In this document: one piece after another, positions 1-29,277 of the stretch
Position numbering within the stretch: position 1 is the stretch's first letter
Layout of the letters: every line of letters begins with the position of its first letter
Virus record (IMG/VR): IMGVR_UViG_3300035670_000993
Coordinates: 1-29,277 of that record
Strand: one strand, 5' to 3'
From: a virus
DNA length: 29,277 nucleotides
Notes under the pieces: model-generated
Seen by the model: only the letters and a program-made list of their open reading frames with translations
The model's database searches: none
Told to the model about the DNA's origin: nothing
Position numbers and translations under genes: made by a program

Positions 1-87
1 CCCATCCGTGCCTATGTGGTAGGTGGTGACGTTACAACCTCACAACAACTGGAGCGTCAACGAGTAAAAACAGCAACATTCGGATAA
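1..87 (+). CDS. 3' fragment of the tape-measure-like gene (duplicate of 29151..29237)
   Basis: In-frame translation PIRAYVVGGDVTTSQQLERQRVKTATFG* equals the C-terminus of ORF 27330..29237. It exists only because of the terminal repeat. Confidence 0.9.
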   Translation, partial: PIRAYVVGGDVTTSQQLERQRVKTATFG

Positions 88-127
88 TGAAACTTATTGA
101 ACTTATACTTGATGAAACGATGGCTTT
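1..127. repeat. 127-bp direct terminal repeat, identical to 29151..29277 (circular closure, assembly overlap or terminal redundancy)
   Basis: Base-by-base comparison of the first 127 nt (cccatccgtgcctatgtggt...gatgaaacgatggcttt) with the last 127 nt shows identity. The repeat runs exactly to both window ends. Confidence 0.97.
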
Positions 128-1019
128 GACTGGCATTGATGCCATCAGCCTCGTAGAGTACCCCGCCATTGAGGAGGACTTCATTGCACTAAACTCGCAG
201 AAGCGTCAGCTCTTTGCAATGCAGAACCAAGAGAAGCGCCTGCTGATGGGTGCTGCTTTGGTTCCCGACAAGCCCATCTACCGCACCGATGGTGAAGAAC
301 AATACTACGTTTACTTTTCAAAGGACACCATCCGCAAGGCAATGGAGTTGTTCTTCAAGAACGGCTACCAAAGCAACGCTACCATCGAACACGAATACGG
401 AGTAGAGGGTACTACTGTGGTAGAGTCGTGGATTATCGAAGATGACAAGCTTGACAAGAGCCGTGCCTACGGCCTTGAGCTTCCTGTCGGCACGTGGATG
501 GTTTCAATGAAGATTGAAAACGATAGCATTTGGAAGCGTGTAAAGGATGGCGAGTTCAAGGGCTTCAGCATCGAAGGCTACTTCGTTGACAAGATGAACT
601 TCGCCAAGCAAGACCTTGCCAAGATAGAGGAGCAAGAGGCGGCTTTACTGCTATCGCAAATCGTAGGCATCATCAAAAAGGATGGTCGCAAGAAAAGCGG
701 TAGTCGCTTGGAGCTTGAGTCGTATGCTGACTACCCCGATGGCGTAAAGAACAACGCCAAGCGTGGCATTGAGCTGAACGAGAAGAACGGCAACAAGTGC
801 GCTACTGGAGTAGGCAAGGTACGGGCGCAGCAGCTCGCACAGGGCAAAGCATTGAGCGTAGAGACCATCTCTCGGATGTACTCCTACCTATCAAGAGCCG
901 AGAGCTACTACGATGAAAACGACACCACCGCTTGCGGCACCATCAGCTTCCTTTTGTGGGGTGGTCTTGCGGGTAAGCGTTGGGCTGAATCTAAACTTAA
1001 AGAACTCGGTAAATTATGA
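87..1019 (+). CDS. XkdF-like putative prohead serine protease (Peptidase_S78_2-like N-domain) with an extra conserved C-terminal domain
   Basis: 310-aa ORF. The N-terminal ~170 aa fit my memory of the XkdF pattern (ISLVEYPAIEEDF, LLMGAALVPDKPIY, TIEHEY, VVESWII, GTWMVSMKI, WKRVKDGEFKGFSIEGYF). It lies directly upstream of the scaffold and capsid genes, and its ATG overlaps the preceding TAA (TAATG). Confidence 0.8.
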   Translation: MKLIELILDETMALTGIDAISLVEYPAIEEDFIALNSQKRQLFAMQNQEKRLLMGAALVPDKPIYRTDGEEQYYVYFSKDTIRKAMELFFKNGYQSNATIEHEYGVEGTTVVESWIIEDDKLDKSRAYGLELPVGTWMVSMKIENDSIWKRVKDGEFKGFSIEGYFVDKMNFAKQDLAKIEEQEAALLLSQIVGIIKKDGRKKSGSRLELESYADYPDGVKNNAKRGIELNEKNGNKCATGVGKVRAQQLAQGKALSVETISRMYSYLSRAESYYDENDTTACGTISFLLWGGLAGKRWAESKLKELGKL

Positions 1020-1177
1020 TGCGCCCCCAAAAACTCCCAGTAGCCTCACCACGAGGCGGTCAACGTGGATGCCTTTGCAAGGACAACACCTACTCTCGTA
1101 AGTGCTGCGATGGCAGTTTACCTGCTCAAGGCATCGGCTCTTTGGTAGGGCAAGGTGATGTAATCATCAACCCCTAA
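1016..1177 (+). CDS. Small Cys-rich protein (53 aa), translationally coupled to the protease gene
   Basis: Hand-translated ORF absent from the track: MMRPQKLPVASPRGGQRGCLCKDNTYSRKCCDGSLPAQGIGSLVGQGDVIINP*. Its ATG at 1016 overlaps the TGA at 1017-1019 (ATGA). It fills the otherwise empty gap between the protease and scaffold genes. Confidence 0.4.
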   Translation: MMRPQKLPVASPRGGQRGCLCKDNTYSRKCCDGSLPAQGIGSLVGQGDVIINP

Positions 1178-1216
1178 AATGTTACAAATAACCAACCCCC
1201 TTTTATTTAGTTAGAT

Positions 1217-1816
1217 ATGAAAGCAAACACTATCTTAAACCGCATCCTCGCAGAATTGGCCTCCGTACGTGAGGTTAAATTTGCGACAATGAACCTTGAG
1301 AACGGAGCCGTTCTTGAGGCTGAAGCCTTTGAAGCAGGAAACGAAGTATTCATCGTAAGCGGTGAAGACCGTGTCCCTGCTCCAGTAGGAGAACACAAGC
1401 TCGAAGATGGTAGCATCCTCGTTATTGTTGAAGAAGGACTGATTGCAGAAATCAAAGCAGCAGAGGCAGAAGCCGAAGTTGAGGTTGAGCTGCAGTCAGA
1501 AGAAGCCGTTGCAGTTGCCGAAGAGGTAGCTCAAGAGGCCGTATCTGAAGTAACTGAAGAGGTTGCTGCCGTTATTGAGGTAGCAGTCGCTGAAGCAGTT
1601 GCTCCCCTTGTTGAGGAGATTCAGAGCGAGATGAAAAAAATGAAGGATGAGATGGCTAAGTACAAAGAGGAGATGGCTTCTGCAAAGAAGGAGTTTTCTT
1701 CTCAAGCTGCTGCCAAGCCAATCAAGCACAATCCTGCAACAAAGCAAGCCAACAAGGTTGAATTTAATCGTCCTATGAAGGCGATTGACCGAGTCCTTGC
1801 ACGTCTTAACAACTAA
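1217..1816 (+). CDS. Scaffolding protein
   Basis: 199 aa, strongly acidic and A/E/V-rich with predicted helical/coiled character (AEAEAEVEVELQSEEAVAVAEEVAQEAV...MKKMKDEMAKYKEEMASAKKE). It sits between the protease and major capsid genes. Confidence 0.75.
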   Translation: MKANTILNRILAELASVREVKFATMNLENGAVLEAEAFEAGNEVFIVSGEDRVPAPVGEHKLEDGSILVIVEEGLIAEIKAAEAEAEVEVELQSEEAVAVAEEVAQEAVSEVTEEVAAVIEVAVAEAVAPLVEEIQSEMKKMKDEMAKYKEEMASAKKEFSSQAAAKPIKHNPATKQANKVEFNRPMKAIDRVLARLNN

Positions 1817-1833
1817 AAATAAAAAAGTAAAAA

Positions 1834-2760
1834 ATGGCCACTACGACCAGTATTACAACTTCGTACGCAGGGCAGTTTGCCTCAAAGTACATCTCTGCTG
1901 CTCTTTTGAGCGCAGACACGCTTGACAAGGGTCTCATTGAGATTCTTCCAAACGTAAACTTCAAAACCACCCTTCAGAAGGTTAGCACTGACGACCTAGT
2001 GAAGGACGCCACCTGTGACTTCACTGCTACCTCTACCCTCACTTTGACCGACCGTGTCCTTGAGGTAGAGCCATTCCAAGTAAACCTTCAGCTTTGCAAA
2101 AAGGACTACTACGATTCTTGGATTGGTGGTCAAATGGGCTTCTCTGCCTACGATAGCATCCCTGCTTCTTTTGCTGACTTCTTGATTGCTCACGTAGCTG
2201 CCAAGACTGCACAGAAGATTGAGCAGAACATTTGGAACGGAAACGCTGCTTCTGCTGGTGAGTTCTCAGGTCTCATCTCTTTGATGACTGCTGACTCTGA
2301 CGTAGTTGACGTAACCGCTACGACTGTAACTGCTGCTAACGTAATCACCGAGCTTGGTAAAGTTGTAGACGCTATCCCTTCTGCGCTTTACGGTAAAGAG
2401 GACTTGACCATCTACGTACCACAAAACGTAGCTAAGGCTTACGTTCGTGCGCTTGGTGGCTTCGGTACCTCAGGTCTTGGTGCTAATGGTGTTGACAACA
2501 AAGGCACTATGTGGTACGGACAGGGTGACTTGTTCTTCGATGGCATCCGTGTAGCAATGGTTAACGGCCTTCCTTCTAACAAGATGGTAGCTGCTCAGTC
2601 AAGCAACTTGTACTTCGGTACTGGTCTGTTGAACGAGCGTAACGAGGTTCGTGTACTTGATATGGCTGACCTTGATGGTTCAGACAACATCCGTGTTATC
2701 TTGCGCTTCTTCGCAGGTGTACAATACGGCATCGGTACTGACGTAGTTCTCTACTCTTAA
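1834..2760 (+). CDS. Major capsid protein (HK97-fold type)
   Basis: 308 aa in the canonical position after protease and scaffold. The A-rich leader lacks an SD, and a GC-rich hairpin plus T-run terminator follows immediately. Sequence character (TSYAGQFASKYISAALLSADTLDKGLIEILPNV...) is typical of phage capsid proteins. Confidence 0.8.
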   Translation: MATTTSITTSYAGQFASKYISAALLSADTLDKGLIEILPNVNFKTTLQKVSTDDLVKDATCDFTATSTLTLTDRVLEVEPFQVNLQLCKKDYYDSWIGGQMGFSAYDSIPASFADFLIAHVAAKTAQKIEQNIWNGNAASAGEFSGLISLMTADSDVVDVTATTVTAANVITELGKVVDAIPSALYGKEDLTIYVPQNVAKAYVRALGGFGTSGLGANGVDNKGTMWYGQGDLFFDGIRVAMVNGLPSNKMVAAQSSNLYFGTGLLNERNEVRVLDMADLDGSDNIRVILRFFAGVQYGIGTDVVLYS

Positions 2761-2783
2761 TCCGAGCATTTAAATAAACCATA

Positions 2784-2815
2784 GGGGGTGTGGGTTCTGC
2801 CCCGCCCCCTTTTTT
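2784..2815 (+). terminator. Rho-independent terminator after the capsid gene
   Basis: GGGGGTGTGGG-ttct-GCCCCGCCCCC imperfect GC-rich hairpin followed by TTTTTT (2810-2815). Confidence 0.75.
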
Positions 2816-2832
2816 AATTCAAACAAAGAACA

Positions 2833-3381
2833 ATGGCTTGCGATTTAACAAAAGGACGTGCAGTACCGTGTAAGGACGTAGTAGGTGGCATTCGTGCCGT
2901 ATACTTTGTTGACTTCGGTGACTTCACTAGCGTAACCCTCACCAACGATGAGGTAACCGATATTAGCGGAACTTTTTCTGCGTACCAGTACGTAGTAAAA
3001 GGCAATAGCTCTTTCGAGCAAGCGTTCAACTCAAGCCGTGAGAATGGTACTACCTTCTTCACGCAGACCTTGAATTTGACGCTTACCAAGCTCACAAAGG
3101 AGGACAACAAGGAACTCAAGTTGCTTGCTTACGGACGCCCCTACGTTGTCGTAGAGGACTACAACGGCAACGCTTTCTTGATGGGTAAGAACTACGGAGC
3201 AGAGGTAACTGGTGGCACTATTGTCACGGGTGCTGCTATGGGTGACCTTTCGGGCTACACCTTAACGATGGAAGCACAGGAGCAACTGCCTGCCAACTTC
3301 ATTAGCGGTGCCACGCTAAACAATCCTTTTGCGGGTTGTGCTGGTGCAACCGATACGATTGTTGTAGGTAGCAATTCCTAA
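2833..3381 (+). CDS. Abundant virion structural protein, candidate major tail (tube) protein
   Basis: 182 aa and beta-rich (GGIRAVYFVDFGDFTSVTLTNDEV...). It is bracketed by two strong terminators, which suggests a highly expressed unit. A long-tailed phage with a tape-measure-like gene needs a tube protein, and this is the best candidate. A capsid decoration role is not excluded. Confidence 0.45.
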   Translation: MACDLTKGRAVPCKDVVGGIRAVYFVDFGDFTSVTLTNDEVTDISGTFSAYQYVVKGNSSFEQAFNSSRENGTTFFTQTLNLTLTKLTKEDNKELKLLAYGRPYVVVEDYNGNAFLMGKNYGAEVTGGTIVTGAAMGDLSGYTLTMEAQEQLPANFISGATLNNPFAGCAGATDTIVVGSNS

Positions 3382-3432
3382 CATATATTTGCTCTATTGA
3401 TTCGAAAGAGTTGATGAGTGTATAGGATGGAT

Positions 3433-3459
3433 GAGGGGCTTCGGCCCCTTTTTCTTTTT
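3433..3459 (+). terminator. Rho-independent terminator
   Basis: GAGGGGC-TTCG-GCCCCTT hairpin (perfect GGGGC/GCCCC stem, TTCG tetraloop) followed by TTTTTCTTTTT. Confidence 0.9.
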
Positions 3460-3494
3460 CAAACAATTTAACATCGTGAGGTTATTTACTTGAG

Positions 3495-3830
3495 ATGCAT
3501 ATTCTACAAGTATCAGCTTCACCGCAATCAATTACAATCATACCACGTTCCTTTCCTGCGAGCGTCACGATTGAGTTGGTGGATGAATCAACAAACACTA
3601 CTGCAACCCCTGCGGTGACTGCTGCCTCTGCAAATGGTTTTATGACCCTTACAGGCACTTTCTCGTTGGTAAATAACCGCTTCTATGGGTTAAAGGTTTT
3701 TAACGCAGGAAATCTCATTTATAGAGACCGAGTATTCGTAACTTCACAAACGGAATACGACAAGTTCACGGTGAACGCAGGAGTCTACACCGAAGAAACA
3801 ACATACGACAATGAGTACATCATCATCTAA
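3495..3830 (+). CDS. Hypothetical small beta-rich virion-module protein
   Basis: 111-aa ORF in the structural module. Its 3' end overlaps the portal start by 20 nt. No recognisable motifs. Confidence 0.55.
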   Translation: MHILQVSASPQSITIIPRSFPASVTIELVDESTNTTATPAVTAASANGFMTLTGTFSLVNNRFYGLKVFNAGNLIYRDRVFVTSQTEYDKFTVNAGVYTEETTYDNEYIII

Positions 3831-5847
3831 AGTCCACGTAGTAAACTTCAGTTCCTACACCACGCCCGAAATCAAAGAGGTGCAGGGTAAGGAATGGGTA
3901 GAATACGGGGATGATAACAACTACTTCCAGTATTTGATTGACCGCTACAACGGCTCACCTACTAACAACGCCCTAATAAATGGCATCGTAGACTTTATCT
4001 ACGGCAATGGCCTTGATGCTACCGACTCTGCTACGAAGCCTGCGGAGTACGCTGCAATGAGGGGCTTGCTGAACAAGGACTGCATCCGTAAGATTGTAGC
4101 TGACTACAAGATGATGGGGCAGTGCGCCATTCAGGTGGTGTACTCACGTGACCACAACACCATCGCTGAGGTTGCTCACATCCCTACCGAAACCCTGCGT
4201 GCTGAGAAGGCAAACGAAGAGGGTGAGATTGAGGCGTACTACTACGCCAAAGATTGGAGCGAGGTAGCAAAGCGCAAGGAGACCCCCGTTCGAATCCCTG
4301 CTTTTGGCACAAGCCAAGAGGCTATTGAGATTCTCTATATCAAACCATACCGAGCAGGATTCTACTACTACTCACCCGTAGACTATCAAGGTGGACTGCC
4401 CTACGCAGAGCTTGAGGAGGAGGTAGCCAACTACCACATCAACAATATTCAGAATTCGCTCAGTCCTTCGCTCTTGATTAACTTCAACAACGGAGTTCCA
4501 AGCGAGGAGGAACGCAGGCAGATAGAGCAGCAGATTGCCCAAAAGTATAGCGGCTCATCTAACTCAGGAAAGTTTATCTTGGCGTTTAACGACAACAAGG
4601 AATTGGCTGCTACGATTGACACGATTCAGTTGTCGGATGCCGCTAACCAATACCAGTTCTTGTCTGATGAGGCTACCCAAAAGCTGATGGTAGCCCACCG
4701 CATCACCTCACCGATGCTGCTTGGAATTAAGGACAATTCGGGGCTTGGCAACAACGCTGATGAACTGAAGACCGCATCTATTCTGTTTGACAACATCGTT
4801 ATCCGTCCGATGCAGGAGGTCATCCTTGAGGGATTGAACAAGATTTTATCGTACAACGACCTGCGCTTGAACATCTACTTCAAGACCCTTCAGCCACTTG
4901 AGTTCACCGAGCCAAGCGTACAGAGCGCAGAGGTCATAGAGGAGAACACGGGTGTCAAGGCTGACATCATCGCTGCTCCTGCGGTCGCTGACGCTGATGC
5001 TCAAGAGGAGCTAATTCAGAAGGAGGCTTCGTACAACGGAGCGCAGATTGCAAGCTCGCTTCAGATTATGCAGAGCGTGAAGGACGGCATCCTTACGGTT
5101 GACCAAGCCATCACGTTCCTTGTGCAGATGCTTCAGTTCGACCCACAGGTCGCAAAGGCGTTGTTTGCGGGTAACTCTGCAAACGTCATCACGCAGATGA
5201 AGTCACACAAATTCAAGCAAGACGTACCCGAATTCACCCACGAAGAAGAACACAAGTGGATTGAGTCTCTGCGGGGAAAGGGTGAGGTCGTTGATTTAGA
5301 AGAATGGGAACTCATCTCTGATGAGGTAGTCAACGACCCTGACAATGAGGAAGCCCACCTCGCCAAGCAGTATAACTTCGCAGTTGAGGACTTCAGTAAT
5401 GCTGATGACCGCAGCCGATTCGATAGTGGCTTGTACAAAATCCGTTACGCCTACACCCGTAACATCAGCGCAAACTCTCGTGAGTTCTGCCGTGAGATGG
5501 TGGGAGCAGCAAACGGAGGAATAGTATACCGCAAAGAAGACATTGATATGATGAGCTTTAGTGGGGTAAATGGTCAGTTTGCACCTGAAGGACAGAGCGT
5601 GTACTCTATTTGGAAGTGGAAGGGTGGAGCGTTCTGCCACCACGCTTGGAGGCGTTTGGTTTACTTCCGCAAGCGGGAGGGGGGCAAGTTCTTGCCGAAC
5701 GAAGGACTAGATAACGATACGGTTGTATCTACCGAGAAGGCCATTAAAGATGGCGTACCAACAAATAAACTCGTACCTAACGGATGGGATGAGGCGCAGA
5801 AGCGACCTATTGACACGCCCAGTCGTGGTTCATTAAAATACAGATAA
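3811..5847 (+). CDS. Portal protein fused to a MuF/SPP1-gp7-like head-morphogenesis domain
   Basis: 678 aa. The N-terminal two-thirds look portal-like (WVEYGDDNNYFQYLIDRYNGSPTNNALINGIVDFIYGNGL, and the crown-like NGAQIASSLQIMQSVKDGILTVDQAITFLVQML). The C-terminal ~170 aa carry Cys/His motifs like the Mu F family (SREFCREMVG...WKWKGGAFCHHAWRRLVY). Confidence 0.7.
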   Translation: MSTSSSKVHVVNFSSYTTPEIKEVQGKEWVEYGDDNNYFQYLIDRYNGSPTNNALINGIVDFIYGNGLDATDSATKPAEYAAMRGLLNKDCIRKIVADYKMMGQCAIQVVYSRDHNTIAEVAHIPTETLRAEKANEEGEIEAYYYAKDWSEVAKRKETPVRIPAFGTSQEAIEILYIKPYRAGFYYYSPVDYQGGLPYAELEEEVANYHINNIQNSLSPSLLINFNNGVPSEEERRQIEQQIAQKYSGSSNSGKFILAFNDNKELAATIDTIQLSDAANQYQFLSDEATQKLMVAHRITSPMLLGIKDNSGLGNNADELKTASILFDNIVIRPMQEVILEGLNKILSYNDLRLNIYFKTLQPLEFTEPSVQSAEVIEENTGVKADIIAAPAVADADAQEELIQKEASYNGAQIASSLQIMQSVKDGILTVDQAITFLVQMLQFDPQVAKALFAGNSANVITQMKSHKFKQDVPEFTHEEEHKWIESLRGKGEVVDLEEWELISDEVVNDPDNEEAHLAKQYNFAVEDFSNADDRSRFDSGLYKIRYAYTRNISANSREFCREMVGAANGGIVYRKEDIDMMSFSGVNGQFAPEGQSVYSIWKWKGGAFCHHAWRRLVYFRKREGGKFLPNEGLDNDTVVSTEKAIKDGVPTNKLVPNGWDEAQKRPIDTPSRGSLKYR

Positions 5848-5850
5848 GAG

Positions 5851-6438
5851 ATGGCAGTTGTATATCGCCACCGCAGGCTTGATAAGAACGAGGTATTCTA
5901 TGTCGGAATCGGCAAGAAGGAATCTCGTGCCTTTGATATGGTTCACCGCAATCATATTTGGAAGGGCATCAAGAGCCGTAGTGAGGTAGGCGTTGAGATT
6001 GTGGCATCTGACCTTTCTTGGGAGCTTGCTTGCGAACTTGAGCAGTTGATGATTTCCGAGTATGGTCGCATTGACCTGCATACAGGAAGCCTTGCGAATC
6101 TAACGGATGGCGGAGAAGGAACTCTTGGCGTAAAGCAAAGTCAGGAATCAATTGCCAAGCGTGTGGCAAAAAACACAGGCAGAAAGAATACCGAAGAAAC
6201 AAAGCGTAAAATGTCAGAGGCTCGCAAGGGTATTGTGTTTAGCGCAGAACATATTGAAAATCTACGCAAGTCGCATCTTGGTCAAAAGACCATGAATGGC
6301 AAAATGGTTGTAGACCTCCAAACAGGATTCTTTTACGATAGCCTACGGAACGGATGCCTCTCCGTTGGAGTTAATTACAAGGCAGAGTTTGCCAAAGTGA
6401 AACGAGGTAGTAACAAATCAAGATTCCAATTCGTATAG
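5851..6438 (+). CDS. GIY-YIG homing endonuclease with NUMOD3-like repeats
   Basis: VVYRH...VFYVGIGKKESRAF...RNHIWKG...ELEQLMISEYGR...LANLTDGGEG is a GIY-YIG catalytic core. It is followed by repeated SxETKRKMSEARKG / SAEHIENLRKSHLGQK (NUMOD3-like DNA-binding) motifs. The gene is free-standing between the portal and adaptor genes. Confidence 0.85.
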   Translation: MAVVYRHRRLDKNEVFYVGIGKKESRAFDMVHRNHIWKGIKSRSEVGVEIVASDLSWELACELEQLMISEYGRIDLHTGSLANLTDGGEGTLGVKQSQESIAKRVAKNTGRKNTEETKRKMSEARKGIVFSAEHIENLRKSHLGQKTMNGKMVVDLQTGFFYDSLRNGCLSVGVNYKAEFAKVKRGSNKSRFQFV

Positions 6439-6440
6439 AT

Positions 6441-6941
6441 ATGCCAAAGGCTTTGTGGATAAAGAGGGAAGACCTCGTAAGAAATACCGCTATCGGTGGC
6501 AATGTGGACACCGACCGCTTCATTCAGTTCATTTCCATTGCTCAAGATATTCATCTGCAAAATTATACAGGTACAAAACTGTATGATAAAATCAGCAATG
6601 ATATCCTGAACAATACGCTCGTAGAGCCGTACCTGTCGCTCGTAAACGACTACCTGCAACCAATGCTCATCCATTTCGCAGCATCCGAGTATCTACCATT
6701 CGCAGCGTACACGATCGGCAACGGGGGTGTGTTCAAGCACAACTCGGAGAACTCTACTACGGCTGACAAATTAGAGGTTGACTACTTGGTAGGCAAGGCA
6801 CGTGATTTGGCACAGTATTATACTGACCGCTTTATCACGTATATGAGCTACAATCAAGCGACATTCCCAGAGTACAATTCAAACAACAATGCTGATGTCT
6901 ACCCCGACACGGACGCAAACTTCGCATCTTGGGTGTTGTAG
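6441..6941 (+). CDS. Putative head-tail adaptor/connector protein
   Basis: 166 aa, positioned after the portal (ignoring the homing endonuclease). The helical sequence (NVDTDRFIQFISIAQDIHLQNYTGTKLYDKI...YLQPMLIHFAASEYLPF) resembles gp6/gp15-type adaptors as I recall them. Assignment is positional and weak. Confidence 0.35.
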   Translation: MPKALWIKREDLVRNTAIGGNVDTDRFIQFISIAQDIHLQNYTGTKLYDKISNDILNNTLVEPYLSLVNDYLQPMLIHFAASEYLPFAAYTIGNGGVFKHNSENSTTADKLEVDYLVGKARDLAQYYTDRFITYMSYNQATFPEYNSNNNADVYPDTDANFASWVL

Positions 6942-6994
6942 GAAAACCTACGAGCCAAAGAAACAGAATATAATCAAGCTAAAAAAGTATCTAA

Positions 6995-7120
6995 ATGACT
7001 TGGGGACAAGGAGCAGTAAACAATAGCATCGGCTGGGGGAAGGCGTACGACAACGCCATCTCTTGGGGTGCGGTGTATGCATCGAGCAACACGGGAGACA
7101 CTAATATCACAGGAGCGTAA
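6995..7120 (+). CDS. 41-aa Trp/Gly-rich peptide translationally coupled to the tail fibre gene
   Basis: Hand-translated: MTWGQGAVNNSIGWGKAYDNAISWGAVYASSNTGDTNITGA*. Its stop TAA (7118-7120) overlaps the fibre ATG (7120) as TAATG. Internal W-G periodic repeat (WGQGA, IGWGKAY, ISWGAVY). Confidence 0.45.
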   Translation: MTWGQGAVNNSIGWGKAYDNAISWGAVYASSNTGDTNITGA

Positions 7121-8766
7121 TGGGAACTACTTTAACGGGGCTTACGCCCGCAACTACTTACGATGCGCTTATCAAGGTAGGTGACAACGGGCCGTTGAGT
7201 GCTACGGCTAAATATGTTGGCGATGGCTTGGGCAATGACTCGGTTGTTGCTTTGTCTACGAGTTCGGTGGGCATTGGCACTACGAGTCCCACGCAGTTGC
7301 TTCACGTTGCTGGTAATGTACGGATAACGGGTGCTTTGTATGATGGCAACAATGCTGCGGGTACGAGTGGTCAGATTTTGTCAAGCACGGGAACGGGGAC
7401 GGACTGGGTTAGCAAGAGTGATTTAAGTTTGGTAGATGGTAGCGGTACGGCAAACTATGTATCTAAATGGAGTGATACGGACACGCTGACCAATTCTATT
7501 ATTTACGATAATGGTAGTGCGGTTGGCATCGGCACGAGTTCGCCCAACAGGTTGCTCACAATAAAAAACTCGTCAGATGGAGCAAATGGTTTGTCGTTCC
7601 AATCTTACGCAAGTACAAGCGAATTAGGTTACATTCGTTACGAGCAGACAAACGACATTTTAGATATTGCAAATACTTCAGGTTTTGCATCGGGTGGACT
7701 AAAGTTTTCTACGAGCAATACCGAACGTATGCGCATCACCTCCGCAGGCAACGTAGGCATCGGTACGGCTTCGCCTGCTGCCAAGTTGCACGTTGATGGT
7801 GCATTTGGTACATCTTCTGGCGCATATATTTCTGGTTCAACATACGGAATGTTAGGCGTAAACAGAGGAGCCAGTAATGCAAGTGCTGGAGTTCAATATT
7901 ATAATATAGGTTCGCAAAAGTGGTTTGCTGGAATATATGAGAATACTGACAATTTTGGATTTTATTCAGTCGGAACCTCCAGTTTTCCAATGGTTATTGA
8001 ATATTCCACAGGCAACGTAGGCATCGGCACGAGTTCGCCTGCGGGCAATCTTCACATTGCTTCAGCAACAGATACGGGCATTCGCATTCAAGCAGGAGCA
8101 TCAAGTTTGAGTTATATTGATTTGGCTGACACGGCTTCGGGAGCGCCTGCGGGAAGTATTGCCTACAACCATATTGTAGATGCTTTAACCTTTGCAACAG
8201 GAGGTTCAAATACCGAGCGTATGCGTATCACCACCACAGGCAACGTAGGCATCGGCACTTCCAGTCCTGCTTCAAAACTTGACGTTAATGGCGACATAGC
8301 CACATCGGGCGATATCATACTAACAGGAGCAAAGGGCATCTATTTTGACAATGCTGGTTCTAAATATCTTGATGACTACGAGGTGGGGACTTGGACTATG
8401 GGTGTTACATTTGGTGGTGAGTCTACGGGTGTGACATACAATTTTAATTCGGGAACATACACGAAAATTGGACGTCAAGTTACGGTAAATGGACTTGTGC
8501 AATTATCAAATAAAGGAAGTTCTACGGGTGGTGTTAGAATTACAGGATTACCTTTTAATGTTGCTAATACAAATGGTAATTATTCGCAATCTTCTTTGCG
8601 TGTTAAAAATATCTCTTTTTTAAATGCGTATCAAGGCTATGCCGAAATAAACACAACAACTATTGTTTTGGAGCAGGTTACAAATTTAGGAGTTGTTACT
8701 GCAATCACAGATACTGATTTCGTAAACAATAGTGAAATGATTATATCATTGACATACTTCGTATAA
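7120..8766 (+). CDS. Tail fibre / receptor-binding protein
   Basis: 548 aa with five copies of a (TERMRIT)xGNVGIGTxSPxxxLHV repeat. The C-terminal domain begins LDDYEVGTWTMGV and includes YTKIGRQVTV and ITGLPF, a motif set I associate with phage fibre receptor-binding domains. Confidence 0.85.
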   Translation: MGTTLTGLTPATTYDALIKVGDNGPLSATAKYVGDGLGNDSVVALSTSSVGIGTTSPTQLLHVAGNVRITGALYDGNNAAGTSGQILSSTGTGTDWVSKSDLSLVDGSGTANYVSKWSDTDTLTNSIIYDNGSAVGIGTSSPNRLLTIKNSSDGANGLSFQSYASTSELGYIRYEQTNDILDIANTSGFASGGLKFSTSNTERMRITSAGNVGIGTASPAAKLHVDGAFGTSSGAYISGSTYGMLGVNRGASNASAGVQYYNIGSQKWFAGIYENTDNFGFYSVGTSSFPMVIEYSTGNVGIGTSSPAGNLHIASATDTGIRIQAGASSLSYIDLADTASGAPAGSIAYNHIVDALTFATGGSNTERMRITTTGNVGIGTSSPASKLDVNGDIATSGDIILTGAKGIYFDNAGSKYLDDYEVGTWTMGVTFGGESTGVTYNFNSGTYTKIGRQVTVNGLVQLSNKGSSTGGVRITGLPFNVANTNGNYSQSSLRVKNISFLNAYQGYAEINTTTIVLEQVTNLGVVTAITDTDFVNNSEMIISLTYFV

Positions 8767-8785
8767 AAAAATAAAACTAAACAAA

Positions 8786-9142
8786 ATGATTGAAGAAGTA
8801 ATCTACATCAGCGCATTCAACGTCAAGTTAGACGGAACAATTGAAGTACGCAAGACCACCGATGTAACCAAAGACGGAGCCGTAATTGCTTCATCTTATT
8901 GGCGCACGGTACTCCAAGTCAACGACCCTGCTGCCGATGAGGTATTGGGTGTTGATGGCTACTACCGCACTTTGGCTAACGATGCTTGGGCGATGATTCC
9001 CGCACCAGTGGTGGAAGAGGTCGCTGAAGAGCCTGTTGCAGAGGAGCCTGTTGAGGAGGTCGTTGCAGAAGAGCCTACAGAGGAACCAACATCCGAGCCA
9101 GTAGAAGTGCAACCAACTGAAGAAGGCGAGTTATCTTTGTAG
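8786..9142 (+). CDS. Hypothetical protein with acidic Pro/Glu-repeat C-terminal tail
   Basis: 118-aa ORF after the fibre gene. The C-terminus is VVEEVAEEPVAEEPVEEVVAEEPTEEPTSEPVEVQPTEEGE. Confidence 0.55.
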   Translation: MIEEVIYISAFNVKLDGTIEVRKTTDVTKDGAVIASSYWRTVLQVNDPAADEVLGVDGYYRTLANDAWAMIPAPVVEEVAEEPVAEEPVEEVVAEEPTEEPTSEPVEVQPTEEGELSL

Positions 9143-9144
9143 GT

Positions 9145-9279
9145 ATGGAAAACTTACAAGCCCGCCTCGACCAGCTAAAAGCGCAAGAAGCTCAAGTGCT
9201 GATGCAACTAGATGAAATTCGTGTACTAATATCAGCATACGAGAACACCATTAAAGAAAATGACAAAGGAGTCGGCTGA
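9145..9279 (+). CDS. 44-aa coiled-coil peptide (hypothetical)
   Basis: Hand-translated: MENLQARLDQLKAQEAQVLMQLDEIRVLISAYENTIKENDKGVG*. It starts 3 nt after the previous stop and overlaps the next ORF by 20 nt. Confidence 0.3.
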   Translation: MENLQARLDQLKAQEAQVLMQLDEIRVLISAYENTIKENDKGVG

Positions 9280-9430
9280 TAGTGTAATCACCTCTTGGTC
9301 GCTTACTGGAGCAGGGTTGCTCGTAGGCTACGTTCATCAAGCTCTTGGACTTTTAGTCCTTGTAGCGTCCCTTGCTTACACTTTATGGAAGTGGCGCAGA
9401 GATTGGCTGAAGGAGAAAAATGCTAATTGA
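9260..9430 (+). CDS. Holin-like small membrane protein (56 aa)
   Basis: Hand-translated: MTKESADSVITSWSLTGAGLLVGYVHQALGLLVLVASLAYTLWKWRRDWLKEKNAN*. It has two hydrophobic segments and a basic C-terminal tail, and lies just upstream of the endolysin. Confidence 0.5.
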   Translation: MTKESADSVITSWSLTGAGLLVGYVHQALGLLVLVASLAYTLWKWRRDWLKEKNAN

Positions 9431-9608
9431 GCGTTTATTTCGTAACCCGAAAACCACATTGCTTGGGCTGATTCTTATCAGCCTTTGCTTTTTGTTAGTG
9501 TTTTTGGAGAAGGCATCCCTCACCGAAGTGTCCACCTTTATGGTTGGAGCATTCGCTTTGTTATTTCTAAAAGACCCCAAAGATGAAAAAGCAACAGGCG
9601 GTAAGTAG
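9420..9608 (+). CDS. Holin/antiholin-like small membrane protein (62 aa)
   Basis: Two predicted TM segments (TTLLGLILISLCFLLVFL, VSTFMVGAFALLFL) and a charged C-terminus (KDPKDEKATGGK). It overlaps the preceding membrane-protein ORF by 11 nt. Confidence 0.5.
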   Translation: MLIERLFRNPKTTLLGLILISLCFLLVFLEKASLTEVSTFMVGAFALLFLKDPKDEKATGGK

Positions 9609-9707
9609 GCACGTCAGCAAAAGCAAGAAGCGAGGCAAGCATTCAAAGAGTGCAAGCAGCAACAAGGCAAGCAAGAACTACAAGAAACCCTACGCAAGTC
9701 AAGGGCG

Positions 9708-10121
9708 ATGAGAGAGCTTAAACGAATCATACTGCATTGCACCGCTACGCCCGAAGGCCGTCACGTTAGCGTTGACACCATCCGCAAGTGGCACGTCAAG
9801 GACAGAGGGTGGAAGGACATCGGCTATCACTATGTCATCTACTTGGATGGCTCGGTACACGAAGGCCGACCCATTGAGCAGTCGGGAGCGCACACAAGCG
9901 GTCACAACAAAGATTCTATCGGAATCGTTTACGTTGGTGGGTGTGATAAAAATATGAAGGCAAAGGACACTTTGAACGAAGCACAAGAGGTGGCGATGGT
10001 TAATTTGATACAGGCATTGCGAGCAACACACGGAGAAATGACCCTACACGGCCACAACGAGTTTGCTGCAAAGGCTTGCCCTTCGTTCAACGTCAAAACC
10101 AAATTCCATTGGCTTCTTTAG
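9708..10121 (+). CDS. N-acetylmuramoyl-L-alanine amidase endolysin (Amidase_2 / T7-lysozyme type)
   Basis: It aligns by eye with T7 gp3.5: IILHCTAT, IRKWHVKDRGWKDIGYHYVIYLDGSVHEGR, GAHTSGHNKDSIGIVYVGG, HGHNEFAAKACPSF. Confidence 0.95.
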   Translation: MRELKRIILHCTATPEGRHVSVDTIRKWHVKDRGWKDIGYHYVIYLDGSVHEGRPIEQSGAHTSGHNKDSIGIVYVGGCDKNMKAKDTLNEAQEVAMVNLIQALRATHGEMTLHGHNEFAAKACPSFNVKTKFHWLL

Positions 10122-10145
10122 AGGACTTCATCAACGATTTAGAAA

Positions 10146-10544
10146 ATGCTCAACAACCGACTTGCAACATTGACAATCCTAACGAGTGTACTTCTTGCGG
10201 CAGTTAGCGGATGCCGTACTGCTCAACCTATCCTAGAGAGTGTGATTGTGAAGGACACGGTGATTGTCACCGAAACAAAGTACCTCATAGACACGCTGGA
10301 GGTGATGAAAGACACCGTGATTTACCAAGACAAGGTTCGCCTTCAGCTTCAGTACATCGACCGAAAGGTCGTGGTTGAGGCTGCTTGTGAGCCTGATACC
10401 ATCCGCATCACTCAAACCAAGATTGTTGCGAAGCAAGAGCCGAAGGTCAAGAATTGGACTTTGGAATCGTACTTGGGAGCTTTGGCTTTCATCTTGACGA
10501 TTGTCTACCTGCTTAAGCGTTGGGTTGACAAGATAACGGAATAA
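10146..10544 (+). CDS. Unimolecular-spanin-like lipoprotein with C-terminal transmembrane anchor
   Basis: The N-terminal signal has a lipobox (LLAAVSG|C). The C-terminal hydrophobic helix is LGALAFILTIVYLLKRW. At 132 aa and directly downstream of the endolysin, it has the same architecture as phage T1 gp11. Confidence 0.55.
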   Translation: MLNNRLATLTILTSVLLAAVSGCRTAQPILESVIVKDTVIVTETKYLIDTLEVMKDTVIYQDKVRLQLQYIDRKVVVEAACEPDTIRITQTKIVAKQEPKVKNWTLESYLGALAFILTIVYLLKRWVDKITE

Positions 10545-10896
10545 GCCCGTAGAGGGCATTTATATGCGTTCTAATACACTTTCTACGCAAAGTGGGATGG
10601 TTGTATGGTTGGGCATATAATAATTCGTTAGAGGCGAGATTCTTCTTTTTTCTTTACTTGGTTTCTTTTTTCGTTCAAGTATTTGGTAAGTTGATATTAT
10701 ACTTGAGAGTTGATATTACTTGAGTTAATATATACCTTCAGGTATATTATAACTTACTTAACTAAGTTAACTTGTAAAAAAAACAAATAAAATTTTAATT
10801 ACGCAAGTACCTATGCTAATTTATAGTGATTCTAAATAATGAATGACCATATCTACATCTACTGGGATGACTTACCTTTGAGCAAACCAACAGGAA
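10545..10896. promoter_or_regulatory. AT-rich non-coding control region (candidate early promoter/operator and/or origin)
   Basis: Largest non-coding stretch in the genome, between the lysis and early modules. It contains tandem direct repeats, a 7-bp-arm hairpin (ATATACC-ttca-GGTATAT, 10730-10747), a 10-bp perfect palindrome (AAGTTAACTT, 10764-10773), polypyrimidine runs and an A8 run. Confidence 0.6.
10689..10724. repeat. Tandem direct repeat AGTTGATATTA(TA)CTTGAG x2
   Basis: 10689-10707 agttgatattatacttgag is followed immediately by 10708-10724 agttgatattacttgag. The copies are identical except for a 2-nt TA indel. Confidence 0.85.
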
Positions 10897-11181
10897 ATGA
10901 GCAAGACACCAAGCTACTACATCGGAAAGACTCGTGGCATCGAGGCGAAAGACGTGGTGATGGACTTCCAACCTGACAACTACAATCTAGGTACGGCACT
11001 CACCTACCTGATGCGAGCAGGAAAGAAGCCCAACAACCCAATCACCCAAGACATCCGCAAGGCTATCGCACACCTTGAGTTTGAATTAGAACGCCAAATC
11101 CACCTACAATCACAAGATGAGCAACGAGCAACAAGCACAACAAATGAGGGAGTCAATGTCAACTATGCAGTATTATACTAA
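10897..11181 (+). CDS. DUF3310-family phage protein
   Basis: YYIGKTRGIEAKDVVMDF...YNLGTALTYLMRAGKKPNNPITQDIRKAIAHLEFEL matches the DUF3310 signature as I recall it (IE..DVI..F, lG.a.KYl.RaG.K, eDl.KA..yL). Confidence 0.7.
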   Translation: MSKTPSYYIGKTRGIEAKDVVMDFQPDNYNLGTALTYLMRAGKKPNNPITQDIRKAIAHLEFELERQIHLQSQDEQRATSTTNEGVNVNYAVLY

Positions 11182-11365
11182 CCCTGCCAAACGCAGGAAG
11201 ATTGACTTCATCCTTGCGGAGTGTGCTTCCCTGTTCGCAAACTGCGATAGCACGTATGCTGCTCGACAACAGGCGAAATACAAAGAGCAAGAGCTGCTCG
11301 CTCAGATTGCCAAGCTCGACTACCACTTCGCCATTCAATGCGGGTACCTGCAACAGGAGAGCTGA
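11117..11365 (+). CDS. Hypothetical early protein (start uncertain)
   Basis: 82-aa ORF. The 11117 ATG is preceded by ACAATCACAAG, a degenerate copy of the early leader motif. Alternative in-frame ATGs are at 11144, 11156 and 11165. It overlaps both neighbours. Confidence 0.45.
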   Translation: MSNEQQAQQMRESMSTMQYYTNPAKRRKIDFILAECASLFANCDSTYAARQQAKYKEQELLAQIAKLDYHFAIQCGYLQQES

Positions 11366-11724
11366 AATCCTACCACGTAGTAGTGGGCAAGGTTCCGAGC
11401 CTAAATGCATTTTATGCATCAAAGCATTGGACGGTACGAGCAAAGGCAAAGGACAAGCATTGCGCTGAAGTCTTGGAACAACTGCAAGAGTACGACTGTG
11501 TACCCATCCAGCACGTCTACATCACCTGCAAGGTCAATTACCGCTACGACATAGACAATTCAATTATGGCGGTGAAGTTTGCCCTTGATGCGTTCCGCAA
11601 ATGGGGAGGGGTAAAGGATGACTCAAGAGCCTACGTTCGCAAGCTGAAGATGGAACATGACCCCGACATCCATCCCGATACCGCAGAAATTATCTTTCAA
11701 GGTTTGGTGGTTTCACAAACTTGA
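11338..11724 (+). CDS. rusA: RusA-like Holliday junction resolvase
   Basis: VPSLNAFYASKHW resembles the RusA PPSNNRYY region. YRYDIDNSIMAVKFALDAFRKWGGVKDDSRAYV resembles RusA [28 protein letters not shown]. Size is 128 aa. Confidence 0.65.
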   Translation: MRVPATGELKSYHVVVGKVPSLNAFYASKHWTVRAKAKDKHCAEVLEQLQEYDCVPIQHVYITCKVNYRYDIDNSIMAVKFALDAFRKWGGVKDDSRAYVRKLKMEHDPDIHPDTAEIIFQGLVVSQT

Positions 11725-11733
11725 GTATATTTG
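11703..11733 (+). promoter_or_regulatory. Bacteroidota-type promoter (-33 TTTG, 19-nt spacer, -7 TATATTTG)
   Basis: TTTG at 11703-11706 and TATATTTG at 11726-11733 match the TAnnTTTG -7 consensus of Bacteroidota sigma-A promoters. The leader motif and ATG 11759 follow. Confidence 0.5.
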
Positions 11734-11758
11734 TAGTGTCAAACTTAAAACCAATCAG

Positions 11759-11899
11759 ATGACATTCTCACTTTCTCAAGAAACATACACCCAAACGGTT
11801 GTAGCGCAACAAGCGCAAATCCAAGCACTACAAAGCAAGATAGATGAGCTACAAGCTCGAATCGAAGTTTTGGAGCAGCAAGCAATTCTATTTATTTAA
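11759..11899 (+). CDS. 46-aa Gln-rich coiled-coil protein
   Basis: The ATG at 11759 is directly preceded by TTAAAACCAATCAG: MTFSLSQETYTQTVVAQQAQIQALQSKIDELQARIEVLEQQAILFI*. The track ORF 11657..11899 starts upstream, overlaps the rusA-like gene and spans the promoter, so it is trimmed here. Confidence 0.5.
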   Translation: MTFSLSQETYTQTVVAQQAQIQALQSKIDELQARIEVLEQQAILFI

Positions 11900-11913
11900 A
11901 ACCAATCTTTACA

Positions 11914-12348
11914 ATGGCTAAAATTATTTCTATCACCCCCACAGGACAGTGGCAGGATTTGTACAAATTAGAAATCCGTTTCGACAATGGGGATTTCGGA
12001 ACAGCATTTGCAAAATCACAAACCCCATCCTACTCCGTAGGCGATGAGGTAGAGTACACCAAGAACGAAAAGGGTACTATCAAAATCCAACGCCCAAACA
12101 ATTTCGGTGGCGGATTTGGCGGAGGCAGCACTCCAAGCTACTCAGCAGCACCTAAGACCGATGACCGTTCTGCGAGCATCATTCGTCAGGTTGCCCTGAA
12201 GGCAGCAGTTGAGTACGCTTGTGCAGCAGGTCACGATGTGAATACCATCTTGGCAAACGCATCAACATTCAATGAGTGGATGAACGGAAAACAATCAGCC
12301 GCCACTCATCAAGAGCATTTTGCTTCACGCAACGAGAGTCCGTTCTGA
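11914..12348 (+). CDS. Putative OB-fold/ssDNA-binding-like protein with Gly-rich linker
   Basis: 144 aa. The beta-rich N-domain is followed by the NNFGGGFGGGS linker and a helical C-domain. The extreme C-terminus ends in ...ESPF, reminiscent of SSB C-terminal tips ending in PF. It sits in the replication module. Function is an inference only. Confidence 0.3.
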   Translation: MAKIISITPTGQWQDLYKLEIRFDNGDFGTAFAKSQTPSYSVGDEVEYTKNEKGTIKIQRPNNFGGGFGGGSTPSYSAAPKTDDRSASIIRQVALKAAVEYACAAGHDVNTILANASTFNEWMNGKQSAATHQEHFASRNESPF

Positions 12349-12373
12349 TTGGTTTCTTCGGACGTTGCGCAAG

Positions 12374-12397
12374 AGCCTCCTTCGGGAGGCTTTTTTA
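12374..12397 (+). terminator. Rho-independent terminator
   Basis: AGCCTCC-TTCG-GGAGGCT perfect 7-bp stem with TTCG tetraloop followed by a T-run (TTTTTTAT). Confidence 0.9.
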
Positions 12398-12412
12398 TTT
12401 GGAAAACTTTTC

Positions 12413-12420
12413 TATATTTG
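12413..12420 (+). promoter_or_regulatory. -7 promoter element TATATTTG (Bacteroidota type)
   Basis: An exact TAnnTTTG match lies 4 nt upstream of ACCAATCAGAAT-ATG (helicase start) and just after the terminator. The only upstream TTTG is 11 nt away, so the -33 element is unclear. Confidence 0.45.
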
Positions 12421-12436
12421 TCAGACCAATCAGAAT

Positions 12437-13369
12437 ATGAAACATCCCGACTTACTTCCAAACGAATCTTCGTTACCATACCTTCAGCGAGCGTTGAAGG
12501 GTAAATACTTTGACACAGGCAAACTCGGTGTCTACGAACTTGACGAGTACATCCGCTTTAAGGATGGTGAGTTTATCGTAGTCACAGGCCACGCCAACGT
12601 GGGCAAGACACACACCTTGATGTACCTAATGCTTCTTCAGTCCTACAATCAAGGAAAGAAGTGGCTCATTTACTCAGCAGAGAACGAAGTGCCAAGCCTC
12701 AAGCGCAAGCTCATTGAGTTTATGGTATGCAAACCCATACAAGGAATTGATGAGTTAATGATGCATAGAAAGCTTGACTGGATAAATGAGTACTTCCAGT
12801 TCATTGACGGCAACAGGCTATTCAACGCCTTTGCTCTGCTTGAGGTAATGGAATCCATCAAAAACGAATGGGGCTACACAGGTGCTTTGATTGACCCCTA
12901 CAACTCGCTCAGCACCGACCAAAAGAAATTAGGCAAGACAGGTATGCACGAGTACCACTACGAGGTAGCATCAGCTCTTCGGGTGTTTGCTCATAAGAAT
13001 GCAATCACCACTATTGTAAGTACCCACCCTGTATCTGAAGCTCAAAGGCGGGTACACTACAAAGGACACCCATACGAAGGACACCCGATGCCTCCAATGG
13101 CATCAGATATTGAAGGAGGGGGCAAGTGGCAAAACCGTGCTGATTCTGTAATCGTATTTCACAGGTACTCTGCTCACGACACGGATTGGATTTACACCCA
13201 CGTCCACGTGCGTAAAGTCAAAGAGATGGAGACGGGAGGTCGTGTTACGCCATTAGACACACCCCTTGTTTTACAGTCCATAATTGGTAACGTTGGATTT
13301 AAGATGAATGGGCGTAACTTGCTTGGCATAAAAGAAGACCAAACCCCCTCTGCCGATGTACCCTTCTGA
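12437..13369 (+). CDS. DnaB-like replicative helicase (RecA-fold C-terminal domain only)
   Basis: Walker A VTGHANVGKTH, Walker B-like ALIDPYNSL, and ASDIEGGGKWQNRADSVIVFHR resembling the DnaB SG.IEQDAD motif. The start is moved to ATG 12437 (leader motif and promoter upstream). The track ORF start at 12320 would span the terminator. Confidence 0.75.
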   Translation: MKHPDLLPNESSLPYLQRALKGKYFDTGKLGVYELDEYIRFKDGEFIVVTGHANVGKTHTLMYLMLLQSYNQGKKWLIYSAENEVPSLKRKLIEFMVCKPIQGIDELMMHRKLDWINEYFQFIDGNRLFNAFALLEVMESIKNEWGYTGALIDPYNSLSTDQKKLGKTGMHEYHYEVASALRVFAHKNAITTIVSTHPVSEAQRRVHYKGHPYEGHPMPPMASDIEGGGKWQNRADSVIVFHRYSAHDTDWIYTHVHVRKVKEMETGGRVTPLDTPLVLQSIIGNVGFKMNGRNLLGIKEDQTPSADVPF

Positions 13370-13667
13370 CGATTCCCACGACCTATACATTAGGGAAAAG
13401 CAACTGATGCTAGCAGGGACTGCGATGTTCCTTGCAAAGCAAGCAGCAGACAAAGCAAACGGCAGAGAGGTACAGGACGAGATGCTGCACCACGTGATGA
13501 ACTGCCACTACGCAGACTTGCTCTTGCAGCAGTTTATTGACTACCGCCAATTCATTGAAAGCAAGATGAACGAAGCGTACCTCGCCAACGCCAAGCTGCG
13601 GGTTGACAACGAGGAGATGCACTACGAGATTGAGAGGCTGCAAAAGATAATAGAGGAGAACCTATGA
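13356..13667 (+). CDS. Hypothetical helical/coiled-coil protein
   Basis: 103-aa ORF that overlaps the helicase stop by 14 nt. No recognised motifs. Confidence 0.5.
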   Translation: MYPSDDSHDLYIREKQLMLAGTAMFLAKQAADKANGREVQDEMLHHVMNCHYADLLLQQFIDYRQFIESKMNEAYLANAKLRVDNEEMHYEIERLQKIIEENL

Positions 13668-13894
13668 AGCAGATATTCTCACCCTTCCAGCAGTACGAGT
13701 GCTTTGAAGCAAAAGGCGAACAATACCTCGTGATTGACTACACCATCATTCAAGACAATGAAGACAAACTTGTTGAGTGGTGCAGTACGATGAACATAAA
13801 GCGGCTCAAAGACCATACGCATTATAGCTTACCAATGAGCCACATTTTAGAGAAATACAAACAAAACGAGCTTAAACCAATCAAGTGCAAATGA
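13664..13894 (+). CDS. Hypothetical protein
   Basis: 76-aa ORF with an ATGA overlap with the preceding gene. Confidence 0.5.
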   Translation: MKQIFSPFQQYECFEAKGEQYLVIDYTIIQDNEDKLVEWCSTMNIKRLKDHTHYSLPMSHILEKYKQNELKPIKCK

Positions 13895-14304
13895 GAGCTT
13901 TCGAACTACAAAAGATTCAGCAGAACTATTCAACCTTTATGACTCGCTTGGGTCTGTCGGACACCGACACCCGCAAACGTGAATACGTTTTAGCAAGAGG
14001 CGCATTCTCCAAAGCCTACCGCCAGCACGCAAGCCTCACGGAGATTGGTCACGTAATAGACAAAGACCATAGCAGCGTTGTACACGCCTTAAAAAGCCAC
14101 GAGGCACGTATGTTGTACAAGGACTACCGATGGGCTTATAAGATTGCCTGTGACATCCGTGACGGCAACCCGATTGAGGCTATTGAGAATGTGGATTTGA
14201 CTTCTTTACTGAACGAGATAAAACACCTCAACGATATGGTCACGGAGTTATCTAAATATAAAGAACTATATTTAACTCTGAAAAAGACATTCGATGAATT
14301 TTAA
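13885..14304 (+). CDS. DnaA domain IV-like helix-turn-helix DNA-binding protein
   Basis: RKREYVLARGAFSKAYRQHASLTEIGHVIDKDHSSVVHALKSHEARM resembles DnaA C-terminal R.r.i..aR....yl.....sl.eIG..f..rdHstV.ha. GTG 13885 is directly preceded by AAACCAATCAA. The alternative start ATG 13891 forms an ATGA overlap. Confidence 0.55.
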   Translation: MQMRAFELQKIQQNYSTFMTRLGLSDTDTRKREYVLARGAFSKAYRQHASLTEIGHVIDKDHSSVVHALKSHEARMLYKDYRWAYKIACDIRDGNPIEAIENVDLTSLLNEIKHLNDMVTELSKYKELYLTLKKTFDEF

Positions 14305-14443
14305 TGTTGGCATATACCCTGTTTATGGCTTCGTTCTTGGAGTAAACTGGTCGAAGACCGACTACCTCGAAGAAGAAGAAACCATCCAACAAATCCAAGT
14401 TGCTCTTGGAATCCTTATCTTAGAATTTAGTTGGAACTCCTGA
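14294..14443 (+). CDS. 49-aa hypothetical small hydrophobic protein
   Basis: Hand-translated: MNFNVGIYPVYGFVLGVNWSKTDYLEEEETIQQIQVALGILILEFSWNS*. It fills the gap between 14304 and 14431 and overlaps both neighbours by 11-13 nt. Confidence 0.35.
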   Translation: MNFNVGIYPVYGFVLGVNWSKTDYLEEEETIQQIQVALGILILEFSWNS

Positions 14444-14970
14444 CAATACTTGCGGAACGTCATACCGATTGGATTCGGATGGCTCGGAGCTTTGGTGCAG
14501 ACCAAGAGCTGGCGCAAGATATTGTCCAAGAAATGTACGTGCGTCTGTACAAATATGTTGAGGACGCAGAGAAAATAATGTACAACGAGAAGGAGGTCAA
14601 CACCTTTTTTGTCTACGTTACCCTCCGCAATATGTACACGAGCCTGATGAAGGCAAAAGCAAGATTCGAGTTCGTAGACGTATCTACTCTTGAAGATGAG
14701 CTAATCTTTGAGGAGGCCAATGTAGAAGCAGAAATCGAACTGCAAACCCTATACGAGGAGATATGGGAGACTGCCGATGACTGGCATTGGTACGACAAAA
14801 AGATATTCCACCTCTACCACAACACCGATATGAGCATTCGCACCCTTGCGGATGAAACCAAAATCTCAGCACGTTCAATTTTCAATACCCTAAAAAATGC
14901 AAGAGAACGAATCCAAACCGACTGCAACGAAACCTACAAAGCGTGGCAGGAAGCCAAGCGGCTTGGGTGA
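14431..14970 (+). CDS. ECF-type sigma-70 family RNA polymerase sigma factor
   Basis: Region 2-like ELAQDIVQEMYVRLYKY and region 4 HTH-like MSIRTLADETKISARSIFNTLKNARERIQ. The TTG start at 14431 immediately follows an in-frame TAG. The first in-frame ATG is at 14479. Confidence 0.65.
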   Translation: MELLTILAERHTDWIRMARSFGADQELAQDIVQEMYVRLYKYVEDAEKIMYNEKEVNTFFVYVTLRNMYTSLMKAKARFEFVDVSTLEDELIFEEANVEAEIELQTLYEEIWETADDWHWYDKKIFHLYHNTDMSIRTLADETKISARSIFNTLKNARERIQTDCNETYKAWQEAKRLG

Positions 14971-15301
14971 TACCATTGAGCAAATCACAACCGCCACAGG
15001 CATCAAGGCTGCCGTTGACTGGTTCAGCGAAGCAACAGGCGTTGACTGCGGATGCGATGCCCGTAAGGAGAAGCTCAACAAGTTGTTCCGCTACCGCAAG
15101 CCCGAATGCTTGACTAAAGAGGAGTACGAGTTCATTGGCACAATGAAAGGGCGCAATGTGGTAAGCGCAGCGCAACAGACCGAACTAAATAAAATCTACA
15201 ACCGAGTGTTCCACGACAACGTGCAGCCAACAAACTGCGGCTCTTGTATGCGTGGACGCTTGGAGGAGCTGACAACCTTGTACAACGCTTATGGTCAGTA
15301 A
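14897..15301 (+). CDS. Conserved-looking Cys4 protein overlapping the sigma factor gene (function unknown)
   Basis: 134 aa. It has a basic N-terminus (KPTKRGRKPSGLGD), GLGDTIEQITTATGIKAAVDWF...DCGCDARKEKLNKLF and NCGSC. It overlaps the sigma gene by 74 nt. An alternative TTG start is at 14963. Confidence 0.5.
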   Translation: MQENESKPTATKPTKRGRKPSGLGDTIEQITTATGIKAAVDWFSEATGVDCGCDARKEKLNKLFRYRKPECLTKEEYEFIGTMKGRNVVSAAQQTELNKIYNRVFHDNVQPTNCGSCMRGRLEELTTLYNAYGQ

Positions 15302-15794
15302 AGAGCGCAGACAGTATTCCAACCAAGTTGGGGACATCACGGCTCAAAGGTTTGTAGAGGCTTGTCAGGCTATTGGCTACTCTTGCGAGAAGTCAGACCG
15401 CAACACCGACATCTACGACCACATTGACTACTTCGTGACCCGCCTTCAGGGAACCACAAGCGTAGACGTTAAAGGTGGCAACCATCCCAATACCATTTGG
15501 GTAGAGTTTAAGAACGTAAACGGTGATGCTGGGTGGATGTATGGCAAGGCAGAGTACATTGCTTTTGATATGCCTGAAATGGGTGGTTTCGTGATGGTAC
15601 GCACAAATGAGCTACGCAACTTGTGTGAGGCCATCGTAGAGCCAATCTTCGTGACAAAGCAAGAGGCTACAAGAAAATTCTACCAAAGAGACGGCAGACA
15701 GGATGTAATCAGCCGCCTTGAGCTGCAAGACCTTCAAACATTAATTTCATTTAAAGTTCTAAATTATGCCAATCCCGAAACCCACAAGTGGTGA
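15291..15794 (+). CDS. Putative PD-(D/E)XK-fold nuclease
   Basis: 167 aa. DIYDHIDYFV...TSVDVKG fits a D...(D/E)xK arrangement. Assignment is weak. Confidence 0.3.
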   Translation: MVSKERRQYSNQVGDITAQRFVEACQAIGYSCEKSDRNTDIYDHIDYFVTRLQGTTSVDVKGGNHPNTIWVEFKNVNGDAGWMYGKAEYIAFDMPEMGGFVMVRTNELRNLCEAIVEPIFVTKQEATRKFYQRDGRQDVISRLELQDLQTLISFKVLNYANPETHKW

Positions 15795-15903
15795 GAAGCA
15801 AAGCGACTTCATTCAGAGATGTATGGAAGCAATCGCAAGCGAGTACACCGACAAAGACCAAGCAGTAGCAGTTTGCTACACACAATGGAGAGAGGGCAAA
15901 TAG
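15766..15903 (+). CDS. 45-aa conserved-looking small protein (RCM...CYTQW motif)
   Basis: Hand-translated: MPIPKPTSGEKQSDFIQRCMEAIASEYTDKDQAVAVCYTQWREGK*. I recall the E..dFi.RCm...Q..AvCy..W pattern from many phage proteins. Its stop lies within the terminator hairpin. Confidence 0.45.
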   Translation: MPIPKPTSGEKQSDFIQRCMEAIASEYTDKDQAVAVCYTQWREGK

Positions 15904-15914
15904 CCCTCTTTTTT
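15891..15914 (+). terminator. Rho-independent terminator
   Basis: AGAGGGC-aaata-GCCCTCT perfect 7-bp stem followed by TTTTT(AT). Confidence 0.85.
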
Positions 15915-15965
15915 ATGCAAAGTATAATCGATTTGGTGCAAATGCTTGATTTTTAGGACTTGCCT

Positions 15966-15996
15966 ATTGCGGAGTCAAATGGCCTGCCTATATTTG
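15966..15996 (+). promoter_or_regulatory. Bacteroidota-type promoter (-33 TTG, 20-nt spacer, -7 TATATTTG)
   Basis: TTG at 15966-15968 and TATATTTG at 15989-15996, located after a terminator and 10 nt upstream of AAAACCAATCAGA-ATG(16020). Confidence 0.55.
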
Positions 15997-16019
15997 GGTA
16001 TCATTTAAAACCAATCAGA

Positions 16020-16112
16020 ATGAAACACATACTCTCTTTTGTTGCTCAAGCCATCGCTGCTGCGGTAGTTGTATGGGCTTACCTATGGACTCTTCAAATC
16101 GTTGGGCTATGA
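16020..16112 (+). CDS. 30-aa hydrophobic (single TM) peptide
   Basis: Hand-translated: MKHILSFVAQAIAAAVVVWAYLWTLQIVGL*. The ATG abuts the leader motif, and the TGA overlaps the next ATG (ATGA at 16109-16112). Confidence 0.4.
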   Translation: MKHILSFVAQAIAAAVVVWAYLWTLQIVGL

Positions 16113-16435
16113 ATTTTGACTATCAAGATTTGAAGTTTTGGCTTGAGGAGCGTGACCTCGTACCACAGGCTTACTGGGATGCCCTTGAGGACTACGACCC
16201 CGACAACCTAAACTCTGACCAAGTGCTTGCCGAATGGCTTGGCTATGACCACGTCAACGACTTCTATGCCTACGAGATGGACATCACCTACGAGGAGGAG
16301 ACCTACATTGAGGATGGCTACACCAACAGAACCGCCTACCCTACATCATCCATCCACAACCCACCCCCTGCACTTGATTCGCAGATTTACTATGCGTACA
16401 TCAATTGGGCAACAAACGTAGCATCTGAAGAATGA
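16109..16435 (+). CDS. Highly acidic, Tyr-rich 108-aa early protein (candidate DNA mimic)
   Basis: By my count it has 24 Asp/Glu against 3 Lys/Arg, plus 13 Tyr. The start is moved from 16073 to ATG 16109, which is ATGA-coupled to the upstream peptide. It is the second gene of a promoter-proximal early operon. Confidence 0.55.
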   Translation: MNFDYQDLKFWLEERDLVPQAYWDALEDYDPDNLNSDQVLAEWLGYDHVNDFYAYEMDITYEEETYIEDGYTNRTAYPTSSIHNPPPALDSQIYYAYINWATNVASEE

Positions 16436-16602
16436 AAACCGCAACACATCTACTTCATCAGTTCAAGGACGAAAAAATAAGCAATTGGGCTTATGAGATG
16501 CTCAAGGATATTGAGATGAATCACCTGCGCTTTGCTTACGAGTCGGGTCAACGTGACAAGCAGACATTTGAAGAATGGTATCAAGCAACATTCAACAAAT
16601 AA
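16432..16602 (+). CDS. 56-aa hypothetical protein
   Basis: Hand-translated: MKTATHLLHQFKDEKISNWAYEMLKDIEMNHLRFAYESGQRDKQTFEEWYQATFNK*, with an ATGA overlap with the preceding gene. The track shows only an antisense ORF here (16450..16635). Confidence 0.45.
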   Translation: MKTATHLLHQFKDEKISNWAYEMLKDIEMNHLRFAYESGQRDKQTFEEWYQATFNK

Positions 16603-16635
16603 ACATTTTTTCTTACCTTTAACAAAACCAATCAA

Positions 16636-17406
16636 ATGAAAATCATAGAACTACTTGACGGAAGCACTTGGGACATCGAGACCCTAACTGCTCAAATGAA
16701 CGATGACTCGTTCTACTACGGCAACCTCTCAAAGAATGCCTTGTCATCATCGGCTTGCAAGCTGCTGCTGACCTCACCCAAGACCTACCACTACGTCACC
16801 AAATACGGCAGCGAGGACTCTGATGCCTTTGCCGTTGGTCGCTTGGTTCACCTGATGGCTCTTGAGCCTCATCGTGTTGCCGAGTACGATGTGATTGAGG
16901 TGCAAAGCAAGAACGCAAAGGCGTGGCAAGAAGCAAAAGGCAAGCGCAATATCTGCACCCGTAAGGAGTATGACGAAGCCCAACGCATCGCAGATGCTTT
17001 GCTACGCAACGAGAACGTACTTGGTATCATCACAGGCTGCGAGTTTGAAGTACCAAAGATTGGTATGATTGGCGGCTTGCCATTTAGGGCGAAGGCTGAC
17101 ATCTACGCTGATGGGTTTCTCGCAGACATCAAAAGTACCCAAGACCTGCGTGCCTTCCCTCATTCAGCTCGCAGATATGGTTATGACGTACAAGCGTTTA
17201 TCTACACCCGTTTATTTGGTGTACCGATTGACAAGTTCTTTTTTATCGCTATTGACAAAGGAAGCCTTGACATCGGCATCTACGGCATCAGCCCTGAATT
17301 CGTAGAGGAGGGAGAACGCAAGACAATGGAGGCCATTGAACTCTACAAGCAGTTCTTCATCTTGGGTGAGGACTTGGATTCATATACCATAGTAGGAACA
17401 CTCTGA
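16636..17406 (+). CDS. RecE/DUF3799-like PD-(D/E)XK exonuclease
   Basis: FAVGRLVHLMALEP, RAKADIYADGFLADIKSTQD (D...D-x-K) and YGYDVQAFIY (QxxxY) fit the PDDEXK exonuclease VIII-like family. The ATG abuts AAAACCAATCAA. Confidence 0.7.
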   Translation: MKIIELLDGSTWDIETLTAQMNDDSFYYGNLSKNALSSSACKLLLTSPKTYHYVTKYGSEDSDAFAVGRLVHLMALEPHRVAEYDVIEVQSKNAKAWQEAKGKRNICTRKEYDEAQRIADALLRNENVLGIITGCEFEVPKIGMIGGLPFRAKADIYADGFLADIKSTQDLRAFPHSARRYGYDVQAFIYTRLFGVPIDKFFFIAIDKGSLDIGIYGISPEFVEEGERKTMEAIELYKQFFILGEDLDSYTIVGTL

Positions 17407-17627
17407 TGAAAGCAACACTTGAATACGACCTACCCGATGAGCAAGACGAGTTTGAGAAGGCCGTCAACGGAGGCAAGTATGCCTACATCATTTGGGAGCT
17501 TGACCATTTCTTGAGAGCTAACACCAAGTACGCTCCTGACTCAATGCCTGATGAGGTTCACAAAGCATACGAATCAACAAGAGAAAAATTGCATTCATTA
17601 CTAACCGAAAACGATTTATCGCTATGA
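17406..17627 (+). CDS. Hypothetical protein
   Basis: 73-aa ORF with a TGATG overlap with the exonuclease gene. Confidence 0.5.
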   Translation: MKATLEYDLPDEQDEFEKAVNGGKYAYIIWELDHFLRANTKYAPDSMPDEVHKAYESTREKLHSLLTENDLSL

Positions 17628-17830
17628 GAGACCAATTTATGAGGATTGCAATGGCACGCCTCCGCAAGGTTTACCCCTTCAAACCCCAACGCAGGGCAGT
17701 TGCTGCAAAGATTTGGACAGAGCATCTTGAGCGTTACGCTATGCGTGAGTGGATGCGTACCGAGCAAGAGCTGAATGAACGCATGGACATCATCGGGCAG
17801 AACGGCAATACAGGCGAGCACTATGAGTAG
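17624..17830 (+). CDS. Hypothetical protein with C-terminal IIGQNGNTGEHY motif
   Basis: 68-aa ORF with an ATGA overlap. I recall the C-terminal IGQNGN.G.HY motif from unrelated phage small proteins of unknown function. Confidence 0.5.
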   Translation: MRDQFMRIAMARLRKVYPFKPQRRAVAAKIWTEHLERYAMREWMRTEQELNERMDIIGQNGNTGEHYE

Positions 17831-18764
17831 GCCCTTTGTGGTTGCATTCCACAAGCCTAATTCAGGCGTAGCCTATCACCGAGTATTCGCTCCGCTAATC
17901 TGCCACCAAGATGCGGATGTGATGTTCATTGAAAAGATTACGGACATTGAACCTGATATGTGGGCAAAGGTCACGCACATCTTTGCAAGCCGTGCTTTTC
18001 CTGTTGAGCCGTTTGCTGACTTCGTAAAGCTCTGCCGTAAGGAAGGCATCAAGCTAATCGTAGACCAAGACGATTGGTGGGTACTGCCCCCAAACCATCC
18101 CCTGAACGGAATCTATGGAGCCGCTATGAAAGAGCGCATCGTGCGCTCTATGAAAGCAGCAGATGAGGTTTGGGTAACCAACAAGCATCTTGCCTCAAAG
18201 GTGAAGAAGTACAATACCAACATCCGAATCATCCCTAACGCCATCAGCGTACCCACTTGGCAGATAAACCGAGAGCCAAGTGACAAAGTAAGATTCGGCT
18301 ACATCGGAGGTAACCACCACCAAGCAGACATCAGAGAATCAACCATTGACCTTACAGGCTACGAGGCATACGTTGCTGACGTAGATGGCTACCCCGAAAT
18401 GATGAAAGCACCATACAAGCTCAACACCTTCCCACCTCACCTGTACCATCGCCTGTACGACTTCTTTGACGTCAGCCTTGTGCCACTATCTACAAGCGAG
18501 TTCGCCAAGTGCAAGTCGCACCTAAAGATGCTTGAGGCAGGCTTTAGCCGTTGCGCTCTTATAGTGAGCAACACTCACCCCTATACTCCGTACATCACCA
18601 AAGACAACTGCATTGCAATCAACCACCCAAGTGAATGGGCAGGAGCAATCAAGAGACTAAACGACAACCCCAACCAAGTCGCTGACATAGCGGAATCGTT
18701 ATACGAGTACGTTCAAGACTACACCATGACCAAAATCAACGAACTCCGATGCTTTACATTGTAA
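17823..18764 (+). CDS. GT-B fold glycosyltransferase (GT1/GT4-like)
   Basis: IKLIVDQDDWW, FGYIGGNHH, and CKSHLKMLEAGFSRCALIVSNTHPYTPYI resembling the KS.LK.lEa...G.p.i.S..pY donor-binding region. The start is moved to ATG 17823 (MSRPFVVAF...), 8 nt before the upstream stop. Confidence 0.55.
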   Translation: MSRPFVVAFHKPNSGVAYHRVFAPLICHQDADVMFIEKITDIEPDMWAKVTHIFASRAFPVEPFADFVKLCRKEGIKLIVDQDDWWVLPPNHPLNGIYGAAMKERIVRSMKAADEVWVTNKHLASKVKKYNTNIRIIPNAISVPTWQINREPSDKVRFGYIGGNHHQADIRESTIDLTGYEAYVADVDGYPEMMKAPYKLNTFPPHLYHRLYDFFDVSLVPLSTSEFAKCKSHLKMLEAGFSRCALIVSNTHPYTPYITKDNCIAINHPSEWAGAIKRLNDNPNQVADIAESLYEYVQDYTMTKINELRCFTL

Positions 18765-19276
18765 CCCCCTGCTCACGTCCTCAAAACCTCAAGAGGATAA
18801 AACAGTACATCCCACCCTACGCTACGTGGGTGGTAATGATGGATGCCTCTACCAACCACAAGGAAGCAACAGGCGCAAGCGTAACCCACTACTCAAAGAA
18901 CACGGGATACTGGGGACACCCACTACGCAACGAGTTCCTTGACCTATACCAAGACCAATTCACACAAGATGACTGGGTATACTTCTTGGATGATGACAAC
19001 ATCCTACACCCGAAGTTCATTGTTGAATGGAACAACATCAACTCCCTTGACTCATCCATTGTGACGTGGGGACAAGAGGGAAGGCTACGCCCTACCGACC
19101 AACCGAAGGTGGGCAACATTGACACCGCCTGCTTTATGTTCAAACCCTACCACCTGCCAACGCTACGCTTTCAGATGGCATACGAGGCAGACGGTATGTT
19201 TGCACAAGCGGCAGCACTACAAGGCACGCTTATCTGCGTAGACCAGTATCTTTGCTACTACAACGCACTCAAATGA
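18749..19276 (+). CDS. GT-A fold glycosyltransferase (DxD motif)
   Basis: MLYIVTPCSRPQNLKRI at the N-terminus (Rossmann-like start) and WVYFLDDDNILHP (DxD). It overlaps the upstream gene by 16 nt. Confidence 0.5.
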   Translation: MLYIVTPCSRPQNLKRIKQYIPPYATWVVMMDASTNHKEATGASVTHYSKNTGYWGHPLRNEFLDLYQDQFTQDDWVYFLDDDNILHPKFIVEWNNINSLDSSIVTWGQEGRLRPTDQPKVGNIDTACFMFKPYHLPTLRFQMAYEADGMFAQAAALQGTLICVDQYLCYYNALK

Positions 19277-19800
19277 AAACGACCTCACAAATAGACGGGT
19301 GGTTCAACCACCAAGCAGCATACGATTTTCTGCTAAACGCAATGCCCAAAGACGGAACCTTCGTTGAGTTGGGTGCTTGGCTTGGCAAGTCCTCATCCTA
19401 CTTGTGCGACAAAGCAACAGGCCAAAACATATACATCGTTGACTCTTTCAAAGGGACGGCAGAATACTTGGACTCATACTACAAGCTCGCAAAGACCAAA
19501 GACATCTACCAATTGTTCTTGGAGAATATGGGTGACCGCAAGTACACCGCCATCAAAGCAACATCCAAAGCAGCAGCACGCAAGTTCAAAGCCCAGTCAC
19601 TGGATGTGGTATTTATAGACCTTGACCATTCATACGAAGCCGTCAAAGAGGACATCAAGCTATGGCTTCCCAAAGTAAAGAAGGGCGGCTACATAGCAGG
19701 AGACGACTACCACGAAAATTGGAAGGGAGTAATCCAAGCAGTAGACGAGCTACTTCCTCACGCCACCTTCATTGATGATTGTTGGATTTACCAAAAGTGA
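19273..19800 (+). CDS. Class I SAM-dependent methyltransferase, TylF/Methyltransf_24-like (sugar O-methyltransferase type)
   Basis: FVELGAWLGKSSSYL (SAM motif I), IYIVDSFKG and VVFIDLDHSYEAVKEDIKLWLPKVKKGGYIAGDDY. ATG 19273 forms an ATGA overlap with the GT-A gene. No DNA-methyltransferase motifs (DPPY, PCQ) are seen. Confidence 0.6.
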   Translation: MKTTSQIDGWFNHQAAYDFLLNAMPKDGTFVELGAWLGKSSSYLCDKATGQNIYIVDSFKGTAEYLDSYYKLAKTKDIYQLFLENMGDRKYTAIKATSKAAARKFKAQSLDVVFIDLDHSYEAVKEDIKLWLPKVKKGGYIAGDDYHENWKGVIQAVDELLPHATFIDDCWIYQK

Positions 19801-20060
19801 AAAACCACACAAAGGTCTACCTGAAGGAGATGGGCTTCAGTACAACCGATTGGATTCCTTGTGAGGTATGCGGAGCAACAGCCGTAGACATCCACCACAT
19901 AGAGTCAAGAGGGATGGGCGGCAGCAAACACGCAGACACGATTGAAAACCTGATGGCCCTGTGCCGTGAGTGCCACGTTGAGGCCGACTTCGGGACAAAC
20001 CTAAAGAAGGAGTTTTTAAAAGAGGTTCATTTGTCACATATACAAAGAGTGGCACGATAA
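19779..20060 (+). CDS. Small HNH endonuclease (terminase-associated type)
   Basis: CEVCG...DIHHIESRGMGGSKHADTIENLMALCRECHVEA is an HNH/zinc-finger core. It lies upstream of the terminase genes. An alternative GTG start at 19797 forms a GTGA overlap. Confidence 0.8.
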   Translation: MLDLPKVKNHTKVYLKEMGFSTTDWIPCEVCGATAVDIHHIESRGMGGSKHADTIENLMALCRECHVEADFGTNLKKEFLKEVHLSHIQRVAR

Positions 20061-20088
20061 TTGTCCTATATAGTTAAAATGACAAGCT

Positions 20089-20595
20089 ATGTGGAAAGAC
20101 ATTAAGGGCTACGAGGGAATCTATCAGGTTTCTAATGATGGCAAAATAAAAAACAAACTTGGTCTAATTACCGATGGGTGGGTGAATAATGACTATGGTC
20201 ACAAAAAAGTAAGGCTATATAAGGATGGCAAAAGAAAGGACTTCTATCTTCATCGCTTGGTCGCTGATGCCTTTGTAGAAAATTCAAGCAACAGACCGCA
20301 CGTGAATCATATTGACTCGAACCCATTAAACAACAAGGCATCAAATCTTGAGTGGTGTACTCACGCTGAAAATATGGCTCACGCAAAGAGCAACAACCGA
20401 TTTAACCGAGAAGGAGTAAAAGTGCTTGACACCTCCAATGGAAAGATATATGATTCTATTAAGGAGGCTTCCGACTCAATCGCTATGAAGCCAAACACTT
20501 TAGTTTACAAACTTCTTGGCAAACGACCAAACAACACGACCCTTGTTGCACTTCAAGCAACACACAACCACCACTTAGCCAAAAGGGTTATTTAG
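20089..20595 (+). CDS. NUMOD4-HNH homing endonuclease
   Basis: WKDIKGYEGIYQVSNDGKI (NUMOD4), HRLVADAFV, VNHIDSNPLNNKASNLEWCTHAENMAH (HNH_3), and a C-terminal IENR-like KIYDSIKEASDSIAMKPNTLVYKL. Confidence 0.9.
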   Translation: MWKDIKGYEGIYQVSNDGKIKNKLGLITDGWVNNDYGHKKVRLYKDGKRKDFYLHRLVADAFVENSSNRPHVNHIDSNPLNNKASNLEWCTHAENMAHAKSNNRFNREGVKVLDTSNGKIYDSIKEASDSIAMKPNTLVYKLLGKRPNNTTLVALQATHNHHLAKRVI

Positions 20596-20614
20596 AAAAC
20601 ATCCAAACAGAACT

Positions 20615-20932
20615 ATGCCAAAAGGAAACCCAAACCTTGTCAAGGGAGGCCCAAGCCTCAACCCCGCAGGAAGACCAGCAGGCATCCCTAACAAAAGCAC
20701 AAACAAAATCCGTGAGGCGTTTCAGAAGCTCATCGAAGACAACCTTGAGAATATGACCCTATGGCTTACTCAAGTTGCTGGCGATGACCCGAAGGGCGCA
20801 CTTGACCTGCTGAACAAGATGGCGGAGTACACGACACCCAAGCTTGCACGGGTAGAGAACTCCCACGAAGCAGCAGATGAACTCACCCAAATCAAAGTAG
20901 AGATTGTCCGTACTGGAAGTAAAGACGAGTGA
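20615..20932 (+). CDS. Putative terminase small subunit
   Basis: 105 aa immediately upstream of and overlapping TerL. The N-terminal GNPNLVKGGPSLNPAGRPAGIPNK motif is typical of a class of small terminase-like (DUF5681-type) proteins. Confidence 0.5.
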   Translation: MPKGNPNLVKGGPSLNPAGRPAGIPNKSTNKIREAFQKLIEDNLENMTLWLTQVAGDDPKGALDLLNKMAEYTTPKLARVENSHEAADELTQIKVEIVRTGSKDE

Positions 20933-22064
20933 ACTCTTTGAAAAGAACTACACCGCACCCACACGGATAGTAGTCAATCAAGGAGGCTCACGCTCAGGTA
21001 AGACCTACTCCATCTTGCAGATGCTTATTGTCATCGCAATGCAAGAAAAGGGTAAGGTCTTTTCTATTGTGCGTAAGTCGCTGCCATCACTCAAGATGAC
21101 GGCCTACCGTGACTTCTTTGAGATACTCAACAAACTTGATTTGTACGATGAGTCACGCCATAACAAGAGCGACTATACCTACACCCTCAACGGCAACCTA
21201 TTTGAGTTCATTTCACTTGACCAACCGCAGAAGAAGCGTGGAGCAAGACGTGACTACCTATTCTGCAACGAGGCCAACGAGCTTTCTTGGGAGGACTTCT
21301 TTCAGCTCTTGGTTCGTACCACAGGAAAGATATGGATTGACTACAACCCATCTGATGCGTTCCATTGGATTTACGACCGCCTGCTGACCCGTGATGATGT
21401 AACGTACATACAAAGTACCTACAAGGACAACCCCTTTCTTGACAAGTCCATCGTAGAGGAGATTGAAAGGCTGCAAGGAACGGACGAGGACTATTGGCGC
21501 ATCTACGGCTTGGGTGAGCGTGGAATGAGCCGTGCTACTATCTTTCAGTTCGGCAACGCAGAAGTCCCACAGGATGCAACGCTCTTGGCCTACGGGATGG
21601 ACTTTGGCTACACCAACGACCCTACCGCCCTCGTGGCGGTCTACAAGTCGGGGGACAACCTGTACCTTGATGAGCTGATCTACCGCACGGGGCTAACCAA
21701 CCCCGACATTAGCAACCATCTCAAGAGCCTAAATCTTGACAGGCGTTCAGAGATATTTGCTGACTCTGCTGAACCCAAATCTATTGAGGAGCTGCATCGT
21801 ATGGGATGGAACGTGAAACCCACGCAGAAGGGCGCAGATAGCGTTATAGTGGGCATTGATGTGCTGAAGCGGCATAAGATATTCGTAACCCCACGAAGCA
21901 ACAACCTAATCAAGGAAATGCAGAACTACAAATGGGTAGAAGACAAAAATGGAAACCTAATTAATAAGCCAGTCGACTACCTAAATCACGGAATCGATGC
22001 GGTGCGCTATGCCACCTACAACAAACTCAGCCGACCGAACTACGGGCGGTATGCCATACGCTAA
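20904..22064 (+). CDS. terL: Terminase large subunit (PBSX/XtmB, Terminase_3 type)
   Basis: Walker A NQGGSRSGKTYS, Walker B-like DYLFCNEANEL, and nuclease-domain motifs YGMDFGYTNDPTALV, ADSAEPKSIEEL and HGIDAVRYA. The only possible start after the in-frame TAG (20898) and before Walker A is TTG 20904. Confidence 0.93.
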   Translation: MSVLEVKTSELFEKNYTAPTRIVVNQGGSRSGKTYSILQMLIVIAMQEKGKVFSIVRKSLPSLKMTAYRDFFEILNKLDLYDESRHNKSDYTYTLNGNLFEFISLDQPQKKRGARRDYLFCNEANELSWEDFFQLLVRTTGKIWIDYNPSDAFHWIYDRLLTRDDVTYIQSTYKDNPFLDKSIVEEIERLQGTDEDYWRIYGLGERGMSRATIFQFGNAEVPQDATLLAYGMDFGYTNDPTALVAVYKSGDNLYLDELIYRTGLTNPDISNHLKSLNLDRRSEIFADSAEPKSIEELHRMGWNVKPTQKGADSVIVGIDVLKRHKIFVTPRSNNLIKEMQNYKWVEDKNGNLINKPVDYLNHGIDAVRYATYNKLSRPNYGRYAIR

Positions 22065-22085
22065 ATTCAAAAGGTTATTTTAAAG

Positions 22086-22816
22086 ATGAGATTGATAGTC
22101 CCAAACCAAATGAGCGAGATAAAGCTCGCTGACTACCAAAAGTTCATACGACTGGAGGGAGATGAGGAGTTCCTATCTCGTAAGGCCATTGAAATCTTTT
22201 GTGGTCTGTCTATGGATGTCATCCTAAAGATGAAGGCATCAAGCCTGCAAAAGACCGCAGGGGTATTGTCTAAAGCCTTCACCGAGAAGCCTGCGTTTCA
22301 GCAGAGGTTCATTATTGGCAAACAAGAGTTCGGGTTTATCCCCTCGCTTGATGAAATCACAGTAGGTGAGTTCAACGACTTGGATGAGTACATCACGGAC
22401 TTTCAGCAGATGCACAAGGCAATGGCGGTAATGTACCGCCCTGTGACTGCTCGCCTAGCCAACCGATACGACATCGAAGAATATCAAGGCACCTCTAAGT
22501 ACGCTGACTTGATGAAGGCTGCACCGCTAAACGTGGTGATAGGTGCGATGGTTTTTTTTTGGACTTTAGGAAAAGATTTGTCGCTGGCTTCCCTGACATC
22601 TTTGGCGAAGGAGAAACAGATGAATTTAGCACCGCTTCGCAATTTGCTAAAAAATGGGGATGGCTTCCTATATACCACCAGCTCGCTGGCGGAGATGCTC
22701 TCAAATTTGAAGCCGTTGCCAAACTCCCAGCAGCATTCGCATTCACCTACCTCACGTTTGAAAAAGACCGACTTGACGCTGAGAGAAGAATCCTTGAAAA
22801 ACAATTAAAGAAATGA
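22086..22816 (+). CDS. Conserved virion-module protein needing a -1 shift at a T9 run (tail-assembly-chaperone-like architecture, or a homopolymer indel)
   Basis: Frame 0 runs 22086..22808. At 22552-22560 (GTTTTTTTTTGG) the -1 frame opens and runs to TGA 22814-22816, which overlaps the next gene's ATG (ATGA). The -1 product (DFRKRFVAGFPDIFGEGETDEFSTASQFAKKWGWLPIYHQLAGGDALKFEAV...RILEKQLKK) looks far more protein-like than the frame-0 tail (LSLASLTSLAKEKQMNLAPLRNLL...SQQHSHSPTSRLKK). Confidence 0.55.
22552..22560 (+). other. T9 homopolymer: candidate -1 ribosomal/transcriptional slippage site (T_TTT_TTT in frame 0)
   Basis: Frame-0 codons are GTT TTT TTT TGG, so X_XXY_YYZ = T_TTT_TTT. Both downstream frames are open. 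Confidence 0.5.
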
Positions 22817-23280
22817 GGCAGTTCTACGACATCACCCAAAAGCTCAAGACCACCCTTGAGGCGCATAGCCAAGTCAACGTAGTGACGTTTGGCGATGTGT
22901 ACGATGTAGACCTAAACAAGCAGACCATCTTCCCGCTATCGCACATCATGATAAACCAAGCGTCCTTTGAGGGACAGGTGGTACGGATGAGCGTTAGCCT
23001 TATTTGTATGGATGTCATTGATGAGACCAAAGAGAACCCACGTGACCAAGCAGAGCCGTTCTACGGAACGAGCAACGTACAAGACATCCTAAACACGCAG
23101 CTTGCGGTCATCAATGATGTGGTGCAGGAGCTACGCAGAGGGCAGTTGTACTCTGACCTTTACCAGTTGGCTGGCACCCCTACGTGCCTGCCCTTCACCG
23201 AGCGTTTTGAAAATCTGCTTGCTGGATGGACTGCGACCTTTGACGTGCTGCTTGCTAACACAGAAATCAGCATCTGCTAA
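22813..23280 (+). CDS. Putative head-tail connector / tail completion protein
   Basis: 155-aa ORF adjacent to the gp10-like gene. Assignment is mostly positional. Confidence 0.3.
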   Translation: MRQFYDITQKLKTTLEAHSQVNVVTFGDVYDVDLNKQTIFPLSHIMINQASFEGQVVRMSVSLICMDVIDETKENPRDQAEPFYGTSNVQDILNTQLAVINDVVQELRRGQLYSDLYQLAGTPTCLPFTERFENLLAGWTATFDVLLANTEISIC

Positions 23281-23829
23281 ATGAAGCAAGATAGGGTAAA
23301 GGCAAGCCTACAAAAGTTTGCTGATGGTGTGGTGCTACAAGCCAAAGCCAACCTCGCACGTGAGAACAAGAACGTCACGGGCAACCTCACGCAGTCTATT
23401 GACTACGACCTTGAGGTAGGCCCAAACTCGTTCTTCTTGCGTTGGAAGATGGATGACACCGCCCCCTATTGGAAGTTTCAGGACTTGGGTGTGCAGGGTA
23501 AGTCATCATCTGCCAAAGCACCAAGCAGCCCTTTTAGATTTGGTACTGGTAGTAGCGGTATGCGTGGTGGCCTTACGAGAGCCATCAACGAATGGGTAAA
23601 GAAGCGCAGGTTCCAGTTCAGGGATGAGAAGGGTAGGTTTATGAGCTACGACAACACGGCATTCCTAATCACCCGCAGCGTTTACAACAAGGGCATCCGC
23701 ACCACTAACTTCTTCACCAATCCTTTTAGGTTGCAGTTTGAGCAGTTGCCGCAAGAGATTGCTTCTGCCTTTGCACTTGACCTCAAGGACTTCCTACAAT
23801 TCACGTTACAACCTAAGCCACCGAAATAA
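23281..23829 (+). CDS. HK97 gp10-like head-tail joining protein
   Basis: VLQAKANLARENKNVTGNLTQSIDYDLEVG...APYWKFQDLGVQG resembles the gp10 family pattern (ak..aP..TG.L..SI......YA.y.EfG), here with an insertion. It starts 1 nt after the previous stop. Confidence 0.45.
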   Translation: MKQDRVKASLQKFADGVVLQAKANLARENKNVTGNLTQSIDYDLEVGPNSFFLRWKMDDTAPYWKFQDLGVQGKSSSAKAPSSPFRFGTGSSGMRGGLTRAINEWVKKRRFQFRDEKGRFMSYDNTAFLITRSVYNKGIRTTNFFTNPFRLQFEQLPQEIASAFALDLKDFLQFTLQPKPPK

Positions 23830-25049
23830 TGAGCGTTCCTGTAATATCAACCCCAAGCAGCATAGCCCTTGCAAGAAGTCCGCTTTTTGTAACGGGTAAA
23901 AACAACACCCTTGTAAATGATTCGCTTGATGCGATGACGGTGAACCTAAAGATTTATTCGGGGGTGAGTACGTTGCCTGCGGGAGCAGCAAACTACACCC
24001 TCTCAAAGACCTACTCAATCAACGAGGTCATCAACTTTGAGATAAGCGACTTGGTGCGTTCAGAGTTCGGTCACGACTTCACGATTTGGGATAATACGGG
24101 ATATAGCCAAAGCCCATTAAATGAGGCGTTGTGGGTTACTCCGTATGGTGATTGGTTGTACTCCGACAACGGAGCAGTACCCGAAACGCTACCATTTGCA
24201 ACAGGCAATACCTACGCATTTCTTGCTACCGATGGATGGGCTAACCGAAACAACATTGCACCGACTGCCTATACTGGTTTGATTATGGCTACAAGCCGTG
24301 AGCGTCAGGTGCTGCCAACTAATTCGGAAGTCATTGCAATCAACAATAGCACCGCTAACGACTTTGGCTACATTGCAATCAAATATAGCGATGAGGACGC
24401 ATTCTATTCGTTTAACACAATTGGGCCACCTAACGGATTGCCTCCCGACCCTACCACAACCAACACCCGTGACTTGGTTGCGTACATTGGAGTCGGCCCC
24501 GCCAACCTAAATGCTTGGATGGCCTCAAGCTCTGCACGACCATCAGGTCACCCAAACGCAACATACTACGATGTATACTTCCACGAAACCGATGGCACGC
24601 TAATCACCACCGTGAGGTACAACCTCATCTGCGAGCCGAAGTACACGCCCTACCAAATAGCATTTATCAACCGCTATGGGGTAGCGGACTTCATCACGTT
24701 CTTCAAGCGCAGCCAAGAGCAGGGCAACTTCACGCAGGACTCGTACCAAAAGAGCATCTACAACGATGGCTTCACTACGCCATCTTTAGAGGTGGGTAAG
24801 TACCAATCCTACAACGTCAACTCTCGCAACAATCTAACGCTCAACACGGGCTTCGTAGATGAGGACTACGATGAGGTAATCAAAGACATCCTCACAAGCG
24901 AGTACGTGGCGGTATTGGATAACGGCACTTGGGTAAGTGTAGTGCCGCAGCGTGGTAGTGTAGAATACCAAAAGCACATAAACCAAAAGCTGATAAACTA
25001 CACCCTTACCTTCGACTACGGATTTGATGAGCGCAGTTTAGTACGATGA
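23829..25049 (+). CDS. Tail structural protein (406 aa; distal-tail/baseplate-like)
   Basis: Large beta-rich ORF that is TAATG-coupled upstream and ATGA-coupled downstream within the tail module. No catalytic motifs recognised. Confidence 0.45.
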   Translation: MSVPVISTPSSIALARSPLFVTGKNNTLVNDSLDAMTVNLKIYSGVSTLPAGAANYTLSKTYSINEVINFEISDLVRSEFGHDFTIWDNTGYSQSPLNEALWVTPYGDWLYSDNGAVPETLPFATGNTYAFLATDGWANRNNIAPTAYTGLIMATSRERQVLPTNSEVIAINNSTANDFGYIAIKYSDEDAFYSFNTIGPPNGLPPDPTTTNTRDLVAYIGVGPANLNAWMASSSARPSGHPNATYYDVYFHETDGTLITTVRYNLICEPKYTPYQIAFINRYGVADFITFFKRSQEQGNFTQDSYQKSIYNDGFTTPSLEVGKYQSYNVNSRNNLTLNTGFVDEDYDEVIKDILTSEYVAVLDNGTWVSVVPQRGSVEYQKHINQKLINYTLTFDYGFDERSLVR

Positions 25050-27190
25050 ACAAGGTCGACATTTACGTCAATGGCTTCCGCCTTGACATCTTCGATGATG
25101 AGCAGATCAGCATCAACCTATCCGTACAGAACGTACAGGATATCTCTAAGGTGTTCACGGACTTTACGCAGGGCTTCACGGTACCTGCAAGCCCGAACAA
25201 CAACGAGATACTCCAGCACTACTACAACCCATTTATAACGTCCTCAAGCATCACTACCCGCACATCGGGGCAGGATGAGTGGCAGAACATCTTTACGAAT
25301 TGGGAGTCGTACAACACGATTTGGAATGCGGGGGGTACTACTGATAAGGTGGTCAATACGTTTGATGCTCGGTTTAGGCAGTCAGCAAGAATCGAAATAA
25401 ACTCGCTCCCATTCCGCACGGGGGTGATAGAGCTTGACTCGGTTCAGTTAAAAGGCACGGAGCCTTATGCTTACTCGCTTACGTTCTATGGTGACGTTGT
25501 TGGCTTGTCTGACTTATTTGCAGAGGACTACCTCTACGACCTTGACTTCAGCGCATACAACCACGCATACACGGATGATGCGGTATTCGATAGGGTAACC
25601 ACCGACACCTACGCACCCATCTTTTACCCGCTTATGTCACCTGTGCGTAACTGGTACTACAATTCAGCAACAAGCGACCACGACCCGCTAAACATTCACT
25701 ACCATACAGGTGGTCACGGGAATGCTCACGGCATCAACTACTACGAGCTGAAGCCAGCAATCAAGGTCACTACGATACTTGATGCTATGGAAGCGAAGTA
25801 CGGCATCACCTTCACGGGTTCGTTCATCTCATCGGCTCCATTCACCGACCTTGCTTTGTGGCTACACCGAGCAGAGGGCTATATGTTTGACAATGGCGAA
25901 GACATAGCTTGGACGCTGATTGACTTCGACCGAAACACGGGAAGCGGTAGTGACTTCGACTTGACCACAGAAACGTGGACAAACCTTGTAGACAACGACT
26001 ACCAGTTCTCTGTAACGATGACAAACGTCAATGAGAACTATGAACTTGGTGTATTTGTGAATGGTCAGTTGGATGCGACTGCTAAAGTGAATGCACATCC
26101 ATCAAGCTCGGTCACTACCACTTGGGACTTGTATGTTCCATTGAATACAGATGTGCAGCTATTCATCCGTCCGCAGGCCGTGTCAAGCATCACATTCCAA
26201 GCAACAAACTACGACTGCTACTTGTTAGACCGAGAGACGGGTATACCATCTGACCAAGAATTCGAGGTAGACCAAACCTCATCGCAGAGCATTGGCTTCG
26301 AGGTAGACATCACGCAACTGATGCCCGAAATCAAGGTAAAGGATTTCCTTGCTGGGCTAATCAAGATGCACAACCTCGTAATCGTACCTAACAACTCAAG
26401 CTCGTTTCTCCTGCAACCTCTTCAGGATTGGTACGATGATGGCACACCACAGGACTACCAAACGTATTTGGACATCACCCAGTACACGGTAAACCGCCCG
26501 CCAATCTACCGAGAGATTGAGTACAATTACCAAGAAACGCAGCAGATACTTGGAGCGCAGTACCGCAACACCAACAACACAGGTTTCGGTGACTTGCGTG
26601 CGTTCTTCAACTTTGACGCTGACACCTTGCAGATAGGCTTACCATTTGAATGCCCATTGTTTGAGAGGTTGACTGACCAAGATGGTGGCGGTCTCACCAA
26701 CATAATGGTCTACAAAAGCATCACCAATGAGCTTGATGATGATGGCGTAACATTCAAGCCGTACTTGGGTGCGCCCATTTTATTCTACGCCAAGTTCGGT
26801 CTTGATATATCAGACAACTCGGTTTCGTTCATTGACTCGGACGGAACTACTGAAAGGGAGATAAACGACTGCTGGTATGCCAATACCTCAAATAGCTTCA
26901 CAAGCGTAGCGCAAGCGAACTCTATTTGTTTTGGTGCAGACATCGACCCGTTCTTTTTGCAGAGTGTAAGCAAGAGCCTATACTACAACTACTGGACGCA
27001 GTACATCACCGACCTCTACGCCAAGAGCAGAAGGTTGTACAGAGTAGAAGCGGTGCTTCCTATGGGTGAGATCATCAAGATGGACTTAAAGAACCAAGTG
27101 ATTTGGAACAATCAAAAGTTCATTGTGAACACCGCCCAGCTCAATATGACCACAGGCAAAGCAACATTTGAACTCCTCAACGTAGTATGA
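25046..27190 (+). CDS. Large tail structural protein (714 aa; tip/baseplate-hub-like)
   Basis: I recall the N-terminus MNKVDIYVNGFRLDIFDDEQISINLSVQNVQDISKVFTDFTQGFTVPASPNNNEIL from tail proteins of Bacteroidota phages. Size and position fit a tail-tip protein. Confidence 0.5.
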   Translation: MNKVDIYVNGFRLDIFDDEQISINLSVQNVQDISKVFTDFTQGFTVPASPNNNEILQHYYNPFITSSSITTRTSGQDEWQNIFTNWESYNTIWNAGGTTDKVVNTFDARFRQSARIEINSLPFRTGVIELDSVQLKGTEPYAYSLTFYGDVVGLSDLFAEDYLYDLDFSAYNHAYTDDAVFDRVTTDTYAPIFYPLMSPVRNWYYNSATSDHDPLNIHYHTGGHGNAHGINYYELKPAIKVTTILDAMEAKYGITFTGSFISSAPFTDLALWLHRAEGYMFDNGEDIAWTLIDFDRNTGSGSDFDLTTETWTNLVDNDYQFSVTMTNVNENYELGVFVNGQLDATAKVNAHPSSSVTTTWDLYVPLNTDVQLFIRPQAVSSITFQATNYDCYLLDRETGIPSDQEFEVDQTSSQSIGFEVDITQLMPEIKVKDFLAGLIKMHNLVIVPNNSSSFLLQPLQDWYDDGTPQDYQTYLDITQYTVNRPPIYREIEYNYQETQQILGAQYRNTNNTGFGDLRAFFNFDADTLQIGLPFECPLFERLTDQDGGGLTNIMVYKSITNELDDDGVTFKPYLGAPILFYAKFGLDISDNSVSFIDSDGTTEREINDCWYANTSNSFTSVAQANSICFGADIDPFFLQSVSKSLYYNYWTQYITDLYAKSRRLYRVEAVLPMGEIIKMDLKNQVIWNNQKFIVNTAQLNMTTGKATFELLNVV

Positions 27191-27345
27191 AGCAGACGTA
27201 TTTAGGTTATTTGGTAGAGGTACTTCAGTCGGATGATTGGTATGGGGTAAGTGAAGCCGTTGATATAGCAAAAGGCAAATACGCCCTTCCAAGAAATTGG
27301 AGCGAAGGCGTTAAACTCATCAAAAGGGAATGGCAGAAGAAGTAA
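27187..27345 (+). CDS. 52-aa hypothetical protein between the tail-tip and tape-measure-like genes
   Basis: Hand-translated: MKQTYLGYLVEVLQSDDWYGVSEAVDIAKGKYALPRNWSEGVKLIKREWQKK*. It has an ATGA overlap upstream and a 16-nt overlap with the next gene. Confidence 0.4.
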   Translation: MKQTYLGYLVEVLQSDDWYGVSEAVDIAKGKYALPRNWSEGVKLIKREWQKK

Positions 27346-29237
27346 ACATTAATATCAGAATCTCATCGAACTTAGACTCTACGGCTGCAAAAGCCTCAAA
27401 GTCTATTGATGAGGTTACAAAAAGTGCGGATGACGCTTCCAAGTCCATTGAGAAGACGGGCACTGTAACCGAGAAGGCCACCCAGCTTATTGACAAATTC
27501 ACGGGTGGTCTTGCGAGCAAGATTCAAAGTATTACCAAATACAGTAAAGAGCTTGGTACTGGATTGGTTACCGCATTCAAGGCAGGTACTAAAGGCGCAT
27601 CCTCGCTTCAGAAGGCCATCATCTCTACGGGTATTGGTGCGCTTGTCGTTGCCGTAGGCTTGCTTGTTGCTTACTGGGATGACATCGTTGGATTTATTAG
27701 CGGAGCATCAACCGAGCAAACGAAACTACTTGCAGAAACCGAGAAGACCGCCCAAGCGCAGCAGGCAGCTTTAGATGCAATCTCCCTTCAGGAGAACTCA
27801 CTTCGCTTGGCGGGTAAGTCAGAGAAGGAGATTCGAGACTTAAAGGTTCAGCAGACCAACGAAACCATAACGGCTCTTGAGGCTCAACTGCAAGCGCAGG
27901 AGACCATCAAGAAGTCGCAGGTAGATGCGGCAAAGCGGAATAAAGATATTCTTCAGGGAATCATCAGGGCTATAACAATACCCCTCACCACCCTGCTTGC
28001 TACCGTTGATTCGGTGGGCAAGGCTTTAGGCAAGGACTTTGGGCTTGAGAAGCAGTTTAGTGGTGGCCTTGCGAATCTCGTATTTAACCCTGATGAGGTA
28101 GCCGAAGCAGCAGATGAAAGCATCAAAGAAACGCAAGACCAACTTGCCAAGCTAAAGAGCGCAAGAGATGGCTTCTTGTTGCAGGACAAAAAGGAGCAGG
28201 CAGATGCCGCAAAAGCAGCGTCCGACAAAGCGGCAAAAGACGCAGAGGCTCTGATAGCAAAGGAGAAAGAAACCCAAGATGCGATTGCTGCCCTCAACAA
28301 AGAAACGCTTGACCTGATTGCTGCCAACCAAGAGTCGGCACTAAAGGATGAGACTGAGCGTGAGAACCTACGCTTCGCCAACTTACAGGCAAAGCTCACC
28401 CGTGAGCGTGAGGAGCAGATAAAAGCAGCAGAAGGCAACCAAGAACTGATTGCTGCAATCAATGCCAAGTATGACGCTTTGAGCGTGCAGGCAGAACAAG
28501 CCCACGCTACCACGTTAGAGAACATTAGCAAGGCATCGCAGGACAAGCTCAATGCCCAGCTTCAGCAGGCGGCAGACATCCGCACCAGCCTGATTGAAAA
28601 CGAGCAAGAGCGTGAGCTTGCAACAATCAAAGTTAAGTACGAGCAAGACCTACTCGCTGCTGAGAAGAACGAAGAGCTAAAGGCAGCTTTGACTGCAAGG
28701 TATGAGGCTGACAAATTTGCCATTAAAAAGAACTACGCAGACCAAGAGTCAAAGCTCCGAAGAGACACCCTCAACGCAGAGCTTGATGTAGTTAAAGGTG
28801 CGTTTGATGCCATCGGTCAGATTGCTGGTGAGCAGTCAGTATTGGGCAAGGCATCAGCCGTAGCAAGTGCGGTAATTAACACCTACCAAGCAGCAACAAA
28901 CGCTCTCGCCAATACCCCTGCTCCTCCACCCTTTCCACAAATTGCAGCAGGTGTAGCCATTGCTTCGGGCCTTGCAAGTGTTCGTAAGATTCTGCAAACG
29001 CCAGTACCCGATGGAAATGGTGGATTGAGTTCGGGCGGTGGTGGCGGTAGCCTACCAAGCGCACCTACGATTCAGCAACCGCAGTTTAACATAGTAGGTC
29101 AAAGTGGAACCAACCAACTAGCGCAGAGCATAGGCGGTCAATTCAGCCAACCCATCCGTGCCTATGTGGTAGGTGGTGACGTTACAACCTCACAACAACT
29201 GGAGCGTCAACGAGTAAAAACAGCAACATTCGGATAA
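27330..29237 (+). CDS. Tape-measure-like protein (or internal/ejection protein)
   Basis: 635 aa. It has a hydrophobic segment (AIISTGIGALVVAVGLLVAYW) and a long A/E/K/Q-rich coiled coil. The C-terminal part is Gly/Pro-rich (NTPAPPPFPQIAAGVAIASGLASV, GGLSSGGGGGSLP) and ends ...AYVVGGDVTTSQQLERQRVKTATFG, a tape-measure-like C-terminus in my recollection. Confidence 0.6.
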   Translation: MAEEVNINIRISSNLDSTAAKASKSIDEVTKSADDASKSIEKTGTVTEKATQLIDKFTGGLASKIQSITKYSKELGTGLVTAFKAGTKGASSLQKAIISTGIGALVVAVGLLVAYWDDIVGFISGASTEQTKLLAETEKTAQAQQAALDAISLQENSLRLAGKSEKEIRDLKVQQTNETITALEAQLQAQETIKKSQVDAAKRNKDILQGIIRAITIPLTTLLATVDSVGKALGKDFGLEKQFSGGLANLVFNPDEVAEAADESIKETQDQLAKLKSARDGFLLQDKKEQADAAKAASDKAAKDAEALIAKEKETQDAIAALNKETLDLIAANQESALKDETERENLRFANLQAKLTREREEQIKAAEGNQELIAAINAKYDALSVQAEQAHATTLENISKASQDKLNAQLQQAADIRTSLIENEQERELATIKVKYEQDLLAAEKNEELKAALTARYEADKFAIKKNYADQESKLRRDTLNAELDVVKGAFDAIGQIAGEQSVLGKASAVASAVINTYQAATNALANTPAPPPFPQIAAGVAIASGLASVRKILQTPVPDGNGGLSSGGGGGSLPSAPTIQQPQFNIVGQSGTNQLAQSIGGQFSQPIRAYVVGGDVTTSQQLERQRVKTATFG

Positions 29238-29277
29238 TGAAACTTATTGAACTTATACTTGATGAAACGATGGCTTT
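29151..29277. repeat. Second copy of the 127-bp terminal direct repeat (identical to 1..127)
   Basis: Identical to 1..127. It contains the tape-measure-like stop codon and the first 41 nt of the XkdF-like gene. Confidence 0.97.
29237..29277 (+). CDS. 5' fragment of the XkdF-like gene (duplicate of 87..127)
   Basis: ATGAAACTTATTGAACTT... is identical to 87..127. It exists only because of the terminal repeat. Confidence 0.9.
   Translation, partial: MKLIELILDETMA

What the first reader, a model, noticed from the sequence alone, without database searches (positions are those of the whole stretch)
10884..16638. Conserved TTAAAACCAATCAG leader motif abutting the start codons of early genes
An (A)AACCAATCA core sits 0-6 nt upstream of six start codons, all on the coding strand within the 10.9-16.7 kb early/replication region.
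- 11747-11758 AAAACCAATCAG|ATG
- 11898-11907 AAAACCAATC +6 nt ATG 11914
- 12425-12433 ACCAATCAG +3 nt ATG 12437 (helicase)
- 13874-13884 AAACCAATCAA|GTG 13885 (DnaA-IV-like)
- 16007-16019 AAAACCAATCAGA|ATG 16020
- 16624-16635 AAAACCAATCAA|ATG 16636 (exonuclease)

The 12-mer TTAAAACCAATC occurs three times, and ACCAATCAGAAT twice. Degenerate copies precede ATG 10897 (AAACCAACAGGAA) and ATG 11117 (ACAATCACAAG). I saw no copy in front of structural or lysis genes.

The motif lies downstream of the predicted -7 promoter boxes, so it would be in the 5' UTR. It is not an SD sequence. It could be a translational operator (RegA-like control), an SD-independent ribosome-recruitment element, an RNA processing site or a regulator binding site. 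I know of no described element with this sequence.
Basis: partly seen in the sequence, partly recalled or inferred. Interest (0 to 1): 0.7.

Follow-up and report, generated by a model that had tools for sequence, protein, structure and literature searches.

The report
Phage early-gene leaders matched by hairpin RNA
A short sequence just before the start codons of six or seven early phage genes is the exact complement of the loop of a conserved RNA hairpin at the end of another early gene, and the two change together in related phages, which points to an RNA switch for early-gene translation that has not been described.

Summary
AAACCAATC occurs five times on the + strand (0.2 expected), each 1-9 nt before a start codon. 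A sixth copy, ACCAATCAG, precedes the helicase gene.

TTCTGATTGGTTT (12343-12355), the reverse complement of the motif, spans the stop codon of the 144-aa gene (11914-12348). It lies in the 16-nt loop of a stem-loop (12328-12369), just before an intrinsic terminator (12371-12400).

In about 210 related uncultivated phage contigs the hairpin persists with at least 10 different stem sequences. Its loop falls into three classes:
- A: UUCUGAUUGGUUU
- B: UUUUAGUGUGUGUGUUUUU
- C: UUUUAGGUGUUUC

The early-gene leaders switch with the loop (AAACCAAUCAGAA, AAACACACAC, GAAACACCUAAAAC). More distant relatives lack both the hairpin and the multi-copy leader. Rfam has no matching family.

Best explanation (about 0.6): the 3' end of this early mRNA is an antisense "anti-leader" RNA. 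Its loop pairs with the very short, Shine-Dalgarno-less leaders of the early operons and most likely represses their translation. The pairing is supported by co-variation. The existence of the RNA and the direction of its effect are inferred.

The closest functional analogues are the P1/P7 c4 antisense RNA and the start-associated sequences of Cluster K mycobacteriophages. It is a new variant of a known kind.

The parts
10884..10896 (+). Degenerate leader copy AAACCAACAGGAA abutting ATG 10897 (DUF3310-like first early gene). It follows the -7-like box TACCTTTG at 10873-10880.
   Evidence: Relatives have AAACCA(T/A)CAG at the same place. Predicted duplex with the loop is -13.6 kcal/mol, 4th best of 50 start regions.
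11726..11733 (+). -7 promoter box TATATTTG (Bacteroidota type) of the first motif-bearing operon
   Evidence: Pattern TAnnTTTG lies 25 nt before ATG 11759. -7-like boxes occupy the same position in relatives. Promoter function is inferred.
11747..11758 (+). Leader motif copy 1, AAAACCAATCAG, abutting ATG 11759 (46-aa coiled-coil-like protein, 11759-11899)
   Evidence: 12-nt perfect complement to the loop, -16.8 kcal/mol. Precedes this gene family in 133 loci.
11898..11907 (+). Leader motif copy 2, AAAACCAATC, 6 nt before ATG 11914. It is intercistronic, with no promoter box of its own.
   Evidence: 9-nt complement, -11.1 kcal/mol. Precedes this gene family in 140 loci.
11914..12348 (+). 144-aa gene whose 3' end carries the hairpin. 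The product has a predicted N-terminal five-strand barrel, a Gly-rich disordered linker and a conserved C-terminal ...PF. Its architecture is SSB-like, but this is not confirmed.
   Evidence: No Pfam, PHROG or PDB sequence match. AlphaFold model pLDDT 72.5. Only weak OB-fold structural matches, all E > 0.06. P143 and F144 are invariant.
12328..12369 (+). Stem-loop 1 of the proposed anti-leader RNA. Outer stem CGCAAC/GUUGCG, inner stem GUCCG/CGGAC, 16-nt loop at 12343-12358. The 5' arm is coding sequence.
   Evidence: RNAfold of 12310-12402 gives -34 kcal/mol, z = -3.1. The outer stem and terminator are supported by RNAalifold with compensatory changes. All 211 homologous hairpins fold with the anti-motif in a 14-22-nt loop, with at least 10 distinct stem sequences.
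12343..12355 (+). Anti-motif TTCTGATTGGTTT in the loop, the reverse complement of AAACCAATCAGAA. It includes the TGA stop codon at 12346-12348.
   Evidence: It was present in all but one of the 80 loci of the first scan, the exception (L014) having only 82 nt upstream of the helicase gene, while the adjacent stem sequences vary. Relatives down to 61% helicase identity keep it: L150, L151 and L219 as TTCTGATTGGTTT, L147 and L218 as TTTTGATTGGTTT.
12371..12400 (+). Intrinsic terminator (10-bp GC-rich stem, loop UUCG, U-tract) that would form the 3' end of the anti-leader RNA
   Evidence: Terminator scan, fold, and compensatory pairs in relatives.
12424..12435 (+). Leader motif copy 3, GACCAATCAGAA, 1 nt before ATG 12437 (DnaB-like helicase, 12437-13369). 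It follows the -7 box TATATTTG at 12413-12420, so it would lie at the very 5' end of the mRNA.
   Evidence: 11-nt perfect complement, -17.5 kcal/mol, joint best of 50 start regions. Helicase annotation.
13874..13884 (+). Leader motif copy 4, AAACCAATCAA, before GTG 13885 / ATG 13891 (protein with a DnaA domain IV-like HTH, to 14304). It is internal to the operon, inside the 3' end of the upstream gene.
   Evidence: 10-nt complement, -12.3 kcal/mol. Pfam Bac_DnaA_C, E = 2.7e-6, below the curated cut-off.
16007..16019 (+). Leader motif copy 5, AAAACCAATCAGA, abutting ATG 16020 (30-aa hydrophobic protein). It follows the -7 box TATATTTG at 15989-15996.
   Evidence: With the A of the ATG this makes a 13-nt perfect complement to the loop, -17.5 kcal/mol.
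16624..16635 (+). Leader motif copy 6, AAAACCAATCAA, abutting ATG 16636 (PD-(D/E)XK exonuclease, 16636-17406). It follows the -7-like box TTACCTTT at 16613-16620.
   Evidence: 10-nt complement, -12.5 kcal/mol. Pfam DUF3799, E = 5e-25, and PHROG exonuclease VIII.

Best explanation
The leader motif is the target site of a phage-encoded antisense RNA.

The first motif-bearing early operon (promoter box 11726, 46-aa gene, 144-aa gene) ends in a module of about 73 nt at 12328-12400. The module is a stem-loop with the 16-nt loop UUCUGAUUGGUUUCUU, followed by an intrinsic terminator. The loop is complementary over 9-13 nt to AAACCAAUCAGAA. That sequence makes up most of the very short leaders (roughly 12-22 nt) of four early transcription units and of two internal cistrons.

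The host type does not use Shine-Dalgarno pairing and needs unstructured start regions. Loop-leader pairing 0-6 nt from the AUG should therefore block 30S binding.

The proposed circuit is as follows. As the early mRNA, or a stable 3' fragment of it, accumulates, it represses translation of the replication and recombination genes. Predicted duplex energies run from -17.5 to -11.1 kcal/mol, so repression would be graded. Two of the targets lie on the RNA's own operon, which would give feedback and early shut-off.

What is shown: the motif's enrichment, orientation and position; the conserved hairpin; the complementarity; clade-level co-variation.

What is inferred: that the RNA pairs in vivo; that it acts in trans, possibly after processing; and that the effect is repression rather than activation or stabilisation.
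For: 1. Motif statistics and position.
2. The only other perfect copy in 29 kb is the reverse complement in the loop at 12343-12355. It is flanked by a stem and a terminator.
3. The loop sequence, including the 7 non-coding nt after the stop codon, is invariant across about 147 loci while the stems change with compensation. Relatives at 61% helicase identity have completely different stems (GUCACC/GGUGAC, AGGUGCC/GGCACCU) and the same loop.
4. Co-variation. Two nested clades carry new loops, B (UUUUAGUGUGUGUGUUUUU) and C (UUUUAGGUGUUUC). Their early leaders became AAACACACAC... and (G)AAACACCUAAAAC.
   - Start regions matching loop cores A/B/C: class A 618/55/5, class B 0/42/19, class C 17/3/67.
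   - The off-diagonal hits inspected (A loci with B core, B with C, C with A) are mostly sequences inside or at the 3' end of an upstream gene.
5. In eight genomes of the three classes the loop has a 12-13-nt perfect complement in a start region of the same genome. Random segments of the same length reach this in at most 3 of 3000 draws.
6. In the window, the seven best of 50 start regions by duplex energy with the loop are exactly the six motif genes plus the degenerate 10897 copy.
7. Outgroups at 49-57% helicase identity have only a terminator after the homologous stop codon, and no multi-copy leader.
8. The motif precedes 33 unrelated protein families in class A, as expected of a portable address tag.
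9. SD sequences are not used. Translation in Bacteroidia depends on start-region structure and A-rich context (PMC6847099).
Against: - There are no expression data, so a discrete RNA, its 5' end and its abundance are unknown.
- I saw no TAnnTTTG box upstream of the hairpin by eye. The RNA would have to act as part of the mRNA or after processing.
- The 5' arm of the stem and the first 6 nt of the loop are translated (...P-F-stop). Ribosomes finishing the 144-aa ORF would melt the hairpin.
- Part of the loop's conservation (UUC UGA) is explained by coding.
- Only two independent specificity switches were found (A to B/C, then B versus C).
- Classes B and C have few targets per genome (1-4).
- Fine-scale tests within class A were uninformative. 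Leaders usually carry AAAA where many loops offer only UUU.
- The host and its RNA chaperones are unknown.
- The sign of regulation is a guess from first principles.
Confidence: 0.6

Rival explanations
1. The same RNA pairing occurs, but only in cis. The loop pairs within the molecule, either with the two leaders on its own mRNA (11747, 11898) or with the helicase leader 70 nt downstream on terminator read-through transcripts. It would tune only those genes. The other copies would then have another role.
For: Two motif copies and the anti-motif lie on one predicted transcription unit. The helicase leader (12424-12435) lies just past the terminator and is among the best matches. Intramolecular pairing is kinetically favoured (general knowledge).
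Against: Leaders of separate transcription units at 16007 and 16624 carry the motif, as do 33 unrelated gene families in relatives. In classes B and C the distant small-protein gene, about 3.4 kb downstream, carries the best complement. This is hard to explain without action in trans.
Confidence: 0.12
2. Motif and anti-motif are double-stranded DNA sites (operators) for a phage sequence-specific DNA-binding protein, such as the DnaA domain IV-like HTH protein (13891-14304) or the sigma-like protein (14479-14970). The sites sit just downstream of early promoters. Class switches would reflect changed protein specificity.
For: Four of the six copies lie 3-13 nt downstream of a -7 box, a classic operator position. 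A DNA-binding protein reads either orientation, which would account for the reverse copy. HTH and sigma-like proteins are encoded nearby. Asymmetric oriented sites are known (stoperators, mentioned in PMC3203893).
Against: - Distance to the ATG is tight (0-6 nt), whereas distance to the -7 box varies (3-13 nt).
- Two copies have no promoter (11898, 13874).
- Every leader copy is on the coding strand.
- The single reverse copy is always displayed in the loop of a hairpin whose stems co-vary, directly before a terminator, in all 211 cases. A DNA-site model does not predict this.
Confidence: 0.1
3. The motif is an intrinsic SD-independent translational enhancer. It would be an unstructured A/C-rich leader that recruits S1 or pairs with host rRNA. 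The hairpin would be unrelated, or would merely sequester the enhancer.
For: - The leaders are G-poor and A/C-rich.
- The spacing to the AUG is SD-like.
- Bacteroidia favour A-rich, unstructured start regions (PMC6847099).
Against: - The sequence is replaced wholesale in sister clades, in step with the phage's own loop.
- 43 of 50 genes lack it, including all the structural genes.
- Conservation is of exact sequence rather than composition.
- Complementarity to host 16S rRNA could not be tested, because the host is unknown.
Confidence: 0.07
4. The motif is a recombination linker, a short conserved boundary sequence that lets early-gene cassettes shuffle between related phages. It would have no role in expression.
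For: It precedes 33 unrelated, often accessory, protein families in related genomes. The early region is mosaic.
Against: It does not explain the strand bias, the spacing to the ATG, the complementary hairpin loop or the co-variation. A site of 9-12 nt is short for homologous exchange. This may be a side effect rather than the function.
Confidence: 0.04

Closest known systems
c4 antisense RNA of phages P1 and P7 (immI operon). The basis is Citron & Schuster 1990, as cited in PMC8201110; the mechanistic details are from my own knowledge.
   Same: - The antisense RNA is encoded on the same strand and in the same operon as its targets.
- Its loops are complementary to sites at a ribosome-binding region.
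- Related phages differ in matched loop and target sequences, which gives separate specificities.
   Different: - c4 controls one downstream gene pair (icd-ant) in a temperate immunity circuit. Here 6-7 dispersed early replication and recombination genes share the target.
- There is no sequence or structure homology: no Rfam family reached its threshold in the window.
- The targets here are SD-less leaders.
- The RNA here overlaps the end of a protein-coding gene.
Start-associated sequences (SAS) of Cluster K mycobacteriophages (PMC3203893)
   Same: - Both are short asymmetric repeats a few nt upstream of ATG codons. SAS are 13 bp, 3-7 bp upstream.
- Both are restricted to non-structural genes, lie in one orientation and precede unrelated gene families.
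- SAS function is still called unknown in 2024-2025.
- Each K1 phage has one reverse-oriented copy. In Adephagia I found it in the 10-nt loop of a long hairpin in a non-coding gap, conserved in 124 phage records. This is the same architecture as in the window.
   Different: - The sequence is unrelated (GGGATAGGAGCCC) and contains an SD core.
- The host is an SD-using actinobacterium.
- The anti-SAS hairpin is in a non-coding gap near the genome end, not at the 3' end of a gene next to a terminator.
- In Ekdilam the loop variant is not matched by a changed SAS, so co-variation is not shown there.
3'UTR-derived base-pairing sRNAs of bacteria and phages. Phage examples are surveyed in PMC12197685, and phage 3'UTR-derived sRNAs appear in PMC8545117 (both listed).
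   Same: - The module has a seed-bearing stem-loop plus an intrinsic terminator at the 3' end of an mRNA and overlaps the CDS end.
- It has several predicted mRNA targets, each at a translation start region.
   Different: - To my knowledge, known phage sRNAs mostly target host genes or a single phage gene.
- Here the regulon is defined by a shared leader tag on the phage's own early genes.
- There is no evidence yet for processing or for a chaperone.
T4 RegA and RegB control of early mRNAs (own knowledge)
   Same: One phage factor acts at the start regions of many early mRNAs to shut them off after the early phase.
   Different: RegA and RegB are proteins. No RegA-like or other RNA-binding Pfam domain was found in 20 early proteins of the window. 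Here recognition would be by base pairing.

Membership tests
Trans-acting antisense / 3'-end-derived sRNA regulators | Stable stem-loop(s) followed by a Rho-independent terminator | tested here: met
Trans-acting antisense / 3'-end-derived sRNA regulators | An accessible seed complementary to the start regions of its targets | tested here: met
   9-13-nt perfect complements lie entirely within the 16-nt loop. The top 7 of 50 start regions by duplex energy are the motif genes.
Trans-acting antisense / 3'-end-derived sRNA regulators | Seed and targets co-evolve | tested here: met
   Three loop and leader classes give a diagonal matrix. Within single genomes, random segments matched the loop's complement in at most 3 of 3000 draws. 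Only two independent switches were found.
Trans-acting antisense / 3'-end-derived sRNA regulators | The RNA exists as a transcript and changes target translation or stability | not testable with these tools
   No transcriptome or experiment is available. The host is unknown.
P1/P7 c4 antisense RNA family | Homology to the c4 RNA (sequence and structure) | tested here: not met
   No Rfam family reached its gathering score in the window. The relaxed scan of 12250-12450 gave only sub-threshold, unrelated hits.
P1/P7 c4 antisense RNA family | The antisense RNA is co-transcribed with its target, and the loops pair at the ribosome-binding region | tested here: met
   Motif copies 11747 and 11898 and the hairpin lie between promoter box 11726 and terminator 12371-12400. 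Co-transcription is inferred.
P1/P7 c4 antisense RNA family | Part of a temperate immunity circuit that controls an antirepressor | not tested
   Only 20 proteins between 10.9 and 18.8 kb were scanned against Pfam. None matched an integrase, repressor or antirepressor family. The rest of the window was not annotated. Targets are replication and recombination genes.
Cluster K start-associated sequences (SAS) | Consensus GGGATAGGAGCCC containing an SD core | tested here: not met
   The motif here is AAAACCAATCA(G) with no SD core.
Cluster K start-associated sequences (SAS) | Asymmetric repeat, in one orientation, a few nt upstream of ATG, only at non-structural genes and before unrelated gene families | tested here: met
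   compared with PMC3203893.
RegA-type protein translational operator | A phage-encoded RegA-like RNA-binding repressor | tested here: not met
   There is no Pfam hit to a translational-regulator or RNA-binding family in 20 early proteins. Novel RNA-binding proteins cannot be excluded.
Shine-Dalgarno or rRNA-complementary enhancer | Complementarity to the 16S rRNA 3' tail, or to another rRNA segment of the host | tested here: inconclusive
   There is no SD core, and SD-like tetramers are not enriched (5 of 50 starts against a 13.7% background). Other rRNA regions cannot be tested because the host is unknown. Clade-specific switching argues against this reading.

The most novel reading that the evidence does not exclude
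The leader and loop pair is a programmable RNA 'address code' used by phages. A short tag on early-gene leaders is read by one phage-made hairpin RNA.

The three orthogonal classes (A, B, C) occur in closely related phages, several of them from the same metagenome samples. They may exist because the RNA also shuts down the early genes of superinfecting relatives. That would be RNA-based exclusion, analogous to P1/P7 heteroimmunity but in an apparently lytic phage, and it would drive escape by switching the code.

The same logic would explain the start-associated sequences of Cluster K mycobacteriophages, unexplained since 2011. Their single reverse copy also sits in a conserved hairpin loop. 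This would make it a general phage strategy across bacterial phyla.
Probability: 0.2. Interest if true: 0.9.

Novelty: new variant of a known kind. Interest (0 to 1): 0.78.

Why it matters
If the pairing is real, three things follow.

1. It would be, to my knowledge, the first RNA regulon described for phages of Shine-Dalgarno-less (Bacteroidota-type) hosts. It would show how translation can be controlled where no SD is available to occlude.
2. It offers a compact, naturally orthogonal set of three tag and anti-tag pairs that could be tested and reused as translational switches.
3. This phage group is abundant in freshwater viromes. More than 300 IMG/VR contigs matched in a single scan.

The parallel hairpin in Cluster K mycobacteriophages turns the unexplained role of their start-associated sequences into a concrete experiment: mutate the loop, then measure expression of the genes that carry the sequence.

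Tried and rejected
- A megablast of 7 kb against 50,697 cultured phage records found nothing. The nearest cultured helicases are from Maribacter and Cellulophaga phages, at 28-33% identity.
- Rfam, at gathering and relaxed thresholds, gave no family.
- Host identification through GTDB genomes gave three contigs binned into unrelated MAGs (Aquiluna, Ruminiclostridium, Planktophila). This is almost certainly mis-binning, so there is no host and no 16S test.
- A second helicase-based scan only resampled one sub-clade.
- A genome-wide RNAduplex scan was noisy because the U/G-rich loop forms many G-U pairs. I replaced it with comparisons restricted to start regions and with exact-complement tests.
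- The 8-mer count per genome is only weakly significant for classes B and C. The longest-complement statistic is the informative one.
- Fine-scale co-variation within class A was uninformative. For loop UUC versus UUU against leader G versus A there were only two UUU genomes. Loop U-run length showed no relation to leader A-run length.
- I saw no TAnnTTTG box upstream of the hairpin by eye. The only TTTG there is part of the conserved H-F-A codons.
- tRNA-like sequences next to the hairpin in L150, L183 and L195 were not called by ARAGORN.
- The identity of the 144-aa protein stayed open. There was no sequence hit, and structure search gave only weak OB-fold matches.
- GATTGGTT in homologues of gene 14897-15301 is just the codons D-W-F, and the window has the synonymous GACTGGTT. 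TGATTGGTT at 24149 lies inside a structural gene (G-D-W-L).
- For Cluster K phages, the Ekdilam loop variant has no matching SAS change.

Full report
**Setting**

The window is a phage genome segment of about 29 kb in which all genes read on the + strand.
- Genes before about 10.5 kb, and those after the terminase-like gene near 20.9 kb, appear to be structural or lysis genes, judging by their size and by homologous genes in relatives.
- The stretch from 10.9 to 17.4 kb holds replication and recombination genes: a RusA-like resolvase, a DnaB-like helicase, a protein with a DnaA domain IV-like HTH, a sigma-like protein and a PD-(D/E)XK exonuclease.
- Start codons are not preceded by Shine-Dalgarno sequences. 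SD-like tetramers occur before 5 of 50 starts, against 13.7% of random windows.
- The early genes are preceded by TAnnTTTG boxes 16-25 nt upstream.
- The nearest cultured helicase relatives are from Maribacter and Cellulophaga phages, at 28-33% identity.

From these three points I infer a Bacteroidota-type host. In such hosts translation initiation depends on an unstructured, A-rich start region rather than on SD pairing (PMC6847099). The host itself could not be identified.

**The observation**

- AAACCAATC occurs five times on the + strand, against 0.2 expected. All five end 1-9 nt before a start codon.
- The helicase has ACCAATCAGAA.
- The one-mismatch scan exceeds all 100 shuffles.

The motif is strongly conserved in relatives. 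The helicase gene recovered 318 related IMG/VR stretches, of which 80 were kept. In those, AACCAATC is 345 to 133 in favour of the + strand, and 276 of the 345 copies are followed by ATG within 2-8 nt. Over 307 distinct contexts, information content is confined to AAA-ACCAATC-A, and both flanks are variable.

In class-A genomes the motif precedes 33 unrelated protein families, many of them small accessory early genes.

The distance to the -7 box varies from 3 to 13 nt, while the distance to the start codon is tight. Two copies (11898, 13874) have no promoter at all. The motif therefore belongs to the start region of the mRNA, not to the promoter.

Of the two degenerate copies, 10884 is plausible and 11105 is not.

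**The partner**

The one-mismatch scan also returned a perfect copy on the minus strand at 12346-12354. On the transcribed strand this reads TTCTGATTGGTTT (12343-12355). It is the reverse complement of AAACCAATCAGAA, and the stop codon of the 144-aa gene (TGA, 12346-12348) lies inside it.

RNAfold places it in the 16-nt loop of a two-tier stem-loop (12328-12369), immediately followed by a canonical intrinsic terminator at 12371-12394 plus a U-tract. The fold is -34 kcal/mol, with z = -3.1.

In all but one of the first 80 relatives the same 13-mer sits at the same place; the exception is L014, which holds only 82 nt upstream of the helicase gene. It includes 7 non-coding nt after the stop codon, while the neighbouring stem sequences differ between sub-clades with compensatory changes:
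- GUCCG/CGGAC
- GCCCG/CGGGC
- GCC/GGC
- CGCAACGACC/GGUCGUUGUG
- CGUAACG/CGUUACG

Relatives at only 61% helicase identity have unrelated stems (GUCACC/GGUGAC, AGGUGCC/GGCACCU) and the same loop. Across all loci, all 211 instances fold with the anti-motif in a loop of 14-22 nt.

No Rfam family matches.

**Complementarity in the window**

With the 16-nt loop as probe, I ranked all 50 start regions (-25 to +3) by predicted duplex energy. The top seven are the six motif genes and the degenerate 10897 copy.

| Gene start | Duplex energy (kcal/mol) | Longest perfect complement (nt) |
|---|---|---|
| 12437 | -17.5 | 11 |
| 16020 | -17.5 | 13 |
| 11759 | -16.8 | 12 |
| 10897 | -13.6 | 7 |
| 16636 | -12.5 | 10 |
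| 13891 | -12.3 | 10 |
| 11914 | -11.1 | 9 |

The paired segment ends 0-6 nt from the AUG, which I take to lie within the region a 30S subunit must occupy (own knowledge).

**Co-variation**

The helicase protein search gave a graded series of relatives, whose contigs I fetched. I also sampled two further clades from IMG/VR.

Loci at 75-80% and at 61% identity keep both the motif and the anti-motif. Two clades nested within that range, at 67-73% identity, have neither sequence. They do have a hairpin plus terminator at the same place, again with the stop codon in the loop.

- **Class B:** AGCAGUCCU[UUUUAGUGUGUGUGUUUUU]AGGACUGCU.
- **Class C:** CCAGUC[C/G..UUUUAGGUGUUUCAUAAU..]GACUGG.

Their early leaders have changed to the new complements.
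- In class B the helicase has AAACACACAGA|ATG and a small membrane protein has AAACACACACACA|ATG.
- In class C the first gene of the operon has AACACCUAAAAC, a small protein has AAACACCUAAAACA|ATG, and the one helicase copy that has a leader (L203) has GAAACACCUAUA|ATG.

Counting start regions that contain an 8-mer of each loop's complement gives a diagonal matrix.

| Loci of class | Match to A | Match to B | Match to C |
|---|---|---|---|
| A | 618 | 55 | 5 |
| B | 0 | 42 | 19 |
| C | 17 | 3 | 67 |

The off-diagonal hits I inspected are mostly sequences inside or at the 3' end of an upstream gene.

In eight genomes of the three classes the loop has a 12-13-nt perfect complement in a start region of the same genome. 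Random same-length segments of that genome reach this in 0-3 of 3000 draws.

More distant relatives (49-57% identity) have only a terminator after the homologous stop codon and no multi-copy AACCAATC leader. The two features are therefore gained, lost and changed together.

**Mechanism**

The simplest reading is an antisense RNA. The 3' end of the early mRNA, or a stable processed fragment of about 73 nt, displays a seed in a large loop. The seed pairs with a common tag on the leaders of the early transcription units.

Given -7 boxes 16-25 nt before the ATG, these leaders would be only about 12-22 nt long. For the helicase and the exonuclease the tag would lie at the very 5' end. This estimate rests on typical spacing between the -7 box and the transcription start (own knowledge).

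The host type relies on open start regions, so I expect pairing to repress translation. That would give feedback on the RNA's own operon, which carries two tags, and a graded, coordinated shut-off of replication and recombination genes. Functionally this resembles what RegA and RegB do in T4, but by base pairing.

Repression, action in trans and processing are inferences. One complication is that the 5' stem arm and the first six loop nucleotides are translated, so ribosomes finishing the 144-aa ORF would open the hairpin. This favours a processed or untranslated form as the active species.

The 144-aa protein has a predicted N-terminal five-strand barrel, a disordered Gly-rich linker and an invariant C-terminal PF. 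Structural matches to OB-fold proteins are weak. "SSB-like" is therefore only a label for its architecture.

**Rivals**

- *DNA operator for a phage HTH or sigma-like protein.* This would explain the promoter-proximal copies and tolerate a reverse copy. It does not explain the fixed spacing to the ATG, the promoter-less copies, the strict strand bias, or why the single reverse copy is always displayed in a co-varying hairpin loop before a terminator.
- *Intrinsic SD-independent enhancer.* This is contradicted by the wholesale, clade-specific replacement of the sequence in step with the phage's own loop.
- *Recombination linker.* This may be a side effect, given the 33 gene families, but it explains none of the RNA features.
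- *Cis-only pairing.* This is a sub-variant that cannot be excluded for the nearby leaders. It does not account for tags on separate transcription units.

**Comparison with known systems**

In function, the closest system is the c4 antisense RNA of P1 and P7, where matched loop and target specificities differ between related phages. This element is not a member of that family. There is no homology, it has many dispersed targets, and no temperate immunity context was seen in the 20 early proteins that were scanned.

In form, the leader tag most resembles the start-associated sequences (SAS) of Cluster K mycobacteriophages. Their function is still called unknown (PMC3203893, PMC11373665, PMC12699233).

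The 2011 paper remarks that each K1 phage has one reverse-oriented SAS, so I looked at it in Adephagia.
- On the transcribed strand it reads CCUCCUAUCC.
- It forms the 10-nt loop of a long hairpin in the non-coding gap between gp92 and gp93.
- It is conserved near the right genome end in 124 phage records.
- The stem is maintained in six divergent phages.

The papers I read do not mention this hairpin. It is only a parallel: in Ekdilam a loop variant is not matched by a changed SAS.

**Verdict**

The motif is best explained as the target tag of a previously undescribed phage antisense hairpin RNA. Comparative evidence for pairing is strong, and there is no experimental evidence yet.

I rate it a new variant of a known kind (phage antisense RNA control), with high interest.

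Noticed in passing
L225 33655-33725 (Mycobacterium phage Adephagia JF704105, record about 58654-58724); also L226-L230 and L332: The single reverse-oriented start-associated sequence of Cluster K mycobacteriophages lies in the 10-nt loop (CCUCCUAUCC) of a long, near-perfect hairpin in a non-coding gap. The hairpin is conserved in 124 phage records, and its stem is kept in six divergent phages. The SAS papers I read do not mention it. In Ekdilam the loop variant CCUCCUUCCCC is not matched by a changed SAS.
   Followed up: partly
window 10545-10896: This 352-nt intergenic region lies between the lysis genes and the first early gene. It has two direct repeats AGTTGATATTA 19 nt apart, a 22-nt imperfect inverted repeat (10716-10761) and AT-rich palindromes. 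It may be an origin or an early control region.
   Followed up: partly
L150 about 5500-5600; L183 and L195, upstream of the helicase terminator: Sequences resembling the 3' half of a tRNA (GGTTCGAGTCCAGCCCCGACCGCA, GGTTCGATTCCTACCCCGACTACA) lie next to, or in place of, the hairpin and 144-aa gene. ARAGORN calls no tRNA. They could be attP-type tRNA fragments, which would hint that some relatives are temperate.
   Followed up: partly
L144/L145 (helicase 49% identical, GC 34%), e.g. L144 13211, 13991, 14157, 14351: This distant group lacks the hairpin but has its own repeated A-rich leader, AAAAGACAATAAA, just before several ATGs downstream of TAnnTTTG boxes. I did not look for a complementary partner.
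   Followed up: no
Class C loci, e.g. L185 9985-10003: The class C helicase gene has a -7-like box TTTACGTTTG only 4 nt before its ATG. This implies a leaderless or nearly leaderless mRNA that would escape control through a leader tag. One class C locus (L203) instead has a leader carrying the class C tag.
   Followed up: no
window 15016-15024 and 24149-24157; homologues in L001-L080: Other minus-strand matches to the motif reflect coding sequence. GATTGGTT in homologues of gene 14897-15301 encodes D-W-F, and the window has the synonymous GACTGGTT. TGATTGGTT at 24149 encodes G-D-W-L in a structural gene.
   Followed up: yes
L222-L224 (GTDB genome contigs): Contigs of this phage group are binned into MAGs named Aquiluna, Ruminiclostridium and Planktophila. 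These assignments contradict each other and are probably binning artefacts. They should not be used to infer the host.
   Followed up: partly
window 15892-15915: A second hairpin with a T-run (GAGGGC aaata GCCCTC TTTTTT) overlaps the stop of gene 15766-15903. It would close the helicase operon just upstream of the -7 box at 15989. The terminator scan did not report it.
   Followed up: no
Class A loci, start region of the MQESESK gene (homologue of window 14897): Many class A genomes have AACACACTAAAAA before this ATG, an 11-nt complement to the class B loop, although they carry a class A loop. It lies in the coding 3' end of the sigma-like gene. The window has AATACCCTAAAAA there. This is probably chance or a coding constraint.
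   Followed up: partly

Follow-up and report, generated by a model that had tools for sequence, protein, structure and literature searches.

A coupled pair of glycosyltransferase genes and an O-methyltransferase gene in a 29-kb metagenomic phage: a possible virion-glycosylation cassette

The module and its transcriptional setting

The window, that is, the whole 29,277-nucleotide stretch of viral DNA analysed here, carries a trio of translationally coupled + strand genes encoding, in this order, a GT-B glycosyltransferase (GT), a GT-A glycosyltransferase and a methyltransferase (MT). The features referred to below are as follows.

1834-2760: capsid protein
7120-8766: fibre
15989..15996, + strand: candidate Bacteroidota-type -7 promoter element TATATTTG (predicted)
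16636-17406, upstream of the module: PD-(D/E)XK exonuclease (phrog_412)
17823..18764, + strand: GT-B gene, 313 aa; GT4-like GT-B glycosyltransferase, predicted soluble
18749..19276, + strand: GT-A gene, 175 aa; compact DxD GT-A glycosyltransferase
19273..19800, + strand: MT gene, 175 aa; O-methyltransferase of the Methyltransf_24/TylF/CmcI class
22086-27190: tail proteins

The GT-B open reading frame spans 17775..18764; the ATG at 17823 fits homologues of 312-313 aa and, counted from there, the gene overlaps an upstream 68-aa open reading frame (17624-17830) by 8 nt. The GT-A and GT-B genes overlap by 16 nt, and the MT gene, whose homologues are 175 aa long, starts at ATG 19273 within an ATGA overlap with GT-A. 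The module measures 1,978 bp, or 6.8% of the window. These coordinates agree with the initial annotation, which had described three genes with 8-nt, 16-nt and ATGA overlaps occupying about 2 kb (7%) between recombination and packaging genes: the exonuclease lies upstream, and an HNH gene, a homing HNH gene, a small-terminase-like gene and the large terminase gene (TerL) lie downstream.

The element TATATTTG occurs in four + strand copies, each preceding genes; the expectation for both strands together is 0.54. Between 15989 and TerL neither a further copy nor a convincing + strand terminator was found, and from 16073 to 27190 the intergenic gaps never exceed 35 nt. Scanning 14-23 kb for sigma-70 promoters and terminators did no better than on shuffled sequences. 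The element at 15989 may mark the start of a unit extending through exonuclease, GT/MT module and terminase genes, and from this layout the module appears to be co-transcribed with packaging and structural genes.

A nucleotide search with positions 17000-21000 against 50,697 phage records yielded a single 72-nt HNH match and no cultured relative. The host is probably a freshwater Bacteroidota. The 29-kb phage is virulent-looking, and PHROG and Pfam scans of the window open reading frames detected no integrase, repressor or lysogeny gene.

Folds and families of the three proteins

Since sequence-profile searches of the PDB gave only weak matches (E 1e-4 to 0.1), the folds were settled by structure prediction; NCBIfam gave no match for any of ten proteins searched. 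The AF2 model of GT-B (pLDDT 93, pTM 0.90) displays two Rossmann-like domains and an inter-domain cleft, and its Foldseek matches in the PDB were GlgM, MshA, PimB', PglA and BshA (E 1e-12 to 1e-9, TM 0.63-0.71). The protein also matches phrog_7162 'glycosyltransferase' at 6e-48. Alignment with 19 diverse homologues, whose identity to the query goes down to 31%, revealed invariant residues at G15, H19, R20, DxDDW 81-86 and K231-S-x-L-K-x-x-E238. The C-terminal nucleotide-sugar-binding motif is thus present, with K231, S232, L234, K235, E238 and A239 invariant (n=19), and the GT-B profile aligns the K231-A239 region to PglA and MshA. Because PF13524 scored 13.1 bits, under its curated cut-off of 25, GT-B belongs to the Pfam Glyco_trans_1 clan at the level of fold and clan only; PF13524, PF13692 or PF00534 is present in some distant homologues. 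Its mechanism is probably retaining.

The GT-A model (pLDDT 95) is a single Rossmann-like domain with a DxD metal/nucleotide-sugar motif. This motif, DDD at residues 81-83, is invariant across 19 diverse homologues, as are TPCSR, DDDN, W-x-Q, DT, DG and YYN. Foldseek matched the model to GlcAT-P/S (GT43, 3.8e-8), WrtF, AvpGT and TarP in the PDB, and in BFVD to multidomain GTs of giant viruses, the closest viral structures. No NCBIfam or PHROG model matched, Pfam PF13641 stayed below its curated cut-off (18.5 bits versus 27), and the family counts 996 representative clusters at E<=1e-10; GT-A constitutes a distinct uncurated family, probably of inverting mechanism. A tblastn search of cultured phages with GT-A and two distant homologues found no GT-A match. 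Among the relatives, a 180-aa gene that follows GT-B (locus L001) was ruled out as a GT-A homologue by BLAST and is assigned by PHROGs to another GT family, phrog_14179, while a 172-aa gene in the same position (locus L002) proved instead to be homologous to the sigma-like gene of the window.

MT matches Methyltransf_24 (PF13578) with 70.4 bits (cut-off 26.3; 2.8e-19) and TylF (PF05711) with 24.6 bits (cut-off 23; 1.7e-5), and it contains ELGAWLGKS as SAM loop, FIDLDHSYE and GDDY. It is a class I SAM-dependent, probably metal-dependent enzyme assigned to the sugar-type O-methyltransferases. Neither DPPY nor PCQ occurs in the sequence, in keeping with the claim that the protein lacks DNA-methyltransferase motifs, and the label 'DNA methyltransferase' attached to its class by phrog_2675 and RefSeq is a mislabel that should be corrected. 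More generally, profile, structure and fusion evidence upholds the identities initially proposed for the three proteins, AF2 and Foldseek, the approach recommended at that stage, confirming both GT folds.

None of the three proteins contains a hydrophobic segment (maximum Kyte-Doolittle 19-residue window <1.0), and all are predicted to be soluble. dN/dS is 0.09-0.13 for GT-B, 0.07-0.13 for GT-A and 0.11-0.15 for MT, giving a range for the module (0.07-0.15) comparable to TerL and the exonuclease; all three genes are under purifying selection.

Conservation of the cassette and its contexts elsewhere

In 54 related metagenomic phages, whose loci were chosen via the neighbouring exonuclease gene, GT-A was found in every case, an adjacent GT-B in 53 and MT in 46. 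This large metagenomic clade, with hundreds of members, has both GTs in its core gene set and MT as a frequent yet dispensable third gene; the module is no sporadic acquisition. The cassette varies among relatives by presence or absence of MT or GT-B and by the swapping in of other GTs.

Outside the clade, sequence comparison portrays GT-A and MT as a mobile pair. GT-A::Methyltransf_24 fusions within a single polypeptide are present in chromosomes of Ilyomonas and Flavihumibacter and in Pas34 of the Actinoplanes phage phiAsp2, and the loci with a fusion include L097, L100, P0404 and P0396; in an unrelated large phage the two genes are adjacent, with another methyltransferase and a GDP-mannose-dehydratase-like epimerase alongside. 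These fusions and adjacencies support a functional link between GT-A and MT, and their recurrence indirectly suggests a sugar hydroxyl as the MT substrate. The context in the large phage points to a methylated deoxyhexose.

Other contexts bear on the acceptor. A Chitinophaga japonensis prophage has the order TerS, TerL, GT-A, MT24, a 232-aa open reading frame, GT-B, portal, and the cassette of a large phage, L005, immediately precedes genes for ClpP protease, TerL and head proteins. GT-A homologues are also fused to TPR repeats and to a PLOD (collagen hydroxylysine) GT domain, partners that hint at a protein acceptor. Cellular GT-A::MT24 fusions occur directly downstream of eCIS_core (DUF4157) effector-type arrays in three genomes from two phyla. 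Lastly, in one case a GT-A homologue shares a polypeptide with a MazG-like NTP pyrophosphatase, with ThyX as a neighbour.

Candidate acceptors of the glycan

One candidate acceptor is phage DNA: the GTs would glycosylate a base and MT would methylate the sugar, thereby blocking restriction or CRISPR. Known sugar-hypermodification clusters comprise the T4 alpha/beta-GT, C5-MT with 5mYOX and a GT (Pyle et al., bioRxiv 10.1101/2023.12.21.572611), and a ThyA homologue with arabinosyltransferases in RB69/DLP3; they are variable cassettes in phage genomes and build mono- to tri-saccharides. Phage GT-A enzymes (TarP/JGT-like, with R...DDD...E-D motifs) and GT-B enzymes (BshA/MshA-like) glycosylate 5hmC (bioRxiv 10.1101/2023.12.21.572611), and the window GT models match the same PDB neighbours, TarP, BshA and MshA. 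In addition, the module follows recombination genes, its GTs are core in the clade, and the corresponding region of relatives holds DNA-related inserts (N6/N4 DNA methyltransferase, PAPS-reductase-like and HNH genes), the methyltransferase or PAPS-reductase-like gene lying inside or beside the module; the MazG::GT-A fusion beside ThyX also fits a DNA target. The window differs in its sugar O-methyltransferase, which is not part of the DNA-hypermodification clusters in the sources consulted.

The known routes to DNA glycosylation all need a hydroxylated base, which either a ThyA homologue or a C5-methyltransferase together with 5mYOX/TET provides (bioRxiv 10.1101/2023.12.21.572611). PHROG and Pfam scans of window open reading frames above about 90 aa detected no thymidylate-synthase-like, C5-methyltransferase, TET/5mYOX or nucleotide-sugar gene, which bears out the earlier statement that hydroxymethylase, thymidylate-synthase-like and nucleotide-sugar genes are absent, and every unassigned open reading frame is at most 167 aa, too small for a hydroxylated-base enzyme. 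Nor was a phage DNA polymerase detected. Moreover, restriction palindromes are avoided to an extreme degree: observed over expected counts in the window are 5/130 for CATG, 4/117 for GATC, 9/80 for CTAG, 0/59 for CGCG and 0/55 for CCGG, corresponding to ratios of 0.00-0.11, and across 1.47 Mb of relatives the ratios for the same five palindromes are 0.03-0.15. Avoidance of restriction sites is slight in T4-like modified phages, and the pattern observed here would be, indirectly, a signature of restriction-exposed DNA and not of blanket hypermodification. The GT-A family is also acidic (pI 4.6-6.5 in 18 of 19 members), T4 glucosyltransferases fall outside the top 50 structural matches, and O-methylated sugars are not known from DNA. 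DNA modification, listed initially among the plausible targets, is therefore disfavoured by the clade-wide site avoidance, the lack of a hydroxyl-generating enzyme and of a polymerase, and the acidic GT-A, and is improbable.

A second possibility is remodelling of the host envelope by soluble enzymes acting on lipid- or nucleotide-linked intermediates of LPS, O-antigen or capsule. Adding or methyl-capping sugars might mask a receptor, alter chain length, or spare progeny from loss on debris or superinfected cells. GT-B resembles GT4 enzymes with lipid-linked or membrane acceptors (PglA, PimA/B', the methylmannose-polysaccharide mannosyltransferase) and carries the JGI label 'glycosyltransferase involved in cell wall biosynthesis', while GT-A resembles the prophage teichoic-acid GT TarP, WrtF and PglI-like enzymes. 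The variable GT content of the cassette recalls the diversity of O-antigen clusters, and methyl capping, as by WbdD, ends chains in O-polysaccharide synthesis. However, membrane proteins such as a flippase or a GtrA/GtrC-like component are absent from the module, as are hydrophobic segments; the window scans disclosed no integrase or lysogeny gene; and the GTs are core to a virulent-looking 29-kb phage. Both hallmarks of Gtr-type seroconversion, membrane components and a temperate lifestyle, are missing from module and window as scanned. The Chitinophaga prophage has its cassette flanked by TerL and portal, a late-operon position unlike that of lysogenic-conversion genes. Envelope remodelling is thus an unlikely function.

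A further candidate acceptor is a non-structural protein of host or phage, whose modification would serve host takeover. Small molecules and nucleotides could be targets too: the enzymes might, for instance, inactivate a nucleoside-type antiviral or immune signal. In favour of such a role are the eCIS-associated GT-A::MT24 fusions (contractile injection systems have glycosyltransferase effectors such as Afp18), the crystallisation of AvpGT, one of the closest structures, with the nucleoside Ara-A, and the nucleotide-metabolism neighbourhood of the MazG::GT-A fusion. Nevertheless, a set of two GTs and one sugar O-methyltransferase produces an oligosaccharide, which is unusual for toxin-type or inactivating mono-glycosylation, the window offers no defence- or signal-related neighbour, and the recurring adjacency to packaging and head genes would be left unexplained. 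An acceptor of this kind is accordingly rather improbable.

The best reading, to which I assign a probability of roughly 40%, is that of a late-expressed cassette putting a short O-methylated glycan on virion proteins. The three enzymes together would form a cytoplasmic glycan-building cassette in which each GT adds one sugar from the host nucleotide-sugar pool and MT O-methylates the sugar placed by GT-A, yielding a mono- to di-saccharide with an O-methyl cap. The acceptor would be at least one virion protein (capsid, tail or fibre) that receives its sugars in the cytoplasm while the particle is being assembled, and cassette variation among related phages would diversify the glycan. In this scheme I infer the identity of the sugars, the order of action, co-transcription and the acceptor. 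An association with virion and packaging genes is supported by the Chitinophaga prophage, L005, phiAsp2 and the uninterrupted run, with neither gap nor terminator, from the module to the terminase genes in the window.

Known systems offer partial parallels. Mycobacteriophages glycosylate capsid and tail tube (Freeman et al. 2023, Cell Host Microbe, cited through PMC12619734). According to the same source, clusters in Che8, Corndog and Myrna likewise encode soluble phage GTs, some with an O-methyltransferase, which act in the cytoplasm and place short glycans on capsid or tail, and their cassette content varies as it does in the clade of the window. In contrast to the phages with these clusters, the phage of the window probably has a Bacteroidota host, and its genome is much smaller; tblastn of GT-B, GT-A and MT against the 50,697 phage records gave no match to a mycobacteriophage GT, and only the MT24 domain of Pas34 matches methyltransferases of cluster-K mycobacteriophages. 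In phiAsp2, pas33-pas34-pas35 encode a GT, GT-A::Methyltransf_24 and a GT at the end of the tail/structural operon. Pas34 is a structural match of the window GT-A and a sequence match of the window MT, and its domain order reproduces the window gene order, but it unites both activities in one 596-aa protein, the relationship being 29% identity for MT and at structure level only for GT-A; none of the phiAsp2 genes was shown to encode a GT4-like GT-B homologue, and RefSeq calls Pas34 'DNA methyltransferase'. A third parallel lies in domain logic: A064R of chlorovirus PBCV-1, with two rhamnosyltransferase domains and a methyltransferase domain, is a virus-encoded combination of GT, GT and sugar O-methyltransferase that works in the cytoplasm, where it builds the glycan of the major capsid protein. 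Unlike the trio, it is a single multidomain protein of a eukaryotic virus.

Several observations run counter to a virion acceptor. The best cultured relatives of GT-B lie among replication genes: in phi92/rV5-like phages (Justusliebigvirus, Phapecoctavirus), gp164 and gp163 of the gp163-gp166 cluster are full-length GT-B homologues (28-30% identity, E to 1e-25), and these virulent phages couple them to small GT-A-like proteins. A window relative (L001) pairs GT-B with a phrog_14179 glycosyltransferase (187-position profile); gp166 of phi92 measures 187 aa. That cluster differs from the window module in comprising four GTs and no methyltransferase, in lying between endolysin and replication genes of 150-kb myoviruses, and in GT-A proteins that have no detectable homology to the window GT-A; a literature search for its function found none. 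The DNA-related inserts of relatives and the single MazG-like::GT-A fusion by ThyX are further counterpoints, and the folds are equally like those of LPS, teichoic-acid and small-molecule GTs, making them compatible with other acceptors.

The initial annotation, whose interpretation as a whole is partly supported, had also pointed to a Bacteroidota O-glycosylation motif in SADTLDKG of the capsid and DTDTLTN and ADTASGA of the fibre. The peptides exist; the argument drawn from them fails, the triplets occurring at chance level (D-[ST]-[AILVMT], 2 versus 1.7 expected by composition in the capsid and 3 versus 2.8 in the fibre). Bacteroidota O-glycosylation works in the periplasm with lipid-linked glycans, not on virions assembled in the cytoplasm.

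A broader proposal, which I put forward tentatively and with less than even confidence, concerns a large and abundant clade of phages that are small and virulent and have freshwater Bacteroidota as probable hosts. These phages would cover the proteins of their own virions with a short O-methylated glycan, for which the conserved Thr-rich N-terminus of the capsid protein, MATTTSITTS, is a candidate acceptor. The builder would be a previously uncurated GT-A family travelling with Methyltransf_24 through phages, prophages and eCIS-associated bacterial loci.

Phage GTs are common in metagenomes and mostly have no assigned target, about 65% of phage-GT contigs being devoid of any DNA-modification partner (Pyle et al., bioRxiv 10.1101/2023.12.21.572611). 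The locus described here is a compact case: a 29-kb genome, two core GTs, an optional MT and good evidence against a DNA target. Should a virion protein be the acceptor, virion glycosylation would prove widespread outside actinophages, with a bearing on the stability of phages, their contacts with receptors and their recognition by the immune system, and a GT-A family of ~1,000 clusters and its Methyltransf_24 partner would acquire a function. If the broader proposal is true, phage virion glycosylation would reach well beyond actinobacteriophages, and GT-A and MT would represent a new protein-glycosylating GT-A/O-methyltransferase pair.

Enzymes and gene order of the module

Profile comparison, AlphaFold (AF2) models and Foldseek searches bore out the enzymes proposed in the initial annotation, namely a GT4-like GT-B glycosyltransferase (17823-18764), a compact DxD glycosyltransferase of 175 aa, GT-A (18749-19276), and an O-methyltransferase, MT (19273-19800), all on the + strand; these assignments are held to be highly probable. 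The three open reading frames lie where that annotation had placed them, with the overlaps it described (8 nt, 16 nt and ATGA), and homologue lengths and alignments back the starts at 17823 and 19273. Like every gene of this phage genome of about 29 kb, they are read from the + strand.

Other features of the window (PHROG and Pfam scans; 5851-6438, PHROG)
start 87, +, head protease
start 1834, +, capsid-like protein, strong hairpin terminator 3'
start 3811, +, portal
5851-6438, +, homing-endonuclease-type gene, phrog_314
7120-8766, +, tail fibre
start 9708, +, amidase
start 12320, +, primase/helicase
start 14431, +, sigma-like protein
start 16636, +, PD-(D/E)XK exonuclease
start 19779, +, terminase-associated HNH gene
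20089-20595, +, homing-endonuclease-type HNH gene, phrog_59
start 20615, +, small-terminase-like protein
start 20904, +, large terminase (TerL)
22086-29237, +, tail genes

The HNH gene at 20089, between the terminase-associated HNH and small-terminase-like genes, is missing in most relatives and is therefore probably a recent mobile insertion. The single long intergenic region (10545-10896, 352 bp, AT-rich) contains direct repeats, for example GTTGATATTA(TA)CTTGAG, and is probably an origin or early promoter region. In the tail fibre, a repeat ending ...GNVGIGT(S/T/A)SP... occurs in many copies, and Ser and Thr together account for 24%. A nucleotide search of 17000-21000 against 50,697 phage records gave only a 72-nt HNH match and thus no cultured phage with DNA-level similarity.

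Both glycosyltransferases score below the Pfam cut-offs; GT-B matches phrog_7162 at 6e-48. Models built from alignments of diverse homologues reached a pLDDT of 93 for GT-B and 95 for GT-A. GT-B superposes on the GT4-type retaining enzymes GlgM, MshA, PimB', PglA and BshA (E 1e-12 to 1e-9), and GT-A on the GT-A enzymes GlcAT-P/S, WrtF, AvpGT and TarP, its best match among viral models being giant-virus multidomain glycosyltransferases. The invariant DDD of GT-A and K-S-x-L-K-x-x-E of GT-B fit catalytic and donor-binding motifs. The GT-A family, which is consistently acidic, comprises 996 representative clusters at E<=1e-10 and has no model in Pfam, NCBIfam or PHROG.

MT exceeds the curated cut-offs of both Methyltransf_24 (70.4 bits) and TylF (24.6 bits), and on these profile scores is confidently predicted to be a Methyltransf_24/TylF member. 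It carries a SAM loop, ELGAWLGKS, and acidic motifs, FIDLDHSYE and GDDY, of a kind typical of metal-dependent O-methyltransferases. Its match to phrog_2675, labelled 'DNA methyltransferase', is misleading: that profile has 599 positions and corresponds to proteins like Pas34 of phage phiAsp2 (596 aa). Since Pas34 was first annotated 'putative O-methyltransferase' and is a structural match of the window GT-A, it is a GT-A::Methyltransf_24 fusion. The same label is carried by Methyltransf_24-type O-methyltransferases, GT-A fusions included, in PHROGs and RefSeq (phrog_2675, NC_005885 pas34, Synechococcus phage records), which looks like a propagated mis-annotation.

Conservation of the cassette and the GT-A/MT pair

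Metagenomic contigs of about 28-32 kb, of the same phage type as the window, carry hundreds of homologues. Related loci were sampled via the neighbouring exonuclease gene, with full coverage of the interval required, and the sample is therefore not biased towards the module. GT-A was present in all 54 loci, an adjacent GT-B in 53 and MT in 46. Against six relatives, dN/dS of the three genes was 0.07-0.15, near the values for TerL and the exonuclease. The region is also an insertion hotspot, acquiring PP-loop, N6/N4 DNA methyltransferase and HNH genes: in one relative the DNA methyltransferase (DPPY motif; L049, 1492-2133) separates GT-B from GT-A, and in another an HNH endonuclease (L012, 1806-2303) precedes GT-B. 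The PP-loop protein (287-292 aa; SLSGGKTSS, C-terminal CVGCFH...CDSGYCGL) matches phrog_424, 'PAPS reductase', and gave no match in Pfam and NCBIfam searches; it lies directly 3' of GT-A or MT in about one sixth of relatives (L039 8504-9382, L019 1560-2438, L063 8518-9381), and the window has none. Among distant relatives, L089 and L115 have GT-A without an adjacent GT-B, L002 has GT-B alone, and L001 combines GT-B with a phrog_14179 glycosyltransferase and a TOD1/MUCI70-like one, without MT.

GT-A and MT form one unit. An unrelated large phage carries them side by side, next to genes for a second methyltransferase and for a GDP-mannose-dehydratase-like epimerase, with ClpP, TerL and head genes following shortly downstream. 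On the chromosomes of Ilyomonas and Flavihumibacter, and among further metagenomic proteins, the two make up a single polypeptide. A Chitinophaga japonensis prophage has the order TerS, TerL, GT-A, MT24, a 232-aa ORF, GT-B-like, portal. In three bacterial genomes of two phyla (Ilyomonas, L097 2543-12240; Flavihumibacter, L100 732-12173; a Gemmataceae MAG, L105 1637-12563), between one and three genes for eCIS_core (DUF4157) proteins directly precede the GT-A::Methyltransf_24 gene, which adjoins a gene for a GT2+Methyltransf_24 protein of 740-800 aa. This conserved cellular locus links the two enzymes to proteins of the cargo type of contractile injection systems.

The acceptor of the glycan

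Virion proteins are the best-fitting acceptor, a tentative reading to which I give a probability of about 0.4. In four unrelated phage backgrounds (the large phage, the C. japonensis prophage, phiAsp2 and the window) the module adjoins terminase, portal, head or tail genes. In the window an unbroken series of genes, downstream of a TATATTTG element at 15989, runs from 16073 onwards and takes in the terminase and tail genes. Four + strand copies of this element (3384, 11726, 12413 and 15989; 0.54 expected on both strands) each stand just upstream of genes and, resembling the Bacteroidota -7 element TAnnTTTG, are candidate promoters. The copy at 12413 falls within the annotated start of the primase/helicase frame, whose true start may therefore be later. 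Most homologues from cells and prophages belong to Chitinophagaceae, and together with the Bacteroidota-type candidate promoters they point to a probable host among Bacteroidota. As to habitat, probably freshwater, the IMG identifier 3300042355 denotes a sample from Lake Mendota, and identifiers of similar number are borne by many of the related contigs. A near-complete genome of the clade (L089, CAYVNT010000014.1, 30.6 kb) is deposited within an 'uncultured Ruminiclostridium sp.' MAG, probably a binning artefact and not a host signal.

None of the module proteins has a hydrophobic segment, and their solubility counts for a virion-protein acceptor. Some GT-A paralogues are fused to further GT2 domains, to TPR repeats with DUF6445 or to a PLOD collagen-type glycosyltransferase domain; the TPR and PLOD partners are protein-type and hint at virion proteins. 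The capsid N-terminus (1834-1866), MATTTSITTSYAG, is Thr/Ser-rich, and MATTTSITT(S/N) is conserved in 80 of the 80 related capsid genes retrieved; as a lead only, it is a possible glycan acceptor. The D-S/T-A motifs that the initial annotation had invoked in capsid and fibre lend no support, because their counts equal chance. Chloroviruses provide a precedent for glycosylation of virion proteins. Another comes from mycobacteriophages (Freeman 2023, cited in PMC12619734).

That the module instead modifies host envelope glycans would fit the fold neighbours of both glycosyltransferases. However, the module lacks a membrane component, no lysogeny genes were found in the window, the glycosyltransferases are core genes and the prophage copy lies within the packaging operon, so that this acceptor is considered unlikely.

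Known cases of phage DNA glycosylation require a hydroxylated base, whose source is either a ThyA homologue or the combination of C5-methyltransferase and 5mYOX. PHROG and Pfam scans found neither route in the window, where unassigned ORFs are <=167 aa, and no phage DNA polymerase was found there. Short palindromes are extraordinarily avoided in the window (observed versus expected: CATG 5 vs 130, GATC 4 vs 117, CTAG 9 vs 80, CGCG 0 vs 59, CCGG 0 vs 55) and clade-wide (observed/expected 0.03-0.15 in 1.47 Mb of relatives, loci L009-L088 and L114-L184). Such avoidance is expected of restriction-exposed, not hypermodified, DNA, and implies heavy, long-standing Type II restriction pressure on unmodified DNA. 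On these three grounds, action of the glycosyltransferases on phage DNA is rated very improbable. Only one context hints that a GT-A family member takes part in the chemistry of nucleotides or DNA, namely P0195, seen once, in another phage (L003, 2613-3458), where an N-terminal MazG-like NTP pyrophosphatase is fused to a GT-A homologue and the gene lies between ThyX/DUF3310 and ERF/exonuclease genes.

Relation to known systems

The locus stands outside the DNA-glycosylation pathways because a defining feature of theirs was sought and not found. It works like the cassettes that combine glycosyltransferases with an O-methyltransferase in actinophages (phiAsp2 and mycobacteriophages), and its GT-B is homologous to an uncharacterised glycosyltransferase cluster of phi92/rV5. 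Not yet filed as a virion-glycosylation system, it is classified as a phage-encoded glycan-building cassette that includes an uncurated GT-A family.
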